From contig CAIRHO010000004.1 in the NCBI GenBank assembly GCA_903878415.1, positions 44,831-108,830 on the forward strand: 64,000 nucleotides of DNA. Reading direction: 5' to 3'. The notes below the pieces were generated by a model. That model was not told the DNA's origin. It did no database searches and saw only the letters and a list, made by a program, of their open reading frames with translations. Below, piece after piece: positions 1-64,000 of this stretch (the first letter of the stretch is position 1; the number at the start of each line of letters is the position of its first letter). The stretch is from an uncultured Actinomycetes bacterium. Its GTDB lineage: Bacteria > Actinomycetota > Actinomycetes > Nanopelagicales > Nanopelagicaceae. A program made the translations under genes and the position numbers.

Positions 1-3000
1 GCAGTGAGCAGTGGAACGGTCACCACTACTTTCTCAGTTTCATCCGGCTCACCAAGCTCTTTTCAATATTCAACTGATGCTGGAAGCACGTGGGCCACAA
101 AATCAACAACGCTTTCAAGCAGTGTTTACACTATGGTTATCACAAAATTGAGTTCGGATGGAACTACAGATTTGGTAAATGGAACCACATATCCAATTCA
201 GCTACGCGGAGTTAATAGTTACGGAAATGGATTTGCCTCTAGCTCATCTAATCAAGCACCTGGAGCGGCACCAAGTGCACCAACGAGCTTAATTGTCTCT
301 CCTGGAAATCTTCAAGCAACCGTTTCATGGACCGCCCCAACTAATGTAAATGGTTATGCAGTATCTGGCTATAAGACTGAATATTCAACCAATAACACAA
401 GTTGGACGACAGCTTCAAGCAATACTGCCAGTGCGACCACTTCATATACATTTACGGGGCTAAGCAATGGGTCTAGCTACTATTTTAGAGTAAGTGCAAT
501 AAATTCCAAAGGCACTAGCTCTACCTTGAGCTCGAGCAGTTCACAAAAAATTGGCGTGCCATCTGACCCAACCATCACCGGAATTACCCCAGGCGACAAC
601 ACATTGTCTGTGGCTTTTACTGCGCCAACGTCTACAAATGGCGCGAGCATTACCAACTATGAATATTCAACGAATAATGGAAGCACATGGAGCACAAGAT
701 CTCCGACATCGACGTCATCACCTTTGGTCATCTCATCAGGAGTTTCAAATGGAACTACTTACACTGTCGCGATAAGAGCAGTAAATTCAAATGGAAGTGG
801 AGTGACTTCGAATTTAGTTCAGGCCGTACCCGCAAATAGCGTAGTTGCACCTGCAGCCCCCACGATTTCTTCAATAACAGCAGGCAACACACAAGCTTCT
901 GTTGTATTTACACCTGGCTCGGATGGCGGAGCCTCGATAACAAACTACAAATATTCCATTAATGGCGGGAGTACCTGGGTAACTCCATCCCCAGCCGTTA
1001 CAAGTTCACCTTTAGTTATTACAGGGCTAACTAATGGAACTTCTTACAGCATTTCAATTAAAGCGGTTAACTCTGCCGGAGATGGAGCAGCTGCAACGGC
1101 AGTCTCAGTTGTTCCAGCAACAACACCAGGTGCTCCAACATCGGTAACACTTACTGCCGGTGATAGTGCATTTGATGTTAGTTGGATAGCCCCCTCATCA
1201 AACGGTGGAAATGCCGTTAAAAGTTATAAAGTTGAGTATTTACCAGTAAGCGGCAGCTGGACAACTGCAATCTCAAACACTGGCTCTACGAATTTAACTT
1301 ATACAGTAACTGGATTATCTGCAGCAACTAGTTATTCATTTAGAGTAAGTGCGATAAACGATATGGGTACCGGATCAGCCTCAACGGCATCAAGTGTGAC
1401 AGTGGCAGTTACAGTGCCAGGTGCGCCAACCATTACCTCAATCGTTGGCACATATCAGCAGTTAAATATCAATTTTACTGTTCCAACCTCTGACGGAGGG
1501 TCCTCAATTATTGATTATGAGTATTCGACCGACAATGGCACTAATTGGGATGCCATTGGCTCCACAGCAAACCCCATTCAAACAAATACCGAAAGTGATG
1601 GCGTAACAACACTTTCAAACAAAAGTTATTCAGTAAAAATCCGCGCCGTTAATGCAGTTGGGCACGGAGCTGCCTCAAGTATGGTGACTGGCACACCCAA
1701 CTCGGCAACTAAGCTAGGAATCACTACGCAACCATCCACAGTTGCCAATGGAGCAACCATGTCTAGCGTGGTTGTTAAAGTCCAAGATTCTGGAAGTAGC
1801 ACTGTTACTAGCTCTGCAGCTCAAATTTCAGTATCAATCGCATCTGGTTCAGGTTCATTTTGTGATGGAGTAACAACTACGGTCACTGCTTCATCTGGAA
1901 TAGCAACCTTTTCTACACTTTGCGTTATAGGGACCATAGGTTCATACACTTTAAATTTCACGGCAGATGGTCTAACCGACACAACATCTAATTCATTCAC
2001 CCTTTCTGTCGGCAGTGCAACAAAAGTTGTAGTGACGCGAGCCTCAGCAGGAACGGCTTCAGGCGCGGCATTTACGACTCAACCCCAAGTAACTATTCAA
2101 GATTCAGGCGGCAACACAGTTACAGGTTCTAGTGCCGTCGTAACGGCGACTATTAGCGCTGGTGGAACTCTTGAAGGAACAAAAACCGCAACGGCTTCAT
2201 CTGGAATTGCGACTTTTAGCGATTTAGGTATTACCGGCACGGCAGGAACCCCTTACACAATTACCTATACCGGGGCTGGCGGATTAACGATTGCGACAGC
2301 ATCAGTAACTGTAACTGTCGGCAGCGCAACAAAACTTGCAGTCACGCGAGCGCCAGCAGGAACTGCTTCAGGCGCGACATTTACTACTCAACCACAAGTA
2401 ACAATGCAAGATTCAGGCGGTAATACAGTTACGAGTTCGAATGCGGTTGTAACAGCAACGATTAGCGCTGGTGGAACTCTTGAAGGAACAAAAACCGCTA
2501 CTGCTTCATCGGGGATCGCAACTTTTAGTGATTTAGGCATTTCTGGTACTGCAGGAACTGAGTACACAATTACTTATGGAGGAGCACTAGGGATAACCGT
2601 CGCGACAGCAACTGTGACAGTTACCGCCGGTAGCGGTTCTACATTGTCAATAACTACTTCTGCTTCAGGAGCAGCCGCACATGCGGCATTTACTACCCAA
2701 CCAGTCATCCAACTAAAGGATTCTGGTGGAAACAATATTTCCACTTCTGGCGTGACAGTTACGGCAACTCTTTCCAGTGGAACTTTTTCATCTGGTTCTT
2801 CCACAGCGACAGCCACGTCTTCTTCGGGTGTAGCAACCTTTTCCGGTTTGCAGCTCAATACGGTTGGATCAGTAACAATCACGTATTCAGTAGCTGGATA
2901 TTCATCAAGTGCCAACCAGTCTTTATCAGTTTCAACCGGTACAACCACAAATTCAATTGCACTTACTGGAGCAGCGACTACAGCAAAATATGCCACCGCA

Positions 3001-6000
3001 GTGACAATTACAGCCACAGTCGGTCAAGCTGGTGCTGTTAATTTCAAAGTTGGTGGAAGTTCTATCAGTGGTTGCTCTGCAGTATCTTCGAGCGCAGGGA
3101 CCGCAACCTGTTCTTGGACGCCGGCGGCTGTTAATGCGTCAACTGCGCTCACCGCCGTTTTGACTCCAACTGATGTTACATACGCTTTGGTAACTTCAGC
3201 TACATTAACTATTAACGTAGGTAAAGCGACGCCGGTGATTACGTGGACAACACCGTCCCCAATTCGCCCTTCGGTAACTCTTTCAAGTACACAGCTTTCA
3301 GCGACTGCTTCGGTTGCTGGAACATTTGCATTTACCCCAGCAAGTGGAGATAGTGTTACAACGGGTACCGTCGAACTCTCTGCGACATTTACACCAACAG
3401 ATACAACTAATTATGAAGCAGTTATAACCACAAGAAACCTTGTTGTTCTAGGTGCAATTTCTCCAGGTGCACCCACATCACCAGTTGCCACTACTCCCGG
3501 ATCTGGTTCAGGAACCTTAGATCTCAGTTGGACAGCACCCACAGATGACGGTGGTGCCGTAATTGATAACTATGAATACAGAATCGCACTTTATGACGAA
3601 AGTTCTTTGTCGTGGAGTGACTGGACCACCGCAGCAACAGCTTCAACCAGTAAAAGTATTTCTGGATTGGGAAAGCACAAATATTACGTAATACAAATTC
3701 GCGCGCATAACAGCGCCGGCTACAGCACTGCTTCAACAACAAGCACTAAGAGCTACTCATCAGGAACTGAAGTAACAATATTTGCCGCACCAACAAACGT
3801 GCTGGCGGTATTTACTGCATCAACTGGAAATACAAAGGTCAATTTCACTCCACCAGTTGGTGCAACCGATTCAACAAATTACCAATATTCAACTGATGAT
3901 GGAGTCTCATGGAAGTCAGTCTCTGTAACCTCAGATGGTGATACTAAAAAGCAATTCACTCTCAGCGGTTTAACAAAAGGCACGACTTATAAAATTAAAG
4001 TGCGTGGACTAAATGAAGCCGGAAATGGTTCCGAAAACACTGCGTACACACTAACGCCAGTGTCAGCGCCGAACACTCCCACTATTGATTCAGGTACGCC
4101 AAGCAGCGGAAAAATTACTGTAGTTTTTAGTACTTCAACTGATACTGGCGGTCAAGCCGTCACGTATCAATACCGAACCGCCGAAGAAGGCTCGTGGGTA
4201 AACGTCCCTTCAAACCTGTCGCCGTTTGAAATTACATCAATAAGCAATGATCAAAGCTATCCAATTCAGATGCGAGCCCGCAATGCAACGGGAGATAGCA
4301 ATCCGACTTCAGCGACTGTTGTAAATGCTATCCGCGCAGGCTCAGCAACTATCAGGACACAACCATCGGACACTTCATTAACAAATGGACAAACTGCAGG
4401 TTATTCATTGACAGTGAGTGCAACGGCATCGAGTGATCGAGACACACTCTCCTATCAGTGGTACAAAAATTCCGAAGCAATTTCAGGCGCAACGGCGGCG
4501 ACTTACACAGTATCGGGTCCAATAACTACAAGTAATGCTGGAACCTTTTATGTAATAGTGACAGCTACGGCGAACGGGACTTCGTTAACAACTCAGTCAA
4601 ACAATGCAGTTGTGACCGTGAATGCAGCCCCAAGCATTACATCGAGTGCGCTGGCTGGCGCAACTAAAGGTTCGGAATACTCAGCGACTTTGGCTGGTAC
4701 TGGTGGCGTACCCTCTTATACATTCTCGGTTGTAAGTGGTTCTCTTCCAACTGGATTAACTCTATCGTCAGGAACAATTTCAGGAACTGTTTCAAATACT
4801 GTAACAACCGGCACTAAAACAATTGCTGTGACAATTACCGACTCAAAGGGAGTTTCGACTACTGCAAATGTAACCATTGTAGTTTCAGCGAGTATTTCGA
4901 TTACCACGAGTTCATTAGGGTCGGCCTCTAAAGGCTCTGCATACTCAGTCACACTTGCTGCATCTGGCGGAAATGAAACATACACATGGAGCTTGGGAGA
5001 AGATTCTGAATTACCGAGCGGCCTAACCCTTGCTGGTGCAACCGGAGTTATCTCTGGCACCCCTACGAACGCAGCATCATCGAAGACTTTTACCATTCGA
5101 GTAACTGATGGAAACCGAGCAACTACGACTTCGCGTTTCACAATCAATATAACCTCAGCAGTGCCTAATGCCCCAACTTCCCTTACTGCCACAAGTGGAG
5201 ATAAGTCAATTGTTTTAGCATGGACCGCTCCAACTGCTGTTACGGGAGTAGTTATAACTAACTACATTATTAACTTTATTAAACCAAAAGGTGAACACAA
5301 CGACGATGGTGGCGATGATGATGAAGAAAAAGGATCTGTATCAATCTCAGCTCCTGCAACTTCTTATACGTTAACGGGATTAAAGAATGGTTTGAGTTAC
5401 ACAGTTACAGTGAGTGCGAAAAGCTCAGGTGGAACCGGAACCGCATCTAATTCGGCTACAGCTGTAACAGCGGGTAAAGCATCGGCCCCAACATCTGTTA
5501 CAGCCGGAGTAGTTAAAACTGGAATTTCCGTCCGGTGGAAAAAACCAGAAGATAACGGAGGCAAAAACGTTACTTCATGGAAGGCCGAGTGTCTAAACAC
5601 AACTACTTCAGTTGCTATTACTAAGACTGTTTCTTCGCCAGATCGCAGCGATGGTGATGAAAACCAATATCGTTACACGCTTTTAAAGGCAGAACTGACT
5701 GCCGGCGCTTCCTACAAGTGCCGAGTTCTAGGAACTACCTCAAATGGCGATGGCTCATGGAGTTCTTATAGTTCAACAATTGTTTTCGCTACAGTTCCAT
5801 CTACTCCAGGAACAATCACCACTGATACAACCACTGGAGGAAAAGTAGTTGTGAGTTGGTTGGCATCATCCGATGATGGTGGTAGCCCAATTACAAGTTA
5901 TTCAGCTTGGATTTATAAAAAGAAGGATGGGGAGAGTGAAGAGAGTGATAGCAAGAGAACGTGTACTTCTACCCCTGCAGCGCTAACTTGCACATTAGTG

Positions 6001-9000
6001 GGAGTGCCCACCAAGGGAACATTCAATGTTTATGTCTCAGCAGTTAATGAGCTTGGTGAATCTGAAACACCAGCTATTAAGAACGTAATCATCACAGGAA
6101 AAACCCAAACCATCTCAAAACCATCAATTTCTGGGAAGAAGGTAGGTGACGCAGATTTTAATTTTGGTGTTACTAACTCATCTGGTTTAAAACTTGTTTA
6201 TAGCGTCGTATCTCCTTATTCATCAGTCTGCTCAATAAGCTATAAAGGCGTAGTTCATATTAAGATTGCTGGAACGTGTCGCATCAATTACAGTCAGGAC
6301 GGCCATCGAAAGAAGGAAGATGATTCTGACGACGGAGATTCTGAATATGAACCAATAACACCAGACTATGTAGAGTTTTCCATCGCAGACAGAGCACCAA
6401 CTGTTCCCACCATAACCTCAGTGACAATCGGCAATACGCAGCTCACTCTCAACTGGAGTGCTCCTTCTAACTCTGGTGGCATTCAAACAGGATACGAAGT
6501 CCAGTCGGCAACAAATGCAAGCTGTGCAACAACTTGCATTTGGTCTTCAAGTCTTACTCCAGCAGCAGATGCCCTATCTCAAGTTTTTGGTTCTCTAACA
6601 AATGGAATCGCCTACCAACTTCGAATACTTGCTAAGAATGCAGGCGGATCCTCAGCATGGGTAGTCGCAAGCTCTACCTACACCCCTTACACAGTTCCAA
6701 ATAAACCGGTAATAACAAATCCGATAACCGGTGTAGCTGCAACATCAACGGTAACAGTGGCCTGGAGCGCAGTTACGTCTAATGGTTCCTCAGTAACTAG
6801 CTATGTAATTTCTGGTACAGCAACCGGACTACCAGATAAAACTTGCACGGTAGGCGGATCCACCACATCTTGCGCAATCACGGGAATTCAAAATGACAAT
6901 ACTTATTCATTTACGATGGTTGCAAAGAATGCAGCGGGAACTAGTGCAGTTTCAGATCCTCAAACTATTAAATTAGCAGCAATTGCACAATCAATTACAG
7001 TCACATCGGTTCCTTCTATTTACGGTTGGACAGTGGGGGACCCAGACCTTCAAATCAATGCAAGTGCGAACAGCGGCCTTCCTTTGCAATGGTCGATTAA
7101 CGATTCATCAGTATGTTCAGTAACTTCTTCAGGAAACGTACACTTTAAAATTGCAGGCACATGTGAAGTTTATATAAAGCAAAATGGTAAAGATGCTTCT
7201 GGCAATGCAACAAAATATGCTGCAGCTACAGACGCCACGCCAATTCAATTGGTAATTGAAGCAGCAACACCTTCTGCACCAACTATTACATCAGTGACTA
7301 ATGATCCAAGCGGTCTTGTAATTGTGTGGAGTGCACCTTCTCGCGTGGGCGGAGGAACAATCTATTACAACCTCTCGGGTGTAAATGGTGGTTCAACAGT
7401 TACATGTGTTGAAACAGCTAGTTTGGGTTGCACCATAAACAGCGTAACAAAAGGCCTTTCCTATGCCTTTACTGTTACGGCTCGCAACACTGCTGGAACA
7501 GGATCTGCTTCAAACACCGTATATGGCACATGGATGACTGTGCCGTCAGTACCAATTGCAGGAACCGCAACTTCAATTGCAAATGCTTCTAATGGTAAAT
7601 CGCTGGATATATTTTGGAAGAAGAGTGTTAATGATAATGGTTCGGCCATTAGTCGATACGTAGTTAGCGCTTCTTCTGCCGGATACACAACTCAAACATG
7701 TTCGGTGAATCGCGATGATTCGATCACGACTGGGGATTACTCCTGCACCGTTCAAAACTTACGCGCTGGTGTCAGCTATGCAGTTTCTGTTGTTGCTAAA
7801 AACTCAGTTGGTGATAGTTCTGCATTATCTATTGGCAATATCATTCCTGGTCTGTCACAAACAGTCACAGTCTCAACACCAATATCTAAATTCATAGGTA
7901 ACAGTGACTTTACGTTAACGGCAACTGCTACTTCTGGTGGTGCTTTAACATTTGCAACTTCCGATAGTACCTGCACGGTGGTATCGGGCACTGGACTAGT
8001 TCATATAGTTTCTGTTGGAACATGTACCGTCACGGCAACTCAAGCCGGAGCTACGAATTCTGACGATTCAATGTATAAGTCCGCATCTGCAAATTCTGTA
8101 ATCACAATTTCAGCAGCTGCGCCAGGTAAAGCCACGATCACTAAAGTGGTAGGCGGCGACACTAAACTTACAATTACTTGGACCAACCCTACATTTACTG
8201 GTGGGGCTACATTAACTCAAGAAGTAACCGCGACTGCGAGTGAAACTGCCACAAGGACCTGTACTACAAGTCCATCAGCAACTACTTGCGAAATTACTGG
8301 TTTAACTAACACGGTCACCTACACATTGGTTGTAAAGGAAATAAACACCGCAGGCAATAGCCTGTCTGATTCAGCTGAAGGTGTGCCATTTTTGAACTCC
8401 CGAGCCCCAATGCCAATAACTGCAACGGGCGGGATCCGCGAAGTAGCCCTCACGTGGGTAGCACCTGCAGAGTATGAAGTTGGTTACAGCCTGCACCACT
8501 ATGTAATTTATAAAGATAATGTTGTTTGGCTAACAACAAGTGATAGTTCTACGGTTTCAGCAACAGTTTCGGGTTTAGCGAACTTCACAACGTATTCATT
8601 TAAAGCCAGAGCGGTAGTAGTTAAAAATGCTGACGCTACTGTCTTTTTAGATGGCGACTTTACGTCTATAGCAACAGCAAAAACACTCAATGTACCTTCG
8701 GCACCCTCTTCATTAGGTGTGACTGCGACTAGTACAACCTTGGCAGTTTCTTGGAATACACCAGAAGCAGATGGTGGTTCATCAATTCTTTCATATGTTG
8801 CTTCTGCAACTGCGGCCAGTGTTACAACTTCCTGTCCAGCAACTGCGCCTGCAAGAACTTGCACAATAACAGGATTGACACTTGGAACTACATACGCGAT
8901 ATCAGTTACGGCAACAAATGCTGTTGGAACTGGAAGTGCTCTAACTGGAAGTCAAGCAACTACTGCCGCTCCCACAGCCCCTGAATTAGTTTCAGCAGTA

Positions 9001-10677
9001 GGCACAGCATCAAACGGCACGGTATTAGTGAGTTGGAATTTGGTTGCCGATCCCGTGGGGGCACCAGTAACTAGTTATTTAGTGACTGCTTATACATCCT
9101 CCGGTGGGACTGCATTTAAATGTTCGGCTTCTGCAACAAGTACTAGCTGTACGGTTTCTGGCATTGCCTACAAAACCGATTACACATTTAAAGTTGTTGC
9201 TCGCAATACGGCCGGATCTAGCCCTGATTCAAATACTTCTTCAGTCGTTAATCTAGTAATTGCCCAAAGCATTACTTTTGATATGGCCGCTTCTGCAGGA
9301 TTTAACGTGGGTTCTATTGTTCTAACAGCAAGTGCAAGTTCAGGCCTTGCTGTCACCTATACAGTTTCAACTGCAAGCATTTGCAGTGTCTCCGGATCAA
9401 CTTTGACATTTATAGCAGTCGGAACTTGCACTGTAAGCGCCTCACAAAACGGTGCTGATTCCAACTATTCAGCAGCTACCCCAGTACTTGATTCAATTGA
9501 AGTAACTGCTGTTACGCCACCAGCAATTGCACTATCTCAAGTTGCACCGGGTGCATCGAAATTAACAGCAACATGGAGCGCGGCAACTCAATTCGGTGGA
9601 TCTACACTTTCTGGATACGTACTTAGTTGGGCACAAAATGCAGATTTCTCTGATGAGAATTCAGCAACCGTCTCAGGTACTACAAGTGTTATTAATGGGC
9701 TTTTAGCAAAGACTACTTATCGCGTTCGTATAAAAGTTGTAACTACCGCGGGTACCTCTAGCGGTTGGAGCAACGTCCTGGTCGGTACCACTTTTGGTTT
9801 ACCCGCAGCTCCAACTATAGGCACTCCATCATTTACGACACCTGGAGTCGTCACAGTGAATTGGACTAACGTGCCAACTGCTGACAACGGTGGAACACCA
9901 GTTACCGGTTACACAGCTGAGGCATATAACAATGCAACCTCGCTTGCCACAGGTTTTACTTGTTCAGCAGCATCTAGCACGTGCGACATTTCAGGTTTAA
10001 ACGGAGCGCTTACCTATTTCTTTAAAGTAACTGCCACCAATGCCGTTGGAAGTGCAACTTCGGCGGCAAGTGATACCAAACAACCTGGCACAGCACAAAC
10101 AATCACGCCAGGAAACATGAGTGTTACCCATGCATATAACCCATTCTTAGAAACATCGACAACAACCTCAGGCCTGCCACTGCTTTTTACAAAATTAGCG
10201 GACACGCCAACATCCTCCTATGCGCAAACTGGTTGGGGAACTGGCCGAACAGTGTGTTCTGTTACTTCTAGTGGAACAGTAACCGTTGATCTAGCCGGAG
10301 TTTGTACGATAACCGTTAGCCAAGATGGAACTGACAGCGGTTCCCCAACTCAGTATTTTGCAGCAACATCAGTTGTAACAACTGTGACAGTTGCAGCAAC
10401 TGCACCGAGTGTTGTTACAGGATTGACTCTTACACCTGATGACGGAAAAGTAACCGCAACTTGGTTAGCGTTAACTAATGACGGCGGTGCACCAATTATT
10501 TCTTACTTACTAAACTGGTATAAGTCGGGGACTTCACGCTCAGATGATTCTCATGGTGCGGCAACGGTAACAGCACCAACTCTTAGTTATCTTGTCACCG
10601 GATTAACGAATGGAACAACATACACATTTGAAATTCAGGCGGTCAATAAGGCTAATCTAACAGGCGCAATCCTGTGA
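1..10677 (+). CDS. Giant secreted/cell-surface repeat protein, 5'-truncated by the window edge (over 3557 aa). It has about two dozen fibronectin type III-like domains interleaved with bacterial Ig-like (Big), He_PIG/cadherin-like, I-set-like and two-cysteine Ig-like modules.
   Basis: ORF 4..10677 is uninterrupted, has no start codon in the window, and ends with TGA at 10675-10677. An FN3 signature recurs about every 85-100 aa: P-x-A-P-T boundary, W-x-x-P, DGG/NGG-x-[IV]-x-x-Y, then Y-x-[FV]-x-[VI]-x-A-x-N. The protein is T/S/A/G/V-rich with very few charged residues. I saw no LPXTG motif and no C-terminal TM helix. Confidence 0.9.
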   Translation, partial: AVSSGTVTTTFSVSSGSPSSFQYSTDAGSTWATKSTTLSSSVYTMVITKLSSDGTTDLVNGTTYPIQLRGVNSYGNGFASSSSNQAPGAAPSAPTSLIVSPGNLQATVSWTAPTNVNGYAVSGYKTEYSTNNTSWTTASSNTASATTSYTFTGLSNGSSYYFRVSAINSKGTSSTLSSSSSQKIGVPSDPTITGITPGDNTLSVAFTAPTSTNGASITNYEYSTNNGSTWSTRSPTSTSSPLVISSGVSNGTTYTVAIRAVNSNGSGVTSNLVQAVPANSVVAPAAPTISSITAGNTQASVVFTPGSDGGASITNYKYSINGGSTWVTPSPAVTSSPLVITGLTNGTSYSISIKAVNSAGDGAAATAVSVVPATTPGAPTSVTLTAGDSAFDVSWIAPSSNGGNAVKSYKVEYLPVSGSWTTAISNTGSTNLTYTVTGLSAATSYSFRVSAINDMGTGSASTASSVTVAVTVPGAPTITSIVGTYQQLNINFTVPTSDGGSSIIDYEYSTDNGTNWDAIGSTANPIQTNTESDGVTTLSNKSYSVKIRAVNAVGHGAASSMVTGTPNSATKLGITTQPSTVANGATMSSVVVKVQDSGSSTVTSSAAQISVSIASGSGSFCDGVTTTVTASSGIATFSTLCVIGTIGSYTLNFTADGLTDTTSNSFTLSVGSATKVVVTRASAGTASGAAFTTQPQVTIQDSGGNTVTGSSAVVTATISAGGTLEGTKTATASSGIATFSDLGITGTAGTPYTITYTGAGGLTIATASVTVTVGSATKLAVTRAPAGTASGATFTTQPQVTMQDSGGNTVTSSNAVVTATISAGGTLEGTKTATASSGIATFSDLGISGTAGTEYTITYGGALGITVATATVTVTAGSGSTLSITTSASGAAAHAAFTTQPVIQLKDSGGNNISTSGVTVTATLSSGTFSSGSSTATATSSSGVATFSGLQLNTVGSVTITYSVAGYSSSANQSLSVSTGTTTNSIALTGAATTAKYATAVTITATVGQAGAVNFKVGGSSISGCSAVSSSAGTATCSWTPAAVNASTALTAVLTPTDVTYALVTSATLTINVGKATPVITWTTPSPIRPSVTLSSTQLSATASVAGTFAFTPASGDSVTTGTVELSATFTPTDTTNYEAVITTRNLVVLGAISPGAPTSPVATTPGSGSGTLDLSWTAPTDDGGAVIDNYEYRIALYDESSLSWSDWTTAATASTSKSISGLGKHKYYVIQIRAHNSAGYSTASTTSTKSYSSGTEVTIFAAPTNVLAVFTASTGNTKVNFTPPVGATDSTNYQYSTDDGVSWKSVSVTSDGDTKKQFTLSGLTKGTTYKIKVRGLNEAGNGSENTAYTLTPVSAPNTPTIDSGTPSSGKITVVFSTSTDTGGQAVTYQYRTAEEGSWVNVPSNLSPFEITSISNDQSYPIQMRARNATGDSNPTSATVVNAIRAGSATIRTQPSDTSLTNGQTAGYSLTVSATASSDRDTLSYQWYKNSEAISGATAATYTVSGPITTSNAGTFYVIVTATANGTSLTTQSNNAVVTVNAAPSITSSALAGATKGSEYSATLAGTGGVPSYTFSVVSGSLPTGLTLSSGTISGTVSNTVTTGTKTIAVTITDSKGVSTTANVTIVVSASISITTSSLGSASKGSAYSVTLAASGGNETYTWSLGEDSELPSGLTLAGATGVISGTPTNAASSKTFTIRVTDGNRATTTSRFTINITSAVPNAPTSLTATSGDKSIVLAWTAPTAVTGVVITNYIINFIKPKGEHNDDGGDDDEEKGSVSISAPATSYTLTGLKNGLSYTVTVSAKSSGGTGTASNSATAVTAGKASAPTSVTAGVVKTGISVRWKKPEDNGGKNVTSWKAECLNTTTSVAITKTVSSPDRSDGDENQYRYTLLKAELTAGASYKCRVLGTTSNGDGSWSSYSSTIVFATVPSTPGTITTDTTTGGKVVVSWLASSDDGGSPITSYSAWIYKKKDGESEESDSKRTCTSTPAALTCTLVGVPTKGTFNVYVSAVNELGESETPAIKNVIITGKTQTISKPSISGKKVGDADFNFGVTNSSGLKLVYSVVSPYSSVCSISYKGVVHIKIAGTCRINYSQDGHRKKEDDSDDGDSEYEPITPDYVEFSIADRAPTVPTITSVTIGNTQLTLNWSAPSNSGGIQTGYEVQSATNASCATTCIWSSSLTPAADALSQVFGSLTNGIAYQLRILAKNAGGSSAWVVASSTYTPYTVPNKPVITNPITGVAATSTVTVAWSAVTSNGSSVTSYVISGTATGLPDKTCTVGGSTTSCAITGIQNDNTYSFTMVAKNAAGTSAVSDPQTIKLAAIAQSITVTSVPSIYGWTVGDPDLQINASANSGLPLQWSINDSSVCSVTSSGNVHFKIAGTCEVYIKQNGKDASGNATKYAAATDATPIQLVIEAATPSAPTITSVTNDPSGLVIVWSAPSRVGGGTIYYNLSGVNGGSTVTCVETASLGCTINSVTKGLSYAFTVTARNTAGTGSASNTVYGTWMTVPSVPIAGTATSIANASNGKSLDIFWKKSVNDNGSAISRYVVSASSAGYTTQTCSVNRDDSITTGDYSCTVQNLRAGVSYAVSVVAKNSVGDSSALSIGNIIPGLSQTVTVSTPISKFIGNSDFTLTATATSGGALTFATSDSTCTVVSGTGLVHIVSVGTCTVTATQAGATNSDDSMYKSASANSVITISAAAPGKATITKVVGGDTKLTITWTNPTFTGGATLTQEVTATASETATRTCTTSPSATTCEITGLTNTVTYTLVVKEINTAGNSLSDSAEGVPFLNSRAPMPITATGGIREVALTWVAPAEYEVGYSLHHYVIYKDNVVWLTTSDSSTVSATVSGLANFTTYSFKARAVVVKNADATVFLDGDFTSIATAKTLNVPSAPSSLGVTATSTTLAVSWNTPEADGGSSILSYVASATAASVTTSCPATAPARTCTITGLTLGTTYAISVTATNAVGTGSALTGSQATTAAPTAPELVSAVGTASNGTVLVSWNLVADPVGAPVTSYLVTAYTSSGGTAFKCSASATSTSCTVSGIAYKTDYTFKVVARNTAGSSPDSNTSSVVNLVIAQSITFDMAASAGFNVGSIVLTASASSGLAVTYTVSTASICSVSGSTLTFIAVGTCTVSASQNGADSNYSAATPVLDSIEVTAVTPPAIALSQVAPGASKLTATWSAATQFGGSTLSGYVLSWAQNADFSDENSATVSGTTSVINGLLAKTTYRVRIKVVTTAGTSSGWSNVLVGTTFGLPAAPTIGTPSFTTPGVVTVNWTNVPTADNGGTPVTGYTAEAYNNATSLATGFTCSAASSTCDISGLNGALTYFFKVTATNAVGSATSAASDTKQPGTAQTITPGNMSVTHAYNPFLETSTTTSGLPLLFTKLADTPTSSYAQTGWGTGRTVCSVTSSGTVTVDLAGVCTITVSQDGTDSGSPTQYFAATSVVTTVTVAATAPSVVTGLTLTPDDGKVTATWLALTNDGGAPIISYLLNWYKSGTSRSDDSHGAATVTAPTLSYLVTGLTNGTTYTFEIQAVNKANLTGAIL
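1702..2937 (+). repeat. Four in-phase tandem 309-bp (103-aa) coding repeats, each encoding a Big/invasin-like Ig domain.
   Basis: Units lie at 1702-2010, 2011-2319, 2320-2628 and 2629-2937. Units 2 and 3 (GSATKVVVTRASAGTASGAAFTTQPQVTIQDSGGNTVT... and GSATKLAVTRAPAGTASGATFTTQPQVTMQDSGGNTVT...) are near-identical at protein level. They share an identical DNA core, attagcgctggtggaactcttgaaggaacaaaaaccgc. Confidence 0.85.
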
Positions 10678-13442
10678 TTTCTTTTTTCAAAAAAAGTATT
10701 TTTCTCGTTTTAATATTGGTTTTACTATCACCTTCCACTGCCCATGCCGACGTTGCTGATGCGACACCAATTGGGGCGCCGCAAAGTGTTAATAAACCAA
10801 CTGCAGTTTTGATTGCTGATACAACGGATGTAACAATTACATGGACAAAACTCACAGATGCCCAGTCATCCGGCAGTCCAGTAACTGGGTACCAAGCAGT
10901 TCCTTATTACGGTAGTGGTTTCACGACATTGGCGCTCAACTCATGCTCAACGGGGGCAACAGAGGATCACTGCACCGTTTCAGGGCTGGCATTTGGTGTT
11001 ACCTACCAATTCAAAGTACTAGCTACTAATAGTAATGGAACGTCGACTTCTGTTTTTAGTGATCCAGTTACTGCTCCACTTCAAACCCAAACAGTTTCTA
11101 TTACAGGCGCACCCAATTCATATACATACGGTTCCGCCGACTTTAAATTGGCCGCTACTGCAACTTCAGGATTAGCAGTTGCTTGGACAGCTTCACCATC
11201 TGCTACCTGCACTGTTGATTCAGATGGTTTTGTTCACTTCAAAATTGCAGGAACGTGCCGAGTAACCGCAACCCAGAGTGGTGTAGGAAGTTCATATTCT
11301 TCTGCATCAACCTATGTGGATGTGAGCGCCGGTATTTCATTATCAGTGACAATCGGCTCAGCTTCTAATGTGCAGGGCACCACCGCATCAGTTAGTGCGA
11401 CTTTCCCATATCCAGGTGAATCAGTTGCACCTTCTTTTTGTGTTTCGACATCAAATTCTGCAAGCACTTCGTGTTCCTTGCCAGGAGGTGTATCAATTGG
11501 AAGTCCTACCCCAGCTTTAATTACGGCTTCGAGCTCAAACGCAGTCTCTGCAGATATCACTGGGTTAACAGCAAATACAACCTACTATTTTTGGGCCATA
11601 GCGTCTGCATCAAGTCCAGCCGTGGCTAGTTCTACTAGTAGCTTTACGACAATTAGCGGACCATCAATTACTGCAACCGGCACTAACTCAGGAACTGTAA
11701 ATTCTGCTTTCACCATGACATTTACTGCAAGCGATGGCAGTGGAGATTACGTGACTTGGGATAAAGGCACTTTGCCCGCCGGCCTAACTTTTACTCCGGG
11801 CGTTAATTCATCGACACTTACAGGCACACCTACGGCTGCTGCAACCACACCAACTTGGGTTTCGGTAACTGACAGCGGTGGTCTATCGACCACTTATTCA
11901 TACACGATCACCATTGCACCTGTAGCAACAACTGCCCCTACGACACCTACGACACCCACAACACCTACGACACCCACAACACAAGTTACTACTCCCTCTG
12001 GCCCATCAGGCCAAGTAATTACCGTAACTAATCTTCCAGATCCTGCATTTGTTGGTGACTCAGATCTTCAATTAGATGCAGTGGCTAGTTCAGGGTTGCC
12101 AATTAGTTATCAATCAACTACTAGCAAAATCTGCACCATTTCAACGAGCGGCTTACTTAAAATTATTACTGTCGGTAACTGCTTATTGTCGTTATTACAA
12201 GCTGGAAATAGCTCTTATAACCCGGCAACCAAGAGCGTAATAATCAAGGTAGTTCACAAATTGCAAGTGGCCCTTGAAGAGTTCACCAACGTCCAAAGTA
12301 ACAGCACCACGGCAGTTGCAACTGCGCCTTGGCCTGGTGATGACACTTCAGTTAAGTTCTGTATCTCTTTGAGTGAATCAAAAAGTGATTGCACTGTGCC
12401 TTCAGGGGTTAGCATCAGTGATCTTGCTCCTACGACTATTACAAAGGATTCAGGCAGTGTTGTTACTGCAAACATAAGTGGGTTAAATCCTGCAACAAAC
12501 TACTTTGTTTGGGCAGTTGCAACGGTTGGTGATGAAGAGGTAACGAGTGGAATACGTAAACTCCATACCCCTTTGGGCCCAACCATTCTCTATGTAGGTA
12601 AAACTTCCTACCTCAAAACTGAACCTGTGCGTATTCAGTTCCGCGCAACCGGCGGCGCTCGCGGATTTAAAAACTGGAAAGGAACTGGATTCCCAACTGG
12701 AATCAAGTTAGTTGCACTCAATTCAATTTTTACCGCAACCGGAACTAACCTCAAAGCTGGAACATACATAGTCAGTGTCTCAGTTGCAGATAAGTCAGGC
12801 TCTACGAGCACGATAACTGTCCCACTTGTTATCTCAGGTGGTTTGATCGTTGGGCAACCTGAACAGGTTCAAGGCGCCACAACACAGTTGATTTCATCAA
12901 AATCAGTTCGAGTTTCCTGGCAACCACAAGATGATGCCCAAAAGTATGAAGTTACTCTTGCAAATAAAGTGGTGTGCTCGACAAGTGGAATTGAATGTGA
13001 AATTAAGCAGTTGCTTGGGCCTAAAGCCCAGATTGCAGTAACTGCGGTAAGTACAGAAGGTATTAAGTCACAACCAATACCAACTACTTATAGAGCGCCA
13101 GTTATTCCTATTGACATGGAAGTTGCTAACTTTGCCCTTAATTCAGCAGTTTTGAGCGCTAGCGATAAATCAAAAATCGCTTCACTAGCTAAAACCATTC
13201 AAACTCAAGGCTTCACATCAATCCAAGTTGCAGGTCACACCGACTCTCAAGGAAATGCCACTTTAAACAGCGCGCTTTCAAGAGCCAGAGCCGTGAGCAC
13301 CTTTAGCTATCTCAAGCAGATCTTGGCTAAGACACCAATCTCTGTCACTTTGCTAGCCGAAGGTGCGAGCTCGCCGGTGGGATCTAACACAACTGAAGAT
13401 GGCCGTGCAGCCAACCGCCGCGCTGTGCTCTCACTTAACTAA
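10674..13442 (+). CDS. Secreted multi-domain surface protein (922 aa): signal peptide, FN3-like, two-Cys Ig-like and He_PIG-like modules, a Pro-Thr linker, and a C-terminal OmpA-like peptidoglycan-binding domain.
   Basis: The GTG start at 10674 overlaps the TGA stop of the giant gene (GTGA). The N-terminus MISFFKKSIFLVLILVLLSPSTAHA/DV is a classic Sec signal. The C-terminus carries OmpA_C signatures (NFALNSAVL...VAGHTDSQGNATLNSALSRARA...DGRAANRRAVLSL). The module set [two-Cys Ig, FN3-variant, He_PIG] is duplicated internally. Confidence 0.9.
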   Translation: MISFFKKSIFLVLILVLLSPSTAHADVADATPIGAPQSVNKPTAVLIADTTDVTITWTKLTDAQSSGSPVTGYQAVPYYGSGFTTLALNSCSTGATEDHCTVSGLAFGVTYQFKVLATNSNGTSTSVFSDPVTAPLQTQTVSITGAPNSYTYGSADFKLAATATSGLAVAWTASPSATCTVDSDGFVHFKIAGTCRVTATQSGVGSSYSSASTYVDVSAGISLSVTIGSASNVQGTTASVSATFPYPGESVAPSFCVSTSNSASTSCSLPGGVSIGSPTPALITASSSNAVSADITGLTANTTYYFWAIASASSPAVASSTSSFTTISGPSITATGTNSGTVNSAFTMTFTASDGSGDYVTWDKGTLPAGLTFTPGVNSSTLTGTPTAAATTPTWVSVTDSGGLSTTYSYTITIAPVATTAPTTPTTPTTPTTPTTQVTTPSGPSGQVITVTNLPDPAFVGDSDLQLDAVASSGLPISYQSTTSKICTISTSGLLKIITVGNCLLSLLQAGNSSYNPATKSVIIKVVHKLQVALEEFTNVQSNSTTAVATAPWPGDDTSVKFCISLSESKSDCTVPSGVSISDLAPTTITKDSGSVVTANISGLNPATNYFVWAVATVGDEEVTSGIRKLHTPLGPTILYVGKTSYLKTEPVRIQFRATGGARGFKNWKGTGFPTGIKLVALNSIFTATGTNLKAGTYIVSVSVADKSGSTSTITVPLVISGGLIVGQPEQVQGATTQLISSKSVRVSWQPQDDAQKYEVTLANKVVCSTSGIECEIKQLLGPKAQIAVTAVSTEGIKSQPIPTTYRAPVIPIDMEVANFALNSAVLSASDKSKIASLAKTIQTQGFTSIQVAGHTDSQGNATLNSALSRARAVSTFSYLKQILAKTPISVTLLAEGASSPVGSNTTEDGRAANRRAVLSLN
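11937..11981 (+). repeat. Short tandem coding repeat (9-bp ccN-acN-aca units) encoding a (PTT)5 linker.
   Basis: The sequence cct acg aca cct acg aca ccc aca aca cct acg aca ccc aca aca translates to PTTPTTPTTPTTPTT. It sits between the He_PIG-like module and the second two-Cys Ig module. Confidence 0.8.
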
Positions 13443-13496
13443 ACCCTTAACTACTGTTGGGAAAAGTAGAACGGCGAATAAGGCAAAAAAGTGATG

Positions 13497-15497
13497 CTAT
13501 TTAACGTACTTTCCAATTACTTCAGCTTGTAGCTTGCTGCCAAGTCTTGATAAATGGTCATCATCTAAATACAGCAAAGTCCCATTTTTTAAAAAGTTAC
13601 AAGATGTATCTGGGCAGAAAATATCTAAAGTATCAATAAAAGTAGCGCCACTAATATTTTGTAAAATGTTGCGATGCAGGCTCTGTCGATCAAGAACATG
13701 TGCTCGATTCCTTGGTTCACATTTTGCCTCAGTTTTCGCTCTAGCAACTCCAAAATCTAAGCAATTTTTTAAATCAAACGACAGCTCTGGATTTTCCGAT
13801 ACTAAATAAATCTGCTTTCCTTGTGATCGGTATAGATCAACCGTCTTCTGCAGCGCTTCTTGGAAGAGGGACGCCTTAGTTGCAGTGGATGGAATGGTTT
13901 GTTGCGAAGCTGGCCACTTCATGAATTTAACGTGGCGGATCGGAATCTCTTCATGTGCTGTTATGTAATAAGAGCCACGGGATATGAAAATTACGGTATC
14001 AATGCCTTTGGTATTCGTCATTGCATCAATAATTTGTTTTGTTGATTCGGTACATTCATTCAATTTTGGAATAGACATTCCTGTTGCAACACCAATAAAT
14101 GGGGGGCAGAGCGAATTAGAGAATAGGACGGTATTGATTCCTAATTTTCCGTAATAGTTTGATAGCCCAACCCAGGCCGCTTGCGCATGGGAATCTCCAG
14201 TAATTGCAATAGTGCGCGCGCCGCCTACATAGTTATATCTACAGTAATGAAATAGATGTTTTGGATTACCGATCAATTCACCGCAACCGGCATCGCTTCC
14301 AGGTGCTCTAACAAGTTGGATCATGTTGGCTTTAGATGTACCAACTCGATTTTCTACACCATTGCTTACTTGAATTCCGATTCCTAACAATGCGATTACG
14401 ACTAGCCCAACCAGAAGCGCGATAATTTTTTTAAACTCGTGCGCTTTACTCCGCATGTGCACTTCTAGTAAGCGATAACAACCGTAAGAGAGCGCAATAC
14501 TTAAAATCACACTTAATCCTCGCGCTAATTTTGGCGGAGTTCCAGTGAAGTACATGTAGCCAAAAGAGAGAAAAATCCAATGCCAGAGATAGAGCGGATA
14601 ACTGATTAGACCAATCCAAACTGAGATTGGGTTACCTACTAATTTTGATGTGAAGGTCGGTTTTGCGCCAAAAAGAATTAATCCAGCGGAACTAAGAACA
14701 CCGATCAATACTGTGAGCAATGATCGCTTCTCCGTTCCGAAGTAGAGCGCAACCAACATTGCAAATAACGACATTGCAGCAGCGAGCTCTACTGCAAATC
14801 TATAGCTATGTATTTTTTCTATGACTTTGTAATGGTAAACAAAAGCAAAAGCAAGCGCTGCGCCAACCAACAACTCCCAAAATCTTGGTGCTGGTGAGTA
14901 GAAAGCTAAATCCGGGTTGAGGTATCGGTAATGGTATGCAGTATAAAAAGACGCAACTAACATCACTCCAGTCAGGGCAAATGCGTATTTTCGAACTTTA
15001 AATAATATGAAAAGAATTAGCGGCCAAAGCAAATAAAACTGCTCTTCAATACTTAGCGACCAAAGGTGCAATAATGGCTTTTGAATTGCATCAGCATCAA
15101 AATATCCAACTTGGCTCCACAGTACAAAGTTAGTTATAAACACAGTTGCGCCAGCAGTAACTCTTCCTAATTGCACATAATCTTGTGGCAACAATAAAAA
15201 CCAACCCAAAATCAAAGTTGTTGCTAAGACAACAAGCAAGCTAGGAATAATGCGGCGAATTCGGCGAGAATAAAAGTTTCTTATCTTAAATTTTCCAGCA
15301 TCAATTTCATTAATAATGATTTGGGTTATTAAGAATCCGGAAATAACAAAAAAGATATCTACACCTATAAAACCACCAGTAAGTCGCTTAGGAAAAGCGT
15401 GGAAAGCAATAACGCTAAGCACCGCAATAGCGCGGATCCCATCAATATCTGGGCGGTAAAAATGGGGCTTAGGTAAAGGCATGTGGCATTTTGGCAT
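13497..15497 (-). CDS. Acyltransferase family 3 (OafA/YrhL-like) membrane O-acyltransferase with a C-terminal SGNH-like extracytoplasmic domain.
   Basis: The N-terminal DIDGIRAIAVLSVIAFH motif and about 10 predicted TM helices are followed by a roughly 280-aa soluble tail, the typical AT3-SGNH architecture. The ORF extends to a TTG at 15533, 2 nt from the tRNA at 15536. ATG 15497 (MPKCH...) or ATG 15482 (MPLPKP...) is the more plausible start. Confidence 0.8.
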   Translation of the reverse strand: MPKCHMPLPKPHFYRPDIDGIRAIAVLSVIAFHAFPKRLTGGFIGVDIFFVISGFLITQIIINEIDAGKFKIRNFYSRRIRRIIPSLLVVLATTLILGWFLLLPQDYVQLGRVTAGATVFITNFVLWSQVGYFDADAIQKPLLHLWSLSIEEQFYLLWPLILFILFKVRKYAFALTGVMLVASFYTAYHYRYLNPDLAFYSPAPRFWELLVGAALAFAFVYHYKVIEKIHSYRFAVELAAAMSLFAMLVALYFGTEKRSLLTVLIGVLSSAGLILFGAKPTFTSKLVGNPISVWIGLISYPLYLWHWIFLSFGYMYFTGTPPKLARGLSVILSIALSYGCYRLLEVHMRSKAHEFKKIIALLVGLVVIALLGIGIQVSNGVENRVGTSKANMIQLVRAPGSDAGCGELIGNPKHLFHYCRYNYVGGARTIAITGDSHAQAAWVGLSNYYGKLGINTVLFSNSLCPPFIGVATGMSIPKLNECTESTKQIIDAMTNTKGIDTVIFISRGSYYITAHEEIPIRHVKFMKWPASQQTIPSTATKASLFQEALQKTVDLYRSQGKQIYLVSENPELSFDLKNCLDFGVARAKTEAKCEPRNRAHVLDRQSLHRNILQNISGATFIDTLDIFCPDTSCNFLKNGTLLYLDDDHLSRLGSKLQAEVIGKYVK

Positions 15498-15535
15498 AAA
15501 GAAGAAAATCGGTAGGCTTCCGACAATCTCCAAAT

Positions 15536-15608
15536 GCGCCTGTAGCTCAACGGATAGAGCATCTGACTACGGATCAGAAGGTTAGGGGTTCAAATCCCTT
15601 CAGGCGCA
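15536..15608 (+). tRNA. tRNA-Arg (anticodon ACG).
   Basis: A manual cloverleaf fold works. The acceptor is GCGCCTG/CAGGCGC plus discriminator A. The D arm is GCTC-AACGGATA-GAGC. The anticodon arm is TCTGA-CTACGGA-TCAGA, with ACG at 15569-15571. The T arm is AGGGG-TTCAAAT-CCCTT. The gene is 73 nt and CCA is not encoded. Confidence 0.93.
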
Positions 15609-15617
15609 CTCAGATAT

Positions 15618-17030
15618 CTAAGAATCAAAGCCCAATCCAACTCGATCTAAAATTCTTAACCAGATATTTCGGTGTCCGCCATTTTGATCAGCTCGGTTAA
15701 TCGACCATTGCGTAAGCCGAATAAATAAGAATCTAAAAGGTTCTGGTGGAAATGGAATCGGTTTATGTTTCACCATTTGCAATTCAGTTGCTTCAGTTTC
15801 ATTTCCGTCTAACAGATCCAACATGGTTGATGCACCAAACCTTGTAGAAGCAACGCCAAGACCGGTATATCCAAGTACATATGCGACGTTGCCGCTAAAC
15901 GCAGTTCCCCAGAATGGCGAGAATCGACTGCAGGTATCAATTGCACCGCCCCACCCATGAGTAAATTTAATTCCAGTCAATTGCGGGAATGTCTTTAAGA
16001 AGCTTTCAGCTAACTTTGCATAAGTTTCAGGCTGAAATTCATATTCCTGTCGAACTTTGCCGTGATAGTTATAAATGGCATCATAACCGCCCCAAAGAAT
16101 TTCATTCTCTTTAGTTAAGCGGTAATAGTGGAATTGGTAACCAGCATCAGAAACACCCTCACGACCAGTCCAACCAATACTTGCTAATTGTTCCGGGGTT
16201 AAAGGTTCAGTTACTAATTGAAAGTCATAAACTGCAACTACATACTTACGTAAACTTTTGATGAGGGGTGTAAAAATATTAGTGGCAAGCGCAACTTTAT
16301 TTGCCCGAACTTTTCCGTAAGCAGTATGAACAATTATTTGCTCGCCATCTTCTTCAAGTTCTTCCACGCGTGAATTTTCATAAATTTTCACACCGAGTGA
16401 AAGACAAGCTTTCTCTAAACCCCAAACTAAACGAGCTGGATCAACCAGCGCGGTTCCATCGGCATCAAAGAGGCCCCCTTCGTACAATGGTGAATTAACG
16501 CGCTTGCGAATTTCTGCTTTAGTTAATACTTCAACATGGTCGCCGGTGTTATTGCGTTGTATCGCTTCTTCTTTCAGCCCTTCAAATTGCCATGGCGCAA
16601 CCGCAACTCTTAATTCACCAGTCCGCTCAAAATCACAATCGATGTTGTATCGCTTAATGGTTTCTTCAATGGCATCAAGGTTTTCTCGACCCAACTTATC
16701 AATCGTTGCCATCTCGTCTGGAAACCGGGTGTAACCGTTAACGAATCCATGAGTTAGTGACGCGTTGCAAAAACCACCGTTACGCCCAGAAGCGCCAGCG
16801 CCAGTTTCGCGTTGCTCGATAATTACAACTTCGCGATTAGGATTTTTTTCTTTTGCGAGGAGTGCGCTCCATAAACCGGTGTAACCCGCGCCAACAATGC
16901 AGAGGTCGGTGGTAATTTCACCAATAAGCGCTGAGTGCGAATCTGGTTCGAGCGGGTCAGCATCCAACCAATAAAGTGCTGGTTGCAGATCGGCTAAATG
17001 TTTAAGAATGAATGGGTCGATGGGGGCCAT
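15618..17030 (-). CDS. FAD-dependent oxidoreductase (DAO family; gamma-glutamylputrescine oxidase or amine/amino-acid oxidase-like).
   Basis: The protein is 470 aa. It has an N-terminal dinucleotide-binding motif (CIVGAGYTGLWSALLLAKE-type GxGxxG) and DAO-family length and layout. Confidence 0.75.
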   Translation of the reverse strand: MAPIDPFILKHLADLQPALYWLDADPLEPDSHSALIGEITTDLCIVGAGYTGLWSALLAKEKNPNREVVIIEQRETGAGASGRNGGFCNASLTHGFVNGYTRFPDEMATIDKLGRENLDAIEETIKRYNIDCDFERTGELRVAVAPWQFEGLKEEAIQRNNTGDHVEVLTKAEIRKRVNSPLYEGGLFDADGTALVDPARLVWGLEKACLSLGVKIYENSRVEELEEDGEQIIVHTAYGKVRANKVALATNIFTPLIKSLRKYVVAVYDFQLVTEPLTPEQLASIGWTGREGVSDAGYQFHYYRLTKENEILWGGYDAIYNYHGKVRQEYEFQPETYAKLAESFLKTFPQLTGIKFTHGWGGAIDTCSRFSPFWGTAFSGNVAYVLGYTGLGVASTRFGASTMLDLLDGNETEATELQMVKHKPIPFPPEPFRFLFIRLTQWSINRADQNGGHRNIWLRILDRVGLGFDS

Positions 17031-17185
17031 CGAAATATCCGGCCTTGACCGGATTCACCCCTTTACTAAATCAATGAGTGGCCCGGGTCCTCCGGAGTCC
17101 GCCCCCATAACGCAGATCTTTTTCTAGCAATCTGTGGTTCGTTATAGCTTCGGGGATAGGTTACCGCGAATGTAATGGAATAGCA

Positions 17186-17821
<636 letters not shown>

Positions 17822-17840
17822 TTATAAAACTGGATCGGAT

Positions 17841-18941
17841 TTAGTGCTTTCCGATATTTGCTTTAACGATACGTGGCGTGAAATTCCACAATGATTTTGA
17901 CCGCGGGTCAATTGTTAATTCAACCCAATGATTGAAACCAGACCCGAAAGTTTGGACGCGAGTGAAGTTCTCTACCAAAGTTCCCTTGTCTTTCTCCACG
18001 AGCTTTCCAGCAGTTTCATTCATAGGCATATCGAGTTGGTACCAATGTTCGTCTCCATTTTGAAGAAGAACCGGCTTTCCAAATTTCAATGTATTTGTAA
18101 GAAGTGCTTGTTTTGTAGCAGCATATGCAGCAGTAAATTCGTTATTTGGTACTGTTAAATCACGAAGATAACCTTCCCAATCCATATTTGCTTGCAACAG
18201 AACGATTACGCCTAAGGAACCATCTGTAGTTGCTTTGGTAAAACCCTTGTTAATCCAAGCGACATTCGCTGCGTCGCGCGCTTTATATTCCAAATCATTT
18301 CCATCTGTAGCTGTGTCGTTATATGTTTTATATGTTGGTGTGGCGACAGCTGCATTATTAGCAGATCCAGGTACGTGAGGAATAATGAAAGTAATTCCCT
18401 TATAAGAGAACATTTGCATCTCAGGGTAAACAGAATCTCGAGTTATTTGTGGAACGCTTCCACGAAATTTTCCACCGAGGTTAATGTATGATTTGTCCGC
18501 CTTTTGGAAGTAAGTAGAGCGAACCAATGCCAATCTTGTTGCTGGATCATAAGCGCCTTTTACTGCACGATCACAGTCAACCCATTCATTATCTCCCACA
18601 GTGTAAAAAATTGGACGTGTAAATTTGTCGAAGAAGTCGGTCTTGATAACGCCATAAGCGGCATCAGTACATTTATCGCCTTTCCCTGACATTGTGTCGC
18701 CGCTAAATAGCGTGAAATCAATATTACTTTGGGCGTTGATTTCGTTTACAACGTTTGGAACTTCGGATACACCTTTGGCGTCATACGGCATGTCACCAAT
18801 CAAGGCAAGAGTAAATTTCTGTGCGGAATTAGCCGCGTTAGCGGTTAGAGAAGATGAAATACCGGTGCCTAAAATTAAGGCAGCGATCAGCGATACGCCG
18901 ATTATGCGCGTAGATCTAAACTTCAAAGTAATATTTTTCAT
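17841..18941 (-). CDS. Secreted metallophosphoesterase-like (calcineurin-like) protein.
   Basis: It has an N-terminal signal peptide (IGVSLIAALILGTGISSSLTANA) and motifs LIGDMPYD, SGDTMSG and VGDNEW, which resemble metallophosphoesterase metal-binding blocks in divergent form. The assignment is tentative. Confidence 0.5.
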   Translation of the reverse strand: MKNITLKFRSTRIIGVSLIAALILGTGISSSLTANAANSAQKFTLALIGDMPYDAKGVSEVPNVVNEINAQSNIDFTLFSGDTMSGKGDKCTDAAYGVIKTDFFDKFTRPIFYTVGDNEWVDCDRAVKGAYDPATRLALVRSTYFQKADKSYINLGGKFRGSVPQITRDSVYPEMQMFSYKGITFIIPHVPGSANNAAVATPTYKTYNDTATDGNDLEYKARDAANVAWINKGFTKATTDGSLGVIVLLQANMDWEGYLRDLTVPNNEFTAAYAATKQALLTNTLKFGKPVLLQNGDEHWYQLDMPMNETAGKLVEKDKGTLVENFTRVQTFGSGFNHWVELTIDPRSKSLWNFTPRIVKANIGKH

Positions 18942-19045
18942 GTGCAGACCATCGGTCCCTACGAATAAGAAACAGGAAACTAGAATTGAACAAATGAAGT
19001 AGATTAGGTGAACATCCTATGACGGAGTAATTAGATGAAGGTGGT

Positions 19046-19654
19046 TTGCCTATCAAAATCTTATTATCAGGCTTCGAACCATTTGCGGGTTCTTCGCTTA
19101 ACCCTTCACAGGAAATCGTTAATGAAATAGCAAAGATAAATATTCCTGGGATCGAAATAATTACCGCGATACTCCCAGTTCTTTTTGGAAAATCTAGCGA
19201 AAAGTTATTGGAATTGATTGCATCAGAAAAGCCAGATGTAGTTATTTCTTTGGGCCAAGCAGAAGGCAGAACCCAAATCACTCCGGAGCGAGTCGCAATT
19301 AATTTAGATGATGCACGAATTGCTGATAACAGCGGCGCAATTCTGGTAGATCGACCAATTGTTAATGGTGGACCCGCTGCTTATTTTTCAACGCTTCCAG
19401 TAAAAGAAATTGTTGCTGCTATTTCTGCTAACGGCATTGCAGCAGCGCTTTCATTATCTGCTGGAACGTTTGTATGCAACCATATTTTTTATAGCCTGCA
19501 GCACGCGCTCTTCAATACCAATATGAAAAGTGGGTTCATCCACGTGCCTTTAATGACAGAGCAGGCCGGTGAGTTTCCAAATCTATTTACCATGCCCTTA
19601 TCGGAGATGGTTAAGGGAATTACTGCCGCAATAACTGTTGCTTGCTCTAAATAA
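19046..19654 (+). CDS. pcp: Pyroglutamyl-peptidase I (pyrrolidone-carboxylate peptidase).
   Basis: The N-terminus ILLSGFEPFAGSSLNPS and the catalytic-Cys block GTFVCNHIFY are hallmark Pcp motifs. The start is TTG, preceded by a GAAGGTGG Shine-Dalgarno. Length is 202 aa. Confidence 0.9.
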   Translation: MPIKILLSGFEPFAGSSLNPSQEIVNEIAKINIPGIEIITAILPVLFGKSSEKLLELIASEKPDVVISLGQAEGRTQITPERVAINLDDARIADNSGAILVDRPIVNGGPAAYFSTLPVKEIVAAISANGIAAALSLSAGTFVCNHIFYSLQHALFNTNMKSGFIHVPLMTEQAGEFPNLFTMPLSEMVKGITAAITVACSK

Positions 19655-19672
19655 TTTAGTTACCCTCACACG

Positions 19673-20323
19673 ATGCGCTATCAACCAGAACGAATTCCAA
19701 TTACTGAAGGTCTAAAACGAGGCGAAGAATTTTATAAATTGATGGATGGCCGACGTAGCGTGCGAATGTTCTCTGACGAACCGGTGCCTAAAGAAGTTAT
19801 AGAAACTGCAGTTTTGACTGCGAACACTTCTCCAAGTGGTGCGCACCAACAACCTTGGACTTTTGTCGCAACAAATGACCCAGAGGTAAAACATAAAATT
19901 AGAGTCGCTGCGGAAATAGAGGAGCGCGAAAATTATGAAGGTGGTCGGTTGCCACCAGCCTGGCGACAGGCTTTGTCGCACATCGGAACTAATTCGGATA
20001 AAAGTTACTTAGATGTAGTGCCATGGATTGTGGTTGCGTTCGCGCAAAAATCCACACCACTACCCGACGGCAGCTTGCAGAAAAATTATTACGTAAGCGA
20101 ATCTGTAGGGATAGCTTGTGGTTTATTTATTGCAAGCCTGCATTCAATGGGACTATCTACACTGACACATACACCAAATCCGATGGGTTTCTTAAACGAA
20201 ATATTCGAGCGCCCCGTTACAGAGCGCCCATATATTCTCTTTCCAGTTGGTTATCCAGCCGAAAATTGCGAAGTACCCGATTTGGTGCGCAAGCCACTTA
20301 ATGAGATATTAATTCAGAAGTAG
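19673..20323 (+). CDS. Nitroreductase family protein (iodotyrosine-deiodinase/BluB-like fold).
   Basis: RRSVRMFSDEPVPKEVIETAVLTANTSPSGAHQQPW is a typical nitroreductase N-terminal FMN-binding region. Length is 216 aa. Confidence 0.8.
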   Translation: MRYQPERIPITEGLKRGEEFYKLMDGRRSVRMFSDEPVPKEVIETAVLTANTSPSGAHQQPWTFVATNDPEVKHKIRVAAEIEERENYEGGRLPPAWRQALSHIGTNSDKSYLDVVPWIVVAFAQKSTPLPDGSLQKNYYVSESVGIACGLFIASLHSMGLSTLTHTPNPMGFLNEIFERPVTERPYILFPVGYPAENCEVPDLVRKPLNEILIQK

Positions 20324-20997
20324 GTTTGCGAAAACCTACCAAGCAGCGTAAACGAAATTGCAATTGCTTGGCCCACAAAAAGCATTACCAATACTGTCCC
20401 TATCCCTATTTTTCCGCCAAGCAAGTATCCACTTGTTAGAGCAAAACATTCGATTACAAATCTTATTTTCCAAATTCGAATTCCGGTTCGTTCCAATAAC
20501 CCAATCATCCAGCCATCTCTAGGGCCAGATCCAAGACCACACGATATGTAAAGCGCAGTACCAAAACCAACTAGTGAAATTCCACAAAATACCATCAAGA
20601 GCGAAACTTTAAAATTATTTTGCGCTGGAATTATGGTGACACCTAATTGCAATGATGCAGCAAAGAAAACGGTATTTGCAATTGTGCCAAATCCGGGCGT
20701 TACTTTTAGAGGAAACCAAATTAAGAGCACGAAACAACTAACAATAAAGAAGGCCCAACCAAGTGAGAGCCCTGCTTGCTTAGAAATACCTTGCGCTAAG
20801 ACTGTCCATGGTGGATTACCTAAATTGGATTGAACAGAAAGCGAACCACCAATTCCCATCATGAAAAGCCCGCTAATTAAAATTAAAAATGTTTTAGGGC
20901 GAACCGTCCAATAAGTTGGCGCACTCCAACTAGTTTTCGGCACAGCACGAGCTGGCGCGAAGAATTTAAGGGCTCTAGCTAATGATGCTGTGCTCAT
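20314..20997 (-). CDS. Integral membrane protein, YczE/YitT-like (function unknown).
   Basis: There are about six hydrophobic helices with a repeated GxG-rich layout. The similarity to YczE-type proteins is recalled from memory only. Confidence 0.45.
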   Translation of the reverse strand: MSTASLARALKFFAPARAVPKTSWSAPTYWTVRPKTFLILISGLFMMGIGGSLSVQSNLGNPPWTVLAQGISKQAGLSLGWAFFIVSCFVLLIWFPLKVTPGFGTIANTVFFAASLQLGVTIIPAQNNFKVSLLMVFCGISLVGFGTALYISCGLGSGPRDGWMIGLLERTGIRIWKIRFVIECFALTSGYLLGGKIGIGTVLVMLFVGQAIAISFTLLGRFSQTYF

Positions 20998-21057
20998 ATA
21001 TCCGATCCATTAAAAGAAATTTGTTGCGGTATATCGCAATGGCTTTATACTTCCACA

Positions 21058-22455
21058 ATGTCAACAGTAAACCGAGTAGATCTCAACTCGAAACAGATAG
21101 AAGAGTTGAAATCAATTTTTGGTGCACGCTTCACCACGAATGAATCAGTTCTAGTTCAACACAGCAGAGATGAATCAGCATTCCCTCCAGTTTTACCTTC
21201 AGCAGTTATATATCCACATAACACTGAAGAAGTTTCAAAAATTCTTAGGTATTGCAATCAGAATTTAATTCCAGTCGTTGCATTTGGAGCAGGCTCATCT
21301 TTGGAAGGCCATGTTCTGCCGCTTAGAGGCGGAATAAGTATGAACATGACTGAGATGAATAGGATCATCGAAATTTCACCGGCGGATTTAGTTGTAAGAG
21401 TTGAGGCTGGCTTAACCCGGGTTGCGCTCAATAATCGACTTGCTAGCGATGGCTTATTTTTCTCAGTTGATCCAGGAGCGGATGCAACTATTGGTGGCAT
21501 GGCTTCAACTGGAGCTGCTGGAACTACCACCGTTAAATACGGCTCAATGCGCGAAAATGTTTTAGCACTGACTGCTGTTTTAGCGGATGGCACCATCGTA
21601 AAAACCGGGAGACCAACTCGAAAACTTTCAGCAGGTTATGACTTAACCCGCTTACTGGTTGGCTCAGAAGGAACGTTGGCTGTCATAACTGAAATAACTT
21701 TAAGAGTATTCGGTATTCCAGAAAAGATGTCGGCAGCGATTGTGCGCTTTGAAACCCTTGCTGATGGCGTAGCTGCTGCTGCGGCAATTGTGCAGATGGG
21801 TACCAATATTGCTCGCTGCGAATTCTTAGATGCGGCTAGCGTTAGAAATGCCAATAAACATAGCGGATTAACCCTGCCTGAACAGCCAACACTTTTATTT
21901 GAATTTCACGGCAGCCCAACAAATGTGGAATCTGATGCGCAAAGTGTCGCGGAGATTGTTGCTGAATTCGGCGGATCTAACTTTGAATGGACTAGCGATG
22001 AAAGCGCTCGCCGAAAACTTTGGCAAGCTCGACATGATGCCTATTGGTCAAACATACATATCTATCCTGGGAAGCGAATTGTAAGTACCGATATGGCAGT
22101 GCCACTTTCAGCGCTCGCCAAAGCGGTAGAGGCTTGTAATGAAATTTTAAGTACGCATGATTTCCCATTTAGTATTTTCGGACATGTCGCTGATGGCAAT
22201 TTCCATTGCCTAATCATTACCGATCCTTCAAATCCAAATGAGCTAACTGATATTCGGGAAATAACACATTCACTTGCTTCAAAAATTATTGCGATGAACG
22301 GCACTTGTACTGGTGAACATGGAATTGGTATGGGAAAGATTGAATCTTTAGTTGAAGAGACGGGCGAGAACGCCGTAGCCCTAATGCGAAATATCAAAAA
22401 TGCAATGGATCCAAACGGAATTTTAAATCCAGGTAAAGTTTTAGCGCAAAAATAA
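21058..22455 (+). CDS. FAD-linked oxidase (GlcD / D-lactate dehydrogenase family).
   Basis: The protein is 465 aa. It has an FAD_binding_4-type N-terminal half (GAGSSLEGH, GGMASTGAAGT) and a C-terminal FAD-oxidase_C block (GTCTGEHGIGMGK...MDPNGILNPGK). Confidence 0.85.
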   Translation: MSTVNRVDLNSKQIEELKSIFGARFTTNESVLVQHSRDESAFPPVLPSAVIYPHNTEEVSKILRYCNQNLIPVVAFGAGSSLEGHVLPLRGGISMNMTEMNRIIEISPADLVVRVEAGLTRVALNNRLASDGLFFSVDPGADATIGGMASTGAAGTTTVKYGSMRENVLALTAVLADGTIVKTGRPTRKLSAGYDLTRLLVGSEGTLAVITEITLRVFGIPEKMSAAIVRFETLADGVAAAAAIVQMGTNIARCEFLDAASVRNANKHSGLTLPEQPTLLFEFHGSPTNVESDAQSVAEIVAEFGGSNFEWTSDESARRKLWQARHDAYWSNIHIYPGKRIVSTDMAVPLSALAKAVEACNEILSTHDFPFSIFGHVADGNFHCLIITDPSNPNELTDIREITHSLASKIIAMNGTCTGEHGIGMGKIESLVEETGENAVALMRNIKNAMDPNGILNPGKVLAQK

Positions 22456-22474
22456 CCGTTAGGAATCGAGAAAA

Positions 22475-23230
22475 ATGGATCAGAACGTTGCGGGGATATG
22501 GTCCACGCCCAAGCTTGCGCCGATGTATCCACCATTTCCAATTCGGTATAAAGATGTAACTATTCTGACTACGGTTTATCGCACCGATCCTGCGGCAATC
22601 GAAAAACATCTTGATTTCCCAGTGGAAAGCAATGGCGATTTAGTCATGATTCATAACTATTACATGCCAATTGTTGAAGGCATGGGTGAAGTTGAAGAAA
22701 CCAACGTGATGATTGGCGTAAAAGTTAATGCTGGCGGGGTAGACCATTTCGGCGGTTTCAGCACTAATTTATTGATTAGTTCCGAAGTTGGGCTAACCCA
22801 GGGACGTGAAATTCACGGCCAACCTAAGAAAATGGGTAGCACTAAAATTAAAACTGTAAATAATGAAATTGTGGCTGAGGTTTTTCGCGGTAACGCCTTA
22901 ATTTCTAGGGTTGTTATGCCGGTGAGTAGCCAAGCTGCGCAAGTAAGTGAACTTGAAAAATATTTCCCGTTCCGCGAGAACATCAACCATAAAGTAATTC
23001 GAAACATTGACGGTACTCAAGGCATCAATCAGATAACTTCTAGAATTTTGGGGGATGTAGTTGTGAAGGAATGCTGGCGCGGTCCATCTAAATTAACCAT
23101 CGAATTTAATGAGAGCGCACCATTTCATTTACTTCCAGTGCTTGAAACCATAGAATCTTTTTATTGGAAAGCCGACTTTGCACTGGTACCAGGAACAATT
23201 TTGCATGACTATTTGAAAGCAGGGATATAA
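22475..23230 (+). CDS. Acetoacetate decarboxylase (ADC) family protein.
   Basis: The N-terminal signature APMYPPFPIRYKDVTILTTVYRTDPAAIEKHL matches the ADC-family consensus (P.Y...P..y.....l...YrTD). Length is 251 aa. Confidence 0.75.
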   Translation: MDQNVAGIWSTPKLAPMYPPFPIRYKDVTILTTVYRTDPAAIEKHLDFPVESNGDLVMIHNYYMPIVEGMGEVEETNVMIGVKVNAGGVDHFGGFSTNLLISSEVGLTQGREIHGQPKKMGSTKIKTVNNEIVAEVFRGNALISRVVMPVSSQAAQVSELEKYFPFRENINHKVIRNIDGTQGINQITSRILGDVVVKECWRGPSKLTIEFNESAPFHLLPVLETIESFYWKADFALVPGTILHDYLKAGI

Positions 23231-23983
23231 ATGGAAACTACCGATATTAAAGGTCATCTAGTTTTAGTAACCGGCGCTGCCAGTGGAATCGGGAAAGAGA
23301 TTGCAACTTCATTTATTAAGCGCGGCGCCATCATTGCTGCATGCGATAAGAATATTTCGGCGTTGCAAGCAATTAAGAACGAAGTCAGCAATAAAGATTT
23401 TCACATTTTTGAAGTAGATTTTGTGAGCGAAGATTCAATAATTAATTGTGTTAGGAAAGTGGAATCAGATCTAGGTCCGCTCAAAGCAGTTGTGAATTGT
23501 GTTGGAATCCTTGGTAAAAATGGTGAAAAAGTTGAGCAAGTAGATATCGCTGACTTTGATTTGGTTTACGCCATTAATTTAAGAGGTGCTTTAATACTCA
23601 CTAAAGCGGTAATCAAAGGAATGGCCGATCGTGGTTATGGTCGAATTTTGCACATGGCCAGCATCTCCGGTAAAGAAGGAAATCCGCTATTGGTTGCATA
23701 TTCTGCAACAAAAGCTGGGTTAATCGCATTAGTTAAGAGCGTTGGAAAAGAGTATGCAACAACTGGGGTAACTGTTAATGCCATGGCGCCGGCGCTAATT
23801 CAATCACCAATGAGTGACAGTTTTTCAGAAGCGCAGTTAGCATCACTTAAATCGAGAATTCCGATGAATCGACTAGGAAAAACTAGCGAAGTTGCAGATA
23901 TGGCAGCCTGGATAATTTCACCAGCTTGCAGTTTCACTACCGGTTTTGCTTTTGATTTGACTGGTGGTCGCGCTACTTACTAA
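23231..23983 (+). CDS. Short-chain dehydrogenase/reductase (SDR) family oxidoreductase.
   Basis: It has a TGAASGIG Rossmann motif, a Y-x-x-x-K (YSATK) catalytic motif, and is 250 aa. The start abuts the upstream stop (TAA ATG). Confidence 0.85.
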   Translation: METTDIKGHLVLVTGAASGIGKEIATSFIKRGAIIAACDKNISALQAIKNEVSNKDFHIFEVDFVSEDSIINCVRKVESDLGPLKAVVNCVGILGKNGEKVEQVDIADFDLVYAINLRGALILTKAVIKGMADRGYGRILHMASISGKEGNPLLVAYSATKAGLIALVKSVGKEYATTGVTVNAMAPALIQSPMSDSFSEAQLASLKSRIPMNRLGKTSEVADMAAWIISPACSFTTGFAFDLTGGRATY

Positions 23984-24960
23984 TTAGCGGCTGGTTTTTT
24001 AGGAATATAAGTTCCAGTTTCAATACTGGTTTCAGGTAAGCCGTTCTCTAGTTCCGCAAATTCAACAGCAGATAGATCAATTTCTGAACCCGATAGTGAA
24101 TCTAAAATAGTTGCTGGTTGGGAAGATCCCGGGATTGGAATAGTGATTGGGCTCTTAGCAAGGTGCCAAGCAATAGTTAGCGCAAAGACTGAAACGTTCT
24201 TTCGATTTGCCATTTCGTGGAGCGTGGCGTAACTATCAGAAGTTACATTTTTAGGCTTACCGATTCCACCAAGTGGTGACCATGGCAGAAATGCAATACC
24301 TAACTCAGTGCAAAGATCTAATACATCGCTATTGACTCTAAATCTAGGACTAAATTCATTCTGTACCGAAACAACGCCACCTTCTTTTGGTCCGCCAATA
24401 ATTTTTAAACCGACTTTTAATTGTGCAACAGTTACATTACTTAACCCAAAATTTTCTACCATTCCATGTTCCTTTAAAGTATTTACATTTTCATACTGTT
24501 CTTCAATTGTAAGTTTTGGATCAATTCGGTGGTGTTGCCAAAGTTTGATTTTATCCACACCGAGTCGCGCTGCTGAGCCTTCAACCGCGCGGTATAAATA
24601 ACTTCGAGTTGAGTTAAAACCAAGTTCGCCATACCAAGTATCGTTTTTTTCGCGGGTTATGCCTGCTTTAGTCGCAACAATAATTTTTGCTTTCGCAGCG
24701 GCAGAGCCACTCCAACTTCTGATGGCTTCAGCAATCAATTTTTCATTATGTCCGTAAGGATTCCAGGTCGGCGAGTATGAGTCACCGGTATCTAGGAAGT
24801 TAATCCCAGCATCTAACGCAGCATGAACAGTTTGAATAGCTTGGTCACGGTTATCTAACATGAAACTTTTCTCAGGTGGATAACCTGAAAGTGGCATGCA
24901 ACCAAGCCCAATTGGTGAAACTTCCAATTTTCCAATAAAGCGGCGCTGATTATTTTTCAT
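23980..24960 (-). CDS. Aldo/keto reductase.
   Basis: MKNNQRRFIGKLEVSPIGLGCMPLSG is a typical AKR N-terminus. The ORF extends to a GTG at 25071, but that extension would overlap the divergent ribokinase gene. The ATG at 24960 is therefore preferred. Confidence 0.8.
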   Translation of the reverse strand: MKNNQRRFIGKLEVSPIGLGCMPLSGYPPEKSFMLDNRDQAIQTVHAALDAGINFLDTGDSYSPTWNPYGHNEKLIAEAIRSWSGSAAAKAKIIVATKAGITREKNDTWYGELGFNSTRSYLYRAVEGSAARLGVDKIKLWQHHRIDPKLTIEEQYENVNTLKEHGMVENFGLSNVTVAQLKVGLKIIGGPKEGGVVSVQNEFSPRFRVNSDVLDLCTELGIAFLPWSPLGGIGKPKNVTSDSYATLHEMANRKNVSVFALTIAWHLAKSPITIPIPGSSQPATILDSLSGSEIDLSAVEFAELENGLPETSIETGTYIPKKPAAN

Positions 24961-24988
24961 AGTAAGACAAGTATAAGTTGAAATTTGG

Positions 24989-25017
24989 TTGATTGACGGA
25001 CGAGAGAGGTCTATCCT
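24989..25017 (+). promoter_or_regulatory. Candidate promoter of the ribokinase gene, probably giving a leaderless or near-leaderless mRNA.
   Basis: TTGATT (24989-24994), a 17-nt spacer and TATCCT (25012-25017, TANNNT type) are present. The ATG at 25025 lies 7 nt after the -10 element and has no Shine-Dalgarno. Confidence 0.35.
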
Positions 25018-25024
25018 CACGAAA

Positions 25025-25933
25025 ATGCGAGCGATTGCGGTAGTTGGAAGTTCTAATATTGACATGGTCACCTACACATCTCAGATCCCAGATAGTGGTG
25101 AAACTGTTATCGGTAATTCTTTTTCGACAAATTTTGGTGGGAAAGGCGCGAATCAAGCGGCAATGGCAAGCCGTTTTAATTCCACGGTTTATATGGTGAC
25201 CGGTGTTGGCTCAGATATTTTTGGCGATCAAATTATTGAAAATATGAAACTAGCAGGCATAAATACGGAGTATCTTCATAAGTTTTCTGAAAGTACCGGG
25301 GTAGCACCAATTTGGGTAGATGAGACTGGTGCTAATCGGATAATCGTGGTTCCAGGTGCAAGTAATTTGCTTACGGCAAAAGATGCTGTGACGGCAATTC
25401 AGACGATTAAACATTTGGGAGTTGTAGTTGGACAACTAGAAATATTAGAAGAAGTGACGTTGGCGGCATTTAAAGCAGCTAAAAAATTAGGGTTGATAAC
25501 GATTCTAAATCCGGCCCCAGCCAAAACACTTTCAAATGATTTCTTAGAAAATACTGATTGGTTAATTCCGAACGCCATCGAATTCGAATCGATTTCAAAT
25601 AGTGAGCCAAACCAGGCTTCCATGAGTGATTTCGCCAAGAAACACGGGGTTGGGCTCGTGGTCACTTTGGGAGAGAGTGGCGCAGCACTAATTGATCGGA
25701 GTGGTAAATATTTCAAAATTGAAAGTGAAAAAGTAGAAGTTGTAGATACGACTGGAGCGGGTGATTGTTTTGTAGGCACTTTCGCGGCTGGATTAAATGA
25801 AGGGTTGCGCCCGGAAATCGCCGCAAAGCTTGGAGTTATATGCGCAACAAGAAGTGTTACTCGAAAAGGCGCACAAATCTCTTATCCAGATAAAATTACA
25901 GTTACAAAATACTTAAATAGCTTGGCTTTCTAA
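25025..25933 (+). CDS. rbsK: Ribokinase.
   Basis: AVVGSSNIDMV, GGKGANQA and DTTGAGDCFVG are the canonical PfkB/ribokinase motifs. The ORF start at 24989 was trimmed to ATG 25025. Confidence 0.85.
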   Translation: MRAIAVVGSSNIDMVTYTSQIPDSGETVIGNSFSTNFGGKGANQAAMASRFNSTVYMVTGVGSDIFGDQIIENMKLAGINTEYLHKFSESTGVAPIWVDETGANRIIVVPGASNLLTAKDAVTAIQTIKHLGVVVGQLEILEEVTLAAFKAAKKLGLITILNPAPAKTLSNDFLENTDWLIPNAIEFESISNSEPNQASMSDFAKKHGVGLVVTLGESGAALIDRSGKYFKIESEKVEVVDTTGAGDCFVGTFAAGLNEGLRPEIAAKLGVICATRSVTRKGAQISYPDKITVTKYLNSLAF

Positions 25934-26791
25934 CTCTTTTACTGCGCTTGCTAAATTCTTCAGCTCAGCATCAGTAGATCTAAGTGTTGGACATGGCAAT
26001 CGCATATCGCCAAGCCTTGTTGGGATTATTTGCGGTGCAGCGTTTTTTAAGCAGCCGATAGCTTTTACAAAATCAAAACCTGGCTTCAAGATTGCATCAA
26101 AAACGCCGACGGTTGCTTGAATTAGTGCTTGCGCTTCTGCGTTCTTGCCTTCTTTAGCTAACTTATAAACCTTAGTTAAGTGTTTAGGGAAGAAGTTGCC
26201 AAGACCACAAATGCCACCAGAGGCGCCGAGTGCAATTCCTTTAGCTAGTAAAATATCGCTACCCAGTAGAACTTTGACTGCGCTTTCAAGATAATCTTTT
26301 GCAGAATTAATATCACCGCTGGAATCTTTCACACCCCAAATCGGAATATTTTTAGCCACGTCTACATCAATCTTCATCGAACAAGAAGGAATGTTGTAAG
26401 CGACGATTTTATGCCGAGTGCGATCTGCCACCGCTTTATAGAAGTCAATTAATGATTGATTATCAATTGGCTTAAAATAACTTGGTGGGATCACCATGAT
26501 CGCTTCTACTGGGATATCTTTAACAAAGTCTAAATATTCCCAAATATCGCCCAAGCTATTGGAGATAATTGTTGGGATTAACGCGGAGTTATGTGAAATA
26601 TCAGCCAATTGCTCGGTTATTTTTATTCTTTCCCGCAAGCTAATCGAGGCGCCTTCACCGAAAGTCCCAAAAGGTACAAGCCCGCTAACGCCATTTGCCA
26701 GCAACCATTTTGCGTGTTCAACCGTTGCAACGTAATCAACGTTATTTTTCTTATCAAAAGCCGTAAATTGCGGAATGAATAAACCTTGCAT
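25913..26791 (-). CDS. DHDPS/NAL-family class I aldolase (probable 2-keto-3-deoxy-sugar-acid aldolase or dehydratase).
   Basis: The protein is 292 aa. It has GTFGEG (the GTTGE-like motif) and a Schiff-base lysine context GVKDSSGD. The 3' end overlaps the convergent rbsK by 21 nt. Confidence 0.8.
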   Translation of the reverse strand: MQGLFIPQFTAFDKKNNVDYVATVEHAKWLLANGVSGLVPFGTFGEGASISLRERIKITEQLADISHNSALIPTIISNSLGDIWEYLDFVKDIPVEAIMVIPPSYFKPIDNQSLIDFYKAVADRTRHKIVAYNIPSCSMKIDVDVAKNIPIWGVKDSSGDINSAKDYLESAVKVLLGSDILLAKGIALGASGGICGLGNFFPKHLTKVYKLAKEGKNAEAQALIQATVGVFDAILKPGFDFVKAIGCLKNAAPQIIPTRLGDMRLPCPTLRSTDAELKNLASAVKELESQAI

Positions 26792-26906
26792 GAATCTTCT
26801 CCCTAGTTACCGAAGCTAAGCTCACGAGTTGTTAACTATTGACAATTCTAAGGTATCTGTAGCAGAGTTACTAGTTATCGGCGCGATTAATTTTTAGAGG
26901 AGAGTT

Positions 26907-27668
26907 ATGTCTTATCAAGGCATTTTTGATTTAACTGGAAAGACTGCAGTTGTAACCGGAGCGCGAAAAGGAATTGGCTTTGCAATGGCTTCAATACTCG
27001 CGGAGTTTGGCGCAAATATAATTGCGGTCAGCTCAAAGCAAGAAGCCGATGATGAACTGAAGAAAGTTGTTACGAGCTTCGGTGTTGAATTTACCGCGGT
27101 TGCGTGCGATCTACGCGAAAGATCTGAAACTAAATCTTTAATCTCAACTTTAAAAGATAGCAAAATTGATATTCTGGTAAATAACGCAGGTATTGCAAGT
27201 AGAGGCGTAGTTTTAGAACATACTGACGAGCAATGGGATCAAACCATTGAAATTGATTTGAATGCACCATTTTTACTCTCTAGAGAATTTGCTCGCGGTA
27301 TGGCAGCTCGCGGTAGCGGCAAAATTATTTTTACAGCTTCCATGTGGACTTTCTTGGGCGGCAAAAATGTAATTAGCTACACCGCTGCTAAGACTGCGCT
27401 CGGCGGTTTAACTCGTGGACTTTCAAATGAACTTTCGCCAATGGGCATCAACGTAAATGCGATCGCGCCTGGTTTCATTGAGACCGATATCAACAGCGCT
27501 GTGCGACAAGATAAGGCGCGTTTTGAATTTCTAAGTAGTCGAATTCCGATGGGGCGTTGGGGCAAACCAAGCGATTTGGCTGGCACCACCCTTTTTCTGG
27601 CGTCGGCAGCTTCGGATTATGTAACCGGCGTTGTCCTCCCAGTTGACGGCGGTTACCTAGCCAACTGA
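26907..27668 (+). CDS. SDR oxidoreductase, KduD-like (2-dehydro-3-deoxy-D-gluconate 5-dehydrogenase type).
   Basis: It has a TGARKGIG motif, YTAAK, and a C-terminal RIPMGRWGKPSDLAGTTLFLASAASDYVTG...VDGGYLA block that closely resembles KduD. AGAGGAGAG serves as Shine-Dalgarno. Confidence 0.8.
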   Translation: MSYQGIFDLTGKTAVVTGARKGIGFAMASILAEFGANIIAVSSKQEADDELKKVVTSFGVEFTAVACDLRERSETKSLISTLKDSKIDILVNNAGIASRGVVLEHTDEQWDQTIEIDLNAPFLLSREFARGMAARGSGKIIFTASMWTFLGGKNVISYTAAKTALGGLTRGLSNELSPMGINVNAIAPGFIETDINSAVRQDKARFEFLSSRIPMGRWGKPSDLAGTTLFLASAASDYVTGVVLPVDGGYLAN

Positions 27669-27702
27669 GCGTAAAAGTTATTGAAAAGTAACCTTTTAGT
27701 AC

Positions 27703-27758
27703 TTGACCTACGCCGCAGTAGGGTGAAGTATGCGAGAACTGTTAACTAAATACAGTTC
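27703..27758 (+). promoter_or_regulatory. Candidate promoter plus operator upstream of the sugar ABC operon.
   Basis: TTGACC (27703-27708), a 17-nt spacer and AAGTAT (27726-27731) form a possible promoter. Immediately downstream is the inverted repeat GAACTGT-N9-ACAGTTC (27736-27758), which contains TGTTAACTA. Confidence 0.35.
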
Positions 27759-27805
27759 ACAAAATGTGGCCTATTTAGTTTGAGATTCCACCGGAGGGAA
27801 TGCTT

Positions 27806-29137
27806 ATGAGTAAGAAAGAAAATAAAACAGTAGATGCTCTCGAAATAACAAACGCGACAGTTGGTCGTCGTGGATTTATTAAGGGTGCAGGAGCTGTTGC
27901 AGGAACTGTTGCAGTCGGATCAGTTGCAGGAGCAACTACCGCTAAAGCAGCAAAGACTCAGTTAAACATCACAACTTGGATGGGTGTAGAACCAGGCCGT
28001 AAAGAAGCATGGGAATCTGTACTAGGAAAATTCAACGCACAGAGCACAACTAGCGAAGTTAAATTAACTGGTTGGCCATTTGCGCAATATGTAAACCAAG
28101 TTCTGACTGGTTTAGAAGCTGGAACTCTTACCGACGATCTAATCATGTCAACACCTGACTTGGCAGTTCGACTATTTAAGAGCGGCTACTTCTTGCCACT
28201 TACTGATGCGGTCAAGGCTGCGGGCGTAACCCCAAATCCAAAGATTCACGCATATGTAACAAAAGACGGAGCTTGTTACGGTGTAAGTATCGTGACTGTT
28301 AACTTCGGTTTACTTTACAACTCAGAACTATTCTCAAAAGCTAAAATTAAGCCACCAACAACTCCAGAAGAGTTATTGGCTGCCGCTAAGAAACTTACAA
28401 AGAAGCCTAATCAATATGGTTTCTGGCATCCAAATACCATGGCTGAACAAGGCGACTTCTGGTTCAACATGCAGAACTGGGTCAACATGTATGACGGCGT
28501 TTGGGCTGTAGGTAAGACTCCAAAAGCTAACTCACCACAAGTTGTTAAAGCTATGCAACTTTGGTTAGACCTTTACAACGCAGCTATTCCTAAGGGAATT
28601 AACAACGCTGCAGCAACACAACTTGCCGCAAATGGCCGCGTCGCTCAAGGTTTCTGGGTATCAGCAGCAGTTAACGTGCTTAAGAGCACTAACGAAGCTG
28701 TATACGCAAAACTTCGCAGCGTTGCGTTGCCACATGCAAGCCACAAAGCTGCATCTCGTGTTCACCCAATCTCACTAAATAAATTGGGTAAGAACAAAGC
28801 TGCTGCAACTGAATTCTTGACATGGTTGTTCAAGCCAGAGAACATGGCTGATCTAACAATGCAATGTCTTGATTTCATTCCACCATTCCCAGAAATGGCG
28901 AATGTTCCTGCATTCAAGGCTTACTTAAAGACTCTGCCTTGGATCGATGGCTTCCTAACACCACCAAGCGTGCCTATTACTCCTATGGACATGATGGGTG
29001 ACTTCATCACAAAGAGTGATGAGTACGGAACTATTATCTTGACCAACTTGCAATCTGCCATTAATAAAAAGAAGACAGTGAAGCAGGCAATGGATCAAGC
29101 GCAGAAAGAACTTCTGGTTTTAGCCACGAAGCTCTAA
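27806..29137 (+). CDS. ABC transporter substrate-binding protein, carbohydrate (CUT1/family 1) type, with a Tat-like signal.
   Basis: RRGFIKGAGAVAGTVAVGSVAGA is a twin-arginine signal. The SBP_bac_1-like length is about 440 aa. GGAGGG at 27793-27798 favours the ATG at 27806 over 27800. Confidence 0.8.
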   Translation: MSKKENKTVDALEITNATVGRRGFIKGAGAVAGTVAVGSVAGATTAKAAKTQLNITTWMGVEPGRKEAWESVLGKFNAQSTTSEVKLTGWPFAQYVNQVLTGLEAGTLTDDLIMSTPDLAVRLFKSGYFLPLTDAVKAAGVTPNPKIHAYVTKDGACYGVSIVTVNFGLLYNSELFSKAKIKPPTTPEELLAAAKKLTKKPNQYGFWHPNTMAEQGDFWFNMQNWVNMYDGVWAVGKTPKANSPQVVKAMQLWLDLYNAAIPKGINNAAATQLAANGRVAQGFWVSAAVNVLKSTNEAVYAKLRSVALPHASHKAASRVHPISLNKLGKNKAAATEFLTWLFKPENMADLTMQCLDFIPPFPEMANVPAFKAYLKTLPWIDGFLTPPSVPITPMDMMGDFITKSDEYGTIILTNLQSAINKKKTVKQAMDQAQKELLVLATKL

Positions 29138-29180
29138 GATTTAACGTAATGCTTTGGTAGACCGGGAGTAAAAACGAGGA

Positions 29181-29234
29181 GAGAAAACCGAGATGATGGC
29201 TCTATGAATAAGAGATCATCGTCTCGGTTTTCTC
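29181..29234 (+). promoter_or_regulatory. Intercistronic stem-loop enclosing the start codon of the first permease gene.
   Basis: GAGAAAACCGAG (29181-29192) pairs perfectly with CTCGGTTTTCTC (29223-29234). An inner pair ATGAT/ATCAT lies at 29193-29197 and 29215-29219. The ATG at 29204 sits in the enclosed loop. Confidence 0.55.
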
Positions 29235-30106
29235 ATACCAAATTACCGTATCTATTAACACTTCCAATTATTTTATTGGTAGCGCTATTGGTGGTTTATC
29301 CGATTACCCAAGCGATCTGGACCAGCCTCACCGATAAAACTCTAGGTGCTGCGGTAGATACAAAAATTAATTTTGTTGGACTCCGTAATTACAATTCATT
29401 ACTGCACAGTTCAACTTTTTTGGCTAGTTTAAGAATTACAACCACATACGCATTCCTAAATGTAGTTTTCTCAGTTGGTGCCGGACTTTTAACGGCAATT
29501 TTAGTAAATAAGAAATTTAGAGGAAGAGGCGGAATTAGGGCGCTCATGACTGCGCCTTGGGCCTTTCCGGATATTGCCTCGGTAATTATTTTTATCTGGA
29601 TTTTGAACTCCGCTTTTGGAGTTGTAGGAATTTTGAATCAGCATCTTCCATTTGATACATCTGGTGGCTGGTTAACTTCTAGCCCATATGCATTTGTTTC
29701 GATCATCGTGATGTCTATGTGGAAGACTTTTCCGTTTTACAGCATTGTATTCTTGGCCGCGTTACAAGGTGTACCAGAAGATTTAACTGAAGCTGCAACC
29801 GTAGATGGCGCTGGCCCATTTCAGAGATTTAAAACCGTTACCCTGCCGAGCATTCGACCTACCTTTGTACTTCTAGCGCTTTTGGCCTTTATCTTCGCAT
29901 TCCGCCAATTCAGCATGATTTACCTAACTACAGGTGGCGGCCCAGAGCGCGATACCGAAACCTTAGTTTTAGCTGTTTACAACACCGCATTTAAGTATTA
30001 CGACCTAGCACTTTCCTCCGCAATTGGGGTTGTTGGATTGGTAGTTACTTTTTTAATCGCAGTAGTTTTTCTTGCGCTGCAATCTCGAGCTGAGAAGAGC
30101 AACTAA
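29204..30106 (+). CDS. Carbohydrate ABC transporter permease (MalF/UgpA-like).
   Basis: It has six TM helices and is 300 aa. It has an EAA-type loop (AATVDGAGPFQRFKTVTLP). Confidence 0.85.
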   Translation: MNKRSSSRFSHTKLPYLLTLPIILLVALLVVYPITQAIWTSLTDKTLGAAVDTKINFVGLRNYNSLLHSSTFLASLRITTTYAFLNVVFSVGAGLLTAILVNKKFRGRGGIRALMTAPWAFPDIASVIIFIWILNSAFGVVGILNQHLPFDTSGGWLTSSPYAFVSIIVMSMWKTFPFYSIVFLAALQGVPEDLTEAATVDGAGPFQRFKTVTLPSIRPTFVLLALLAFIFAFRQFSMIYLTTGGGPERDTETLVLAVYNTAFKYYDLALSSAIGVVGLVVTFLIAVVFLALQSRAEKSN

Positions 30107-30108
30107 AA

Positions 30109-30960
30109 ATGGCCATTGTTACTGGATCAAAATTTAGCAACGCTATTCGCACAACGTTACGTTATTTTGTAATTCTCTTAGTTAGCTTGCTCGTAATATT
30201 TCCGCTTTATTGGATGTTAGTTACCGCAGTACAAGCCCCTGAAGTAACACTTCGATATCCACCAGTTCTATATCCAATCGACCCAAACCTAAAAGGTTTC
30301 CATGCAATATTTTTTGAAAAACAAATGGGGAAATGGCTGATAAATTCAGGATTTGTTGCCATATTAACCACCGCGATTACAACAGCACTTTCCATACTTG
30401 GCGCATATGCGCTTTCTTGGTTTAAGTGGCGGGGCAAGGTTGCATTTGGATTAATGCTGCTCTTTACCCAGATGCTTCCTGAAGCGTTAATAGTTATTCC
30501 AATTTTCAAGATTTATAGCAACTTTCATTGGACGGATTCACTAGCAACACTTTCGCTTATTCACGCAGCATTCGTTATCCCGGTAGGAGTTTGGATCCTC
30601 AAGCCGGCTTTTGAAGGAATCCCAAAAGAAGTTAATGAGGCGGCACAGATTGATGGTTGTACCCCTATGGGAATACTTAGAAAAATAATAATTCCGCTAT
30701 GTTCGCCAGCGATTCTTGCAGTAGGCGTGGTTGCCTTCTTTGCAAGTTGGGGCGAATATTTAATTGCGGTCACAATGATTTCAACAGAGGGCAAATATCC
30801 AGCTTCAGTTGGTCTTGCATCAACAATGTCTCAGCTTGATACCCCAATTCAAACTTTGTTATCTGGGGCGATTGTTTATGGATTGCCACCAGTAATTCTC
30901 TATATGTTTATTCAACGATTCGTGATCTCTGGCTTAACTGCTGGCGCAATTAAAGGTTAA
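30109..30960 (+). CDS. Carbohydrate ABC transporter permease (MalG/UgpE-like).
   Basis: It has an EAA loop (EAAQIDGCTPMGILRKIIIP) and is 283 aa. No ATPase gene follows, as in actinobacterial CUT1 systems that use a shared MsiK-type ATPase. Confidence 0.85.
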   Translation: MAIVTGSKFSNAIRTTLRYFVILLVSLLVIFPLYWMLVTAVQAPEVTLRYPPVLYPIDPNLKGFHAIFFEKQMGKWLINSGFVAILTTAITTALSILGAYALSWFKWRGKVAFGLMLLFTQMLPEALIVIPIFKIYSNFHWTDSLATLSLIHAAFVIPVGVWILKPAFEGIPKEVNEAAQIDGCTPMGILRKIIIPLCSPAILAVGVVAFFASWGEYLIAVTMISTEGKYPASVGLASTMSQLDTPIQTLLSGAIVYGLPPVILYMFIQRFVISGLTAGAIKG

Positions 30961-30986
30961 TAACTCGACTAAGAAGGAGGCTGGAA

Positions 30987-31793
30987 ATGGTTGATAATAA
31001 AGGTTCACTCTGGCCGACAATCCGAGATACTCCTGTCCCACAAGGCGCAGTTCATATTTGGTGGTTACTACAAGCCGGATTTGTGATTAAAAGCCCAGGT
31101 GGTTTTACGGTTTGTATAGATGCTTACTTAACTGATTCCGTGAAAACTTCCTACGGTATCGGTAGAGGTTATCCAGCGCCGCTCTCACCAGAAGAGTCAG
31201 AGTTTGATGCGGTAATGGCCACTCATTCACATGATGACCACCAAGATCCAGAAGCAATAATTCCATTCTCTAAACATCCAAAGACTCGCTACATCGGACC
31301 CTTTAATGTAATAAAACTTGCACGCGCTGGCGGATTTTATGGCGATCGTTCTGTTCTAATTAACCGCGGTGAAGTTGTCGAAGTGGGCGACATTAAGATC
31401 GAAGCGGTTTATGCGCGCCATATGTTTGAACCAGAGCCAACTCCAGATGCTGCTGGATATTTAATTACTGTAGGTAAGTGGCGGATTTATCATTCAGGCG
31501 ATACTGAATACGATGCTCGAATCGTTGATGATACTGAAAACCGAACCGATGTTTCACTCATCTGCATTAACGGAATTACTGGAAATATGGATACTAAGGA
31601 AGCTGCCTTTCTTGCTTGGCGTCAAGGTTGCAAAGTTGCAGTTCCAATGCACTTTGGGTTGTGGCGCGAAGATGAAGAATTTAATAAGACTGCAACTCTA
31701 GATTTAAATGAATTTACCGATACTTACAAACGCCTTGAACCTAATGGTCGAGTATGGATTCCAGAACTTGGAAAACCGTTGGAGATGAAGTAG
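30987..31793 (+). CDS. MBL-fold metallo-hydrolase (UlaG-like; candidate sugar lactonase).
   Basis: It has the H-x-H-x-D-H motif (ATHSHDDHQD) and is 268 aa. AGGAGG serves as Shine-Dalgarno, and it is the last gene of the ABC operon. Confidence 0.7.
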   Translation: MVDNKGSLWPTIRDTPVPQGAVHIWWLLQAGFVIKSPGGFTVCIDAYLTDSVKTSYGIGRGYPAPLSPEESEFDAVMATHSHDDHQDPEAIIPFSKHPKTRYIGPFNVIKLARAGGFYGDRSVLINRGEVVEVGDIKIEAVYARHMFEPEPTPDAAGYLITVGKWRIYHSGDTEYDARIVDDTENRTDVSLICINGITGNMDTKEAAFLAWRQGCKVAVPMHFGLWREDEEFNKTATLDLNEFTDTYKRLEPNGRVWIPELGKPLEMK

Positions 31794-32456
31794 TTAAACT
31801 GCCTGCAAACTAGGGATAACTTTCTTAATCTCGAAAGCAGGAATACTTCCTTCGCGAACCATTCTTGGCCGACCCTCAAGACATGAAACTATGCTTGTTT
31901 GTTTAGTGGACTTGATAACTCCAGAGTTGATGGCAATCGAAACAAGTTTTTTATTTGCTGGGATTAGACCTGCAAGCGACTTTAAAACTTTCCCATCATT
32001 ATCTTGGAGCGCCGTATAAATAACGGGACCCATAAGCTCGGAGATCACATTCAAGAGGAGATTGCTTGGCTTTCGAGCCATAACAGAGGCTGGGGTGGAA
32101 TCCGCGCCTAAATTACAAGGGAGAACCTCGCTGGTTTTAAATTCAATATTTAGTAACCCTGGCCAAAAGGTGGAAGTTAATAACCGGTCGCGATCTGAAA
32201 TTTCCGGCAGGTATGAAAGTAAATCGTTAATTTCGTTTACAAAAACTGGAAACGAAATATCCGCATCTAAATCTTTTAAAGATCTAAATGCTGCAACGCC
32301 ATCACCGCTAGCAGGATCGGCAATCGCAACGTAAGCGCTCTCAATAGCGATAACTACGACGCCACCTTCACGTAATTTTTCAACTAAAGCAAAAGCCAGC
32401 TTTTGAATTTTAGTTTTTTCACTCTTTTTTGGGACTAATACCGTTTTCATTATCAA
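31794..32456 (-). CDS. Divergent Sua5/YciO/YrdC-fold protein.
   Basis: The layout is colinear with YrdC: L.EGGVVVIAIESAYVAIADP (versus PTE/DTvYGl), an LK......FPVFV block, FWPGLLNIEF (versus WPGP.T), and a C-terminal S.IV....P...REG block. Key basic and Ser/Asn motifs appear substituted. Confidence 0.5.
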   Translation of the reverse strand: MIMKTVLVPKKSEKTKIQKLAFALVEKLREGGVVVIAIESAYVAIADPASGDGVAAFRSLKDLDADISFPVFVNEINDLLSYLPEISDRDRLLTSTFWPGLLNIEFKTSEVLPCNLGADSTPASVMARKPSNLLLNVISELMGPVIYTALQDNDGKVLKSLAGLIPANKKLVSIAINSGVIKSTKQTSIVSCLEGRPRMVREGSIPAFEIKKVIPSLQAV

Positions 32457-33698
32457 CTATTTTAAAAATTTAATCATGGAAGCGTCGACTTCGGCAAATG
32501 AGTTAGCACCAAGCAGTTTTAAAGTCCGCACCATTTGGGTCTGCAAAATTGTGAGCGTGCGCTCAACACCAATTTTGCCACCAGCCATAAGACCATACAA
32601 ATAAGCCCGCCCAACCCAAGTGAAATCCGCACCGAGGGCTTTTGCGGCAACAATATCCGCACCATGCATGATCCCGGTATCGATATGTAATTCCATGCTT
32701 GATTTAAGTTCTCGTCTTACCTCAGGAAGCAATTCAAATGGAACTGGGGCTCGATCTAATTGGCGACCGCCGTGATTAGAAAGTACAACAGCATCGACGC
32801 CGTAGTCAGCGCACTTGATAGCATCATCTAAGCGTTGCACACCTTTTACAATTAATTTCTTCTTCCAAATAGATCTAATCCACTTCAAATCATCGTAGGT
32901 CATTGATGGATCAAACATTGTGTCCATTAATTGCGCAACGGTACCGTTCCAAGATTCAAGTGCTGCAAAATTTAGCGGTTCTTTAGTTAGAAAATTCCAC
33001 CACCAGCCAGGACGTGGAAGTGCATTTAGAAAAGTATTTAAAGTAAGTGTTGGTGGAACCGTTAAGCCATTTCTAATATCACGCAATCTTGCGCCAGCTA
33101 CTTGGGCATCAACAGTTAATACCAGGCCTTCATAACCAGCGGTTTCCGCTCTCTTTATCAACTCGATACTTCGATCGCGATCTCGCCATAAATATAATTG
33201 GAACCAATTACTTCCATTAGGCGCAGCTTCTTTCACTTTTTCGATGGAAGTTGTACCCATTGTTGAGAGCGTGAACGGGATACCGAATGCTGCCGCAGTA
33301 GATGCGCCAGCTTTTTCACCATCGGTATGCATCATACGAGTGAAACCAGTCGGCGCTATCCCAACCGGCATTTTATAATTAACACCGAGCATTTTTGTTT
33401 CTAAGGAAATGTTTGAAACATCGCGCAAGATGTGCGGCGAGAATTCAATATTTTCGAAAGATTTGCGTGCTCGGTTTAATGAAATTTCTTGTTCGGCTGC
33501 GCCATCGGTGTAATCAAAAGGTCCACGAGGTGTTGCTTTTTTTGCCGCTAAGCGAAGATCATAGATTGTGTTAGAGCGTTGGACTCGGCGTTTTTTTGGC
33601 GATAGAACAGGTTTACGAACGTTAAAAAGTTGTTTCAAATTATTTAACCGATTGCTCTGTTTCAAAACTCTACCCTCGTCCCTTTTTGTAGTCCGCAA
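32457..33698 (-). CDS. lldD: FMN-dependent alpha-hydroxy-acid dehydrogenase (L-lactate dehydrogenase, LldD2-like).
   Basis: It has the SNHGGRQLD active-site motif and a TIM-barrel FMN-dehydrogenase layout. A basic N-terminal extension resembles that of actinobacterial LldD2. The start is TTG and the protein is 413 aa. Confidence 0.8.
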   Translation of the reverse strand: MRTTKRDEGRVLKQSNRLNNLKQLFNVRKPVLSPKKRRVQRSNTIYDLRLAAKKATPRGPFDYTDGAAEQEISLNRARKSFENIEFSPHILRDVSNISLETKMLGVNYKMPVGIAPTGFTRMMHTDGEKAGASTAAAFGIPFTLSTMGTTSIEKVKEAAPNGSNWFQLYLWRDRDRSIELIKRAETAGYEGLVLTVDAQVAGARLRDIRNGLTVPPTLTLNTFLNALPRPGWWWNFLTKEPLNFAALESWNGTVAQLMDTMFDPSMTYDDLKWIRSIWKKKLIVKGVQRLDDAIKCADYGVDAVVLSNHGGRQLDRAPVPFELLPEVRRELKSSMELHIDTGIMHGADIVAAKALGADFTWVGRAYLYGLMAGGKIGVERTLTILQTQMVRTLKLLGANSFAEVDASMIKFLK

Positions 33699-35163
33699 GC
33701 CGCAAAGCTTCCGTTTGCGCTAGCAGAAATTCTTGAAATTTCTTCGCTGAATAATTTTTTTGAAGTACCGATGGTTCAGATTTTATCGAACTAAATCCTA
33801 ATCGCTTAGTGGATTCGCTCAAATTCTTGGTAATTAAAGCATGCGCCAAAATTGCAGATCCACGCGTAGTGGTATCAATATCTTCATATCGGGAGATTTC
33901 TCGCCCCAGCGTTTTCAATCTTATTTTCGCCCACCGTAGATCGTTCCCAGCATGTCCGCCTAGTTTGATCAGGGGGTTTATCGAACCGTTTAAACTTTCA
34001 GATGTTTCAATAACTTGCTTTTCAGCAAAGGAGATACCTTCTAATACCGATGCGGCTAGATCTGATTTATTGGTTTCGCCACCGATCCCATAAAAGCCAC
34101 CTTGCAAATCTGTGCGCCAAAGCGGGGCCCGTTCACCATATATATAAGGTAAAAAGATCGGTAAATCCGTACTTTGGGAGCGTTCCGCCAGGTCAATTAC
34201 CTCGTCTTGCGTGATTTCCAAAAGCGTGGAAATCCAAGAAACCGCGCTGCCGCTCGATTGAGTTGGTCCATATGTGATGGCAAATGGAGCGCAGGTATTA
34301 GGAATTATGTAGAGCGAGCCACCATCTTTAGGCGGCGTTCTGGTTGAGGCGCCAACAATTGCTGAAGTTCCAGTAATAATAAATGAACTTGGCTCGCTCA
34401 TAACGTTTAGAGCAACCATGCCGCACATAGCATCCGACCAACCAATACTTACCGGGATTCCGATTGGAAGTCCAAATTTTTTAGCAGCTGCATCGCTGAC
34501 GCCACCACGACTTTCGTAACCATCACCAAGTTCTGGAACTATTTTTGAATCCCAACCGATAAATTCCAATAAGTTGCTAATTGGTGCGCGCGTTAGCACA
34601 TTACAGATTCCTTTTGAAGACCAAGGATCTGAAATAGCTTTACCAGTTAGATGCATTCCTACAAAATCTTTTGGTTGTAATACCCACCGCGTTTTTTTGA
34701 CAATCTCGGGTTCGTGCCTTGCTAACCAAAATAGTTTTGCTGGGCAAGCGCTCGCTGCCCAAGGTAAAGATGTACCGATAATTTCAATTGGATTTCCATA
34801 CTTGGCTAGTAAATCTTGGGCTTCTTTAGTTGCTCGATTATCTTGCCAAGTCATCACTGGACGTAACGCATTGCCCGCGCTATCTACGCAAACAACCGAA
34901 GGTGTGTGCCCAGAGAGTCCAATTGAAATTACTTTAGAAATTAGATCTGAATTATTTTTTGATATCTCAACAACTGCTTTTAAATAATCTTCAGCGTTCT
35001 GCTCTGCATGTGAAACAGAAGTCGAGGCTGTAGATATTTTAATTTCTACGCGCTTCAAAATCTCGCCAGCATCGTCGATAAAAATAGCCTTAACTGACGA
35101 AGTGCCGAAATCTAATCCAAGGATTAGATTATTAGCCAAGACGACTCCATCGAACAATCGCAT
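33670..35163 (-). CDS. FGGY-family carbohydrate kinase (xylulokinase/sugar-acid kinase-like).
   Basis: LGLDFGTSSVKAIFID is the N-terminal phosphate-1 motif. It has an FGGY_N/FGGY_C layout and is 497 aa. The start is uncertain (ATG 35163 or TTG 35139). Confidence 0.8.
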   Translation of the reverse strand: MRLFDGVVLANNLILGLDFGTSSVKAIFIDDAGEILKRVEIKISTASTSVSHAEQNAEDYLKAVVEISKNNSDLISKVISIGLSGHTPSVVCVDSAGNALRPVMTWQDNRATKEAQDLLAKYGNPIEIIGTSLPWAASACPAKLFWLARHEPEIVKKTRWVLQPKDFVGMHLTGKAISDPWSSKGICNVLTRAPISNLLEFIGWDSKIVPELGDGYESRGGVSDAAAKKFGLPIGIPVSIGWSDAMCGMVALNVMSEPSSFIITGTSAIVGASTRTPPKDGGSLYIIPNTCAPFAITYGPTQSSGSAVSWISTLLEITQDEVIDLAERSQSTDLPIFLPYIYGERAPLWRTDLQGGFYGIGGETNKSDLAASVLEGISFAEKQVIETSESLNGSINPLIKLGGHAGNDLRWAKIRLKTLGREISRYEDIDTTTRGSAILAHALITKNLSESTKRLGFSSIKSEPSVLQKNYSAKKFQEFLLAQTEALRLADYKKGRG

Positions 35164-36340
35164 CTGGCCGCTGATTTATACCTGGTTGTAGCGCGGTGCC
35201 AAGCCCTGGCGTAGATGGTGGCGTCAAGAATCCATTTTCATATTTAGGAAGCACTGTGACCATATCTTGGTACCAGCCATAATAAAAGGCGCGAACCATT
35301 TCTTGTAATTCAACGTTTGGATAAGTCACGCCGAGATGAGTCCCAACCGTTAGTACGACCGGGCCAGTGCAATCATGCGGCGCAACCGGAACGCCATAGG
35401 TAGAAGCTAGCGCTATAACTTTTGAAGCTTCAGTAATACCGCCGACCCATCCTGGATCTAACATCAAGTGGTCAACCGCTTTCGATGAAAGCAATCGGTG
35501 ATGATCCCAACGAGTACCAGTAGTTTCACCAACCGTAATCGGTAAATTAATTGAATTTTTAAGACGGATTAACGCATCAGTACTTTCATTGCGAATTGGA
35601 TCTTCAAACCAGAACGGCGAATATTCCTCAACTGCATTAGCAATTATGGTTGCAGCTGGAGTTGACCAGAGCGAATGCATCTCTAACATGATGTCGAAAT
35701 CATCACCAGCGGCGACTCGTGCGCGTTTAAATAAATCCACCGCTTCCCATAAATCTTTCTTATGAATTGTTTGGCCGCCAGATCTAATAGCCGCTTCATC
35801 AAATGGCCAAATCTTCATCGCGGTCATCCCCATTGCCTTAAGGCTGGCCACTAAATCTTCTGGGTTATTTAAGAATGCAAAAAGATCCTCATATTCGTGA
35901 TCGGTAACAGTTCCGAGTTGAGCTTTACGATTCCTATCGATGTTGGAGGAACCTTTAGCGTAAGCAGAACCAGCACAAGTGTTGTAAGCGCGAATTTTAT
36001 CGCGCACCTTTCCACCGAGCAATTGATAAATTGGCTGCCCAGTTACTTGACCAAATAAGTCCCAAAGCGCGATATCTATTGACGATGTAGCTCGGACAGC
36101 GATGGAAGAGCCATTAAAACCAATAAAGTCTTGGTGTAAAACCTCGTGGATTTCATTGATATTTAGCGGGTTCTTTCCTAAAAGCCGCGGCGCAACGCTT
36201 TCATGTAGAAAAGTTTCAACGCTCTCGACGCCAACACAATTTTCACCAAGACCGATTAAACCTTCATCGGTATGAACTTGTAAAAACAAGATCGCTGGAA
36301 ATTCTGCTAAGCGAATAGTTTCTAACCCGGTAACTTTCAT
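35132..36340 (-). CDS. Enolase-superfamily (mandelate racemase/muconate lactonizing enzyme) sugar-acid dehydratase.
   Basis: MKVTGLETIRL...VHTDEGLIGLGE is the capping domain. The barrel has DIMLEMH, FEDP and GET metal-ligand contexts. The ATG at 36340 is preceded by a GGAG Shine-Dalgarno, and the ORF's TTG at 36343 is one codon upstream. Confidence 0.8.
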   Translation of the reverse strand: MKVTGLETIRLAEFPAILFLQVHTDEGLIGLGENCVGVESVETFLHESVAPRLLGKNPLNINEIHEVLHQDFIGFNGSSIAVRATSSIDIALWDLFGQVTGQPIYQLLGGKVRDKIRAYNTCAGSAYAKGSSNIDRNRKAQLGTVTDHEYEDLFAFLNNPEDLVASLKAMGMTAMKIWPFDEAAIRSGGQTIHKKDLWEAVDLFKRARVAAGDDFDIMLEMHSLWSTPAATIIANAVEEYSPFWFEDPIRNESTDALIRLKNSINLPITVGETTGTRWDHHRLLSSKAVDHLMLDPGWVGGITEASKVIALASTYGVPVAPHDCTGPVVLTVGTHLGVTYPNVELQEMVRAFYYGWYQDMVTVLPKYENGFLTPPSTPGLGTALQPGINQRPDAIVRWSRLG

Positions 36341-36437
36341 CAAAATTCTCCGTTCAGATATTGATTTCTAACGCAATCGCAGATACCCTCAATTGTTAAT
36401 TGTTAACGATAACGCGCAATCAGTCAAGGGGTAAACC

Positions 36438-37451
36438 ATGTCAGATCAAGTAAAAAACATTGGAGTATCAAGAGCCGAAGTTCTCGCTACCTCAGCGAAA
36501 ATATTGGAGAAGTTCGGAACCCCTAAAATTTATGCTGATTCAGTTGCCGAGTCATTAGTGCAAGCGCAAGAGGCGGGGCATGCCTCTCACGGAATAATTC
36601 GGTTGATTGAGTATACGAATTCAATCGAAAAGAAAGTGATTGACCCAGCAGCAGTACCAACAATTGTTCGCGAAACTGGCGGCACTGTTGTGGTGGATGG
36701 GCATTGGGGCTGGGGACAGATCGCCTGCAAATTCGCGGTAGAGGTTGCGGCTAAAAAAGCAAAAGAATTTGGCATCAGTGCAATCTCAATTAGTTCATGT
36801 AATCATATTGGTCGCTTAGGTGAATACATTGAAACACTTGCCAGCATGAATTTAATATCAATGATGTGGTGCAATGCAGATCCTGCAGTTGCTGCCTTTG
36901 GTGGTAAAGATCGTTTATTTGGTACAAATCCGCTTGCGGTTGGGATACCTTCGAATGACGTTCCAGTTGTAATTGATTTGGCAACTGCCGCTAGCGCAGA
37001 AGGAAAGTTACGAGTAGCTCGCGCAAACGGCAGCAAAATTCCATTAGGAACTGTTATTGATAAAGATGGAAATGAATCTACAAATCCAGATGATTTTTAT
37101 ACTGGTGGAGCGATACTTCCATTCGGTGGCCATAAAGGCTATTGCGTGAGCCTAATGATTGAGCTTTTGGGCGGTGCGCTATCGGGAAATCATCCTTCAA
37201 TGAACGCTGGATATTCACATGGATATGGCACCGTACTAATTGCAATTGATCCAGATAAGTTTTTTGGCACAGGATTTTTTAAGGATGAAATTTCGGAAGC
37301 AACAAAAGCGATTAGATCTACTACGCCAGCAAATCCAGAGCGCCCAGTATTAGTACCGGGAGATGTTGAAAATAACGAACGAAAAAAGAATAAAGCGGCG
37401 ATTCAAATATCAGAAGCTATTTGGAGTTCAATAAAAGAACTTAGCGCTTAG
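36438..37451 (+). CDS. Ldh_2 family (malate/L-lactate/L-sulfolactate dehydrogenase type 2) oxidoreductase.
   Basis: Family hallmarks are HGIIRLIEY, GHWGWGQ, NHIGRLGEY, FGTNP and FGGHKGY. Length is 337 aa. Confidence 0.8.
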   Translation: MSDQVKNIGVSRAEVLATSAKILEKFGTPKIYADSVAESLVQAQEAGHASHGIIRLIEYTNSIEKKVIDPAAVPTIVRETGGTVVVDGHWGWGQIACKFAVEVAAKKAKEFGISAISISSCNHIGRLGEYIETLASMNLISMMWCNADPAVAAFGGKDRLFGTNPLAVGIPSNDVPVVIDLATAASAEGKLRVARANGSKIPLGTVIDKDGNESTNPDDFYTGGAILPFGGHKGYCVSLMIELLGGALSGNHPSMNAGYSHGYGTVLIAIDPDKFFGTGFFKDEISEATKAIRSTTPANPERPVLVPGDVENNERKKNKAAIQISEAIWSSIKELSA

Positions 37452-38163
37452 CGACTCTCTTTTTTGGCTTAGGTTCTTCGACAAAGTGAGTAGCGACTCG
37501 AGCCAAACCGCGTTCTACGTGGCCAAGTACAGTCTCTTTTGCTTTTTCGACCTGCTTATTTCTAATAACTTCCACAAATACTTTGTGGTCGGGGCCCCAT
37601 TGAGGCAAAAATACTTTATTGATTTTTCCATCTTGCGACCAGGTGTAGACCAAGAACGCATGAATTTGCGAACGTAGAACTTCCCAAGTTTTAAATAGAC
37701 GTTCATGATGGGCTGCAGCAAATAGCGCAGTGTGGAATTCCAAATCTAACCGGCTGACTTCACGAGGCGTCCGTTGTTTTTCACTTAACTTACTGTATAC
37801 ATTTAGGATTTCTTCCATTGCTTTCAAATCTGAAGCGGTGGCGTTCTTGCAGGCCCACTCAATGGCTAGAACTTCTAGCGCGCTTCGCATCGAATAGATC
37901 TCTTGAATGTCAGTGTCATCCCATGACGCCACTCGCGCGCCTTTATGTCGCTCTATAGTTACTAAACCTTCGCGATCTAACCGCATTAGGGCTTCGCGAA
38001 TTGGTCCGCGTGATACGCCCATCTGTAACGCTAATTCATCTTCAGCTATTCGACGACCCGGTTCTAAATCATGCGAAATAATTGCATCGCGTAAATCATC
38101 AGTTACGACATCGGAAAGTACCCGACGTGAAGCGAGGCCAAGTCCTAGAGGTTTAAGTGCCAT
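37441..38163 (-). CDS. GntR-family transcriptional regulator (FadR/FCD subfamily).
   Basis: The N-terminal winged HTH (LRDAIISHDLEPGRRIAEDELALQMGVSRGPIREALMRL) is followed by an all-helical FCD-like C-terminal domain. Length is 240 aa. Confidence 0.85.
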   Translation of the reverse strand: MALKPLGLGLASRRVLSDVVTDDLRDAIISHDLEPGRRIAEDELALQMGVSRGPIREALMRLDREGLVTIERHKGARVASWDDTDIQEIYSMRSALEVLAIEWACKNATASDLKAMEEILNVYSKLSEKQRTPREVSRLDLEFHTALFAAAHHERLFKTWEVLRSQIHAFLVYTWSQDGKINKVFLPQWGPDHKVFVEVIRNKQVEKAKETVLGHVERGLARVATHFVEEPKPKKRVAKR

Positions 38164-38182
38164 TTTATTACTCCCGTTAAAC

Positions 38183-38200
38183 TGTTGTTTGTAAACAACA
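38183..38200. promoter_or_regulatory. Candidate GntR autoregulatory operator, an 18-bp palindrome.
   Basis: TGTTGTTT-gt-AAACAACA has perfect 8-bp arms and lies 20-37 nt upstream of the gntR-family start codon. It contains a TGTAAACA core (GT-Nx-AC type). Confidence 0.4.
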
Positions 38201-38284
38201 ATAGACCAGTCGTGCCATTACCGCATGGCGAAATAGGTGAGATAGCACCGAAAAGAGCAAGTATTACGCTGACAAAACGGACTT

Positions 38285-39097
38285 TTAGTAATCTCCGAGG
38301 GTTCCGCCAGCGTTATAGGCAAGGTTTCCACCATCAACTGGAAGGATCGTTCCGGTCACCATTGCGGCGGCATCGCTAGCCAAGAAGTGCACTGCGTGAG
38401 CGATATCTTCAGGTTCAGCAACTCGTCCCATTGGAATTCCGCGAACTAATAACTCCATTAACGGTTTCGCTTTTTCGCCTTCAGTCTCAACCCATTTGCG
38501 CCAACCAGGAGTATTTACCGAGCAAGGTTGAATCGCATTGACGCGAATTTTTGATTTTGCCCATTCAATTGCAAGCTCACGGGTCATCTGGTTAACGCCA
38601 CCTTTAGCAACGCTGTAAGCGAAGTTACCGCGACCAATTGCGGAGCTACCAGCAATTGAACTTATATTTACAATTGCGCCAGGCTTTTTTGCAGCAATAA
38701 CCAATTTAGAAAACTCGCGGGCGTTTAGGAAGTATCCAGTTAACGAAGTTCCGATAACGGTATCCCAGATTTCAAGAGTTGTGTCTTGCGGTGGTGTGTG
38801 AGTTCCAGCAGCAGCGTTATTTATCAAGATGTCAGCCATACCGAACTCTTTAGCAACAAACTTAAAGAGCGCAATCACATCAGCTTCAACGCTGGAATTT
38901 GCCTTGAATGTAACGGCGGAAACTCCACGAGCTGCTAGTTCTGCTTTGCCGGCAGCAAGACCGACTTCGTCGATATCAGCCATTATTAATTTGGCACCAT
39001 CGCCACCAAGTTGTCGGCAAACTTCCATACCGATTCCGCCAGCAGCGCCGGTAATTACGATTACTTTGCCATCTAAACTAAAAGCGTTTTTACTCAT
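38285..39097 (-). CDS. SDR family oxidoreductase.
   Basis: It has a TGAAGGIG motif and a YSVAK catalytic motif and is 270 aa. It is the last gene of the E1/lipoyl operon. Confidence 0.85.
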   Translation of the reverse strand: MSKNAFSLDGKVIVITGAAGGIGMEVCRQLGGDGAKLIMADIDEVGLAAGKAELAARGVSAVTFKANSSVEADVIALFKFVAKEFGMADILINNAAAGTHTPPQDTTLEIWDTVIGTSLTGYFLNAREFSKLVIAAKKPGAIVNISSIAGSSAIGRGNFAYSVAKGGVNQMTRELAIEWAKSKIRVNAIQPCSVNTPGWRKWVETEGEKAKPLMELLVRGIPMGRVAEPEDIAHAVHFLASDAAAMVTGTILPVDGGNLAYNAGGTLGDY

Positions 39098-39110
39098 TTT
39101 CTTTTCCTTT

Positions 39111-40097
39111 TTAGTAAGACATCACTTGTTTTACGGCTTTTGATATTTGATCCACTGAAGGAATTGCAGCCTCAGACATTGCTGGGTTTGCACTTAGCGG
39201 TGCCCGAACTGCGCCAACTCTAACAATTGGACCCTTTAACGATTTGAAATTGCGCTCAGAAGCAGTAGCCGCAATTTCTGCAGTAATAGAACCAAATAAT
39301 GGCGCTTCATCTAGTACGACTACGCGACCAAATTTTGTAACTGCCGCGTCAATGGCATCCTGATCAATTGGATAAAGAGTACGTAAATCAATGACTTCTA
39401 CCGATATTCCTTCTGCCTCCAGAGCTTGCGCCGCTTTAGTTGCAGTTACAGCAGAATAACCGTAAGTGATGATTGCGGCATCTTTACCAGCCTTAATCGT
39501 TTTGGCTTTACCAAATGGCACAAAGTAATTCTCGTCGCCAATTTCGCCACGGATACCGGACAACTTTTTATGCATTAAGAATATGACTGGGTCTTCGTTA
39601 CGAAGCGCAGTCTTAATTAGACCCTTCACATCCATAGGAGTTGAAGGAACTGCAAGAGAAAGCCCAGCGGTATGCGCGAAGAAAGATTCGAGCGAGTTGC
39701 AATGGTGAGCGCCACCAAGAGCGACCCCAGAAGTTGCTCTAATTACAAGCGGAACTGGCCGATCAAACATAAATCGAATTTTTGCCGCTTGGTTAATAAT
39801 TTCATCCATTGCACCAAGTGAGAAATCGATGAAATTTAAATCCACAATTGGATGGCATCCGTACATAGCGGCGCCCATACCTGCTGCAACCATCGCAGCT
39901 TCAGAGATAGGTGCATCTCGAACTTGTTTAAGACCGAATTCTTGCGCGATGCCTTTTACTTGCGCAAAATGGCCACCACGTTCTACCAAGTCGGTACCGA
40001 GAATAAATATTTTCTTATTGCGGTTCATCTCTTCGCGCACGCCAGATTGGAATGCTTCAGAATAGGTTGGGGTAACGGCCTTTACCTCAGTTGTCAT
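39111..40097 (-). CDS. 2-oxoacid (pyruvate/acetoin-type) dehydrogenase E1 component, beta subunit.
   Basis: It has transketolase pyrimidine-binding and C-terminal domains and is 328 aa. Its start overlaps the E1 alpha stop (ATGA at 40094-40097). Confidence 0.85.
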   Translation of the reverse strand: MTTEVKAVTPTYSEAFQSGVREEMNRNKKIFILGTDLVERGGHFAQVKGIAQEFGLKQVRDAPISEAAMVAAGMGAAMYGCHPIVDLNFIDFSLGAMDEIINQAAKIRFMFDRPVPLVIRATSGVALGGAHHCNSLESFFAHTAGLSLAVPSTPMDVKGLIKTALRNEDPVIFLMHKKLSGIRGEIGDENYFVPFGKAKTIKAGKDAAIITYGYSAVTATKAAQALEAEGISVEVIDLRTLYPIDQDAIDAAVTKFGRVVVLDEAPLFGSITAEIAATASERNFKSLKGPIVRVGAVRAPLSANPAMSEAAIPSVDQISKAVKQVMSY

Positions 40098-41080
40098 AGT
40101 TGTACTCCTAACTTTCCTGAATCTACCCCTTGGGTGATCGATGCAATTTCTGGCTCTGGTGAAGATTCGGCGAAAGCAACGGCTTCTTCAATTTCCTTAC
40201 GAACCGAAGCGCGCAGTTCTTCGACTTCAGCTTGAGTGGCAAATCCAGAAGAGATAACTACTTCAGTAAATTTATCGATTGGATCTTGAGTGGTTCGCCA
40301 TTGGGCGATTTCTTCTTGAGTTCGGTATTGCCCTTTTTCGCCTACGTTATGGCCGTAATACCGATATGTAAGCGCATTTATGAAGGTTGGACCCTCGCCG
40401 GCAAGCGCTCGCTCCCGGGCCTCGGAAACATACTTACGAACTTCAAGCACATCTTGACCATCGATGTTGTAGGCGGGTAATCCGAATCCAGATGCGCGCT
40501 TAGCTAGATCGCCGCCGCCAGTTACTCGGCCAACGAAAGTTTCCACCGCATATTGGTTGTTATCAACCAAAATAATTAAGGGGAGCTTCCAAATCGAAGC
40601 CATGTTAATGGATTCCCAAGTTCTACCGGTGTTCATACCACCGTCACCAACGAAACCAACCGCAATTTTCTTATCGCCGATATGTTGAATACCAAGGGCA
40701 GCCCCCATTGCAATTCCAACACCAGCACCAACAATTCCATTGCCACCGAAATGGCCTTCGGTAACTTCAGCTAAGTGCATCGATCCACCGCGTCCATGTG
40801 AAATTCCAGTTGATTTGGCGAACAACTCCGCCATAACAGATTTCGCAGAATAACCTTTTGCAAGAGTGTGGTGATGAGATCTATGCGTTGTGGCGATCAC
40901 GTCATCTTTTGCAATCGCAGACAAAGTTCCGACCGCGACCGCTTCTTGGCCGGAGGAGTTATGCATTCCGCCCGGGACCTTTCCGCGCAAACATAATTTA
41001 TCGGCAGTCTCTTCAAAATCTCGGATCACCATCATCTGACGCAATAGCGCTAACGCAGTGCTCTTATCTAACTTTGACAT
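40094..41080 (-). CDS. 2-oxoacid (pyruvate/acetoin-type) dehydrogenase E1 component, alpha subunit (TPP-binding).
   Basis: It has the TPP motif region GDGGMNTGRTWESINMA...NN (GDG...NN) and is 328 aa. Confidence 0.85.
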   Translation of the reverse strand: MSKLDKSTALALLRQMMVIRDFEETADKLCLRGKVPGGMHNSSGQEAVAVGTLSAIAKDDVIATTHRSHHHTLAKGYSAKSVMAELFAKSTGISHGRGGSMHLAEVTEGHFGGNGIVGAGVGIAMGAALGIQHIGDKKIAVGFVGDGGMNTGRTWESINMASIWKLPLIILVDNNQYAVETFVGRVTGGGDLAKRASGFGLPAYNIDGQDVLEVRKYVSEARERALAGEGPTFINALTYRYYGHNVGEKGQYRTQEEIAQWRTTQDPIDKFTEVVISSGFATQAEVEELRASVRKEIEEAVAFAESSPEPEIASITQGVDSGKLGVQL

Positions 41081-41083
41081 TAA

Positions 41084-41332
41084 CTACTCCACTTCGCCAG
41101 GTGCAAGCACCACAGCAATCGTATTTCCGGCAGGTACTTCTGTATTTGCGGCGTATCTATGTTTTCCGAGCACTCCTGATGTTTCAGCAGGTAAATCTAA
41201 AGTTGTCTTGTCAGTTTCAATTACGGCAACTACATCGCCGGCGTTTACTACATCGCCTGGCTGTTTCAACCATTCGAGCAACATTGCGTTATCCATCGCC
41301 ATCCCAAGTGCTGGCACAAATATCTCTTCCAT
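41084..41332 (-). CDS. Stand-alone lipoyl-attachment domain protein (82 aa).
   Basis: It has the biotinyl/lipoyl fold signature with the lipoyl-lysine motif VIETDKTTLDLPAE. A strong AAGGAG Shine-Dalgarno precedes it. It ends 3 nt before the E1 alpha start, and no E2 catalytic domain is attached. Confidence 0.8.
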   Translation of the reverse strand: MEEIFVPALGMAMDNAMLLEWLKQPGDVVNAGDVVAVIETDKTTLDLPAETSGVLGKHRYAANTEVPAGNTIAVVLAPGEVE

Positions 41333-41351
41333 TTATATATCTCCTTTATAT

Positions 41352-42323
41352 CTAGAAAGGGCCAGCTGCGAATTTGCCATTGCTAATCGTCTGTTTTGTA
41401 ATGAAATTTACTGCGTCCATTAATCCCCATTCGACTAAGCGAGGGCCTGAACTTTTCGAGTACCAAGCTATATGTGGCGAAAGTAATAAATTCTTGGTTT
41501 TACGAATTGGGGCATCTTCGGCTAACGGTTCCTTCTCAAATACATCGAGACCAGCTCCATCTAAGTGGCCACTTTCCAGTGCTTCCATTAACGCAGATTC
41601 GTCAATTAATCCACCGCGCGAAACGTTAACTAAAATCGACCCTTTTTGCATAAGCGCTAATTCGCGCTTGCCGATCATGTGGTGCGTTGATGGCATATAA
41701 GGAGCATGCATGCTTATAACTTTGCATTTTGTTAATAGCTCATCAAGATTTTTTGTCATGGTTACACCAGGAATGGCTTCATTAACTGCAGGGTCAAATC
41801 CAATTACATCTTTAACAAATGGTTGCATTTTCTTAATAAATGTTTGACCGATTCGACCGCATCCAATTACACCTAGCGTTGAATCTTGCAAAGAGGTAAT
41901 TTCGGCGATCTGAGTTGCTGGAATCCATTTACCATCCTGCGTAGTAGTGGTTGCTTGATAAATTCCTCGATGAAGTGCTAGCGCCATCGCAGCAGCATGG
42001 TTTGCAACTTCGTTATATGCATAAGTAGGTTGGAAAATTACCGGCAATTTATATTTTGCAGCAGCAACCAAATCAATGCTATCCAAGCCAACACCTAGTC
42101 GGCTAATGCACTTTACCGATTCCGGCATTTGTGAAATTTTCTCTTCAGTCATTTTATGAAGCGCTACAACTACAGCTGCACAATCTTTAGCAGTGGCTTG
42201 TAATTCTGCGAGCGTATCAACGGGGCCAAATACAACTTCAAAGTCGAATTTTTCAGAAACCGAAGTTGCCCAAGTTGGGTCGGCAAGCGCGCCTTCGGCA
42301 ATGGCAATTTTAACTTTTGGCAT
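41352..42323 (-). CDS. D-isomer-specific 2-hydroxyacid dehydrogenase (NAD-binding; phosphoglycerate/glyoxylate reductase-like).
   Basis: It has GVIGCGRIGQ Rossmann, SMHAPYMPSTHHMIG and ARGGLIDE-type (SRGGLIDE) motifs. The ATG at 42323 is preceded by AAGGAG, and the ORF's TTG at 42326 is one codon upstream. Confidence 0.85.
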   Translation of the reverse strand: MPKVKIAIAEGALADPTWATSVSEKFDFEVVFGPVDTLAELQATAKDCAAVVVALHKMTEEKISQMPESVKCISRLGVGLDSIDLVAAAKYKLPVIFQPTYAYNEVANHAAAMALALHRGIYQATTTTQDGKWIPATQIAEITSLQDSTLGVIGCGRIGQTFIKKMQPFVKDVIGFDPAVNEAIPGVTMTKNLDELLTKCKVISMHAPYMPSTHHMIGKRELALMQKGSILVNVSRGGLIDESALMEALESGHLDGAGLDVFEKEPLAEDAPIRKTKNLLLSPHIAWYSKSSGPRLVEWGLMDAVNFITKQTISNGKFAAGPF

Positions 42324-42355
42324 CAATTTCTCCTTGGATAAGCTCAGGGGTTTAC

Positions 42356-42363
42356 TGTATACA
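42356..42363. promoter_or_regulatory. Candidate GntR-type operator core TGTATACA in a divergent promoter region.
   Basis: This perfect 8-bp palindrome lies between the minus-strand E1/lipoyl operon (start 42323) and the plus-strand FAH operon (start 42430). TGTATACA is the core of classical GntR operators. Confidence 0.35.
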
Positions 42364-42429
42364 ATTTGCCATCTGAGGGGTAGTCTTTCGGCATATCAAT
42401 TTCGCCAAGCCCACTAGAGAGGAATAATC

Positions 42430-43086
42430 ATGAATTTGCCACTTCCTATGCCTGGAAAAGTCATTGCAGTTGGCTTGAATTACAAAGATCATGCAAAAGA
42501 AGCTGGAGTGCCACTTCCATTAGCGCCAGTTCTATTTACTAAGTGGACCACCTCTCTTATCCCGAATGGCGCAAACATCACTTTGCATAAGGGTGTAACT
42601 CAACTCGACTGGGAAGCTGAATTTGCAGTAGTTATTGGGAAGCGAGCAACACACGTTTCAGAGAGCGAAGCTCTGAGCTACGTTTCTGGCTATACCTGTA
42701 TGAACGATGTGACCGACCGTGAAGCTCAAGGTAAAGATGGTCAATGGGTGCGAAGCAAGTCATACGACACCTACGGCCCAATCGGACCAGTAATTGTGCC
42801 AGCGAGTCAGATTCCAGATCCACATAATCTCAAAATAGAAGCACGGTTAAATGGCAAGACCATGCAAACTAGCAATACCAGCAATTTGATCTTTAATGTG
42901 CCATATCTGATTTCATATATCAGCCAACGGATAACTTTAGAAGCCGGTGATGTCATAACTACTGGCACACCGCATGGAGTTGGAACTTTCTATAAGCCAC
43001 CTATCTTCATGCAAGATGGCGATGTAATTGAGATCGAGATCGAAAAAATCGGAATTCTAAAGAACCAAGTGGTAGCTGAGAAGTAA
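42430..43086 (+). CDS. Fumarylacetoacetate hydrolase (FAH) family protein (candidate 2,4-diketo-3-deoxy-sugar-acid hydrolase).
   Basis: It is a short single-domain FAH (218 aa). Motifs are KVIAVGLNYKDH, WEAEFAVVIGK and GDVITTGTPHGVG. Confidence 0.8.
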   Translation: MNLPLPMPGKVIAVGLNYKDHAKEAGVPLPLAPVLFTKWTTSLIPNGANITLHKGVTQLDWEAEFAVVIGKRATHVSESEALSYVSGYTCMNDVTDREAQGKDGQWVRSKSYDTYGPIGPVIVPASQIPDPHNLKIEARLNGKTMQTSNTSNLIFNVPYLISYISQRITLEAGDVITTGTPHGVGTFYKPPIFMQDGDVIEIEIEKIGILKNQVVAEK

Positions 43087-43853
43087 TGAGCTACAAAGGT
43101 TCAAAACATAAGCTCGCATTAATTACCGGTGGCGCTAACGGAATTGGATTAGCGACCGCCGATAATTTGGCGCAAAAAGGTTATGACCTTTTCTTAATTG
43201 ATAAAGATTTGTCTAATCTTGAAATAGCTAAAACCAGCCTGCTTAAACATGGGACTAGGGTAGAAGTCTTGAACCTCGATCTCTCCGACGGTGCAAATGT
43301 TTTAGAGGTGTTGAATAATAAAGCTGCTGAATTTGAGGTAGATGCGCTTGTGAACAACGCAGGGATAGGTTTTGCGCGAACCGTTGAACAGACCACGCTT
43401 GATGAATGGGATTTAACTTTCGATGTAAACATCAAAGCTACCTTCATTATGTGCAAAGTAATAGTGCCGCAGATGGTTAAAAGAGGTGGTGGCGTAATAG
43501 TTAACGTCGCATCCGCTGGCGCTCTGGTTGGCTTAAAAAATCGCGTTGCATACTGTGCATCTAAAGCTGCAGTAGTTGGCCTAACAAGATGTATCGCCGC
43601 CGATCATGCTCTCGATGGAATTCGAGTAAATGCAATTGCCCCAGGAACAGTTGACTCAACTTGGATTGGCCGAATTCTTTCCGACGCACCTGATCCAGTT
43701 GCAACTAGAAAATTAATGGAAGCTCGTCAACTTGATGGTCGAATGGGAACACCTGAAGAAGTTGCACACGGAATTGCATTCTTATTAAGTCCAGAAGCGC
43801 GCTTTGTAAATGGTTCAGTTTTTTCAATGGACGCTGGGCTAACTGCAGTATGA
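43086..43853 (+). CDS. SDR family oxidoreductase.
   Basis: It has TGGANGIG and YCASK motifs and is 255 aa. Its start overlaps the upstream stop by 1 nt (TAATG). Confidence 0.85.
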   Translation: MSYKGSKHKLALITGGANGIGLATADNLAQKGYDLFLIDKDLSNLEIAKTSLLKHGTRVEVLNLDLSDGANVLEVLNNKAAEFEVDALVNNAGIGFARTVEQTTLDEWDLTFDVNIKATFIMCKVIVPQMVKRGGGVIVNVASAGALVGLKNRVAYCASKAAVVGLTRCIAADHALDGIRVNAIAPGTVDSTWIGRILSDAPDPVATRKLMEARQLDGRMGTPEEVAHGIAFLLSPEARFVNGSVFSMDAGLTAV

Positions 43854-44458
43854 CCAGAACGTTTAACTCTGGTGTAATCGCTGTAATAAGAACAGATAAC
43901 CCTGATGATGCTTTATTAATAGCACGCGCGCTAAACGATACAGTTGTAGATTCAATCGAAGTGACGCTAACCGTTCCGAATGCAATTGAAGTTATTAAAA
44001 CTTTGGTAGGCGAAGGCGTAGAGCGCGTCGGTGCTGGAACAGTTAGAACCGTTGCCCAAGTTAACGAAGTAGCGAAAGTTGGCGGTTGCTTTGTTGTATC
44101 ACCGCACTCGGATCGCGAGGTTATTGAAGCTGCAGTTAAACATGGATTGCAAGTAACGCCCGGGGCAGTAACCCCAACTGAAATGGTGCAAGCCATGAAA
44201 TGGGGAGCTACTGCTGTAAAGATATTTCCAATTTGGGCAGTAGGCGGCATGGAGTATGTGCGAAGCGTTCTAGAACCGCTTCCCGATTTACCAATCGTTG
44301 TTTCAGGTGGTGCGACTCCAGAAGAAGTTAAAGAATATTTAAAATTAGGCGTAAAAGGAGTCTGTTTGGGCGGTGCCTTATGGAAGCAAGAGATTGTTTC
44401 TACCGGAAGTATCGCAGCCGCGTATGAATATGCAGCACAAGCACTTTCACGGATGTAA
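43850..44458 (+). CDS. eda: KDPG/KHG aldolase (2-dehydro-3-deoxy-phosphogluconate / 4-hydroxy-2-oxoglutarate aldolase).
   Basis: It is colinear with Eda: IEVTLTVPNA, GAGTVRT, VSPH, the Schiff-base lysine context VKIFP, and SGGA. It has an ATGA overlap with the upstream SDR. Confidence 0.8.
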   Translation: MTRTFNSGVIAVIRTDNPDDALLIARALNDTVVDSIEVTLTVPNAIEVIKTLVGEGVERVGAGTVRTVAQVNEVAKVGGCFVVSPHSDREVIEAAVKHGLQVTPGAVTPTEMVQAMKWGATAVKIFPIWAVGGMEYVRSVLEPLPDLPIVVSGGATPEEVKEYLKLGVKGVCLGGALWKQEIVSTGSIAAAYEYAAQALSRM

Positions 44459-44463
44459 CAAAA

Positions 44464-46830
44464 GTGGCGAAAGATTACGCTGATCTAGAGCAAATTCAGC
44501 GGAGAGTCCTGTGGCTAGCCACTCGAATGATTGACTATGCGAATAATGAAAGACCTAATGTTGACGGCATAAAAGTTGGTGGACATCAAGCTTCTAGCGC
44601 ATCGCTAGTTACAGTGATGACTGCGCTCTGGTTTAAATATTTAAAGGCTGAAGATCAAGTAAGTGTGAAACCGCACGCATCACCAATTTTACATGCGATT
44701 AATTATTTATTAGGAAATTTAGATAAAGATTATTTAACCAAACTTCGTTCCTTTGGCGGGCTGCAGTCATACCCATCAAGAACTAAAGACCCTGGGCGAA
44801 TAGATTTTTCAACTGGCTCGGTCGGGCTTGGTGCAGCTGCGCCACTTTTTAGTGGCGCAACTAGAAGGTATGTCGACTCTCACTTCGGAGAGCGTCCAAA
44901 ATCAAAGTTCATCGCACTAATTGGCGATGCCGAACTAGATGAAGGAAATATTTGGGAAGCGGTTTCAGATCCTGCAACTACAAATTTAGGAAATGTACTT
45001 TGGATTGTTGATTTCAATCGGCAATCGCTCGATCGAGTTATCCCCGGAGTTCGTATCCATCAATGGCGCCAACAATTTGAAGCGGCGGGTTGGAACGTTG
45101 CGGAAGTAAAATATGGTCAGAAATTAAAGAACGCTTTTAAAGAGCCAAATAGTGAAAGTTTCCAAAAATGGCTAGATCAAATTCCGAACGAGCAGTATCA
45201 ATCAATATTTGGGTTGGATCCGGCAGCGGCTAGAAATCGCTTTCTGGAAGGCGCCCCGCAATCAGTTATTGATTACTTTGCTGTAAAAAGTGATAGCGAA
45301 GTTTTAGAAATAGTAACTGACTTGGGTGGTCATGATTTCACGTCTCTGTTAGAAGAGCTAGTTAATTGCGAAAAAATTACAAATAAACCTAGTGTGATTT
45401 TTGCTTATACGGTAAAAGGTTGGGGTTTACCGTTAGCCGGAAATCCAAGAAACCACAGCGCATCACTAAATTCAACTCAGATTGATGAATTCAGAAAAGA
45501 ACTTGAACTAGATTTAGATACAGAGTGGGATCGCTTCAATTCTAAATCTATATCAGGTCAGATATGCGAACTTCGCAAATCTGAGTTGCAATTAGATAAT
45601 AAGGTTTCTAACATCGAGTGTCCGATTCCTGAGAAAACTGATCTCCAATTTAAAGCGAGTAATTCAACCCAAGAAGTTTTTGGGCGGATATTAACTACTC
45701 TGTCTAGAGACCCTGAACTTGTTAAATACATTGTTACTACTGCTCCTGATGTCGCTACTTCAACAAATCTTGGCGGATTTATAAATCGCGTTGGTGTTTA
45801 TTGCCCAACCGAAAAACGTGCTTGGAATGTGGATCCAGTTTTAAAATGGGCGGAAGGACCTACCGGCCAACATATTGAACTTGGCATAAGCGAGATGAAT
45901 CTCTTTATGTTGCTAGGCGCACTCGGGTTATCTGATATTCATTCTCATCAAAAATTGATTCCGGTGGGTACTGTTTATGATCCATTTGTTTTACGAGGCT
46001 TAGATTCACTTGTGCATGGGGTTTACTCCGGGTCTCGATTTATTGTTGCTGGGACACCCTCTGGAGTAACACTTGCCCCCGAAGGCGGCGCACATCAATC
46101 TTCGATAACTGCATCCGTTGGAATAGAGCTGCCTGGCATGGTTTTAATTGAACCGGCATTCGCGACTGCCTTAGATTGGCTCTTATGCGATGCGATTTCT
46201 GGCGTCGCAAAGCCAACTACAAAGAACGATAGAGAGTTAGTTTATTACTTCCGATTATCAACCCGATCAATCCTACAAGAAGTATTCGAGAGTGTACGAG
46301 TCAAAGTGGGCGATGCCGTCCTGCGTAACCAAGTTATAAGCGGTGCTTATCAATTAGTTGATGGTCGGCTTGCACTAGAAGTATTAGGGATATCTTCAGA
46401 ATTCGCACCCGAGGTTAATCTAGTTTCGACTGGGGTTGTAGCGCCAGAAGTTTTAGCAGCTGCTGAGGCTTTAGCAAATATTGGAATTATTGCAAATGTG
46501 TTTGATGTAGTGAGTCCAAGTCGGATCTATCATAATTGGCAGAGTTCGCTATCTAGTGCAATCAAAGAGATCAAATCAATAAAGAGTCAAAACTACTTGG
46601 AGACTCTGATATCCAATAATGCGCCAATTGTCTCTATTCATGATGCATCTTCGCATGCGATGGCGTGGCTCGGCTCCGCTCTTGGCGTACGTCAAATTTC
46701 CTTAGGGGTGAATGTCTTTGGGCAATCCGGCACAATTCCCGATCTTTATAAGGCAAACTTACTTGACACAGACTCAATCTTTAAAGCCGCAACGCACGCA
46801 ATAGGGATTTCTAGAAATAAAGAGAGATAG
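44464..46830 (+). CDS. Homodimeric-type (AceE-like) TPP-dependent 2-oxoacid dehydrogenase E1/transketolase-like protein, short form (788 aa).
   Basis: The N-terminus LEQIQRRVLWLATRMIDYANNERPNVDGIKVGGHQASSAS aligns, from memory, with an internal AceE segment (LERRIRSAIRWNA...LGGHMASFQSSAT). It has a GDAELDEGN TPP motif and a GTG start. Confidence 0.7.
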   Translation: MAKDYADLEQIQRRVLWLATRMIDYANNERPNVDGIKVGGHQASSASLVTVMTALWFKYLKAEDQVSVKPHASPILHAINYLLGNLDKDYLTKLRSFGGLQSYPSRTKDPGRIDFSTGSVGLGAAAPLFSGATRRYVDSHFGERPKSKFIALIGDAELDEGNIWEAVSDPATTNLGNVLWIVDFNRQSLDRVIPGVRIHQWRQQFEAAGWNVAEVKYGQKLKNAFKEPNSESFQKWLDQIPNEQYQSIFGLDPAAARNRFLEGAPQSVIDYFAVKSDSEVLEIVTDLGGHDFTSLLEELVNCEKITNKPSVIFAYTVKGWGLPLAGNPRNHSASLNSTQIDEFRKELELDLDTEWDRFNSKSISGQICELRKSELQLDNKVSNIECPIPEKTDLQFKASNSTQEVFGRILTTLSRDPELVKYIVTTAPDVATSTNLGGFINRVGVYCPTEKRAWNVDPVLKWAEGPTGQHIELGISEMNLFMLLGALGLSDIHSHQKLIPVGTVYDPFVLRGLDSLVHGVYSGSRFIVAGTPSGVTLAPEGGAHQSSITASVGIELPGMVLIEPAFATALDWLLCDAISGVAKPTTKNDRELVYYFRLSTRSILQEVFESVRVKVGDAVLRNQVISGAYQLVDGRLALEVLGISSEFAPEVNLVSTGVVAPEVLAAAEALANIGIIANVFDVVSPSRIYHNWQSSLSSAIKEIKSIKSQNYLETLISNNAPIVSIHDASSHAMAWLGSALGVRQISLGVNVFGQSGTIPDLYKANLLDTDSIFKAATHAIGISRNKER

Positions 46831-46841
46831 GAAATAAATTA

Positions 46842-47744
46842 ATGACGGAGAACATTTGGTGCCAATGGCCAGATTTGACTATTCCAAATGGATTTAAGTT
46901 AACTAGTAAACCACTTGCTACTTTGAGCGAGACTGCACTCTCTGAAATAACTTTCTATGTGCCGCAATATATGGCTGGCTCGGCGGCTCTTACTTGGATA
47001 CCAAAAATGCCAAACTTGAAGATTGTTCAACTTCTTAATGCGGGGTACGACGATGCCATCGCTTATTTGCGACCTGGGTTAACGTTATTTAATGCCAAAG
47101 GCGTTCATGATCATTCAACTTCCGAACTGGCCTTAGCTTTAATGCTTGCAAAATTAAGGTTTATTCCAGAGTATGTAAAAAATCAAATTGCCGGTAAATG
47201 GGAACATACAAGCACTGGATCATTAGCTGATAAAACTGTGGCGATTGTTGGGTATGGCTCCATTGGAAAAACCTTTGAACATTTGATTGCAAACTTTCCA
47301 ATTAACATTTTAAGATTTGCGCAAACTGCAAGAGATAATGTTTATCCAATCTCTGAGATAAACAAATATCTACCTGAAATCGATGTTGTAGTTTTGATTG
47401 TTCCCTTAACCGATTCAACTCGAAATCTCTTTAATAAAGAGAAATTTGACTTGATGAAGCCAGGCGCATTAATAATCAATGTAGCTCGAGGAGCGGTAAT
47501 TAATACTGATGATTTATTGGAAGCGTTGAGAGCAGATCGAATCCATGCAGCTTTAGATGTTACTGATCCGGAACCACTGCCAGCCGGCCATCCATTATGG
47601 TCCGAGAAGAATGTTTTAATCGTCCCGCATGTTGGTGGCGATTCCACCTCCTTTGATCCGAGAGCTAGGAAACTGGTAACAGAACAGTTACTACGTATTT
47701 CTCAAAACAAAGCGATGGTTAATCAGATTGGGTGGGAGAAGTGA
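46842..47744 (+). CDS. D-2-hydroxyacid dehydrogenase family protein.
   Basis: It has a VGYGSIGK Rossmann motif, ARGAVINTDDL, and H at PHVGG. Length is 300 aa. Confidence 0.8.
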   Translation: MTENIWCQWPDLTIPNGFKLTSKPLATLSETALSEITFYVPQYMAGSAALTWIPKMPNLKIVQLLNAGYDDAIAYLRPGLTLFNAKGVHDHSTSELALALMLAKLRFIPEYVKNQIAGKWEHTSTGSLADKTVAIVGYGSIGKTFEHLIANFPINILRFAQTARDNVYPISEINKYLPEIDVVVLIVPLTDSTRNLFNKEKFDLMKPGALIINVARGAVINTDDLLEALRADRIHAALDVTDPEPLPAGHPLWSEKNVLIVPHVGGDSTSFDPRARKLVTEQLLRISQNKAMVNQIGWEK

Positions 47745-48061
47745 AATTTGCAGTCATGGTTGTTTTTAAAGTTCTGGAAGATAAAATCTCAGAATTTAGT
47801 GAGGCGCTAATCTGGCATAGTGAAAATACTTGGGGCGAGTCTGGTTCAATAAAATTCGTCATCTATGTTGATGAAGTAGATCCATCTATTTTTTATCTTT
47901 ATGAATTATATGAAAATCGCGGGGAGTTTGAAAAGCACACTAAGACCGACTACATCTCGGTTTTCAGCGGGAAAGCTAAGCCGCTACTTAGAGAACCATC
48001 CCAAATTTTCCGTGGCGTTCCACTTTTACCTAATCCAAAGTCAGAAAAGGGCAAAGTGTGA
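47732..48061 (+). CDS. ABM-domain (antibiotic biosynthesis monooxygenase/YgiN-like) small protein.
   Basis: The protein is 109 aa with a ferredoxin-like ABM pattern (VKFAVMVVFKV...YELYENRGEFEKHTKTDY). Its start is GTG. Its stop overlaps the ppdK start (GTGA at 48058-48061). Confidence 0.6.
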   Translation: MGEVKFAVMVVFKVLEDKISEFSEALIWHSENTWGESGSIKFVIYVDEVDPSIFYLYELYENRGEFEKHTKTDYISVFSGKAKPLLREPSQIFRGVPLLPNPKSEKGKV

Positions 48062-50769
48062 GCGCAAAATATATTCACCCATTCTCTTTCGGCGACCGGA
48101 CCCAATCAGATTTACTCGGTGGCAAAGGGGCAAATCTTGCAGAGATGGTGAAAATTGGATTACCAGTTCCGCCAGGTTTCACGATTACAACTTTGGCATG
48201 TCGTGAATTCCTACTCACGGGTGAGATTCCAAGTTTATTACCAGAAGAACTTGAAGCAGCCCTAATAAATTTGGAGAAAGAATTAGGTAAAAAATTTGGT
48301 GATCCAAAGAATCCACTCTTAGTCTCAGTTCGTTCTGGTGCAAAATTTTCGATGCCGGGGATGATGGAGACAGTACTAAATGTTGGGATGACGCCAGAAG
48401 TTGCGGAAGCGTTAGCGCAACAGACCGGCAATCCAAAATTTGCCTGGGATTGTTACCGAAGATTTGTGGATATGTACGGCCGAATTGTTTGCGAAGTTCC
48501 ACTTAGTGAATTCCACAAGATACAACAGAGAGTATTAAGCGCTTTTGGTGTAAATGCAATTTCGGATTTGGAAGTAGATGGGTTACAAGCTTTAACTGAT
48601 GGATATATAAAAGAAACTGAAGCGCTAACGGGTGAAACTTTTCCAACCGACCCGAGAGAACATTTAACTAGATCAGTACAAGCCGTCTTTCATTCTTGGA
48701 ATTCAGAGCGAGCCCAACTTTATCGCCAACGAGAACGAATTCCGTCAGATCTCGGTACTGCAGTAAATGTGCAGTCAATGATATTTGGCAATCTCAGCGA
48801 TGATTCGGGAACTGGCGTTGCATTCACCAGAGACCCAGCAACTGGCGAAACTGGAAGTTATGGCGATTACTTAGTTAGAGCACAGGGCGAAGATGTTGTC
48901 GCCGGAATTCGAAACACTATGTCGTTAGAGGATATGGCTAAAGAATTTCCTAAAGTTCACGGAGAGCTTGAAAAAGTAATGGCGAATTTAGAAACACACT
49001 ACCGCGATCTCTGCGATATCGAATTTACAGTCGAAAAGGGCAAGTTGTGGATTCTGCAGACCCGCGTGGGAAAACGGACTGCCGAAGCGGCTTTTAGAAT
49101 TGCGGTTCAATTGGTGGATGAAGGAAAAATAACAATCGATGAAGCGCTAACTAGGGTGGGTGGCGCACAATTAGCTCAACTAATGTTTCCACAATTTGAT
49201 TTACGTGGCTCAGTGAAAGAACTAGCTCGAGGAATTCCTGCTTCACCAGGAGCAGCAGTCGGCGCGGTGGTTTTTGATTCAAAACGTGCGCTAGATGCTT
49301 CACGAGATGGCAAGAAAGTTATTTTAGTTCGCCGTGAAACTAGCCCTGATGATTTAGTTGGAATGGTGGCGGCGCAGGGAATTCTTACCAGCCGTGGTGG
49401 AAAAACTTCACACGCAGCGGTCGTAGCGCGAGGCATGGGAAAGACCGCAGTATGTGGAACAGAAAGTATTACTGTTGACGAGAGCGGCGGATTCTTCACA
49501 GTGGGTGGTGAGAGTGTTTACGAAGGCGAAGTAATTTCAATTGATGGCTCAACTGGCGCGGTTTATCTAGGCGAGCTGCCAGTTGTTGCATCGCCAGTGA
49601 CTTCATATTTGGAAGGCTTACTATCTTCCGCAAGTGATGAAGCATCACCAGTAGTTAAAGCGGTAGATCGAATTTTGACGCATGCAGATAAAATTCGACG
49701 GCTAGAAGTTCGAGCTAATGCCGACACTCCTGAAGATGCGATTAGGGCTCGAATTTTAGGCGCAGAAGGCGTTGGACTTTGCCGAACGGAACACATGTTT
49801 CTTGGACCAAGAAGGTCATACGTTGAACGGTTAGTGCTTGCTGAAAATGAAGATGTACAACGTGGCGTAATCGGCGAGATGGAAGTTCTACAACGAGCTG
49901 ACTTTGTCGGGATTATGATGGCAATGTCTGGCTTACCGGTAACAGTTCGTTTGCTTGATCCACCGCTCCATGAGTTCTTGCCACCACTCGCTGAATTAAC
50001 TGCAAATATGTCTCGAGCTGAAGCGCTAAATAGCGAGATTTCAGCTCGAGATAGCGCAGTTTTTGCGGCTGTTAAACGTATGCATGAATCAAACCCGATG
50101 CTCGGGCTTCGTGGCGTTCGCCTAGGAATTCTAATTCCAGAGTTATATAAAATGCAGGTGCGTGCGCTCGTACATGCGTTAATTGAAGTTCGTAAATTAG
50201 GGCATGATCCAAAACCTGAGGTAATGATTCCGTTAGTAGCGACACAGCGCGAACTACTTTATTTACGTGAATCACTCGAAGATGAAATCAGTAAAACCCT
50301 AAAAGGAACTGGGCAAAGTGCAACGATTCCAATTGGCACAATGATTGAAACGCCACGTGCTGCGATTACTGCAGAGCGGCTAGGTGTTTACGCAGACTTC
50401 TTTTCGTTTGGCACCAACGATTTAACGCAATTAACTTGGGCGTTTAGTCGTGACGATGTTGAATCCTCATTCTTGCCAAGGTATCTTGATTTAGAACTAC
50501 TTCCATTCAATCCATTTGAATCGCTAGACCAAGCCGGTGTTGGAATTTTAGTTAAGACTGCTACTGATCAAGCTCGCTCAATTCGTCCAGATTTCAAAAT
50601 TGGAGTTTGTGGCGAACACGGTGGCGATCCGTCCAGCATTCATTTTTTCGACAAGATCGGGCTTGATTACGTCTCTTGCTCTCCATATCGCGTGCCAGTG
50701 GCAAGACTTGAAAGTGGGAGAGCCGTACTGCAACTAGATATCGTTAATTCAAATCTAACGCTAGGTTAA
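48058..50769 (+). CDS. ppdK: Pyruvate, phosphate dikinase.
   Basis: It has GGKGANLAEM in the ATP-grasp domain, the GGKTSHAAVVARG phosphohistidine motif, and a C-terminal PEP-utilising block (FSFGTNDLTQ, CGEHGGDP). Length is 903 aa. Confidence 0.92.
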   Translation: MSAKYIHPFSFGDRTQSDLLGGKGANLAEMVKIGLPVPPGFTITTLACREFLLTGEIPSLLPEELEAALINLEKELGKKFGDPKNPLLVSVRSGAKFSMPGMMETVLNVGMTPEVAEALAQQTGNPKFAWDCYRRFVDMYGRIVCEVPLSEFHKIQQRVLSAFGVNAISDLEVDGLQALTDGYIKETEALTGETFPTDPREHLTRSVQAVFHSWNSERAQLYRQRERIPSDLGTAVNVQSMIFGNLSDDSGTGVAFTRDPATGETGSYGDYLVRAQGEDVVAGIRNTMSLEDMAKEFPKVHGELEKVMANLETHYRDLCDIEFTVEKGKLWILQTRVGKRTAEAAFRIAVQLVDEGKITIDEALTRVGGAQLAQLMFPQFDLRGSVKELARGIPASPGAAVGAVVFDSKRALDASRDGKKVILVRRETSPDDLVGMVAAQGILTSRGGKTSHAAVVARGMGKTAVCGTESITVDESGGFFTVGGESVYEGEVISIDGSTGAVYLGELPVVASPVTSYLEGLLSSASDEASPVVKAVDRILTHADKIRRLEVRANADTPEDAIRARILGAEGVGLCRTEHMFLGPRRSYVERLVLAENEDVQRGVIGEMEVLQRADFVGIMMAMSGLPVTVRLLDPPLHEFLPPLAELTANMSRAEALNSEISARDSAVFAAVKRMHESNPMLGLRGVRLGILIPELYKMQVRALVHALIEVRKLGHDPKPEVMIPLVATQRELLYLRESLEDEISKTLKGTGQSATIPIGTMIETPRAAITAERLGVYADFFSFGTNDLTQLTWAFSRDDVESSFLPRYLDLELLPFNPFESLDQAGVGILVKTATDQARSIRPDFKIGVCGEHGGDPSSIHFFDKIGLDYVSCSPYRVPVARLESGRAVLQLDIVNSNLTLG

Positions 50770-51564
50770 TTATTTAATTGAGCGTCCAGGTATTGAAGAG
50801 ATCAATTTCTTAGTGTAATCCTCTTTTGGATTATTAAATATCTCTTCAGATTTTCCAGATTCTACAAATATGCCATCTTTCATGACATATACGTAATCCG
50901 AGAGATATCTAATTACACCAAGGTCATGCGAAACCAACACAATTGATAAACCTTTTTTGATTAAATCATTAAAGAGACCTAATAGCTGGGCTTGCGCACT
51001 TTGATCGATTGCTGAGGTTGGTTCATCGGCAATGAGAACGCTAGGTTGGGCCGAAAGTGCCCGTGCCACACTAGCTCTTTGACGTTGGCCACCCGATAAC
51101 TTACTTGGGAATTTCTGTGCATCAAGATTGCTAATGCCCATGCTTTCAAGTAAATCCAGTGCTGCAACACGCGAAGCTTTCTTATCTAAGCCTTGATGTT
51201 GCCGAATTGCTTCAGCTATTGCTTTAACGATTCGCATCCGTGGATTCAAACTTCCATATGGATCTTGAAAAACCATCTGTACTTCTTTACGGAGGGCTCC
51301 TTCATAGGTGTTCCTACCGCTTTGAATTGGCTTTCCCATGAATGTAACAGAACCAGAGGTTGGTAATTGTAAACCCGAAAGAACTCGAGCAAAGGTAGAT
51401 TTCCCACTGCCAGATTCACCAACAACGCCAATTGTTTGCCCTTTTGGCAATACAAAATCTACTTGATCAACCGCTTTTATTACATCACCATATGAATCAA
51501 AAATTACTGATACATTTTTAGCTTCTATAATGTTCACTGTGTTCTTACCTCGCAATTTCGTCAT
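50770..51564 (-). CDS. Peptide/nickel-type ABC transporter ATP-binding protein (DppF/OppF-like).
   Basis: It has Walker A GESGSGKST, signature LSGGQRQR and Walker B LIADEPTSAID. The ORF extends to 51597, and the start is uncertain (ATG 51564 or 51585). Its stop abuts the convergent ppdK stop. Confidence 0.85.
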   Translation of the reverse strand: MTKLRGKNTVNIIEAKNVSVIFDSYGDVIKAVDQVDFVLPKGQTIGVVGESGSGKSTFARVLSGLQLPTSGSVTFMGKPIQSGRNTYEGALRKEVQMVFQDPYGSLNPRMRIVKAIAEAIRQHQGLDKKASRVAALDLLESMGISNLDAQKFPSKLSGGQRQRASVARALSAQPSVLIADEPTSAIDQSAQAQLLGLFNDLIKKGLSIVLVSHDLGVIRYLSDYVYVMKDGIFVESGKSEEIFNNPKEDYTKKLISSIPGRSIK

Positions 51565-52531
51565 AGCGTAGACAAGAAGTTTCATGGCTAGTTCCAATTG
51601 TGATAAGAGGTAAATCTTGTTTCACTCTGCATTTATCTTTAACAAAATCGCATCGTTCCGAGAACCGGCATCCCTCCGGCCAGCTTCCAACCGATGGGGG
51701 TTGGCCATTAATAGTTTTTAGTTGGCCCTTAGGTACTACAAGATCGATTCTAGAATTATAGAGCGCTAAAGTGTAGGGATGCTTTGACGCTTTAATGGAT
51801 TTAGATGGAATTTTCTCGACCGTCGTGCCGGCGTGCATCACTACAGTGTCATCGCAAATTTCATTTATCAGTGGTAAATCGTGAGACACCAAAATAATTG
51901 AGGTATTAAAATCTTTACGAATTTGTTTTAACAGCTCCATGATCTCTGCTTGAACAGTTACATCAAGTCCAGTAGTGGGCTCATCTGCCACAATTAATTG
52001 TGGCTGTTGTGCGATTGCGCATGCGATCATTACCCGTTGCTTCATGCCACCTGAAAGCTCATGTTGATATTGCTTCAAAACCGTCTCTGGGCGTCGAATT
52101 TGCACGATATTTAAAAGCTCTAGCGATCGTTTTTCAAGGTCTGCTTTTGGGAAGTTCTCATCTTGCAAGATAGCTTCCGCAAGTTGGGCACCGATAGTCA
52201 TTACAGGGTTTGGACCGGCGAGTGCGCTTTGTGGCACATAACCAATCCGTTTCCCTCGTATTTCATTCCAGACGCTCTGTTTTGCAGAAATCAAATCGAT
52301 TCCATCAAACTTCAATTGGCCAGAAGCAATATATGCACCACGGCGACCCAGGGTTCCCACTAAAGATCGGCACAACATTGTCTTTCCAGAGCCAGACTCT
52401 CCGATCAATCCAATTATCTGTCCTGGTTCAATTATTAGAGAAGCAGTGTCAACAATTGATAAACGCCTCTTTTTTGTAACTCTTACATCAATTTTTAAAT
52501 TCTTAATTTCAAGGAGATGATTACCTGACAT
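51545..52531 (-). CDS. Peptide/nickel-type ABC transporter ATP-binding protein (DppD/OppD-like).
   Basis: It has Walker A GESGSGKT, signature LSGGMKQR, Walker B IVADEPTTGLD, and a C-terminal oligopeptide-type extension containing Cys residues. Confidence 0.85.
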   Translation of the reverse strand: MSGNHLLEIKNLKIDVRVTKKRRLSIVDTASLIIEPGQIIGLIGESGSGKTMLCRSLVGTLGRRGAYIASGQLKFDGIDLISAKQSVWNEIRGKRIGYVPQSALAGPNPVMTIGAQLAEAILQDENFPKADLEKRSLELLNIVQIRRPETVLKQYQHELSGGMKQRVMIACAIAQQPQLIVADEPTTGLDVTVQAEIMELLKQIRKDFNTSIILVSHDLPLINEICDDTVVMHAGTTVEKIPSKSIKASKHPYTLALYNSRIDLVVPKGQLKTINGQPPSVGSWPEGCRFSERCDFVKDKCRVKQDLPLITIGTSHETSCLRYDEIAR

Positions 52532-53371
52532 TTAAACACCTCGATCTCTGCGAGATATACCTTCAACAACAAAAGAAAGCGAAACAGCAGACCAACAGAG
52601 CGCTAAACCGGGGAATATAACCAACCACCAAGATTGCGCCAAATAAGCGCGTCCATCAGCAATCATCGAACCCCACTCAGCCATAGGCGGTTTAGCCGCA
52701 AGTCCCAAGAAAGAAAGTCCAGAAACAACCACAATTACTAAAATAAAATCGCTAAGCGCATAAGCAACCGTCTCTGATGAAACGTTTGGTGCAATATGTT
52801 TCATCACGATGCGGCGCTTCGAGAACCCAAGGGTTTTGGCAGCTTCAATATAATTTTGTTTAGAAACTACAACCGCTCGAGTTCTAGAAATGCGCGCATA
52901 CCTGGCCCAGTTTGTTATGGCAAGAATTACCACCACACTTCGCAATCCGGAACCTAGAAAAGTAAGCATCGCAACTGCGATAATTAGAAGTGGAAATGCA
53001 TTGATTCCGTCGATTAGCGAACCAACAAGACTAATCACATATTTATTCTTAGCTAGCCCAAGCAAAATACCAATTACAGTTCCAATGGCTAGCGGAATAC
53101 TTACCCCAAGAAAAGCCACTCCCAGGTCGATTCCTACGCTGGAAAATGTGCGAGTCATTACATCTCTACCTAGTTGATCCAATCCAAATGGATGTTGCCA
53201 ACTTGGCGGTAAGAACGGGTCTCCGATAAATTCATCAGGTTTGTACGGGCCAAAATTAGGAATAATTATTCCAAGAAGAATCATTGTCCCAAGCATTAAC
53301 ATTCCAGTAAAAATTCCGAAACCGCCAGGCAATAGTAGCCATTCTTTAAATTTTACAAACCTAGTTTTCAT
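52532..53371 (-). CDS. ABC transporter permease (DppC/OppC-like).
   Basis: It has six TM helices, a BPD_transp_1 layout and an EAA-like loop (YIEAAKTLGFSKRRIVMKHIAPN). Confidence 0.85.
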   Translation of the reverse strand: MKTRFVKFKEWLLLPGGFGIFTGMLMLGTMILLGIIIPNFGPYKPDEFIGDPFLPPSWQHPFGLDQLGRDVMTRTFSSVGIDLGVAFLGVSIPLAIGTVIGILLGLAKNKYVISLVGSLIDGINAFPLLIIAVAMLTFLGSGLRSVVVILAITNWARYARISRTRAVVVSKQNYIEAAKTLGFSKRRIVMKHIAPNVSSETVAYALSDFILVIVVVSGLSFLGLAAKPPMAEWGSMIADGRAYLAQSWWLVIFPGLALCWSAVSLSFVVEGISRRDRGV

Positions 53372-54312
53372 ATTTTAACCCGTCGGTCTAGCAAGTATGC
53401 GATTACATCTCCAACAAAGCTTAAGAAAACAGTAATTACACCAAATATTAATAATATTCCTTGCACCACTGGATAATCACTAGTCAAAACCGCATTAACC
53501 ATTTCACGCCCGATTCCTGGGAGTGTAAAAATAGTTTCTAAAATTACAGTTGCGCCAAGCATCGTGCCCATCATGTACGAGAGCAGAACTACAGTTGGCG
53601 CCATAGAAGGTTTTAAAATATAGAACCAGAAGAAACGTCGGCGGCCAACACCACGAATAATTCCAGTTTCAACAAACTCTTCTTCTTTTGTTTCTATAAC
53701 GGAGCTAAAAATAACTCTTGAAACTACTGAAGTCATGATGAGCGTATTAACCACCACCGGCAACCATAGGTATTTTAAATTTTGTGGAAATTCAGGTTCG
53801 TATCCAAAAACTGGCGACCAATTTACTCTAACTGTAAAAATTAAAATTCCGACCATAGCGATAAAAAAGTTGGGGGTTGCAAGAATTACTGCAGTAATGC
53901 CTCGAAATGTATAAACTATCGGCGCTTTACCGGACCACGCGATTGAAGTTCCGATTGGAATTGAGAGAATTACGGCAAAAAAAGTCGAAAATAAAATTAA
54001 GTAAATTGTAAGCGGAAGCGTAGAACCGATGATGTCTATCACGGTCCGTCCAGTTTGAAGAGAGATACCGAGATTTCCATGTAAAAGATCAGTTACATAT
54101 CTCGAGAATTGCTGAAAAATACTGCCATCTAAATTGAGTTGTTTTCTCAACTGAGCGATTGCTTCTGCCTCAACGCCACCCAAGCGGGCGGAGGCCGGAT
54201 CACCAGGAATAATTCGCATAATTGCGAACGAAATAACCATAACCCAAAAACCTACTGAGAGAGCTCTACCTAATCGGCCAAGAATTGTGCGCGCAATCTG
54301 ATTTTTTAACAA
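53368..54312 (-). CDS. ABC transporter permease (DppB/OppB-like).
   Basis: It has a typical DppB N-terminus (ILGRLGRALSVGFWVMVISFAIMRIIPGDP) and a TTG start. Its stop overlaps the downstream permease start by 4 nt. Confidence 0.85.
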   Translation of the reverse strand: MLKNQIARTILGRLGRALSVGFWVMVISFAIMRIIPGDPASARLGGVEAEAIAQLRKQLNLDGSIFQQFSRYVTDLLHGNLGISLQTGRTVIDIIGSTLPLTIYLILFSTFFAVILSIPIGTSIAWSGKAPIVYTFRGITAVILATPNFFIAMVGILIFTVRVNWSPVFGYEPEFPQNLKYLWLPVVVNTLIMTSVVSRVIFSSVIETKEEEFVETGIIRGVGRRRFFWFYILKPSMAPTVVLLSYMMGTMLGATVILETIFTLPGIGREMVNAVLTSDYPVVQGILLIFGVITVFLSFVGDVIAYLLDRRVKI

Positions 54313-54360
54313 GCTAACGCAACCCCCTTCGCTAATTACTAAAAATCTCCTGATTAATCA

Positions 54361-54404
54361 GAAAAGTTAACAAGGTAATTTCGCGATTACCTTGTTAACT
54401 TTTC
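54361..54404 (-). terminator. Large perfect hairpin between the SBP gene and the first permease gene. It may be an intercistronic attenuator or mRNA-stabilising stem-loop.
   Basis: GAAAAGTTAACAAGGTAAT (54361-54379) and ATTACCTTGTTAACTTTTC (54386-54404) form perfect 19-bp arms with a 6-nt loop. There is no long U-tract, so the element may protect the transcript rather than act as a strict terminator. Confidence 0.55.
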
Positions 54405-54470
54405 CTCAATCTAGATAAGTGCTTTCGCGCTCAGCTAGCCCTCGATTTCAGATAAATTTTGGTTAGAAAA

Positions 54471-56081
54471 TTAATCTGTAGGTAAAGCAGGATTAGTTCC
54501 AATAACAAATTGCAACTGTCCTGGCATTAGTGCTTGTACTAGTCCGGCACCGATAGTGCTGCCAGATAGGTAGAAGCGAGTTCCGACTGGGATAAATGCT
54601 GAAAGATCCCAAGCAATTTTTTCAACCTGAGCGAGCTTGTCTTTAATGACAACAGCGCTGGTGGCTGAACCGGCTTCGTCTAGCAGCTTCTTGGTATCAG
54701 CAAGAGTTGCATCCGCAATGTTTGAGTTTGCTGCCCATACGCCACCTGGATAGAACCAGTTGCTTAGTTGCAGAATTGGAGTGGCTGCGTTGTTACCGAA
54801 CCACATTGCTTCCCATTCGCGCTTGTTAATTACTGCAGAAATGTTTGTATCTGGAGTAACCATATCGATGGTTACATCGATACCAACAACAGCGAGGTTT
54901 GCTTTGATGATAGAAACTGCATCCTGCCAAAGTACACGGTTTGGCACATGGAGATAAAGTTTAAATCCATTTGCATAACCAGCTTCTTTTAGCAACTTAC
55001 GTGCAGCAGCAGTATCTCGTGCACCACTCTTTGGAATGGAGCAGAGGTAGTAAGGGTTATTTGTGTTGAACTGCATACCGCAGTTAGTCCCAGATAGCCC
55101 ATTAAATGCAATTCGCATGATTGCTGCGCGGTCGATTGCAAGCGAAATAGCTTGACGGACTCGAGCATCTTTTAGCGCTTTATTTGGCTGACCAGCACCC
55201 ATGTTGAAAGCGATCATGAATGTGCCAGAGTCTTTAGCAGCAGCTACACGGAACTTAGTTTTATCGAACTTCGTCTGTGCGGCGGCTAATGGAAGTTCCA
55301 TTACATAGTCAACGGTGCCAGCTTGGAAAGCTGCTAGTCGAGTATTTGCATCCGGGATAGTTACAACACGAATTTCCTTAGTAACTGGCTTTGCCCAGTA
55401 ATTTGGGTTTGCTACAGCTACGAATAAATCAGTACCTGGAGTAAATGTCTTGACCATCATTGGGCCAGCACTTACTGGGTTCTTGAAGTATGCCGCAGCT
55501 TTTGCAGCTGTATCAGTTTTTGATGCTGGGTGAATTCCCAAGAATTGTTGTGCAAGTGCAAAGTGGAAATCAGTGTAAGGAGACTTAAGCGTCCACACTA
55601 ATGTGTGAGCATCTTTTGCAACTACCTTGTCTACTTTTGCGATATATGAAGCAGAAGACTTTGAAACTACCCATCGATCGAATGCGTTTACCGCATCAGC
55701 CGCGACTAGTGCAGTTCCATCTGAGTAGTTAATAGTTCTAAGAGTTTGGGTAACAGTTAGAAAATCAGCAGAAATTGTTTCTGTTAAAACCAAATCGCGT
55801 GCTGGGTATCCAGCAGCATTAAATCGATAAAGCTGTCCTTGAACAATTGTGGCCATTTGACTTTCGGTGTAGCCACCAACTGGAGTGACTGCATCAAGCG
55901 AGCCAACTCGGTGCAATGCGGCATAGGTAACTGAATCACAATCAGCAGTTTTTGCTACTGATTTTAGATTACAGTTTTTACCTGTTGCAGCGTTTGCGGA
56001 TTGAAGTCCGACGAAGCCGGTAAGGGCAAGAGCGAGGGTTGCTCCAATCGCAATCATTTTATTTTTGCGATTTATTAACAT
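54471..56081 (-). CDS. ABC transporter substrate-binding protein, family 5 (peptide/nickel/opine type).
   Basis: It has a signal peptide (MIAIGATLALALTGFVGLQSANA) and is 536 aa with an SBP_bac_5-like layout. It is the first gene of the dpp-like importer. Confidence 0.8.
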   Translation of the reverse strand: MLINRKNKMIAIGATLALALTGFVGLQSANAATGKNCNLKSVAKTADCDSVTYAALHRVGSLDAVTPVGGYTESQMATIVQGQLYRFNAAGYPARDLVLTETISADFLTVTQTLRTINYSDGTALVAADAVNAFDRWVVSKSSASYIAKVDKVVAKDAHTLVWTLKSPYTDFHFALAQQFLGIHPASKTDTAAKAAAYFKNPVSAGPMMVKTFTPGTDLFVAVANPNYWAKPVTKEIRVVTIPDANTRLAAFQAGTVDYVMELPLAAAQTKFDKTKFRVAAAKDSGTFMIAFNMGAGQPNKALKDARVRQAISLAIDRAAIMRIAFNGLSGTNCGMQFNTNNPYYLCSIPKSGARDTAAARKLLKEAGYANGFKLYLHVPNRVLWQDAVSIIKANLAVVGIDVTIDMVTPDTNISAVINKREWEAMWFGNNAATPILQLSNWFYPGGVWAANSNIADATLADTKKLLDEAGSATSAVVIKDKLAQVEKIAWDLSAFIPVGTRFYLSGSTIGAGLVQALMPGQLQFVIGTNPALPTD

Positions 56082-56177
56082 TTACTGCCTTTCCTAGGGT
56101 AAGACCGCTCCGGTTAATGGTTAACGGTTTACAGAAGGCTAGGGCAAGCACTCGCCCAGAACAAGAGACTTGCGGGT

Positions 56178-57242
56178 TTATTTCCTGGAAATTTCCCTCA
56201 AATTGAGCGGGTCAACTCCATACTTTTCGGCAATTTCGAGGATATTTTCGCGGACCCCAGAGCTAACCGAAATTCCAGCTACCTCTCTATCCAGCTTTGT
56301 TTTATATTCGAATTCGCCGGGCATGAGCACCGAATCTGGCTTTCCAGCGTTATGCATGATGGCCTCAAATTTAGAAGCGACCGATCTAAAAAGTTCAGGA
56401 GTGGCATAACGCGATATATCTACCGCCATGAATATGGTGCCATTTCCAAAACCACTATCTGAAATAGCGGCAGGCATATTTCCCGAGAGAATTCCGGCCG
56501 CTAAATCGATGAGGACTGAAAGCCCGGAACCCTTATGACCACCGAACGCTAAGAGCGATCCACCATCTGCCAAATCTGCTGCGTTAGTTGTTGGCTGACC
56601 ATTCTTATCTATTAGCGATCCAGGCTCAATACTTTCACCGCTCATCCCGGCGAGAATAATTTTTCCAGCTGCAACAACCGCGGTTGAAAAATCTAAAACA
56701 TAATTGTAATTATCAGCACCAGGTATTGACCATGCATATGGGTTAGTTCCGAGAACTCGTTTCACACCACCAAATGGTGCAACGATCGGCCCACCGGTAT
56801 TACAAAAAGCAATTCCCATCATTCCGGCTTGCGAAATTAAATCTACATATTCACCCAACCGGCCTACATGATTTGTTCTACTTAAGACAACCGTGGCAGT
56901 TCCATATTTTCGCGCCGACGCAATAACAGTTTCAGTTGCAAGGTAAGAAGCGCTCTGCCCCCAACCCCAACCACCATCAATTAGGGATGTGGCTTCTTTA
57001 CTCCATTCTACTTTTGGGTACGCGTTCGGAATTAAATTTCCGGATTCGACCCAACCGGAATATTCCATCAATCGAATAATTCCGTGCGAGTCATGTCCAA
57101 CTAGATTAGAGAGCACAAGTGATTTAGAAACCGCGTTCGCTAATTCAGGTGGAGCGCCCATTCCGCAAATAACTTTGGTGCCAATTTCTACCAAAGTCGC
57201 TGCCGAATAAGTTGTTGTTGCGTTAGACAAACTTCGCCTCAA
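56178..57242 (-). CDS. Ldh_2 family oxidoreductase (second paralog).
   Basis: It has HGIIRLMEY, GGWGWGQ, NHVGRLGEY, LGTNP and FGGHKGS motifs. It is a clear paralog of 36438..37451. Confidence 0.8.
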   Translation of the reverse strand: MRRSLSNATTTYSAATLVEIGTKVICGMGAPPELANAVSKSLVLSNLVGHDSHGIIRLMEYSGWVESGNLIPNAYPKVEWSKEATSLIDGGWGWGQSASYLATETVIASARKYGTATVVLSRTNHVGRLGEYVDLISQAGMMGIAFCNTGGPIVAPFGGVKRVLGTNPYAWSIPGADNYNYVLDFSTAVVAAGKIILAGMSGESIEPGSLIDKNGQPTTNAADLADGGSLLAFGGHKGSGLSVLIDLAAGILSGNMPAAISDSGFGNGTIFMAVDISRYATPELFRSVASKFEAIMHNAGKPDSVLMPGEFEYKTKLDREVAGISVSSGVRENILEIAEKYGVDPLNLREISRK

Positions 57243-58152
57243 CTAAGCCCAAATCACCAAAATCTACGCTTACTAAATCACCTGGCTGCACAAAACAATG
57301 TCCAGTGCACGTTCCGGTGCTCACATATTCACCAGCGAATACGCCTCTGCCACGTTCTCGAACCCAATTAATCATCCAAGTAAGGCTAGTCACGGGATGT
57401 CCCATGGCTTGAATTCCTTGACCAGATTTAATGTAAGAATTATTTACGTAAAGATCAATATTTGCTTTTGGTAAATCAATCTCTTGCCAATCTTTGACTT
57501 TATTACCAACTACAAAAGCGGCACCGCCAGCATTGTCATACATACCGCCAAAATATCCACTGACGCTATACCAATCTTCAAATACCGAATCACCTATCTC
57601 AATCACTGGCGCTAAGAACTCAATACCCGCTCGCAAGTCAGCTTCGCTATATGGTTTCTCACGTACCGGAAAATCCTGGCCAAGTTGAAATGCAAACTCA
57701 CATTCGCATAAACGGTAATTTACAAAAAACTCAGAAGGCACTGCCGCAGGACTTTTCATAATCGATCTTGTAAATAACCGACCAGGAGATGGGCTAGGAA
57801 TATTTTCAGCTTTACGAACATCTAAACTTGCGGCGCCAACTTTCCAACCAGCACCTTCCCAGCCCAGCGCGTACTCCAACTTCAAAATTACTTCTTCCAT
57901 TGATTTCCAAGATCTTGCGCGTAATCGTTCCGGCATAACTACTGGAGTTCTCGTTTTTCTGCCATTTGCAATTAATTCGACAACTTCTTCTACTTCTGCC
58001 GGCGTCAAATCACTTTCGCGCGGTGATGGAATGGAACCACCTGGAGGGGTGGGGCCATGAATAAGACGACCTCGATCGCTTAAATAATCTAACCGCGGCT
58101 TATCTTTGTTAGTTCTAATTAATTGAAGTCGCTCAATTTCATATGTACTCAT
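57223..58152 (-). CDS. MhpD/HpcG-like 2-oxo-enoate hydratase/decarboxylase (FAH superfamily) with an N-terminal extension of about 90 aa.
   Basis: Blocks are colinear with 2-keto-4-pentenoate hydratase: GWKVGAAS, ECEFAFQL, PVIEIGDSVFEDW, DNAGGAAFVVG, GHPVTSLTWM and YVSTGTCTG. The N-terminal roughly 90 aa have no counterpart in MhpD as I recall it. Confidence 0.65.
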   Translation of the reverse strand: MSTYEIERLQLIRTNKDKPRLDYLSDRGRLIHGPTPPGGSIPSPRESDLTPAEVEEVVELIANGRKTRTPVVMPERLRARSWKSMEEVILKLEYALGWEGAGWKVGAASLDVRKAENIPSPSPGRLFTRSIMKSPAAVPSEFFVNYRLCECEFAFQLGQDFPVREKPYSEADLRAGIEFLAPVIEIGDSVFEDWYSVSGYFGGMYDNAGGAAFVVGNKVKDWQEIDLPKANIDLYVNNSYIKSGQGIQAMGHPVTSLTWMINWVRERGRGVFAGEYVSTGTCTGHCFVQPGDLVSVDFGDLGLVEAKFV

Positions 58153-58199
58153 AATTGTTTTATGTTAACAGGTGAAAAAATAAATGGATAGAGCTGGAA

Positions 58200-59030
58200 T
58201 TACCTTAAAAAGAGGGCATTTAACCGCTTAGTTGTGAACCAGAGTCCAAGTGCAATCATCACAATAAAGTAGAGAACATGGCCCAAAATAGAGCTATCGA
58301 TTTGGCCAAGCGTTAAATCTCTAATTAGTGAGATTCCATGCCACAACGGTAATATTTTAATAAACCATTGCACAATCTCCGGATAAACTGTAAGCGGGAA
58401 GAAAGATCCAGAGAAAAGAAACATCGGCAGCATCAACATATTTATATAGTTCATTTGCTGAAAAGATTTCATATAAGAAGTAGCCGCCATGCCAAATGAA
58501 GCAAAACCAAACGCAATTAATACTGCGGCTGGAATTGCAAGAAGTCCCCACCAATTTTCAATTAATCCGAGTGGCGTTACTACAATCATGAAACCAATTG
58601 CGTACATCAGGCCGCGAAGTAGCGCCCACGCGATTTCACCCAGCGCTACATCTAATGGCCCAAGTGAAGTTGCCAGCATTCCCTGATACAACTTGCTCTC
58701 GTTTATTTTCCAAAATACGTTCCAAGTTGAATCGTAGATTGCACCGTTCATTGCACTAGTTGCTAGTAATCCTGGCGCAATGTAGGCAGCATAAGAAATC
58801 GTGGAACCATCTGCTGCAGTTATGCCGCCGATTAGCGCACCGACACCAAAACCAAAAGAGAAAAGATATAAAACCGGTTCTACAAAACCCGATAACACAA
58901 CTAACCAAGCTGAGGACTTGAAAGCGATAAAACTTCGTTGCAGCGGGGCTCGAGTTCTGCCCGCATAATATTTCTCTAGCGGTTTGCCGATTCTTCCTTC
59001 AGCAATAGCGACGGCTCCTTTAGCGATCAT
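58200..59030 (-). CDS. ABC-2 type transporter permease.
   Basis: It has six TM helices, an ABC2_membrane layout and is 276 aa. It overlaps the upstream permease by 4 nt. Confidence 0.75.
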   Translation of the reverse strand: MIAKGAVAIAEGRIGKPLEKYYAGRTRAPLQRSFIAFKSSAWLVVLSGFVEPVLYLFSFGFGVGALIGGITAADGSTISYAAYIAPGLLATSAMNGAIYDSTWNVFWKINESKLYQGMLATSLGPLDVALGEIAWALLRGLMYAIGFMIVVTPLGLIENWWGLLAIPAAVLIAFGFASFGMAATSYMKSFQQMNYINMLMLPMFLFSGSFFPLTVYPEIVQWFIKILPLWHGISLIRDLTLGQIDSSILGHVLYFIVMIALGLWFTTKRLNALFLR

Positions 59031-59848
59031 TTACTTAACCGCTTTGTGAAATTACGGAACGCTAACTTCAAACCCAGCGCTAGCAATGAAGTAAGAAATA
59101 TAAAATGCACTCCGATCATTAACCCGCTAATCGAATGGCCATAAGTTAAATAACGACCTAATTCGGTAGCGTGCCAGAGCGGTGAAATCCAGCCTATTGG
59201 CTGCAAAATAAGAGGCATTGAAGAAAGTGGGTAGAAAGTTCCAGAGAATAAGAAGAGCGGCATAATTATTAGTCGACCAATTGCAGTCAGAAAGAAATCC
59301 TCTTTTTCAACTTTTGATGTCAAATAGAGCATGATCGATCCGAAAGCGCCACCGGCCAACATTGCAACAAACATTGCAAGCCATGCAGTTCCGGTAGGTA
59401 AAGCACCCGCAATTAAAAGTATCAACCAGTAAATTACAACTGTAACAAAAGTTCTACCTAAGGCTGCGATGTAGACGCCGAGTGCAATTTGGTTTCCGGT
59501 AATCGGAGTTGAGTTCATAGCAAAGAAATTCTTGGCCCACTTAAAACCTTGGAGCGTCGGAAAAGTAACTTCATCGATAGCACCTTGGATCGCTGCGCTG
59601 GCTAGCAGCGCTGGAGCTAGGAATGTTAAGTATTGAACGCCATCTACGCCGCCTGCACCCTGTTTAGCATTTACAAGCGAACCAATACCGACACCAACCG
59701 AAAGCAGATATAAAACTGGATTTAAGATCGCTGCGGTAATAATTGCCGAACGCCATTTAAACATATTTCTAAATCTAGCTTCTACGATATAAAGTGCACC
59801 AAATCTTGAAACCTCACGCTGTGCTTCTTTTACCTTCATTTTATTCAA
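59027..59848 (-). CDS. ABC-2 type transporter permease.
   Basis: It is a paralog of the neighbouring permease (six TM helices, 273 aa). It overlaps the ATPase gene by 8 nt. Confidence 0.75.
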   Translation of the reverse strand: MNKMKVKEAQREVSRFGALYIVEARFRNMFKWRSAIITAAILNPVLYLLSVGVGIGSLVNAKQGAGGVDGVQYLTFLAPALLASAAIQGAIDEVTFPTLQGFKWAKNFFAMNSTPITGNQIALGVYIAALGRTFVTVVIYWLILLIAGALPTGTAWLAMFVAMLAGGAFGSIMLYLTSKVEKEDFFLTAIGRLIIMPLFLFSGTFYPLSSMPLILQPIGWISPLWHATELGRYLTYGHSISGLMIGVHFIFLTSLLALGLKLAFRNFTKRLSK

Positions 59849-60764
59849 TCAAGCTTCGGCCAGTAAGTCTTAGGAATACATCTTCTAGTGAAGACCGTCG
59901 TACTAATGAAGTTATTGGATGTAGCCCTGAACCAACAATTTCCGTTAGTAGGGTTTCGCCGTCATTTGTATAAAGCAGAATTCGATCTGGGAGTTGTTCG
60001 ATCCGATCACATTTTTGCCGTAGCTGATCCACGTATTGTGAATTCTTATCGGAACCAAAGCGAAGTTCTAATACCTCTTTAGTTACATACTTTCGGATTA
60101 GCTCGGCAGGGCTATCTTCAGCCATGATTTTGCCCTTATCCATCACGATTAATCGCTGGCAAAGCTGTTCTGCTTCATCCATGAAATGAGTAGTAAGTAA
60201 GAGCGTTACGCCCAACTCTTTTAGCCTAAATAATCGATCCCAAAGAATATGGCGGGCTTGTGGATCTAGGCCGGTCGTCGGTTCATCGAGCATAAGAATT
60301 TCAGGCTCGCTAACTAGCGCACGCGCAATTGTTAAACGTCGCTTCATACCACCGCTTAGCGCTTCGACTTTTACATCGCGCTTCTCTTCAAGTTGGGCAA
60401 ACTCAAGCAACTCTTGAATTTTTGGAGTTAAGAATTTTTTAGAGAGCCCAAAATAACGGCCATAAATATATAAATTTTCTCGAACCGTAAGTTCGCTATC
60501 TAGATTATCTTGTTGTGGGACAACTCCGAGATGGGCTCGAATTTGTGGTCCAAACTTTTCTGGATCCTTCCCAAGAACCGCAAGTTCGCCAGATGAACGT
60601 TGGAGGGTGGCGCCAATCATTCGCATGATGGTTGATTTACCTGCGCCATTAGGACCTAGCAATCCGAATGATTCTCCTTTTCGAACTTCAAAATTTATCT
60701 GGTCGACAGCAACAAAATCACCATAAGTTTTTGTAAGAGAGCGCGCAGATATTAAAGAAGTCAT
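59841..60764 (-). CDS. ABC transporter ATP-binding protein (DrrA/NodI-like, ABC-2 exporter type).
   Basis: It has Walker A GPNGAGKST, signature LSGGMKRR and Walker B LMLDEPTTGLD. The ORF extends to 60851, but that extension overlaps the aminotransferase gene. The ATG at 60764 (MTSLISARSLTKTYG) is preferred. Confidence 0.85.
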   Translation of the reverse strand: MTSLISARSLTKTYGDFVAVDQINFEVRKGESFGLLGPNGAGKSTIMRMIGATLQRSSGELAVLGKDPEKFGPQIRAHLGVVPQQDNLDSELTVRENLYIYGRYFGLSKKFLTPKIQELLEFAQLEEKRDVKVEALSGGMKRRLTIARALVSEPEILMLDEPTTGLDPQARHILWDRLFRLKELGVTLLLTTHFMDEAEQLCQRLIVMDKGKIMAEDSPAELIRKYVTKEVLELRFGSDKNSQYVDQLRQKCDRIEQLPDRILLYTNDGETLLTEIVGSGLHPITSLVRRSSLEDVFLRLTGRSLIE

Positions 60765-60775
60765 TAGGTTAGATT

Positions 60776-62113
60776 CTATAGCCCAAGTTCTGTTAGTGAT
60801 TTGGAGAGAAGTTCGATTCCCAACTTCGCGTCGCTCTCTGAAATGTTGCACGGTGGCACCATGTGAATTCGGTTGAAGTTATTAAATGGCATCAAACCAT
60901 TCTTTTTACAAGTTGCAACAATCTCATTCATTTTTGGACTAGACGCACCATATGGCGCAAGTGGTTCACGAGTATTGCGATCGGTAACCATGTCCATTCC
61001 CCAAAAAACTCCGGCGCCACGAATATCGCCAATGACGGCATGCTTCTTCGCTAGTTCATGTAAGCCTGGGCCAAGAATCTTTTCGCCAATAAATGCTGCA
61101 TTTTCCACCATTTTCTCGCTCTTCATCGCAGCAATAGTGGCTACCGCGGTGGCGCAAGCTAATGGGTGGCCAGAGTAAGTGAGGCCACCTGGGAAAACTC
61201 GCTCATTAAAAGTTGTTACTACTGGATCAGAAATTATCACGCCACCAAGCGGGAGGTAACCTGATGTAACACCTTTAGCGAAAACAATTAAATCTGGGAT
61301 TGATTTTGAGTGTTCGAACCCAAACCATTTTCCAGTTCTGCCAAAACCTGACATAACTTCATCTGCAATCCAGAGAATTCCATATTTATCACAGAGCGCA
61401 CGTAGCCCATCTAAGTAACCAGCAGGTGGCATAAGAACTCCAGCAGTTCCTGGAACGCTCTCGATTAATATTGCGGCAATTGTGTTTGGACCTTCAAAAA
61501 TAATAGTTTGCTCTAAATGTTCTAGAGCACGTTGGGATTCTTCCGCTTCGTTAGTTGCCCAGAATGCCGTCCGATATAGGTAAGGTCCCCAGAAGTGAAC
61601 ATGTCCGTAACCAAATTCATTTGGGAACCGACGTGGATCACCAGTTGCATTAATAGCGGATCCGGTATTGCCGTGATAAGAACGATAAGTTGAAAGTATT
61701 TTATGTTTATTTGTATGCAGTCTTGCCATTCGAATTGCATTTTCAATTCCATCAGCGCCGGCATTAGTGAAGAAAACTTTCTTAAACTTATCGCCGGCTA
61801 ATTCTAAGATCTGCTTGGCAGCTTCATTACGAGCTTCGTTTGCATGCTGTGGCGCAATAGTTGCGAGAATGTCAGCTTGCTCTTTAATGGCAGCAATAAC
61901 TTTTGGATGTTGGTGGCCAATGTTTGTAAAAACTAATTGACAGGAAAAGTCTAGATATTTCTTGCCAGTGAAATCCCAGAAGTAAGAACCAGCACCACTT
62001 GCAATTACCATTGGATTGATTTGGGCTTGCGCTGACCAGGAATGGAAAACATATGCTCGGTCGTCAGCAAAAACTTTCGCGGCTTTATCTGGATTATTTT
62101 CTGGGGTGTTCAC
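60776..62113 (-). CDS. Class-III (omega) aminotransferase (beta-alanine/taurine:pyruvate aminotransferase-like).
   Basis: It is 445 aa with a PLP-lysine context (FAKGVTSGYLPLGG) and the ADEVMSGFGRTG motif. The start is GTG. Confidence 0.8.
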   Translation of the reverse strand: MNTPENNPDKAAKVFADDRAYVFHSWSAQAQINPMVIASGAGSYFWDFTGKKYLDFSCQLVFTNIGHQHPKVIAAIKEQADILATIAPQHANEARNEAAKQILELAGDKFKKVFFTNAGADGIENAIRMARLHTNKHKILSTYRSYHGNTGSAINATGDPRRFPNEFGYGHVHFWGPYLYRTAFWATNEAEESQRALEHLEQTIIFEGPNTIAAILIESVPGTAGVLMPPAGYLDGLRALCDKYGILWIADEVMSGFGRTGKWFGFEHSKSIPDLIVFAKGVTSGYLPLGGVIISDPVVTTFNERVFPGGLTYSGHPLACATAVATIAAMKSEKMVENAAFIGEKILGPGLHELAKKHAVIGDIRGAGVFWGMDMVTDRNTREPLAPYGASSPKMNEIVATCKKNGLMPFNNFNRIHMVPPCNISESDAKLGIELLSKSLTELGL

Positions 62114-62222
62114 GGTGCTCCCTTTGTTTTCTCTGAATTATGCGCCAATTTAAGCACTTTTGTGACCTATTTGGTAGATGAAGCGGTAATGGGCGGAGTC
62201 AAACCTCAAGTATTGTGGGCAT

Positions 62223-63707
62223 ATGAAAACTATTTCGCATTGGATTAATGGCGCAGTTACAAATGAAAAATCTGAGAGAAGCGGTGACGTATTTAATCCC
62301 GCGACTGGAAAAATTTCTGGCAGCGTAAATTTCGCAAGTACAGCGACTGTAGATATGGCTGTTGGTGTTGCCGCTAAAGCTTTTAACGAGTGGCGCCATA
62401 GTTCACTAACAAAACGCACTCAAGTGCTCTTTGCATTTCGCGAACTAGTAAATGCTAATAAAGAGAAGATTGCCGCGTTAATCACTGCCGAACATGGAAA
62501 AGTATTGAGCGATGCGCTTGGCGAAGTAACCCGAGGCTTAGAAGTTGTGGAATTTGCTTGTGGCATCCCACATTTACTAAAAGGTGGATTCTCTGAAGAA
62601 GTTTCTACTGGTGTGGATGTTTATTCAATTCGCCAACCGCTTGGTCCAGTCGCAATCATCTCGCCATTTAATTTTCCAGCAATGGTCCCAATGTGGTTCT
62701 TCCCAATCGCAATCGCGTGCGGAAACACTGTGATTGTTAAACCTTCCGAAAAAGATCCAAGTGCAATTATGTATGTGGCCGAGCTTTTGAAAGCAGCCGG
62801 ATTACCAGATGGTGTATTTAACGTCGTTCATGGCGATAAAGAAGCTGTCGATGCGCTACTTACACACCCTGGCATCAAATCTGTTTCATTTGTGGGTTCA
62901 ACACCGATTGCTAAATATGTTTATGAAACTGGAACTAAATCTGGTAAGCGCGTCCAAGCACTTGGCGGCGCAAAGAATCACATGGTAGTTCTCCCAGATG
63001 CTGATTTAAATCTGACAGCAGATGCCGCAATTAATGCTGGCTTCGGTTCAGCTGGCGAACGTTGCATGGCGATTTCTGTGGTCGTAGCGGTAGAACCAGT
63101 TGCCGATGCTTTAATCGAGAAAATCAAAGAAAGAATGGCGAAAATCAAGACTGGCGACGGTACACAAGGCGCTGATATGGGCCCACTTGTTACTAAAGTT
63201 CACCGCGACAAAGTAGCTTCATATGTAACAGCTGGTGAAAAAGAAGGCGCAACTTTGGTTGTTGATGGCCGAAATGTAAAGGTAGATGGCGAAGGTTTCT
63301 GGCTCGGGCCAACTCTGTTCGACAACATCACCACCGAGATGTCTATCTATAAGGAAGAAATATTTGGACCGGTGTTAAGCATCATTCGAGTTAAGAGTTA
63401 CGAACAAGCATTGAAGTTAGTTAACGATCATCAATACGGAAACGGCACTGCAATTTTCACTAATGACGGTGGCGCTGCTCGTAGATATCAAAACGAAGTT
63501 GAAGTTGGCATGGTCGGAATTAACGTTCCAATTCCAGTTCCAATGGCTTACTTCTCATTTGGCGGTTGGAAGAATTCTTTGTTCGGAGATTCGCATGCGC
63601 ACGGTACCGAAGGAGTTCACTTCTTTACTCGTGGAAAAGTAATTACAAGTCGTTGGTTAGATCCAAGCCATGGCGGTATTAACTTAGGTTTCCCACAAAA
63701 TACCTAA
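62223..63707 (+). CDS. mmsA: CoA-acylating methylmalonate/malonate-semialdehyde dehydrogenase.
   Basis: It has the HWINGA...FNPATG N-terminus and the aldehyde-dehydrogenase catalytic Cys context GSAGERCMA, both typical of MSDH. Length is 494 aa. Confidence 0.85.
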   Translation: MKTISHWINGAVTNEKSERSGDVFNPATGKISGSVNFASTATVDMAVGVAAKAFNEWRHSSLTKRTQVLFAFRELVNANKEKIAALITAEHGKVLSDALGEVTRGLEVVEFACGIPHLLKGGFSEEVSTGVDVYSIRQPLGPVAIISPFNFPAMVPMWFFPIAIACGNTVIVKPSEKDPSAIMYVAELLKAAGLPDGVFNVVHGDKEAVDALLTHPGIKSVSFVGSTPIAKYVYETGTKSGKRVQALGGAKNHMVVLPDADLNLTADAAINAGFGSAGERCMAISVVVAVEPVADALIEKIKERMAKIKTGDGTQGADMGPLVTKVHRDKVASYVTAGEKEGATLVVDGRNVKVDGEGFWLGPTLFDNITTEMSIYKEEIFGPVLSIIRVKSYEQALKLVNDHQYGNGTAIFTNDGGAARRYQNEVEVGMVGINVPIPVPMAYFSFGGWKNSLFGDSHAHGTEGVHFFTRGKVITSRWLDPSHGGINLGFPQNT

Positions 63708-64000
63708 TTAGCCACGAATTGTTTTTGCAAATTCCTTAAAGTCATTAACCATAAAGTCTATTTCGGCTTGACCATGCGCCAAACTAATTAACCATTGCTC
63801 GTCTAATCCTGGCGGCGTGATTACGCCATGATTGAGCGACCATAAGAACGATAGTTCTGCAATTTGGAAGTTTGTGGCTTTGTAATCGCGGTAGTTGCGA
63901 ACCGGTGTATCAGCCCAAGTTATGCAACCTTTGACCCCAAAACCAACGGTATGGGCTGGTAATTCGTATTCGTCGATAACTTCACGGATTCGAATCAACG
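63708..64000 (-). CDS. C-terminal fragment of a class-III aminotransferase-like protein. The gene continues beyond the window end.
   Basis: The ORF is open to the window edge. Its stop abuts the mmsA stop (TAA|TTA). The C-terminal sequence resembles the GSA-aminomutase/aminotransferase class III small domain. The assignment is weak because only about 96 aa are visible. Confidence 0.45.
   Translation of the reverse strand, partial: LIRIREVIDEYELPAHTVGFGVKGCITWADTPVRNYRDYKATNFQIAELSFLWSLNHGVITPPGLDEQWLISLAHGQAEIDFMVNDFKEFAKTIRG

What the first reader, a model, noticed from the sequence alone, without database searches (positions are those of the whole stretch)
1..10677. Giant (over 3557 aa, truncated) FN3/Ig mosaic surface protein in an otherwise streamlined genome
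One uninterrupted ORF fills the first 10.7 kb and continues upstream of the window. By eye it holds roughly two dozen FN3-like domains arranged in blocks. From the N-terminus these are 6 FN3, 4 Big-like Ig, 2 further Ig-like, 3 FN3, 1 I-set-like Ig (YQWYKN...AGTFYVIV), and 2 He_PIG/cadherin-like (SGSLPTGLTLSSGTISGT). Five supermodules of [2-4 FN3 plus a two-cysteine Ig-like module] follow. The composition is extremely T/S/A/G-rich and almost uncharged. I found no sortase motif, TM anchor or known wall-binding domain at the C-terminus. In a genome that otherwise squeezes out intergenic DNA, spending over 10 kb on one gene implies strong selection. Possible roles are adhesion, particle or polymer binding, phage or grazer decoy, or a surface fibril.
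Basis: partly seen in the sequence, partly recalled or inferred. Interest (0 to 1): 0.75.

Follow-up and report, generated by a model that had tools for sequence, protein, structure and literature searches.

The report
Two-part giant surface fibre, split FN3
A 3,737-residue chain of about 38 FN3/Ig-like beads from a tiny freshwater actinobacterium is real, and it ends in a half-finished FN3 domain; the overlapping next gene encodes a peptidoglycan-binding partner whose new N-terminus looks like the missing piece, so the two probably form one wall-anchored fibre.

Summary
Window 1-10677 is one open frame of 3558 codons. The full gene is 3737 aa (P0120, 3 substitutions). Six independent assemblies reproduce it at 99.8-99.96% identity with no indels. 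The host is a freshwater acI/Nanopelagicales actinobacterium; the window is about 94% coding.

The next gene (10674-13442, GTGA overlap) encodes a 922-aa secreted FN3/Big_2/He_PIG protein ending in an OmpA-like peptidoglycan-binding domain.

All 11 relatives checked have a same-strand partner gene overlapping the stop or within 2 nt. Every giant stops 8-11 residues after the F-strand Asn of its last FN3; contiguous junctions need at least 20. Every partner has a signal peptide, then 3-5 residues, then the FN3-FN3 linker motif xTPxGxP (22/22 family representatives). Tail plus partner N-terminus restores the canonical spacing.

Best reading: a two-protein fibre joined at a split FN3, probably by strand complementation. 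The giant protein is a known kind; the conserved split is a new variant.

The parts
1..10677 (+). Giant gene: the C-terminal 3558 of 3737 codons. The missing 179 aa are a signal peptide, one FN3, and the start of the FN3 that the window cuts.
1..1674 (+). FN3 block 1: six FN3 domains, the first truncated by the window edge.
1705..2943 (+). Four 103-aa Big_1/Invasin_D3-like repeats with sub-threshold HMM matches. Units 2-3 form the 309-bp tandem DNA repeat at 2006-2703.
2944..3450 (+). Two further beta-rich modules with no significant Pfam match. One has a C-x11-C pair.
3481..4305 (+). Three FN3 domains.
4333..4620 (+). Ig-like domain with weak Ig_2/Ig_3/PKD matches.
4621..5151 (+). Two He_PIG domains.
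   Evidence: E = 9e-29
5173..10413 (+). Conserved 'stalk': five supermodules of 2-4 FN3 plus one two-cysteine Big_2-like module. This region is 41-44% identical in relatives.
6091..6393 (+). Big_2-like two-cysteine module 1.
6979..7263 (+). Big_2-like two-cysteine module 2.
7852..8118 (+). Big_2-like two-cysteine module 3 (the one modelled).
9256..9516 (+). Big_2-like two-cysteine module 4.
10090..10401 (+). Big_2-like two-cysteine module 5.
10414..10674 (+). Terminal FN3, truncated 9 residues after the F-strand Asn (...AVNKANLTGAIL*). Only a 4-residue stub of strand G remains.
10674..10677 (+). GTGA: the partner's start codon overlaps the giant's stop codon (translational coupling).
10674..13442 (+). 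Partner/anchor gene, 922 aa.
10674..10748 (+). Partner signal peptide, MISFFKKSIFLVLILVLLSPSTAHA, with predicted AHA|D cleavage.
   Evidence: -3/-1 rule, inference
10749..10781 (+). Mature N-terminal extension DVADA followed by the conserved linker motif TPIGAP. This is the proposed donor half-strand.
10797..11051 (+). Partner FN3.
11085..11324 (+). Partner Big_2-like two-cysteine module.
11661..11915 (+). Partner He_PIG domain.
11937..11982 (+). Pro/Thr linker encoded by a 9-bp tandem repeat.
12009..12257 (+). Second partner Big_2-like two-cysteine module.
13131..13418 (+). OmpA-like peptidoglycan-binding domain (GHTD...N..LS..RA...NRR).

Best explanation
**Model.** The locus encodes a two-protein cell-surface fibre of a freshwater acI (Nanopelagicales) actinobacterium.

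1. Gene 1 is a Sec-exported rod. Its mature form is about 369 kDa and has about 38 beta-sandwich beads. If fully extended it would span roughly 130-170 nm (inference).
2. The distal 1,200-1,500 residues are a variable mosaic. The proximal 2,500 residues are a conserved FN3/Big_2 stalk.
3. The last FN3 is cut in the middle of strand G.
4. Gene 2 starts on the stop codon of gene 1, so the two are made together.
5. After signal-peptidase cleavage, the new N-terminus of gene 2 (3-5 residues plus xTPxGxP) is the missing second half of that strand plus the normal inter-FN3 linker.
6. I propose that this N-terminus inserts into the giant's open last FN3. That would be strand complementation of a split domain.
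7. The C-terminal OmpA-like domain of gene 2 then holds the assembly on peptidoglycan.

**Shown here.** The ORFs, the domains, the signal peptides, the OmpA-like domain, the conserved truncation, the conserved coupling, the conserved N-terminal motif and the in-register spacing.

**Inferred.** Physical docking, the strand insertion, the fibre length, and the biological role. The likely role is a hypervariable exposed surface structure that interacts with phages, grazers or ligands.
For: **Gene pair**
- The partner has a signal peptide, FN3, He_PIG and OmpA (PF00691 E = 2.2e-11; NCBIfam YiaD/PA1041/Pal-type). PDB OmpA-like domains align across the TD...LS..RA...NRR motif.
- A same-strand partner gene overlaps or lies within 2 nt of the giant's stop in 11/11 relatives examined.
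- Its sequence was read in 10 pairs. One start was re-called by me.

**Truncated terminal FN3**
- The giants' tails after the F-strand Asn are 8-11 aa. At 49 contiguous internal FN3-FN3 junctions the same interval is 20-29 aa.
- 15 distinct 90%-identity clusters end in ...A.N.AG.GPES-type truncations. Other giant FN3 proteins end in TM/basic tails or in complete FN3 domains.
- The terminal FN3 is a conserved subtype.
- AF2 gives six full strands plus a 4-residue C-terminal stub.

**Partner N-terminus**
- All 22 N-terminal representatives inspected, from a library clustered at 50% identity, have a signal peptide, then 3-5 aa, then G/x-[TVIF]P-x-G-x-P.
- That motif is the standard linker at contiguous FN3-FN3 junctions. 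It sits 12-13 residues after the Asn in 133 of 163 cases.
- Giant tail plus partner N-terminus gives 13, 13, 13, 13, 13, 15, 11, 10, 10, 10 residues.
- A junction HMM scores the chimera best at the predicted cleavage site, within 1 residue, in 6 pairs. In the other 2 pairs that position ranks second.

**Supporting context**
- Fused forms exist. P0327, P0309, P0300 and P0373 carry the partner-like anchor region at the C-terminus of one giant chain.
- The signal peptides are the only hydrophobic segments. There is no sortase signal.
- All 34 Cys lie in 17 pairs of neighbouring residues spaced 4-43 apart, which fits an extracytoplasmic location.
Against: - No structural or experimental test of docking was possible.
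- The partner supplies only 3-5 residues ahead of a Pro-containing linker. That is short for a stable donor strand.
- In the 'GPES' subclass the reconstituted spacing is 10-11, shorter than the modal 12-13.
- The AF2 model of the terminal FN3 is only moderately confident (pLDDT 74; 60 at the C-terminus) and still folds without the partner.
- Signal-peptidase sites are predicted by the -3/-1 rule only.
- The tail-class versus N-terminal-length correlation (4 versus 6 pairs) may reflect shared ancestry.
- Some relatives' partners lack OmpA (L098, L101). Wall anchoring through OmpA is therefore not universal.
- The function of the fibre is not addressed by any data here.
Confidence: 0.45

Rival explanations
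1. The two proteins are independent. The giant is a released or loosely associated exoprotein, for example a matrix, decoy or polymer-binding protein. The downstream OmpA protein is simply another co-expressed wall protein. The truncated FN3 would then be a tolerated relic of an old gene fission.
For: - The terminal FN3 is still predicted to fold.
- The donor segment is very short.
- No anchor is present in the giant.
Against: - The truncation point is conserved within 8-11 residues.
- The start/stop coupling and the N-terminal motif directly after the cleavage site persist in lineages only about 40% identical. A neutral relic would drift.
- Fused forms show that the anchor region works as the base of giant chains.
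- Shedding a 369-kDa protein would be very costly for a 1.3-Mb-class planktonic cell (inference).
Confidence: 0.25
2. The two chains are covalently joined after export by an unknown transpeptidase or ligase. This would recreate a continuous FN3.
For: The termini abut exactly where a peptide bond would restore a canonical junction.
Against: - There is no LPXTG-like or other sorting signal and no C-terminal hydrophobic/basic tail.
- No candidate enzyme is conserved next to the cassette in the varied contexts.
- No precedent is known to me.
Confidence: 0.05
3. One gene was broken by a sequencing or assembly frameshift, or it is a pseudogene or a collapsed repeat.
For: The gene is long and repetitive. 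One contig (L005) lacks a 309-bp unit.
Against: - Six independent assemblies are identical in structure, with no indels over 12.8 kb.
- Ten divergent relatives have the same break with different overlap codons: GTGA, ATGA, TTGA, TAATG, or a 2-nt gap.
- Each relative has a bona fide signal peptide after the break.
- DNA repeats are at most 84% identical.
Confidence: 0.02
4. This is a rival on function rather than architecture. The fibre is mainly a ligand-binding adhesin for glycans, particles or other cells. It is not a protective or variable surface coat.
For: - He_PIG/cadherin-like and Ig-like modules are present.
- One relative carries a PA14 carbohydrate-binding domain.
- The distal mosaics are variable.
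Against: - The window protein's distal end is plain FN3 with no recognisable binding domain.
- acI cells are described as free-living (PMC12817590).
- Deep allelic divergence at a conserved locus (flank 92% identical, giants 41%) is the pattern of replacement islands for exposed structures (PMC5644125).
Confidence: 0.2

Closest known systems
Giant FN3-domain surface proteins of environmental bacteria (annotated 'fibronectin type III domain-containing protein', 'titin' or 'large repetitive protein')
   Same: Same bead-on-a-string FN3/Ig architecture and the same size class. Among the 8,000 candidates scored, 2,201 proteins had E <= 1e-30, many from freshwater Actinomycetota MAGs.
   Different: Most of those end in a TM/basic tail or in a complete FN3. 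This subfamily ends inside an FN3 and depends on a separate coupled partner.
Donor-strand complementation filaments: chaperone-usher pili, TasA, archaeal threads and cannulae (PMC9046445, 10.1101/2022.03.14.484220, PMC9715654, PMC12518558)
   Same: An Ig-like fold lacks its C-terminal strand. An N-terminal extension of another secreted subunit could supply it.
   Different: This is a heterodimeric end-to-end joint between two different giant multidomain proteins, not a homopolymer. Only half a strand is missing. No chaperone or usher is present. The host is monoderm. Docking has not been shown.
Giant-gene replacement genomic islands of planktonic bacteria (Polynucleobacter GGR, PMC5644125; Alteromonas giant proteins, PMC3458243)
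   Same: A very large surface-protein gene sits at a conserved locus with deeply divergent alleles. L100 versus L103: flank 92% identical, giants 41%.
   Different: Different phylum and a different protein family. A two-gene split architecture is not described in the passages of PMC5644125 that I read; I did not open PMC3458243.
RTX/T1SS giant adhesins of Gram-negatives (LapA, SiiE, MpIBP) and LPXTG or TM-anchored Gram-positive giants (Ebh/Embp, PMC9302970)
   Same: Long extender regions of repeated beta-sandwich (or other) modules project from the cell.
   Different: Export here is by an N-terminal Sec signal. There are no RTX repeats, no LPXTG and no TM anchor. Anchoring is delegated to a second protein with an OmpA-like domain.
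OmpA-like/Pal/YiaD peptidoglycan-binding domains
   Same: The C-terminal 100 residues of the partner match PF00691 and solved OmpA-like domains, including the conserved D/R binding motif.
   Different: Here the domain is the base of a 922-aa multidomain stalk in a monoderm actinobacterium. It is not a lipoprotein or an outer-membrane barrel.

Membership tests
FN3 domain array (PF00041) | Repeated about 85-aa domains that match the fn3 profile above the gathering score. | tested here: met
   486 bits against a cut-off of 25, with 18 stretches. An HMM built from the protein's own domains finds 23.
He_PIG (PF05345) | Profile match above the gathering score. | tested here: met
   100.2 bits against a cut-off of 24, two stretches. 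Also present in the partner.
Big_1 / Invasin_D3 | Profile match above the gathering score. | tested here: inconclusive
   The four 103-aa repeats score 20-22 bits against cut-offs of 33-35. No structure was predicted for them.
Big_2 Ig-like fold (two-cysteine module) | Sequence profile match, and/or a Big_2 beta-sandwich fold. | tested here: met
   Sequence is sub-threshold: 19.9 against 22.8 bits. Homologues hit PF22359 'Big-like'. The AF2 model has pLDDT 87 and its top PDB matches are Big_2 domains 7r3t/7quz, at 30-31% identity and E = 5e-4. The feature is met at fold level.
Sortase-anchored (LPXTG) Gram-positive surface proteins | C-terminal LPXTG-type motif followed by a hydrophobic segment and a basic tail. 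| tested here: not met
   There is no C-terminal motif. The only hydrophobic 19-mers are the N-terminal signal peptides.
RTX/T1SS giant adhesins | No Sec signal, C-terminal RTX repeats, and a T1SS signal. | tested here: not met
   A Sec-type signal peptide is present. No RTX family appears in the Pfam scan.
OmpA-like peptidoglycan-binding domain (PF00691), partner protein | Profile match above the gathering score with the conserved TD...LS..RA...NRR motif. | tested here: met
   44.4 bits against a cut-off of 27.2. Alignment to 6jfw and 7rjj keeps the motif. Actual peptidoglycan binding was not tested.
Donor-strand-complementation assemblies | The acceptor Ig-like domain lacks its C-terminal strand. 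| tested here: met
   The tail is 8-11 aa, against at least 20 aa at contiguous junctions. AF2 leaves a 4-residue stub. The truncation is conserved in 15 clusters. Only about half the strand is missing.
Donor-strand-complementation assemblies | The partner subunit has a conserved N-terminal extension that fits the missing strand. | tested here: inconclusive
   Motif and spacing are conserved and in register. The extension is only 3-5 residues, and no structural test was possible.
Donor-strand-complementation assemblies | Physical strand insertion demonstrated; for chaperone-usher pili, a dedicated chaperone and usher. | not testable with these tools
No chaperone/usher-like genes appear in any of the contexts.
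Replacement flexible genomic island with giant gene | Conserved flanks with deeply divergent alleles at the same locus. | tested here: met
   L100 versus L103: the upstream gene is 92% identical at the amino-acid level. The giants are 41% identical over the C-terminal 2,500 aa and not alignable at the N-terminus. The partners are 47% identical. This was not shown for the window's own species, whose upstream flank is unavailable.

The most novel reading that the evidence does not exclude
A natural split-FN3 joint. Two separately exported proteins would be coupled end-to-end outside the cell. The signal-peptidase-generated N-terminus of a peptidoglycan-bound stalk would complete the half-missing G strand of the last FN3 of a 369-kDa fibre. 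This would be a chaperone-free, heterotypic form of strand complementation. It would modularly mount hypervariable giant fibres on the wall of the most abundant freshwater bacteria.
Probability: 0.35. Interest if true: 0.75.

Novelty: new variant of a known kind. Interest (0 to 1): 0.58.

Why it matters
acI/Nanopelagicales are described as the most abundant freshwater bacterioplankton, with cells under 0.1 um3 and genomes under 1.5 Mb (PMC12817590). Their cell surface is poorly characterised.

A cassette of about 14 kb is roughly 1% of such a genome (inference). It encodes a fibre that could be a third of the cell's length (inference). It is an obvious candidate for the exposed structure that phages and grazers see, and for the microdiversity reported in their genomic islands.

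If the split FN3 joint is real, three things follow:
- It adds a new heterotypic use of strand complementation.
- It explains how anchor-less giant proteins stay on monoderm cells.
- It offers a natural pair of protein-docking tags.

If the joint is not real, this is one more large repetitive surface protein.

Tried and rejected
1. A homologue search with the whole 3558-aa query timed out. Queries of 471 aa and 190 aa returned only hits no longer than about 1.75 times the query and missed the full-length protein. A 2400-aa query found it.
2. Scans of genome contigs and metagenome contigs with the N-terminal FN3s found only distant FN3 arrays, at most about 63% identity in the best segment. They did not find the same gene. 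None of those loci carries an OmpA partner or a truncated-end pair.
3. The upstream DNA and promoter could not be obtained. The only contig with the gene start has no stored DNA.
5. NCBIfam has no model for the two-cysteine module.
6. Cluster look-ups of partner homologues gave no taxon names. The only annotation was 'OmpA-like peptidoglycan-associated protein'.
7. Literature searches found no description of giant FN3 proteins or this cassette in acI. Neuenschwander et al. 2018 is not held in the library.
8. Rejected: a frameshift artefact, programmed frameshift fusion, and sortase anchoring. The reasons are given under the rival explanations.
Full report
**1. Observation**

Frame 1 of window 1-10677 is open for 3558 codons and ends in TGA. 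A look-up of the downstream protein found the same two genes on nine contigs from different samples. On those contigs the upstream gene is called at 3737 aa, or 3714 aa with a start 23 codons later.

The full-length protein, P0120, was recovered with a 2400-aa query. It differs from the window at 3 of 3558 positions.

Six contigs with stored DNA align to window 674-13442 at 99.8-99.96% identity without a single indel. One contig (L005) lacks one 309-bp unit. The only tandem DNA repeat is that 309-bp unit, at 77-84% identity. The ORF is therefore real and is not a collapsed repeat.

Exact-sequence clusters of neighbouring proteins carry names such as 'Candidatus Planktophila sp.' and 'Actinomycetes bacterium', all from freshwater sources. 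The samples include the stratified-lake set. The window is about 94% coding, with a median spacer of 13 bp. The host is a streamlined freshwater acI/Nanopelagicales actinobacterium.

**2. Anatomy of the giant**

| Block | Result |
|---|---|
| FN3 | Pfam fn3 E = 2.6e-149; 23 FN3 found by an HMM built from the protein's own domains |
| Four 103-aa repeats | Invasin_D3/Big_1, below threshold only |
| Next two modules | No significant Pfam hit |
| 'I-set-like' domain | Weak Ig_2/Ig_3 matches |
| Two He_PIG | E = 9e-29 |
| Five two-cysteine modules | Weak Big_2 (E = 7e-4); homologues match PF22359 'Big-like' |

An AF2 model of one two-cysteine module, using seven paralogues as the alignment, has pLDDT 87 and eight strands. 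Its best PDB matches are Big_2 domains (7r3t/7quz, 30-31% identity). Phage Ig-like decoration domains, intimin, LigA and S-layer domains follow.

The composition is 53% T/S/A/G and under 10% charged residues. The 34 cysteines lie in 17 pairs of neighbouring residues spaced 4-43 apart.

The missing 179 N-terminal residues are a Sec-type signal peptide, one more FN3, and the start of the FN3 that the window edge cuts. The signal peptide has the hydrophobic core FLTFVLLAPFLLVAIVAAP and a predicted ANA|A cleavage site.

The mature protein is about 369 kDa, with pI 5.4 and about 38 domains. The only hydrophobic segment is the signal peptide, and there is no C-terminal sorting signal.

**3.

ORF 10674-13442 starts with a GTG that overlaps the giant's TGA (GTGA). 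It encodes:
- a signal peptide, MISFFKKSIFLVLILVLLSPSTAHA;
- an FN3;
- two of the same Big_2-like two-cysteine modules;
- FN3-like/Pur_ac_phosph_N-like modules;
- a He_PIG domain;
- a Pro/Thr linker;
- a C-terminal OmpA-like domain.

The OmpA-like domain scores PF00691 E = 2.2e-11 and matches NCBIfam YiaD/PA1041/YfiB/Pal-type models. It aligns to solved OmpA-like peptidoglycan-binding domains and keeps the GHTD...N..LS..RA...NRR motif. A wall-binding module therefore exists, one gene downstream.

**4. The pair is a conserved cassette with a peculiar joint**

I looked up the genomic context of ten relatives (P0152, P0176, P0214, P0129, P0159, P0206, P0155, P0188, P0169, P0230). All have a same-strand gene that overlaps the giant's stop, or starts within 2 nt of it.
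- The junctions are ATGA, GTGA, TTGA, TAATG or a 2-nt gap.
- In L102 the caller's start was too far downstream. The TTG on the stop codon gives a normal signal peptide.
- Partners are 41-54% identical to ORF2 over the full length, with OmpA-like ends in six of them.
- In L098 and L101 the partner lacks OmpA. An overlapping third gene follows it; in L098, the only complete copy, it encodes a signal peptide and C-terminal TM helices.

Every giant ends at the same structural point, 8-11 residues (mostly 9) after the Asn that closes strand F of its last FN3. Examples are ...AVNKANLTGAIL*...AVNSAGLIGPLL* and ...AQNSVGLGPESL*. At 49 contiguous FN3-FN3 junctions in the same proteins, 20-29 residues separate that Asn from the next domain.

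Among 120 giant hits longer than 1500 aa, 15 clusters share this truncated end. The others end in TM-plus-basic tails or in complete FN3 domains. The terminal FN3 is a conserved subtype. AF2 predicts six full strands and a 4-residue C-terminal stub, with pLDDT 74 overall and 60 at the end.

The partners' mature N-termini, predicted by the -3/-1 rule, are 3-5 residues followed by x[TVIF]PxGxP. This holds in 10/10 pairs. It also holds in 22/22 N-terminal representatives inspected from a search of 1.84 billion cluster representatives at 50% identity. That search returned 232 hits at E <= 1e-30.

The same motif is the ordinary linker after strand G at contiguous FN3-FN3 junctions. There it lies 12 residues (69 cases) or 13 residues (64 cases) after the Asn, out of 163 cases. 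Adding each giant's tail to its partner's N-terminus gives 13, 13, 13, 13, 13, 15, 11, 10, 10, 10.

A junction HMM built from internal junctions scores the chimera best at the predicted cleavage site, within 1 residue out of 60 offsets, in six pairs. In the other two pairs that position ranks second.

Tails ending in PES go with 3-residue extensions (4/4). The others go with 5-residue extensions (6/6). This is co-variation, but it may be phylogenetic.

More distant giants (P0327, P0309, P0300, P0373) carry the partner-like region, OmpA included, at the C-terminus of the same chain.

**5. Interpretation**

The simplest history is a continuous FN3-FN3 junction that was split in mid-strand by a stop/start and a signal peptide, and then conserved.

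Three things persist across about 60% sequence divergence: the cut point, the coupling, and the residues directly after the cleavage site. This argues that the two ends still work together.

Mechanistically this resembles donor-strand complementation (PMC9046445, PMC9715654, 10.1101/2022.03.14.484220, PMC12518558). Here it would be a heterotypic end-to-end joint that supplies only half a strand. From memory, engineered FN3 fragments can reassemble with high affinity (Dutta et al., Protein Sci 2005). I did not check this here.

Translational coupling would deliver the partner's N-terminus to the same site just after the giant's C-terminus emerges (inference).

I put about 0.65 on 'the partner anchors the giant' and about 0.35-0.4 on strand complementation as the means.

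**6. Function and evolution**

The C-terminal ~2,500 residues (the stalk) are 41-44% identical among relatives. The distal 1,200-1,500 residues are not alignable and carry different modules: Cadherin-like, Invasin_D3, Big_3_5, Big_13 and PA14.

L100 and L103 share an upstream gene at 92% amino-acid identity. Their giants are 41% identical and their partners 47%. This is the signature of a replacement island for an exposed structure, as described for the Polynucleobacter giant-gene region (PMC5644125).

In the window, a tRNA-Arg lies 2 kb downstream, next to a strain-variable insertion.

A role as a variable, exposed fibre that meets phages, grazers or ligands is plausible but untested.

**7. 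Novelty**

Giant FN3 proteins are common in freshwater metagenomes, so the finding as written is a new member of a known kind.

I found no description of the conserved split-FN3, two-gene anchor architecture in the searchable literature. I rate it a new variant of a known kind. If the joint is confirmed, its interest would be higher.

Noticed in passing
window 15536-15609 (+); L001 15044-17413 (-): tRNA-Arg(ACG) lies between the AT3+SGNH acyltransferase and the DAO oxidase. In two other samples of the same species, a 789-791-aa gene is inserted between those two genes. It has NHL repeats and an acidic repeat region. This is a strain-variable insertion beside a tRNA.
   Followed up: partly
window 13497-15533 (-): A 678-aa Acyl_transf_3 + SGNH protein (OatA/SucT-like architecture) is convergent with the partner gene. 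It could modify wall polymers. It is not adjacent to the cassette in relatives.
   Followed up: partly
L005 versus window 2006-2577: One assembly lacks exactly one 309-bp Big_1-like unit (three copies instead of four). This is either real copy-number variation or a local collapse.
   Followed up: partly
L098 19702-23351; L101 11923-14510: In two relatives the partner lacks the OmpA domain and ends in a conserved ...R(V/I)R..(V/I)QK.VP tail. An overlapping third gene follows; the 582-aa L098 copy encodes a signal peptide and C-terminal TM helices (the L101 copy is cut at the contig end). This may be a three-protein relay with a membrane anchor.
   Followed up: partly
L100 versus L103 (upstream flanks and giants): The flanking gene is 92% identical, but the giants are 41% identical and the partners 47%. 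This points to deep allelic replacement at one locus.
   Followed up: yes
L104 5001-16616: Relative P0169 carries a PA14 (carbohydrate-binding) domain. It is preceded by two glycosyltransferase genes (GT2 and Glyco_tran_28_C) and a Pyr_redox_2 gene.
   Followed up: no
P0120 residues 1-23: The annotated start is probably 23 codons too early. A 3714-aa variant is called elsewhere, and P0129's N-terminus aligns from P0120 residue 24.
   Followed up: partly
window 11937-11982: A 9-bp tandem repeat encodes a (PTT)n linker in the partner. It is a possible length-variable hinge.
   Followed up: no
L105: A complete giant-plus-partner cassette was assembled from a sample labelled 'crustacean metagenome' (SRR3139709).
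   Followed up: no
window 17841-18941 (-): A 366-aa ORF has no Pfam or NCBIfam match. It lies next to a 211-aa Rieske-domain protein.
   Followed up: no

Follow-up and report, generated by a model that had tools for sequence, protein, structure and literature searches.

A Giant FN3/Ig-Repeat Protein and an OmpA-Like-Domain Partner Form a Conserved Gene Pair in Freshwater Actinobacteria

A giant secreted protein built of FN3- and Ig-type repeats, in which no anchor can be recognized, is encoded in an abundant freshwater actinobacterium immediately ahead of a smaller secreted protein (hereafter the partner) that ends in an OmpA-like domain. We propose that the partner is anchored in the wall and holds the giant there, the two genes forming a conserved envelope module of acI-type (Planktophila/Nanopelagicales-like) Actinobacteria, a proposal to which we would give an even chance of being correct. 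The window, that is, the whole stretch of 64,000 nucleotides that was analyzed, comes from a low-GC host of the Planktophila/acI type (GC 0.41–0.47): its proteins have identical counterparts in freshwater MAGs labeled "Actinomycetes bacterium," and their cluster mates bear the name Candidatus Planktophila. These protein matches bear out the actinobacterial host assumed in an initial annotation made from the sequence alone.

Results and Discussion

Anatomy of the Gene Pair

The features considered here, all on the plus strand, are as follows.

1–10677 (+): giant secreted FN3/Ig-repeat protein, open from base 1; at least 3,558 aa inside the window, N-terminus upstream of the window
3193–10674 (+): colinear "stalk" of the giant, aa ~1065–3558, common to all orthologs up to their C-termini (BLASTP)
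10402–10674 (+): terminal FN3 of the giant, cut after the FG turn (Pfam, AF2, ortholog C-termini)
10674–10677 (+): GTGA, in which the stop of the giant overlaps the start of the partner (read from the sequence; variants in relatives)
10674–13442 (+): partner, 922 aa, ordered as signal peptide, FN3, first set (Ig, FN3-like, He_PIG), PT linker, second set (Ig, FN3-like, He_PIG-like), FN3, OmpA-like
10674–10748 (+): Sec-type signal peptide of the partner, aa 1–25, AHA/D (sequence inspection; here and below the slash marks the cleavage site)
10779–11333 (+): didomain of FN3 (two Cys) and Ig-like (two Cys), aa 36–220 (BLASTP to giant)
11355–11918 (+): FN3-like (PurAcP_N-type, two Cys) and He_PIG, aa 228–415, in all homologs (Pfam, AF2 strands)
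11919–12011 (+): Pro/Thr-rich flexible linker, aa 416–446, pLDDT below 50, sequence APVATTAPTTPTTPTTPTTPTTQVTTPSGPSG
12012–13097 (+): second Ig, FN3-like, He_PIG-like set (aa 447–722) and last FN3 (aa 733–808) (AF2, duplication)
13107–13439 (+): OmpA-like (OmpA_C) peptidoglycan-binding domain, aa 812–922 (Pfam, PDB profiles, AF2)

Because the window opens inside the giant ORF (its bases 1–3 are gca, with no stop), the lack of an anchor claimed by the initial annotation is not demonstrable from the window alone, and it was checked in complete orthologs, which are 2,926–4,234 aa long. Within the window, Pfam recognizes 18 fn3 stretches in the giant (E = 2.6e−149), together with Ig_Rha78A_N and DUF4959; it identifies no anchor domain there and, at E < 0.01, no He_PIG. 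The 34 cysteines of this part are paired, as are those of the partner, and its sole match to LP.[TSA]G is an internal LPVSG at aa 414. We found no LPXTG, lipobox, or wall-binding Pfam domain in the complete orthologs, a separate anchor in their upstream part included, nor any LPxTG near the C-terminus of any giant or partner, the giants ending in FN3 and the partners in the OmpA domain. The claim thus holds for the complete orthologs, the window's own copy being cut at its 5′ end. Cleavable-looking Sec signal peptides open the giants P0285, P0287, P0295, P0309, and L085 (the last from its TTG-332 start); the ortholog signal peptides end in AxA (ASA/A, ANA/Y, ANA/V, AMA/L, and AEA/S) without a lipobox Cys. 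All signal peptide calls reported here were made by eye, and they leave out the giant of the window, whose N-terminus lies off-window.

Comparison of the giants separates two parts. The C-terminal 2,000–2,500 aa are colinear among orthologs, the stalk giving single BLASTP alignments of 2,000–2,700 aa at 36–44% identity to P0283, P0285, P0287, P0295, P0309, and P0286, whereas the N-terminal 1,000–1,800 aa are not colinear and are unrelated. The abrupt end at the final FN3 strand that had been noticed in the window's giant is confirmed by the Pfam fn3 profile, by AF2 modeling, and by the orthologs. Its C-terminus (...TYTFEIQAVNKANLTGAIL, followed by the stop) falls within the final FN3, where the profile match stops at position 72 of 84 with 7 residues remaining; over the giants, this match ends at positions 72–77, whereas FN3 domains inside the giant, taken as controls, reach positions 78–82 and are followed by 13 or more residues ahead of the next domain. 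In the AF2 model, strands A, B, C, C′, E, and F are succeeded by a single bridge residue instead of a G strand, which leaves the F-strand edge open. Because about 15 of the 17 ortholog C-termini end similarly, with the stop 1–6 residues past the FG turn of the last FN3, the terminal FN3 appears to lack a normal G strand throughout.

The Partner Combines a Predicted Sec Signal, Ig-Type Modules, and an OmpA-Like C-Terminus

The partner contains eight Ig/FN3-type modules (mean pLDDT of the AF2 model, 79). It has 14 homologs of the full-length type (852–929 aa), the family as a whole spanning about 780–930 aa. Its N-terminus (MISFFKKSIFLVLILVLLSPSTAHA/DVAD) reads as a canonical signal peptide, in which a basic n-region and a hydrophobic h-region precede an AxA cleavage site in the c-region; it is modeled at pLDDT below 50, and equivalent AxA-ending peptides are present in all homologs (AFG/A or FGA/D in L090), so that the partner's own Sec signal, as initially annotated, is upheld by eye across the family. 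A conserved TPxGxP, with T and both P invariant, comes after the signal peptide. Pfam matches are fn3 at 48–128 (6.5e−13), an FN3 of the Pur_ac_phosph_N type at 277–326, and He_PIG at 330–414 (4e−5, 24.4 bits vs. GA 24); neither Pfam nor AF2 reveals a BON, transmembrane, lipobox, or enzymatic element. Residues 139–415 and 447–721 form an internal duplication (31% identity, E = 5e−49), and the length of the linker varies by strain, with partners of 913, 922, and 925 aa at 97% identity or more. The conserved parts are the N-terminal ~415 aa, the C-terminal FN3, and the OmpA domain, while the second Ig, FN3-like, He_PIG-like set is variable: in the P0010–P0014 and L090 partners it is swapped for other sequence, the last FN3 being still alignable (W749, Y758, and V760 are invariant). 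The FN3-Ig didomain is kept in all homologs, even where the middle part differs.

The partner had also been said to reuse the FN3, two-Cys Ig, and He_PIG modules of the giant, which BLASTP corroborates. Its didomain (35–216) resembles residues 2245–2396, 2537–2696, 2990–3164, and 3284–3543 of the giant, all in the C-terminal third, at 32–41% identity (E from 1e−11 to 3e−21), and its He_PIG region resembles giant residues 1646–1762 (35%, 2.7e−6). Modules in common could, however, simply stem from duplication, which weighs against reading them as a sign of association.

The C-terminal OmpA_C assignment agrees with both domain models and solved structures. Pfam OmpA (PF00691) matches residues 820–915 over profile positions 2–98 of 98 (2.2e−11, 44.4 bits vs. 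GA 27.2), the L090 and L091 partners scoring 55.7 and 48.8 bits. Searched against the PDB, the profile of the partner family retrieves the C-domain of OprF (4e−21), YiaD (1e−18), M. tuberculosis Rv0899 (5e−16), and A. baumannii OmpA (1e−15). The motif GHTDSqGnatlNsaLSraRA...GRAANRR (GHTDSQGNATLNSALSRARA...GRAANRRAV in the partner) aligns column for column with PA0833-PD, YiaD, OprF, and the OmpA family protein 7rjj, and D857, R872, N914, R915, and R916 are invariant among the 14 homologs. The conserved motif for ligand binding comprises TD..G....N..LS..RA, whose Asp and Arg are those by which A. baumannii OmpA holds the carboxylate of DAP, and a C-terminal NRRV. DAP-type stems are the typical ligand of OmpA-like domains, a preference that counts against the proposal insofar as acI peptidoglycan may differ. 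The AF2 model (E813–820, H829–845, E849–855, H862–883, E890–894, E916–921) predicts the beta-alpha-beta-alpha-beta...beta order of the beta/alpha sandwich, with block-mean pLDDT mostly 66–90 and a minimum of 46 at residues 901–910. Judged from these sequence matches, the domain probably binds peptidoglycan.

The Two Genes Remain Together in All Lineages Recovered

Giant and partner genes are adjacent and on the same strand in 8/8 lineages (the window and 14 further contigs), the partners of these lineages being 35–99% identical. The outcome was the same with either gene as probe; this sample consists of metagenomic contigs picked via one of the two genes, and it would therefore miss genomes with a single gene as well as short contigs. 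Homologs of the two genes were thus linked in every recovered context. The genes flanking the pair vary from lineage to lineage; the neighbors are unrelated metabolic genes, and no additional conserved gene accompanies the pair in the contexts examined.

At the junction (...atcctGTGAtttc), the TGA of the giant (10675–10677) overlaps the GTG of the partner (10674–10676), as initially described, this GTG being the earliest possible start downstream of an in-frame stop. GTGA recurs identically in L001, L093, and L094, and ATGA is found in L002, L088/L089, and L090, but L085 has TAATG, L091 an 11-nt overlap, L083 an 8-nt gap, and the P0007 contig a 53-nt gap, so that the spacing is −4, −1, −11, +8, or +53 nt. 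The genes overlap or nearly touch in 7/8 lineages (GTGA, ATGA, TAATG, or the 11-nt overlap in six, +8 nt in one more), and independent assemblies at 97–99% identity have an identical junction. ATGA/GTGA overlaps are common in operons; the one observed here goes beyond chance because diverged relatives again have a tight junction, although the 53-nt gap of one lineage indicates that overlap is not obligatory. No promoter-like site was found between the genes, and a hairpin at 10660–10675 that could sequester the start codon is no better than chance (z = −0.65). By its sequence, a stop that overlaps or abuts the next start, the layout fits a translationally coupled pair, and we infer such coupling.

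Comparison with Known Surface Systems

Giant Gram-positive adhesins (LPXTG MSCRAMMs, CshA and SdrD types, S. aureus Ebh) combine a Sec signal and Ig/FN3-type arrays with a variable N-terminus. The pair resembles them in these traits, the N-terminus facing the ligand and the C-terminus being wall-proximal, but has no LPXTG or C-terminal transmembrane segment, and the predicted wall binding is noncovalent and placed on a second secreted polypeptide. A sortase-dependent LPXTG protein was rejected, there being no C-terminal LPXTG with hydrophobic segment and basic tail. Adhesins of type 1 secretion systems (T1SS) may have accessory tethers, as in LapA/LapE-type retention or in SiiE with its MotB-like SiiA, the SiiAB component including an OmpA/MotB-like peptidoglycan-binding domain. 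A very long repetitive fiber kept at the surface via a separate envelope component is what we propose here; however, those systems are diderm, and their fibers leave by type 1 secretion, consist of RTX/BIg repeats, and are kept in an outer-membrane pore by their N-terminus, whereas both proteins of the pair have Sec signals and their host is actinobacterial. We rejected a T1SS giant RTX adhesin on these N-terminal Sec signals, on the lack of RTX or T1SS Pfam matches in the giants, and on the metabolic neighbors.

Within the phylum, another Actinomycetota MAG (L003, 6773–10495) encodes a 1,241-aa protein with CshA_repeat, SdrD_B, Cadherin_5, and Big_9 domains and a C-terminal OmpA (3.3e−11). 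Like the pair, it joins adhesin-type surface repeats to a C-terminal OmpA domain; unlike the pair, it is one polypeptide, with other repeat families, in a high-GC genome and with no giant gene upstream. Because it carries both on one chain, it indicates that this phylum employs OmpA_C as the C-terminus of surface-type proteins. BON+OmpA (ArfA-like) proteins are present in Kineosporiaceae, and M. tuberculosis ArfA (Rv0899), which is among the PDB matches above, is an actinobacterial OmpA-like peptidoglycan binder of solved structure, examined structurally for how it recognizes peptidoglycan (PMC6151718, citing Yao et al. 2012). The rarity that the initial annotation ascribed to multi-Ig proteins with OmpA_C in actinobacteria is weakened by these three cases, the combination being not unique among Actinomycetota. 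ArfA (Rv0899/OmpATb) is likewise actinobacterial with a C-terminal OmpA-like domain, but it has an N-terminal membrane anchor and BON, no Ig/FN3 array, and no giant neighbor, and its mycobacterial hosts have a mycomembrane. We rejected membership of the partner in the ArfA family: the OmpA-like domain alone is in common, BON is absent, and where ArfA has its anchor the partner has a cleavable signal peptide.

A Model for the Pair and Its Alternatives

Under the proposed model, the first gene would yield a Sec-secreted FN3/Ig chain that lacks an anchor of its own and runs from an N-terminal "tip" peculiar to each lineage to a C-terminal stalk conserved among them, and the second, starting on or beside the stop of the first, a separately Sec-secreted partner. 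The genes would be cotranscribed with coupled translation, and both proteins exported. The OmpA-like domain would grip peptidoglycan noncovalently near the membrane, while the eight Ig-type modules and the flexible PT linker would span the wall and display the N-terminal FN3-Ig didomain, which is of the giant-stalk type. The wall-bound partner would then hold the C-terminal end of the giant, producing a long surface fiber with a variable distal tip. Because an anchorless giant always adjoins a related protein with an OmpA-like domain, the partner probably holds the giant on the wall, and reading the two as fibril and anchor subunit, in presumed contact, is plausible. Also in its favor are the pattern of conservation (the stalk of the giant, and the N-terminal ~415 aa, last FN3, and OmpA domain of the partner, next to variable remaining parts), the didomains common to both proteins, the open edge of the terminal FN3, and the joining of adhesin-type repeats to OmpA_C in L003.

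The main competitor, less probable but of real weight, is that the two are coexpressed yet independent surface proteins that form no complex, the partner being a shorter paralog derived from the C-terminal modules of the giant that gained an OmpA-like domain. The giant would then be shed, or kept by entanglement in the wall, by binding to wall glycopolymers, or by an uncleaved signal peptide. The didomains in common are only 32–41% identical, as expected of old paralogs, the partner yielded neither a donor strand nor a dedicated docking motif, one lineage has the 53-nt gap, and the long h-region (~22 aa) of the L085 giant signal peptide could in principle retain it in the membrane. Yet the giants carry good AxA cleavage sites, a cell whose genome is streamlined would pay a very high price for shedding a protein of 3,000–4,000 aa, the N-terminal half of the partner is kept even where its middle is replaced, and the pair persists in all eight lineages while its surroundings change. 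This strict co-occurrence is also hard to reconcile with a partner that is a wall-associated structural or sensing protein (e.g., organizing or stabilizing a thin wall, ArfA-/Pal-like) with the giant as unrelated operon cargo. Such roles do occur among the PDB matches, which include the OmpA-like domains of MotB, Pal, YfiB, TssL, and ArfA, and BON+OmpA proteins exist in other Actinomycetota, but eight extracellular Ig-type modules with a PT linker, and no BON, transmembrane, lipobox, or enzymatic domain, make this explanation improbable.

That the pair is a pseudogene, i.e., a single ancestral giant split by frameshift, nonsense mutation, or repeat misassembly, is effectively refuted. The partner does carry on the C-terminal FN3-Ig pattern of the giant, whose last FN3 is shortened, but the break lies at one place in eight lineages and is shared by the independent assemblies, the two frames stay open for 10.7 and 2.8 kb, and the second gene always opens with a complete signal peptide, which makes no sense within a fused protein.

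How the giant would dock is a separate question. In chaperone-usher pili, donor-strand complementation takes place at subunit boundaries, where an Ig-like fold lacks its G strand. The terminal FN3 of the giants is likewise an incomplete Ig-type fold without strand G, and the subunit genes are adjacent, but the likeness is one of analogy only: the shortened domain is the very last one of a protein of more than 3,000 aa, and there are no chaperone or usher genes. A complementary free strand was not found at the mature N-terminus of the partner, nor chaperone/usher genes in the neighborhood; unlike chaperone-usher subunits, the partner has no recognizable N-terminal donor extension, and the 2–6 residues ahead of the Pro-rich TPxGxP are too few for an obvious donor strand. 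We thus consider it a long shot that a segment of the OmpA-anchored partner completes the G-strand-less FN3, or pairs with its edge (beta-augmentation), to give a sortase-independent two-subunit fiber. If true, docking akin to donor-strand complementation would, in a monoderm, link a fibril exported by Sec to a base bound to peptidoglycan, and the variable tip at the N-terminus would be the exposed part that differs between strains and on which phage or grazers exert selection, in what are the most abundant bacterioplankton of fresh waters.

The Giant and Partner Genes Overlap at a GTGA Junction

The FN3/Ig-repeat ORF (hereafter, the giant) is already open at the first bases of the window (gca) and is thus cut by the window edge. 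Its overlap with the GTG start of the next gene (hereafter, the partner), proposed in the initial annotation, was recovered exactly, in the sequence ctGTGAtt, and this GTG is the earliest start codon past the in-frame upstream stop. The features of the region are as follows:

1–10677, + strand: giant ORF, open from base 1 to its TGA (10675–10677), at least 3,558 aa visible
10674–13442, + strand: partner ORF, starting at GTG 10674, 922 aa
13497–15533, − strand: AT3+SGNH acyltransferase gene, convergent, downstream of the partner
15536–15609, + strand: tRNA-Arg(ACG), directly beside the acyltransferase gene

Given the convergent acyltransferase gene and the tRNA downstream, the transcription unit stops with the partner. 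A hairpin resembling a coupling or terminator element at 10660–10675 (a 5-bp stem, ACAGG/CCTGT, then a T-run), which overlaps part of the partner GTG and is kept only in same-species contigs, was dropped as a regulatory element because shuffled sequence scored as well (z = −0.65); the number of terminator-like sites likewise equaled the shuffle mean.

The acyltransferase, a wall-polymer-modifying type of enzyme adjoining the surface-protein pair, has the mycobacterial arabinogalactan succinyltransferase SucT as its top NCBIfam match, far below the cut-off. Additive genomic islands flanked by tRNAs have been reported in Planktophila (PMC12817590). The GC content of the giant and partner region (0.44–0.47) is slightly above that of most of the window (0.41–0.44). 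Farther downstream lie genes for an FAD oxidoreductase (15618–17030), a Rieske-domain protein (17186–17821), and a 366-aa ORF (17841–18941, − strand) without a match in Pfam and NCBIfam searches.

The assignment to a putative actinobacterium was right: three housekeeping proteins encoded in the window have identical counterparts from freshwater metagenomes and "Actinomycetes bacterium" MAGs, and Candidatus Planktophila sp. is found in the 90% clusters to which they belong. The GC content of the window (0.41–0.47) can be set beside that of the host group, the low-GC, genome-streamlined acI (PMC12817590). The host is taken to be monoderm on the basis of its phylum.

The Partner Ends in an OmpA-Like Domain

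The N-terminus of the partner (MISFFKKSIFLVLILVLLSPSTAHA followed by DVAD) is, judged by eye, the textbook Sec signal peptide that had been annotated. Pfam matches comprise fn3 (48–128), a PurAcP_N-type FN3 (277–326), He_PIG (330–414), and OmpA (820–915; 44.4 bits, cut-off 27.2), and an AF2 model built with 14 homologues as input (mean pLDDT 79) gave the following architecture.

Domain architecture of the partner in the AF2 model
aa 1–25: signal peptide
aa 36–128: FN3
aa 137–220: Ig
aa 228–326: FN3-like
aa 330–415: He_PIG
aa 416–446 (window 11919–12011): disordered Pro/Thr linker
aa 447–722: second Ig, FN3-like, He_PIG-like set
aa 733–808: last FN3
aa 812–922: OmpA-like domain, beta/alpha

One three-domain set is an internal duplicate of the other (31% identity across 277 aa, E = 5e−49). 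The TTP repeats of the linker between them differ in length among strains 97–99% identical in DNA (the window and contigs L001, L093, and L094), whose partners measure 913, 922, or 925 aa, which suggests repeat slippage.

By sequence and predicted fold, the C-terminal domain is a bona fide OmpA_C type. The partner-family profile matched the solved OmpA-like domains of OprF (4e−21), YiaD (1e−18), Mycobacterium tuberculosis Rv0899/ArfA (5e−16), and Acinetobacter baumannii OmpA (1e−15); in the alignment, the motif GHTDSxGxxxxNxxLSxxRA...GRAANRR agrees with these domains residue for residue, and D857, R872, N914, R915, and R916 are invariant across the family. The Pfam, profile, and motif matches thus dispose of the concern that the domain might fail OmpA_C models, and the domain would be expected to bind peptidoglycan.

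Giants Share Their Stalk but Not Their Tip

In Pfam searches, the window part of the giant matched fn3 in 18 stretches, along with a few Ig-type domains; no anchor domain was found. As had been noted, the partner reuses its module types: the FN3(2-Cys)-Ig(2-Cys) didomain of the partner resembles four didomains in the last third of the giant (32–41% identity), and the He_PIG region resembles giant aa 1646–1762. The two-Cys Ig module of ~85 aa (consensus SGLPV.W....CSVD.SG.V....G.C.V.A.Q.G...Y), found within giant aa ~2245–3543 and at partner aa 137–220 and 447–527, also occurs in many phyla (45–56% identity), with RHS-repeat and autotransporter proteins among its carriers; it is widely shared and apparently mobile. 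In both proteins Ser and Thr make up 29–32% of residues, and all cysteines are paired within single modules, 4–43 (mostly 8–16) residues apart; such a composition would suit proteins that are extracellular and possibly disulfide-bonded and glycosylated.

Because the N-terminus of the giant lies outside the window, we examined orthologues, by searching 1.84 billion representative proteins with its last 1,200 aa. Matches colinear to their own C-termini were proteins P0282–P0288, P0291, P0293, P0295, P0299, P0304, P0309, and P0365. Complete orthologues are P0285 (3,823 aa), P0287 (3,811 aa), P0295 (4,068 aa), P0309 (4,234 aa), and the giant of contig L085 (2,926 aa after its start was reset to TTG 332, which is preceded by an AAAGGA motif). 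The public call for this last protein (P0286, start ATG 455) is probably 41 N-terminal codons short (L085:332–454), and the earlier start adds a whole signal peptide (MFTLRSSRAKSHRNNVKWFTRIAAVLTPIQLVGALVVAAPAMA followed by LQAP). An apparent "short giant" (852 aa) on L089 is a gene-calling artefact, the ORF being cut by the contig. The giant of L083 is also cut by its contig end, and this contig begins (L083:1–19) with ATGTGTATAAGAGACAG, a Nextera-like transposase adapter left in the assembly.

All complete orthologues have an N-terminal signal peptide with an AxA end and without a lipobox cysteine, none contains LPXTG, and Pfam searches of two of them returned only fn3, Big_13, Gly_rich_2, Cadherin-like, and Big_3_5. 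The statement that the giant has no anchor therefore holds for these orthologues as far as recognizable anchors are concerned, the N-terminus of the window giant itself being off-window. With each orthologue, the window giant shares one colinear block of 2,000–2,700 aa (36–44% identity) that extends to the C-terminus, whereas the N-terminal 1,000–1,800 aa correspond neither in order nor in content; giants thus have a stalk that is conserved and a tip that varies.

The Last FN3 Domain of Giants Is Truncated

The abrupt end of the giant at the last strand of an FN3 domain proved to be a family trait. Giants end just past the FG turn of this domain (NKANLTGAIL, NSAGVGPES, NEANKIGPQS, NSAGIGPEL, NAIGTEGM, NSVGLGPESL, NRVGIGPIK); among 17 listed C-termini the exceptions are P0288 and P0299, which continue for ~13 residues beyond the conserved Asn (...NKAYVDGVTGTLYGTP). 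The Pfam fn3 match of the terminal domain stops at profile position 72–77 of 84 with 1–7 residues remaining, and in internal FN3 domains of the same protein it reaches 78–82 with at least 13 residues beyond. When the last 200 aa were modeled with AF2 (pLDDT 81.6, pTM 0.74), the G strand was absent: a single bridge residue came after strands A, B, C, C', E, and F.

No complementary strand was identified; the mature N-terminus of the partner has only 2–6 residues ahead of a conserved TPxGxP motif, in which the T and both P residues are invariant. A G strand split between this N-terminus and the end of the giant was rejected because the joined ends are too short for a normal strand: only 6–10 residues would separate the FG-turn Gly from TPxGxP, compared with ~13, counted by eye, at an internal FN3–FN3 junction of the L085 giant. 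The truncation underlies only an unlikely reading, in which a segment of the partner would complete this domain or pair with its edge. Foldseek searches with the last two domains of the giant retrieved generic Ig/FN3 tandems only.

The Two Genes Are Adjacent in All Eight Lineages Sampled

We found the two genes adjacent in all eight lineages, starting from either gene.

Giant–partner junctions in relatives (negative, nt overlap; positive, nt gap; identities are to the window partner)
P0001 (L001): 96% identity, −4
P0007: 50% identity, +53, complete 3,073-aa giant upstream
P0008 (L083): 43% identity, +8
P0009 (L085–L087): ~44% identity, −1
P0010 (L002): ~35% overall identity, −4
P0014 (L088, L089): ~32% identity, −4
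From the giant P0285 (L090): 905-aa fn3+OmpA protein, −4
From the giant P0309 (L091/L092): 783-aa fn3+OmpA protein, −11

GTGA is also kept in two more same-species contigs (L093 and L094), the sole yield of a metagenome scan with the N-terminal half of the partner, in which generic FN3 patterns dominated. Conservation of the pairing, suggested as a check in the initial annotation, was thus complete in this sample, but that of the 4-nt overlap was partial: it recurs in L001, L002, L088, L089, L090, L093, and L094, and the remaining junctions are −1, −11, +8, and +53. Flanking genes vary between lineages (Pyr_redox_2 and 5'-nucleotidase; GerE; IMPDH; Pribosyltran, VTT, and H+-PPase; in the window, AT3 acyltransferase and tRNA-Arg) while both genes stay adjacent, indicating that the pair travels as a unit. 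No unlinked giant or partner was seen among these eight lineages, which come from metagenomic contigs of GC 0.43–0.49, each picked via one of the two genes. A contig scan with the generic OmpA motif GRAANRR gave 80 loci of ordinary OmpA-domain proteins and no full-length relative; of these loci, only L003, L024, and L043 were of use.

A Possible Wall-Bound Base for a Long Surface Protein

The features observed are gene adjacency, a mostly overlapping stop and start, Sec-type signal peptides on both products, an OmpA-like domain at the end of the partner, giants with no recognizable anchor, and a stalk and base that are conserved beside a variable tip. We consider it probable that the two genes form a working envelope module in which the partner is bound to peptidoglycan. 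The OmpA-like domain would be the last part of the partner to leave the translocon and would then bind peptidoglycan near the membrane. Ig and FN3 modules measure ~4 nm each, and the eight partner modules plus the PT linker may be long enough for a thin wall. The N-terminal half of the partner, conserved even in lineages in which the second Ig-FN3-like-He_PIG set is replaced, may engage the conserved C-terminal end of the giant, and the stop/start overlap may hold both products at a fixed ratio. With 35–45 domains, the fibrils would be expected to measure roughly 100–150 nm.

That the partner tethers the giant is more tentative, its chances approaching even at best; with the module probable and the tethering less so, we regard the combined reading, still our best explanation, as evenly balanced. 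The fibril-plus-anchor proposal is partly supported: the linkage, the anchor domain, and the giant without a recognizable anchor all stood, and the association of the two proteins is putative. The main rival, in which giant and partner are co-expressed, paralogous surface proteins that do not interact, seems rather unlikely to us. A single gene split into a pseudogene, which the abrupt end of the giant could bring to mind, is excluded because the internal signal peptide is conserved and the arrangement recurs in independent assemblies.

The claim that OmpA_C is uncommon on multi-Ig proteins of actinobacteria was overstated. In a high-GC Actinomycetota MAG, a 1,241-aa chain (L003:6773–10495) combines CshA_repeat, SdrD_B, Cadherin_5, and Big_9 domains with a C-terminal OmpA, and BON+OmpA proteins were found in Kineosporiaceae; in favor of the claim, OmpA domains have no occurrence in a major review of monoderm surface display (PMC5817068). 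The L003 protein is a single-chain counterpart of the giant-plus-partner idea. The pair resembles Gram-positive giant adhesins in its architecture, with the N-terminus facing the ligand and the C-terminus close to the wall. It does not carry the sorting motif of LPXTG surface proteins, shares only the OmpA-like domain with ArfA/Rv0899, and lacks the features of T1SS/RTX adhesins. We place the pair in a known class, the non-covalently wall-anchored repetitive surface proteins, in which it is distinctive in having its putative anchor on a separate, presumably coupled subunit and a truncated terminal FN3. Our literature search returned no paper tying Nanopelagicales to OmpA-domain or FN3 giant proteins, although an earlier mention is possible.

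The acI/Nanopelagicales are dominant freshwater bacterioplankton with genomes below 1.5 Mbp (PMC12817590). The gene pair takes up 13–16 kb, roughly 1% of such a genome, and this expense in a streamlined genome argues for a strong selective value, the likely arena being the cell surface under grazing and phage pressure. If giant and partner do not interact, they are merely another operon of repetitive surface proteins. If the partner is a wall-bound base, the pair would represent a sortase-free display of very long proteins in a monoderm via an OmpA-like domain, and the conserved stalk and base versus the variable tip would give a handle on microdiversity and on phage or grazer interactions in cultivated Planktophila strains.

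Follow-up and report, generated by a model that had tools for sequence, protein, structure and literature searches.

The main new result of our analysis is the origin of the stand-alone lipoyl protein of acI Actinobacteria, the most abundant freshwater bacteria, by truncation of an E2. The window, that is, the whole 64-kb stretch of DNA analysed, is 100% identical to BJFY01000004.1, an acI MAG (Nanopelagicales). It carries the lipoyl gene in a minus-strand operon whose order was described correctly beforehand: the ORFs were found where they had been placed and their Pfam families agree. The flanking sugar-acid pathway, also claimed previously, is represented by island genes found around the cassette. 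The features, in order of position, are:

30987-31793, plus strand: MBL-fold lactonase-like protein (Pfam, NCBIfam)
31794-32456, minus strand: Sua5/YrdC-like protein (Pfam, NCBIfam)
32457-33698, minus strand: FMN-dependent L-lactate-dehydrogenase-like protein (Pfam, NCBIfam)
33670-35163, minus strand: FGGY kinase (Pfam, NCBIfam)
35132-36343, minus strand: enolase-superfamily acid-sugar dehydratase (Pfam, NCBIfam)
36438-37451, plus strand: Ldh_2 family dehydrogenase (Pfam, NCBIfam)
37441-38163, minus strand: GntR/FCD-family transcriptional regulator, after the operon (PF00392 + PF07729)
38285-39097, minus strand: SDR oxidoreductase, 270 aa, last enzyme gene of the operon (PF13561 + PF00106)
39111-40097, minus strand: E1 beta, 328 aa (PF02779 + PF02780)
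40094-41080, minus strand: E1 alpha, 328 aa (PF00676)
41084-41332, minus strand: stand-alone lipoyl protein ("LIP"), 82 aa (PF00364)
41352-42326, minus strand: D-2-hydroxyacid dehydrogenase, 324 aa, first gene of the operon (PF02826 + PF00389)
42430-43086, plus strand: FAH-family hydrolase, divergent from the operon (Pfam)
43086-43853, plus strand: SDR, divergent from the operon (Pfam)
43850-44458, plus strand: KDPG/KHG-type aldolase, divergent from the operon (Pfam)

The lipoyl ORF is separated from the D-2-hydroxyacid dehydrogenase by 19 nt and from E1 alpha by 3 nt, both spacings measuring as claimed; E1 alpha and E1 beta overlap by 4 nt, and 13 nt lie between E1 beta and the SDR. A strong AAGGAG ribosome-binding site precedes the lipoyl ATG by 8 nt, and the cassette contains no minus-strand terminator-like sites. 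The D-2-hydroxyacid dehydrogenase ORF opens at 42326, the ATG used in the preliminary description being at 42323; the GntR/FCD regulator was missing from that gene list.

Neither an E2 catalytic domain nor an E3 is present in any frame of the 64 kb. Across all 50 window genes listed from ORFs of at least 150 aa, together with the lipoyl ORF and the ABM protein but leaving out the truncated giant ORF at 4-10677, Pfam detected neither PF00198 nor a pyridine-nucleotide-disulfide oxidoreductase; lipoate ligase and synthase were likewise missing, and the window contains no lipoate transferase gene. Custom HMMs for the E2 catalytic domain (built from 15 real sequences) and for E3 (from 3) were run with --max on all stop-to-stop six-frame segments of the window and 43 related loci. 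They returned no score under E = 0.6 except in L004, where the E2 HMM detected a frameshifted true E2 that serves as a positive control. The proposed six-frame check for PF00198 thus confirms its absence over the whole window, and the earlier statements that no decayed E2 core could fit beside the lipoyl ORF and that no dihydrolipoyl dehydrogenase is nearby agree with the HMM and Pfam results.

What occupies the position of the lipoyl gene in related genomes? Islands of high-GC Actinomycetota (L085-L088) encode a complete E2 of 356-376 aa, with lipoyl and PF00198 domains, in the slot that the 2-hydroxyacid dehydrogenase and E1 alpha flank; the dehydrogenase gene is directly upstream of the E2 gene in all four, and full E2s hold the lipoyl-gene slot in L085-L087. 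This uncharacterised cassette (L085-L088; E2 proteins P0243, P0265 and P0362) has the gene order of acI and shares its island partners, namely the MBL lactonase-like protein, FGGY kinase, Ldh_2, FAH hydrolase, aldolase and GntR/FCD regulator; MBL, FGGY, Ldh_2 and FAH accompany it as orthologues, and the GntR/FCD gene lies beside it in L085, L087 and L088. Identity to the window proteins is 53-60% for E1 alpha, 57-64% for E1 beta, 54-60% for the lipoyl domain, 46-62% for MBL and 44% for FGGY. The difference lies in the E2, which in the high-GC cassette is a compact protein of lipoyl domain, linker and PF00198 core with a DHRxxDG motif, whereas in acI only the lipoyl domain is encoded. The closest single-domain relatives of the acI protein are the N-termini of compact E2s carrying PF00198, and its gene ends 2-3 residues into the E2 linker. 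Since a complete E2 occupies the same slot in orthologous islands, the acI protein is an E2 truncated just past its lipoyl domain. It is a remnant of a conventional E2, neither a carrier family of its own nor a distinct kind of the "free lipoyl carrier" named in the preliminary description. The full-E2 cassettes (L085-L087) likewise encode no E3, so its absence from the acI operon is not special, and dependence on housekeeping parts would predate the truncation.

The truncated reading frame is not a chance ORF: its protein is matched by 110 database clusters, nearly all of 82-83 aa and 55-99% identical. It matches PF00364 (E = 5e-15), and its best NCBIfam matches are the N-terminal lipoyl domains of AcoC, E2p and E2o, with the AcoC N-terminus (NF011457) on top at 59.7 bits against a cut-off of 307. 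Pfam and Foldseek both place it among E2-type PF00364 domains and exclude the GcvH type; the top Foldseek matches of its AlphaFold2 model (pLDDT 94.6) are lipoyl domains. In alignment, K42 of the ETDKT motif coincides with the lipoyl-lysine of the human E2p domains; it is the predicted lipoyl-lysine of this hairpin and lies in the model where the chain turns from strand 34-39 into strand 44-48. Lack of a modifiable lysine had been named as a refuting outcome; K42 occupies the hairpin tip, and E39-T40-D41-K42 is invariant in the 40 lipoyl sequences compared. The median dN/dS of 0.09, against 0.07 for E1 alpha, indicates comparable purifying selection on the two genes.

The lipoyl-E1 alpha-E1 beta arrangement is fixed in the acI/Nanopelagicales loci sampled. 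Relatives of E1 alpha at 61-100% identity all belong to Nanopelagicales/acI, the next best reaching at most 45%, and 39 acI loci retain an 82-84 aa lipoyl ORF adjoining E1 alpha, so that the proposed neighbourhood search does recover a recurrent cassette. The lipoyl gene is always directly upstream of E1 alpha, even where the rest of the cassette has been lost, as in the L039 lineage, which keeps the trio only. The D-2-hydroxyacid dehydrogenase directly precedes it in 32 acI loci but not in L039; most acI loci, and also L086, have the SDR after E1 beta, and it is missing from L033-L037 and L039; the GntR/FCD gene comes next after the SDR in 29 acI loci.

The catalytic motifs of both E1 subunits, like the lipoylation motif, are intact. 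E1 alpha (PF00676, E = 1e-78) finds its best PDB match in human PDH E1 alpha (216 bits). All 39 sequences compared share its ThDP motif G145-D-G...N174-N175 and H244; in the alignment, H244 falls on the His of the YHGHS loop in the human enzyme. By sequence the subunit is of the ThDP-dependent, PDH-like, heterotetrameric type. E1 beta is closest in the PDB to the Thermus 2-oxoacid dehydrogenase beta subunit (235 bits); all 38 sequences compared keep E66 and H132, which in the alignment fall on the PlaE and lHS motifs of the Geobacillus subunit. Both subunits fall short of the NCBIfam PDH equivalog cut-offs (E1 alpha 344 bits against 394 for TIGR03182, PDH_E1_alph_y; E1 beta 268 against 321 for NF006667).

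How could such an enzyme complete its catalytic cycle? E1 components require a folded cognate lipoyl domain, and E2 cores, like E3, can also use dihydrolipoamide that is non-cognate or free. With the E2 core lost and the lipoyl domain kept, the missing steps are probably borrowed from the housekeeping complex. We propose that the acI cassette is, on balance, the acI version of an actinobacterial PDH-like 2-oxoacid dehydrogenase associated with a sugar-acid island, whose E2 has been cut to its lipoyl domain and which completes its cycle with housekeeping parts in trans; borrowing of E2 and E3 had been one of two suggestions made earlier, and it is the one best supported by the comparative data. 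The 2-oxoacid would be delivered by the D-2-hydroxyacid dehydrogenase, its presumed supplier, and by the island's FMN-dependent L-2-hydroxyacid dehydrogenase. As substrate, pyruvate is the most cautious assumption; it could come from lactate or from the neighbouring keto-deoxy-acid hydrolase/aldolase steps. E1 alpha-beta would decarboxylate the 2-oxoacid on ThDP and reductively acylate lipoyl-Lys42 of the free 82-aa protein, which would have been retained as the cognate protein substrate that E1 requires. A housekeeping acyltransferase, possibly the single actinobacterial E2 or the E2-like domain of OdhA, would move the acyl group to CoA, and housekeeping dihydrolipoyl dehydrogenase (Lpd) would re-oxidise the dihydrolipoyl protein. 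Here we infer the lipoylation of Lys42, the identity of the substrate and the discharging and re-oxidising enzymes.

Genomes of other acI strains hold a corynebacterial-type set with one annotated E2 and an E1o of OdhA type that includes a partial E2 domain (PMC5301498), and a complete PDH module is reported in 48 Nanopelagicales isolates (PMC12817590). Since a housekeeping pyruvate E1 of AceE type is present in acI anyway, a second pyruvate E1 would be somewhat redundant. Also to be counted against the proposal are the sub-cut-off scores of both E1 subunits and the resemblance of the 2-hydroxyacid dehydrogenase to glycerate/hydroxypyruvate and 2-ketoaldonate reductases. A diffusible 9-kDa carrier, moreover, forfeits the substrate channelling that tethering provides, so that poor kinetics would be expected unless the carrier is abundant.

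The D-2-hydroxyacid dehydrogenase scores under every NCBIfam equivalog cut-off, its PDB relatives being PGDH, glyoxylate/hydroxypyruvate reductase, D-LDH and 2-ketogluconate reductase. For the operon SDR the nearest families, each scoring below cut-off, are glucose 1-dehydrogenase, gluconate 5-dehydrogenase and BudC. The divergent FAH hydrolase, SDR and aldolase genes, which adjoin the cassette in most acI loci, include a match to NF053535 (2,4-didehydro-3-deoxy-L-rhamnonate hydrolase; 231 bits, cut-off 500) and correspond to the 2-keto-3-deoxy-acid 4-dehydrogenase and diketo-hydrolase route, which yields pyruvate and glycolate (PMC6336799). Most acI loci also have the island genes from 30987 to 37451 together with the cassette. 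A second ThDP enzyme, AceE-like and also without partners, lies 3 kb from the cassette.

Sharing of parts in trans between different 2-oxoacid dehydrogenases, as proposed for acI, is known from the OdhA (Kgd)/AceF-E2p/Lpd hybrid of Corynebacterium and Mycobacterium. OdhA combines E1o with the E2o catalytic domain, has no lipoyl domain and uses the lipoyl-lysine of E2p (PMC10415282). The acI cassette is its mirror image, an E1 with its own lipoyl domain and no acyltransferase core, although the lipoyl domain is a free protein in acI and part of E2p in the OdhA system; interaction of the two systems, whether the alpha-beta-type E1 or its lipoyl protein would meet the E2p trimer or OdhA, is hypothetical. 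Association of a lipoyl domain with E1 recurs in the alphaproteobacterial-type PDH E1 beta (NF008854, PRK11892), where it is fused to E1 beta, whereas in acI it is encoded separately upstream of E1 alpha and derived from E2 by truncation. On this 464-position model the lipoyl protein matches 4-82 and E1 beta 137-462, both far below the 454-bit cut-off; complexes of this family still include a full E2. The acetoin dehydrogenase system (AcoA/AcoB/AcoC/AcoL) resembles the cassette in its catabolic alpha-beta E1, often found beside SDR-type diol/acyloin dehydrogenases, but acI has neither the catalytic part of AcoC nor AcoL, the AcoC match covers only a generic lipoyl domain, and nothing points to acetoin as the substrate. 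The GcvH family (glycine-cleavage H protein, LbpA of sHdr sulfur oxidation, GcvH-L) provides small, free lipoylated proteins that shuttle between separate enzymes, as is proposed for the acI protein; these have a GcvH-type domain and work without a ThDP E1. The acI cassette has an E1, and its lipoyl protein matches the E2-type PF00364 only.

In an alternative reading, E1 might acylate the free lipoyl protein and discharge proceed without any E2-type acyltransferase, Lpd serving for re-oxidation only, which corresponds to the "diffusible carrier" idea of the preliminary description. Clean loss of the core, stable across the clade, shows that an acyltransferase in cis is dispensable, and one lineage conserves the trio alone; yet compared with the full-E2 cassettes acI has gained no gene able to replace the core, the ancestral state formed acyl-CoA through a normal DHRxxDG E2, and the literature searched offered no precedent. 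We consider this unlikely, though not negligible. Its possible outlets are hydrolysis to the free acid, which would be wasteful for an energy-limited oligotroph, transfer to CoA or mycothiol non-enzymatically or by an unrelated enzyme, or hand-off within the island. It is more doubtful still that E1 alpha-beta is mainly a lipoyl-independent ThDP enzyme that either decarboxylates a sugar-derived substrate non-oxidatively or serves it as carboligase/acyloin-cleaving enzyme, with the lipoyl protein in a secondary role as regulator or occasional electron acceptor. The AcoC N-terminus as best NCBIfam match, SDR and 2-hydroxyacid dehydrogenase genes suited to diol/acyloin chemistry and the partnerless AceE-like enzyme nearby would accord with it, but the lipoyl gene is constrained like E1 alpha and sits only 3 nt from it in tight translational arrangement, K42 and the residues aligned with the His implicated in lipoyl reductive acylation are invariant, and the orthologous systems come with a complete E2.

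Relay and other non-classical functions are known for small free lipoyl proteins (GcvH, GcvH-L, LbpA), and the acI protein could by analogy with GcvH and the Bacillus lipoyl relay be a lipoyl/octanoyl relay or store kept after E2 decay. We regard this as very improbable: its domain is of the E2 and not the GcvH type, its gene stays immediately 5' of E1 alpha even in an otherwise stripped cassette, and genes for lipoate ligase, transferase and synthase are absent from the window. In error-prone long-read contigs true E2 genes do come out split into lipoyl and catalytic pieces (L004, L088), so one might suspect that the ORF is a relic without function or stems from faulty annotation or assembly, for instance from a frameshifted E2. 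With a 3-nt gap to E1 alpha, E2-like sequence in no frame, an 82-84 aa ORF recurring in about 40 independent assemblies and 110 protein clusters, a dN/dS of 0.09 and a strong ribosome-binding site, this retains hardly any probability and is effectively refuted by the conservation data.

Borrowing of housekeeping parts thus remains the reading we prefer. In the acI lineage the E2 has lost its catalytic core, while its 82-residue "swinging arm" was retained as a separate, strongly conserved protein.

The preliminary description of this region, an E1 alpha/beta pair with an orphan 82-aa lipoyl protein and neither an E2 core nor an E3, is confirmed by our analysis, and its gene descriptions proved accurate: the ORF positions and the 19-nt and 3-nt flanks of the lipoyl ORF were reproduced, and the Pfam assignments agree. 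The genes form a minus-strand cassette, in which LIP denotes the 82-aa protein.

Genes of the cassette, in gene order (coordinates within the window)
42326..41352, minus strand, D-isomer 2-hydroxyacid dehydrogenase (PF02826+PF00389; the earlier reader's ATG is at 42323)
41332..41084, minus strand, LIP, 82 codons (PF00364, 5e-15)
41080..40094, minus strand, E1 alpha (PF00676, 1e-78)
40097..39111, minus strand, E1 beta (PF02779+PF02780)
39097..38285, minus strand, SDR (Pfam SDR)
38163..37441, minus strand, GntR/FCD regulator (Pfam GntR+FCD)

The 2-hydroxyacid dehydrogenase and LIP genes are 19 nt apart, LIP and E1 alpha 3 nt, and E1 beta and the SDR 13 nt; E1 alpha and E1 beta overlap by 4 nt. 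An AAGGAG is located 8 nt upstream of the LIP ATG, the LIP stop codon TAG is followed by tta and then by the E1 alpha ATG, and no terminator-like sites were found on the minus strand inside the cassette. Scanning 37300-42600, which spans the cassette and the divergent intergenic region 42327-42429, for sigma-70-type promoters returned 0 consensus-like sites against 9.0 +/- 2.8 in dinucleotide-preserving shuffles, a marked depletion.

Pfam, alignment, structural modelling and conservation agree in identifying LIP as a lipoyl domain with a predicted modifiable lysine, K42, at the tip of a beta-hairpin. Among NCBIfam families it is closest to the N-terminal lipoyl domains found in AcoC, in lipoyl-E1 beta fusions and in E2p/E2o. 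A phmmer search of PDB sequences aligned its ETDK(42) to the lipoyl-lysine motif in each of the two human E2p lipoyl domains. The AlphaFold2 model (42 homologues, mean pLDDT 94.6) folds as a flattened beta-barrel, and its K42 lies in the 40-43 turn that joins strands 34-39 and 44-48. Solved E2 lipoyl domains are the top Foldseek neighbours of the model, biotinyl (BCCP) domains appearing further down, and E39-T40-D41-K42 is invariant in 40 LIP orthologues. In public databases the protein appears as “E2 component” or “lipoyl domain-containing protein”, and in several sources as “pyruvate dehydrogenase E2 component”.

Other identities for LIP were rejected. A GcvH-type carrier (GcvH, LbpA) is ruled out by PF00364 being its sole Pfam family, and a biotin carboxyl carrier by the motif, which is ETDKT and not (A/V)MKM; BCCP-type NCBIfam models score at most 25 bits against 50-60 bits for lipoyl E2 models. 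An acetoin dehydrogenase system (AcoABCL) is contradicted by the AcoC model NF011457, which matches through positions 4-80 of 372 only and at 59.7 bits falls far under its cut-off of 307, and by the lack of an E3 (AcoL). Nor is this a lipoyl-E1 beta fusion of the NF008854 type, since the genes here are separate and run lipoyl - E1 alpha - E1 beta.

The E1 is of the heterotetramer type: its alpha subunit binds ThDP (GDG...NN) and its beta subunit is transketolase-like. The motifs are invariant in 38-39 orthologues, namely G145DG...N174N175 and loop His244 of E1 alpha, and Glu66 and His132 of E1 beta; H244, H132 and E66 align with the corresponding human and Geobacillus E1 residues. We take the alpha-loop His and the beta His to act in reductive acylation of lipoamide, and the beta Glu in ThDP activation. 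Both subunits score under the PDH equivalog cut-offs (E1 alpha 344.1 bits against 393.85 for TIGR03182, E1 beta 267.9 bits against 321 for NF006667), and the enzyme is therefore PDH-like, with a substrate not assignable from these scores. The E1 beta of acI, the Nanopelagicales freshwater Actinobacteria, ends in a conserved ...VM(K/S)Y, while that of the relatives with a full E2 ends otherwise. This ending presumably resembles that of E1 betas that bind a peripheral-subunit-binding domain (PSBD; cf. the Geobacillus structure); it is suggestive of docking to some PSBD, a hint to which we attach little weight.

The LIP polypeptide bears no acyltransferase core (PF00198, DHRxxDG), its ORF being 82 aa long with E1 alpha 3 nt away, and no peripheral-subunit-binding domain, as it ends ...APGEVE directly past the lipoyl fold. 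The Pfam scan took in LIP, an ABM-fold ORF and all genes listed from ORFs of 150 aa or more, apart from the truncated giant ORF 4-10677; it found no PF00198, flavoprotein disulfide reductase, LplA, LipB or LipA among these window proteins. Probe HMMs for the E2 catalytic domain (15 sequences) and for E3 (3 sequences), both from distant loci, were run with HMMER filters off against the stop-to-stop segments of all six frames in the window and in 43 related loci. Nothing below E = 0.6 was obtained in the window or in any of the 42 acI loci, and no E3 gene was detected in the 64-kb window or the 43 related loci. The sole matches were fragments of a frameshifted true E2 in the compared locus L004 (E = 9e-13), and their recovery validates the probe as a positive control. 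With this control for the E2 probe in place, the six frames of the window gave no E2-core match, as had been anticipated, and the earlier statement that no dihydrolipoyl dehydrogenase is nearby agrees with the Pfam scan of the window proteins listed above and with the six-frame E3 search. E3 is commonly shared among complexes and encoded elsewhere.

The cassette is widespread in acI. Scanning species-representative genomes with E1 alpha returned BJFY01000004.1 (“Actinomycetes bacterium LBMAG ... acI”) at 100% identity and a further 38 loci at 61-99%, every one of them from an acI, Nanopelagicales or Ca. Planktophila MAG. Beyond these, identity falls to at most 45%, and there the lipoyl-bearing gene beside E1, where found, is an ordinary E2 of 420-490 aa. 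Within acI the order 2-hydroxyacid dehydrogenase - lipoyl (82-84 aa) - E1 alpha - E1 beta - SDR - GntR is kept, with two variants: five loci (L033-L037) have no SDR or regulator past E1 beta, and another (L039) has lipoyl - E1 alpha - E1 beta only, amid peptidase and peptide-transport genes. LIP forms 110 clusters in the protein database, almost all of 82-83 aa. For the lipoyl gene, median pairwise dN/dS across the acI loci comes to 0.09; E1 alpha has 0.07 and E1 beta 0.02. In view of the conservation, the low dN/dS and the invariant catalytic residues, the system looks catalytically intact, and the lipoyl gene is no decaying remnant.

What could be the origin of such a protein? A profile built from the acI lipoyl proteins was run against 1.8 billion representative proteins, and multi-lipoyl E2s dominated the output. 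The nearest relatives of LIP are single-lipoyl proteins of 372-405 aa (N-termini MEEIFVPALGMAMEEA...), in which PF00198 follows the lipoyl domain with DHRxxDG intact. The top profile hits P0111, P0117 and P0120, considered as candidates for the acI housekeeping E2, are not acI proteins. Orthologous cassettes with a full-length E2 occur in high-GC Actinomycetota.

Full-E2 cassettes in high-GC Actinomycetota (coordinates of the E2 within each locus)
L086: DHDPS-family / 2-hydroxyacid dehydrogenase, E2 (8001-9071, 356 aa), E1 alpha, E1 beta, SDR
L087: FGGY kinase, MBL, 2-hydroxyacid dehydrogenase, E2 (8001-9131, 376 aa), E1 alpha, E1 beta
L085, one operon behind a GntR/FCD gene: E1 alpha, E1 beta, FAH, SDR, aldolase, Ldh_2, 2-hydroxyacid dehydrogenase, E2 (8001-9092, 363 aa), SDR, MBL

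These contigs have a G+C content of 66-71% against 43.6% in the window. Identity of proteins in the full-E2 loci to those of the window is 53-60% for E1 alpha, 57-64% for E1 beta, 54-60% for the lipoyl domain, 46-62% for MBL, 44% for FGGY, 40% for Ldh_2 and 44% for FAH. LIP sits in the exact slot of the full E2, and its end (...APGEVE, then the stop) falls 2-3 residues into the Ala/Pro/Glu-rich linker of full-length E2s. We regard these contexts as decisive: the same slot and the orthologous neighbours identify LIP as a truncated E2, which corrects its initial description as an orphan carrier. The simplest history would be a deletion of linker, subunit-binding region and catalytic core in the ancestor of the sampled acI lineages. 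No E3 is present in any of the three full-E2 cassettes, which indicates that dependence on a housekeeping component in trans predates the truncation. The full-E2 orthologues are themselves unusually compact (356-376 aa), with only a short LSPR(Q/R)RR motif between lipoyl domain and core, and a complete peripheral-subunit-binding domain is not recognisable in those of L085-L087.

Two apparent variants of the arrangement were discarded. A natural lipoyl-E1 alpha fusion is suggested by 412-aa proteins (...PGEVE-Q-L-MS...; P0379, P0390-P0392), and proves to be an artefact: the DNA of two such contigs (L089 1796-1804, L090 596-604) reads gag TAG ttg ATG, and the TAG was translated as Gln, apparently because these short contigs had been assigned an alternative genetic code. 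These gene calls merged LIP and E1 alpha into one 90% cluster. Similarly, an E2 divided between a lipoyl gene and a catalytic gene could pass for an evolutionary intermediate, as in the high-GC locus L088, where a PF00198-only protein such as P0307 directly follows a 106-aa lipoyl ORF. Frequent frameshifts characterize the long-read metagenome “contig_” assemblies from which L004 and L088 derive (ENA ERZ250395xx/ERZ250394xx); the genes split there include E1 alpha, E1 beta, E2, HpcH (two pieces) and MBL. A long-read frameshift is thus the likeliest cause of the E2 split, which was not used as evidence, and the short or split lipoyl proteins of such assemblies (P0094, 130 aa; P0105, 125 aa; P0182-P0191) should not be counted as natural variants.

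How could an E1 work with a lipoyl domain that has lost its core? E1 must be offered its cognate lipoyl domain in folded form and uses free lipoamide very poorly, whereas E2 cores and E3 act on non-cognate, even free, dihydrolipoamide. Given this asymmetry, the lipoyl domain would have to be kept and the core could be lost, and core loss requires another acyltransferase core and Lpd in the cell. One E2 is annotated in acI genomes, which also encode an OdhA-type E1o with a partial E2 domain (PMC5301498), and a complete PDH module is reported for 48 Nanopelagicales isolates (PMC12817590). Corynebacterial OdhA has been found experimentally to depend on the lipoyl-lysine of E2p in trans (PMC10415282). 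OdhA is a core without an arm; the acI cassette is its mirror image, an arm without a core. Together with the full-E2 comparison, this literature makes the borrowing of housekeeping E2/E3 in trans, one of the two options originally put forward, the best reading, so that the initial interpretation is supported in part. E1 alpha-beta would charge lipoyl-K42 of the free LIP, a housekeeping core (E2p or the OdhA E2o domain) would then make acyl-CoA, and Lpd would re-oxidise LIP. We favour this sequence with slightly better than even confidence, the steps after charging being those that we infer.

Discharge of acyl-LIP independent of any E2 is less likely: no replacement gene sets the acI cassettes apart from the full-E2 cassettes. 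If E1 had a role independent of lipoyl altogether, the lipoyl gene would not be expected to be equally constrained or the acylation residues invariant, as they are, and we disfavour this explanation; a lipoate relay is disfavoured by the position of LIP, obligately beside E1 alpha. That LIP is an artefact or a pseudogene is excluded by its conservation. More tentatively, and as a rather unlikely extension, LIP may be a diffusible “untethered swinging arm” that a catabolic E1 charges and that non-cognate machinery (the lipoyl-less E2o domain of OdhA or the minimal trimeric actinobacterial E2p) or an E2-independent step discharges. If true, acI would represent a natural, fully modular and non-assembled 2-oxoacid dehydrogenase network, in which lipoyl carriers, acyltransferase cores and E3 are mixed and matched between pathways.

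The surroundings of the cassette bear on what its E1 might act upon. Most acI loci have it flanked by a divergently transcribed trio (FAH-family hydrolase, SDR and KDPG-type aldolase), an Ldh_2 dehydrogenase, an enolase-superfamily acid-sugar dehydratase, an FGGY kinase, an FMN-dependent L-lactate-dehydrogenase-like protein, an MBL-fold lactonase-like protein and an ABC sugar transporter. The SDR and FAH pair matches a non-phosphorylative route that oxidises and then hydrolyses a 2-keto-3-deoxy acid. Deoxyhexoses are converted by this route to pyruvate and lactate. Pentoses taken through the same oxidation and hydrolysis yield pyruvate and glycolate (PMC6336799). The D- and L-2-hydroxyacid dehydrogenases near E1, and a pyruvate phosphate dikinase at 48058-50769, would fit a pyruvate-like small 2-oxoacid. 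E1 alpha, E1 beta, the 2-hydroxyacid dehydrogenase and the SDR belong to broad families only, all under equivalog cut-offs (PDB, NCBIfam), so that pyruvate or a closely related small 2-oxoacid is proposed as a hypothesis only. The trio in L039 indicates that the lipoyl-E1 alpha-E1 beta unit is not tied to one sugar. Homology allows no specific sugar to be assigned: the dehydratase is closer to galactonate/mannonate dehydratases than to fuconate dehydratase, and the MBL, FGGY and Ldh_2 genes bear a faint likeness to ascorbate/diketogulonate genes. Nothing on Planktophila with fucose and rhamnose emerged from the searched literature.

A second partner-less ThDP enzyme lies at 44464-46830 on the plus strand, a 788-aa homologue of the homodimeric AceE-type E1 that scores 204 bits against TIGR00759 (cut-off 860) and starts at model position 77, the AceE N-terminal segment being missing. 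Directly after it come a second D-2-hydroxyacid dehydrogenase (46842-47744), the ABM-fold protein (47732-48061) and the pyruvate phosphate dikinase, and thus the sugar-acid island holds two E1 types, each beside a 2-hydroxyacid dehydrogenase. The homologue has 81-98% identity in four acI loci (L005, L006, L008, L009), occurs at 57-58% at a different place within L012, L019 and L041, and is missing in many further acI loci. Also inside the island is a Sua5/YciO/YrdC-family protein (PF01300; 31794-32456, minus strand; 67 bits against the TIGR00057 cut-off of 123), an odd partner for catabolic genes; its neighbours are the FMN-dependent dehydrogenase on one side and the MBL lactonase-like gene on the other, a position kept in many acI loci. 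Further small-acid and sugar genes lie upstream.

Upstream small-acid/sugar block, 21058-26791
21058-22455, FAD-linked oxidase, GlcD/D-lactate-dehydrogenase-like
22475-23230, acetoacetate-decarboxylase (ADC)-family protein
remainder of the block, SDR, aldo-keto reductase, ribokinase-like PfkB kinase and DHDPS-family aldolase

DHDPS- and ADC-family genes adjoin the cassette in other acI loci. At the start of the window, a giant ORF of at least 3557 codons (4-10677, plus strand, listed from base 4) is followed by a 922-aa protein (10674-13442, plus strand) with fn3, He_PIG and C-terminal OmpA-like domains; the two are probably a cell-surface protein pair.

We found no description of a stand-alone E2-type lipoyl protein working with an E1 in the searched literature, where the free carriers were GcvH-like only, such as Pelobacter LarG. 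Textbooks illustrate the swinging arm tethered to an E2 core with the 2-oxoacid dehydrogenase complexes, and a natural system in which the core was discarded and the arm kept as a free protein is therefore informative. The arrangement is fixed in a globally dominant lineage: LIP is under strong purifying selection throughout acI, the most abundant freshwater bacterioplankton lineage. It would mark the recognition between E1 and the lipoyl domain as the non-substitutable element, while acyl transfer and re-oxidation could be outsourced. As a complement to OdhA, it bears with the latter on the question of how the lipoyl domains of actinobacterial “supercomplexes” can serve several active sites, and the full-E2 orthologues of high-GC relatives offer a natural control for experiments. 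For metabolic reconstruction of acI, the label “pyruvate dehydrogenase E2 component” overstates the encoded protein, which instead provides a concrete case of genome streamlining at the level of domains.
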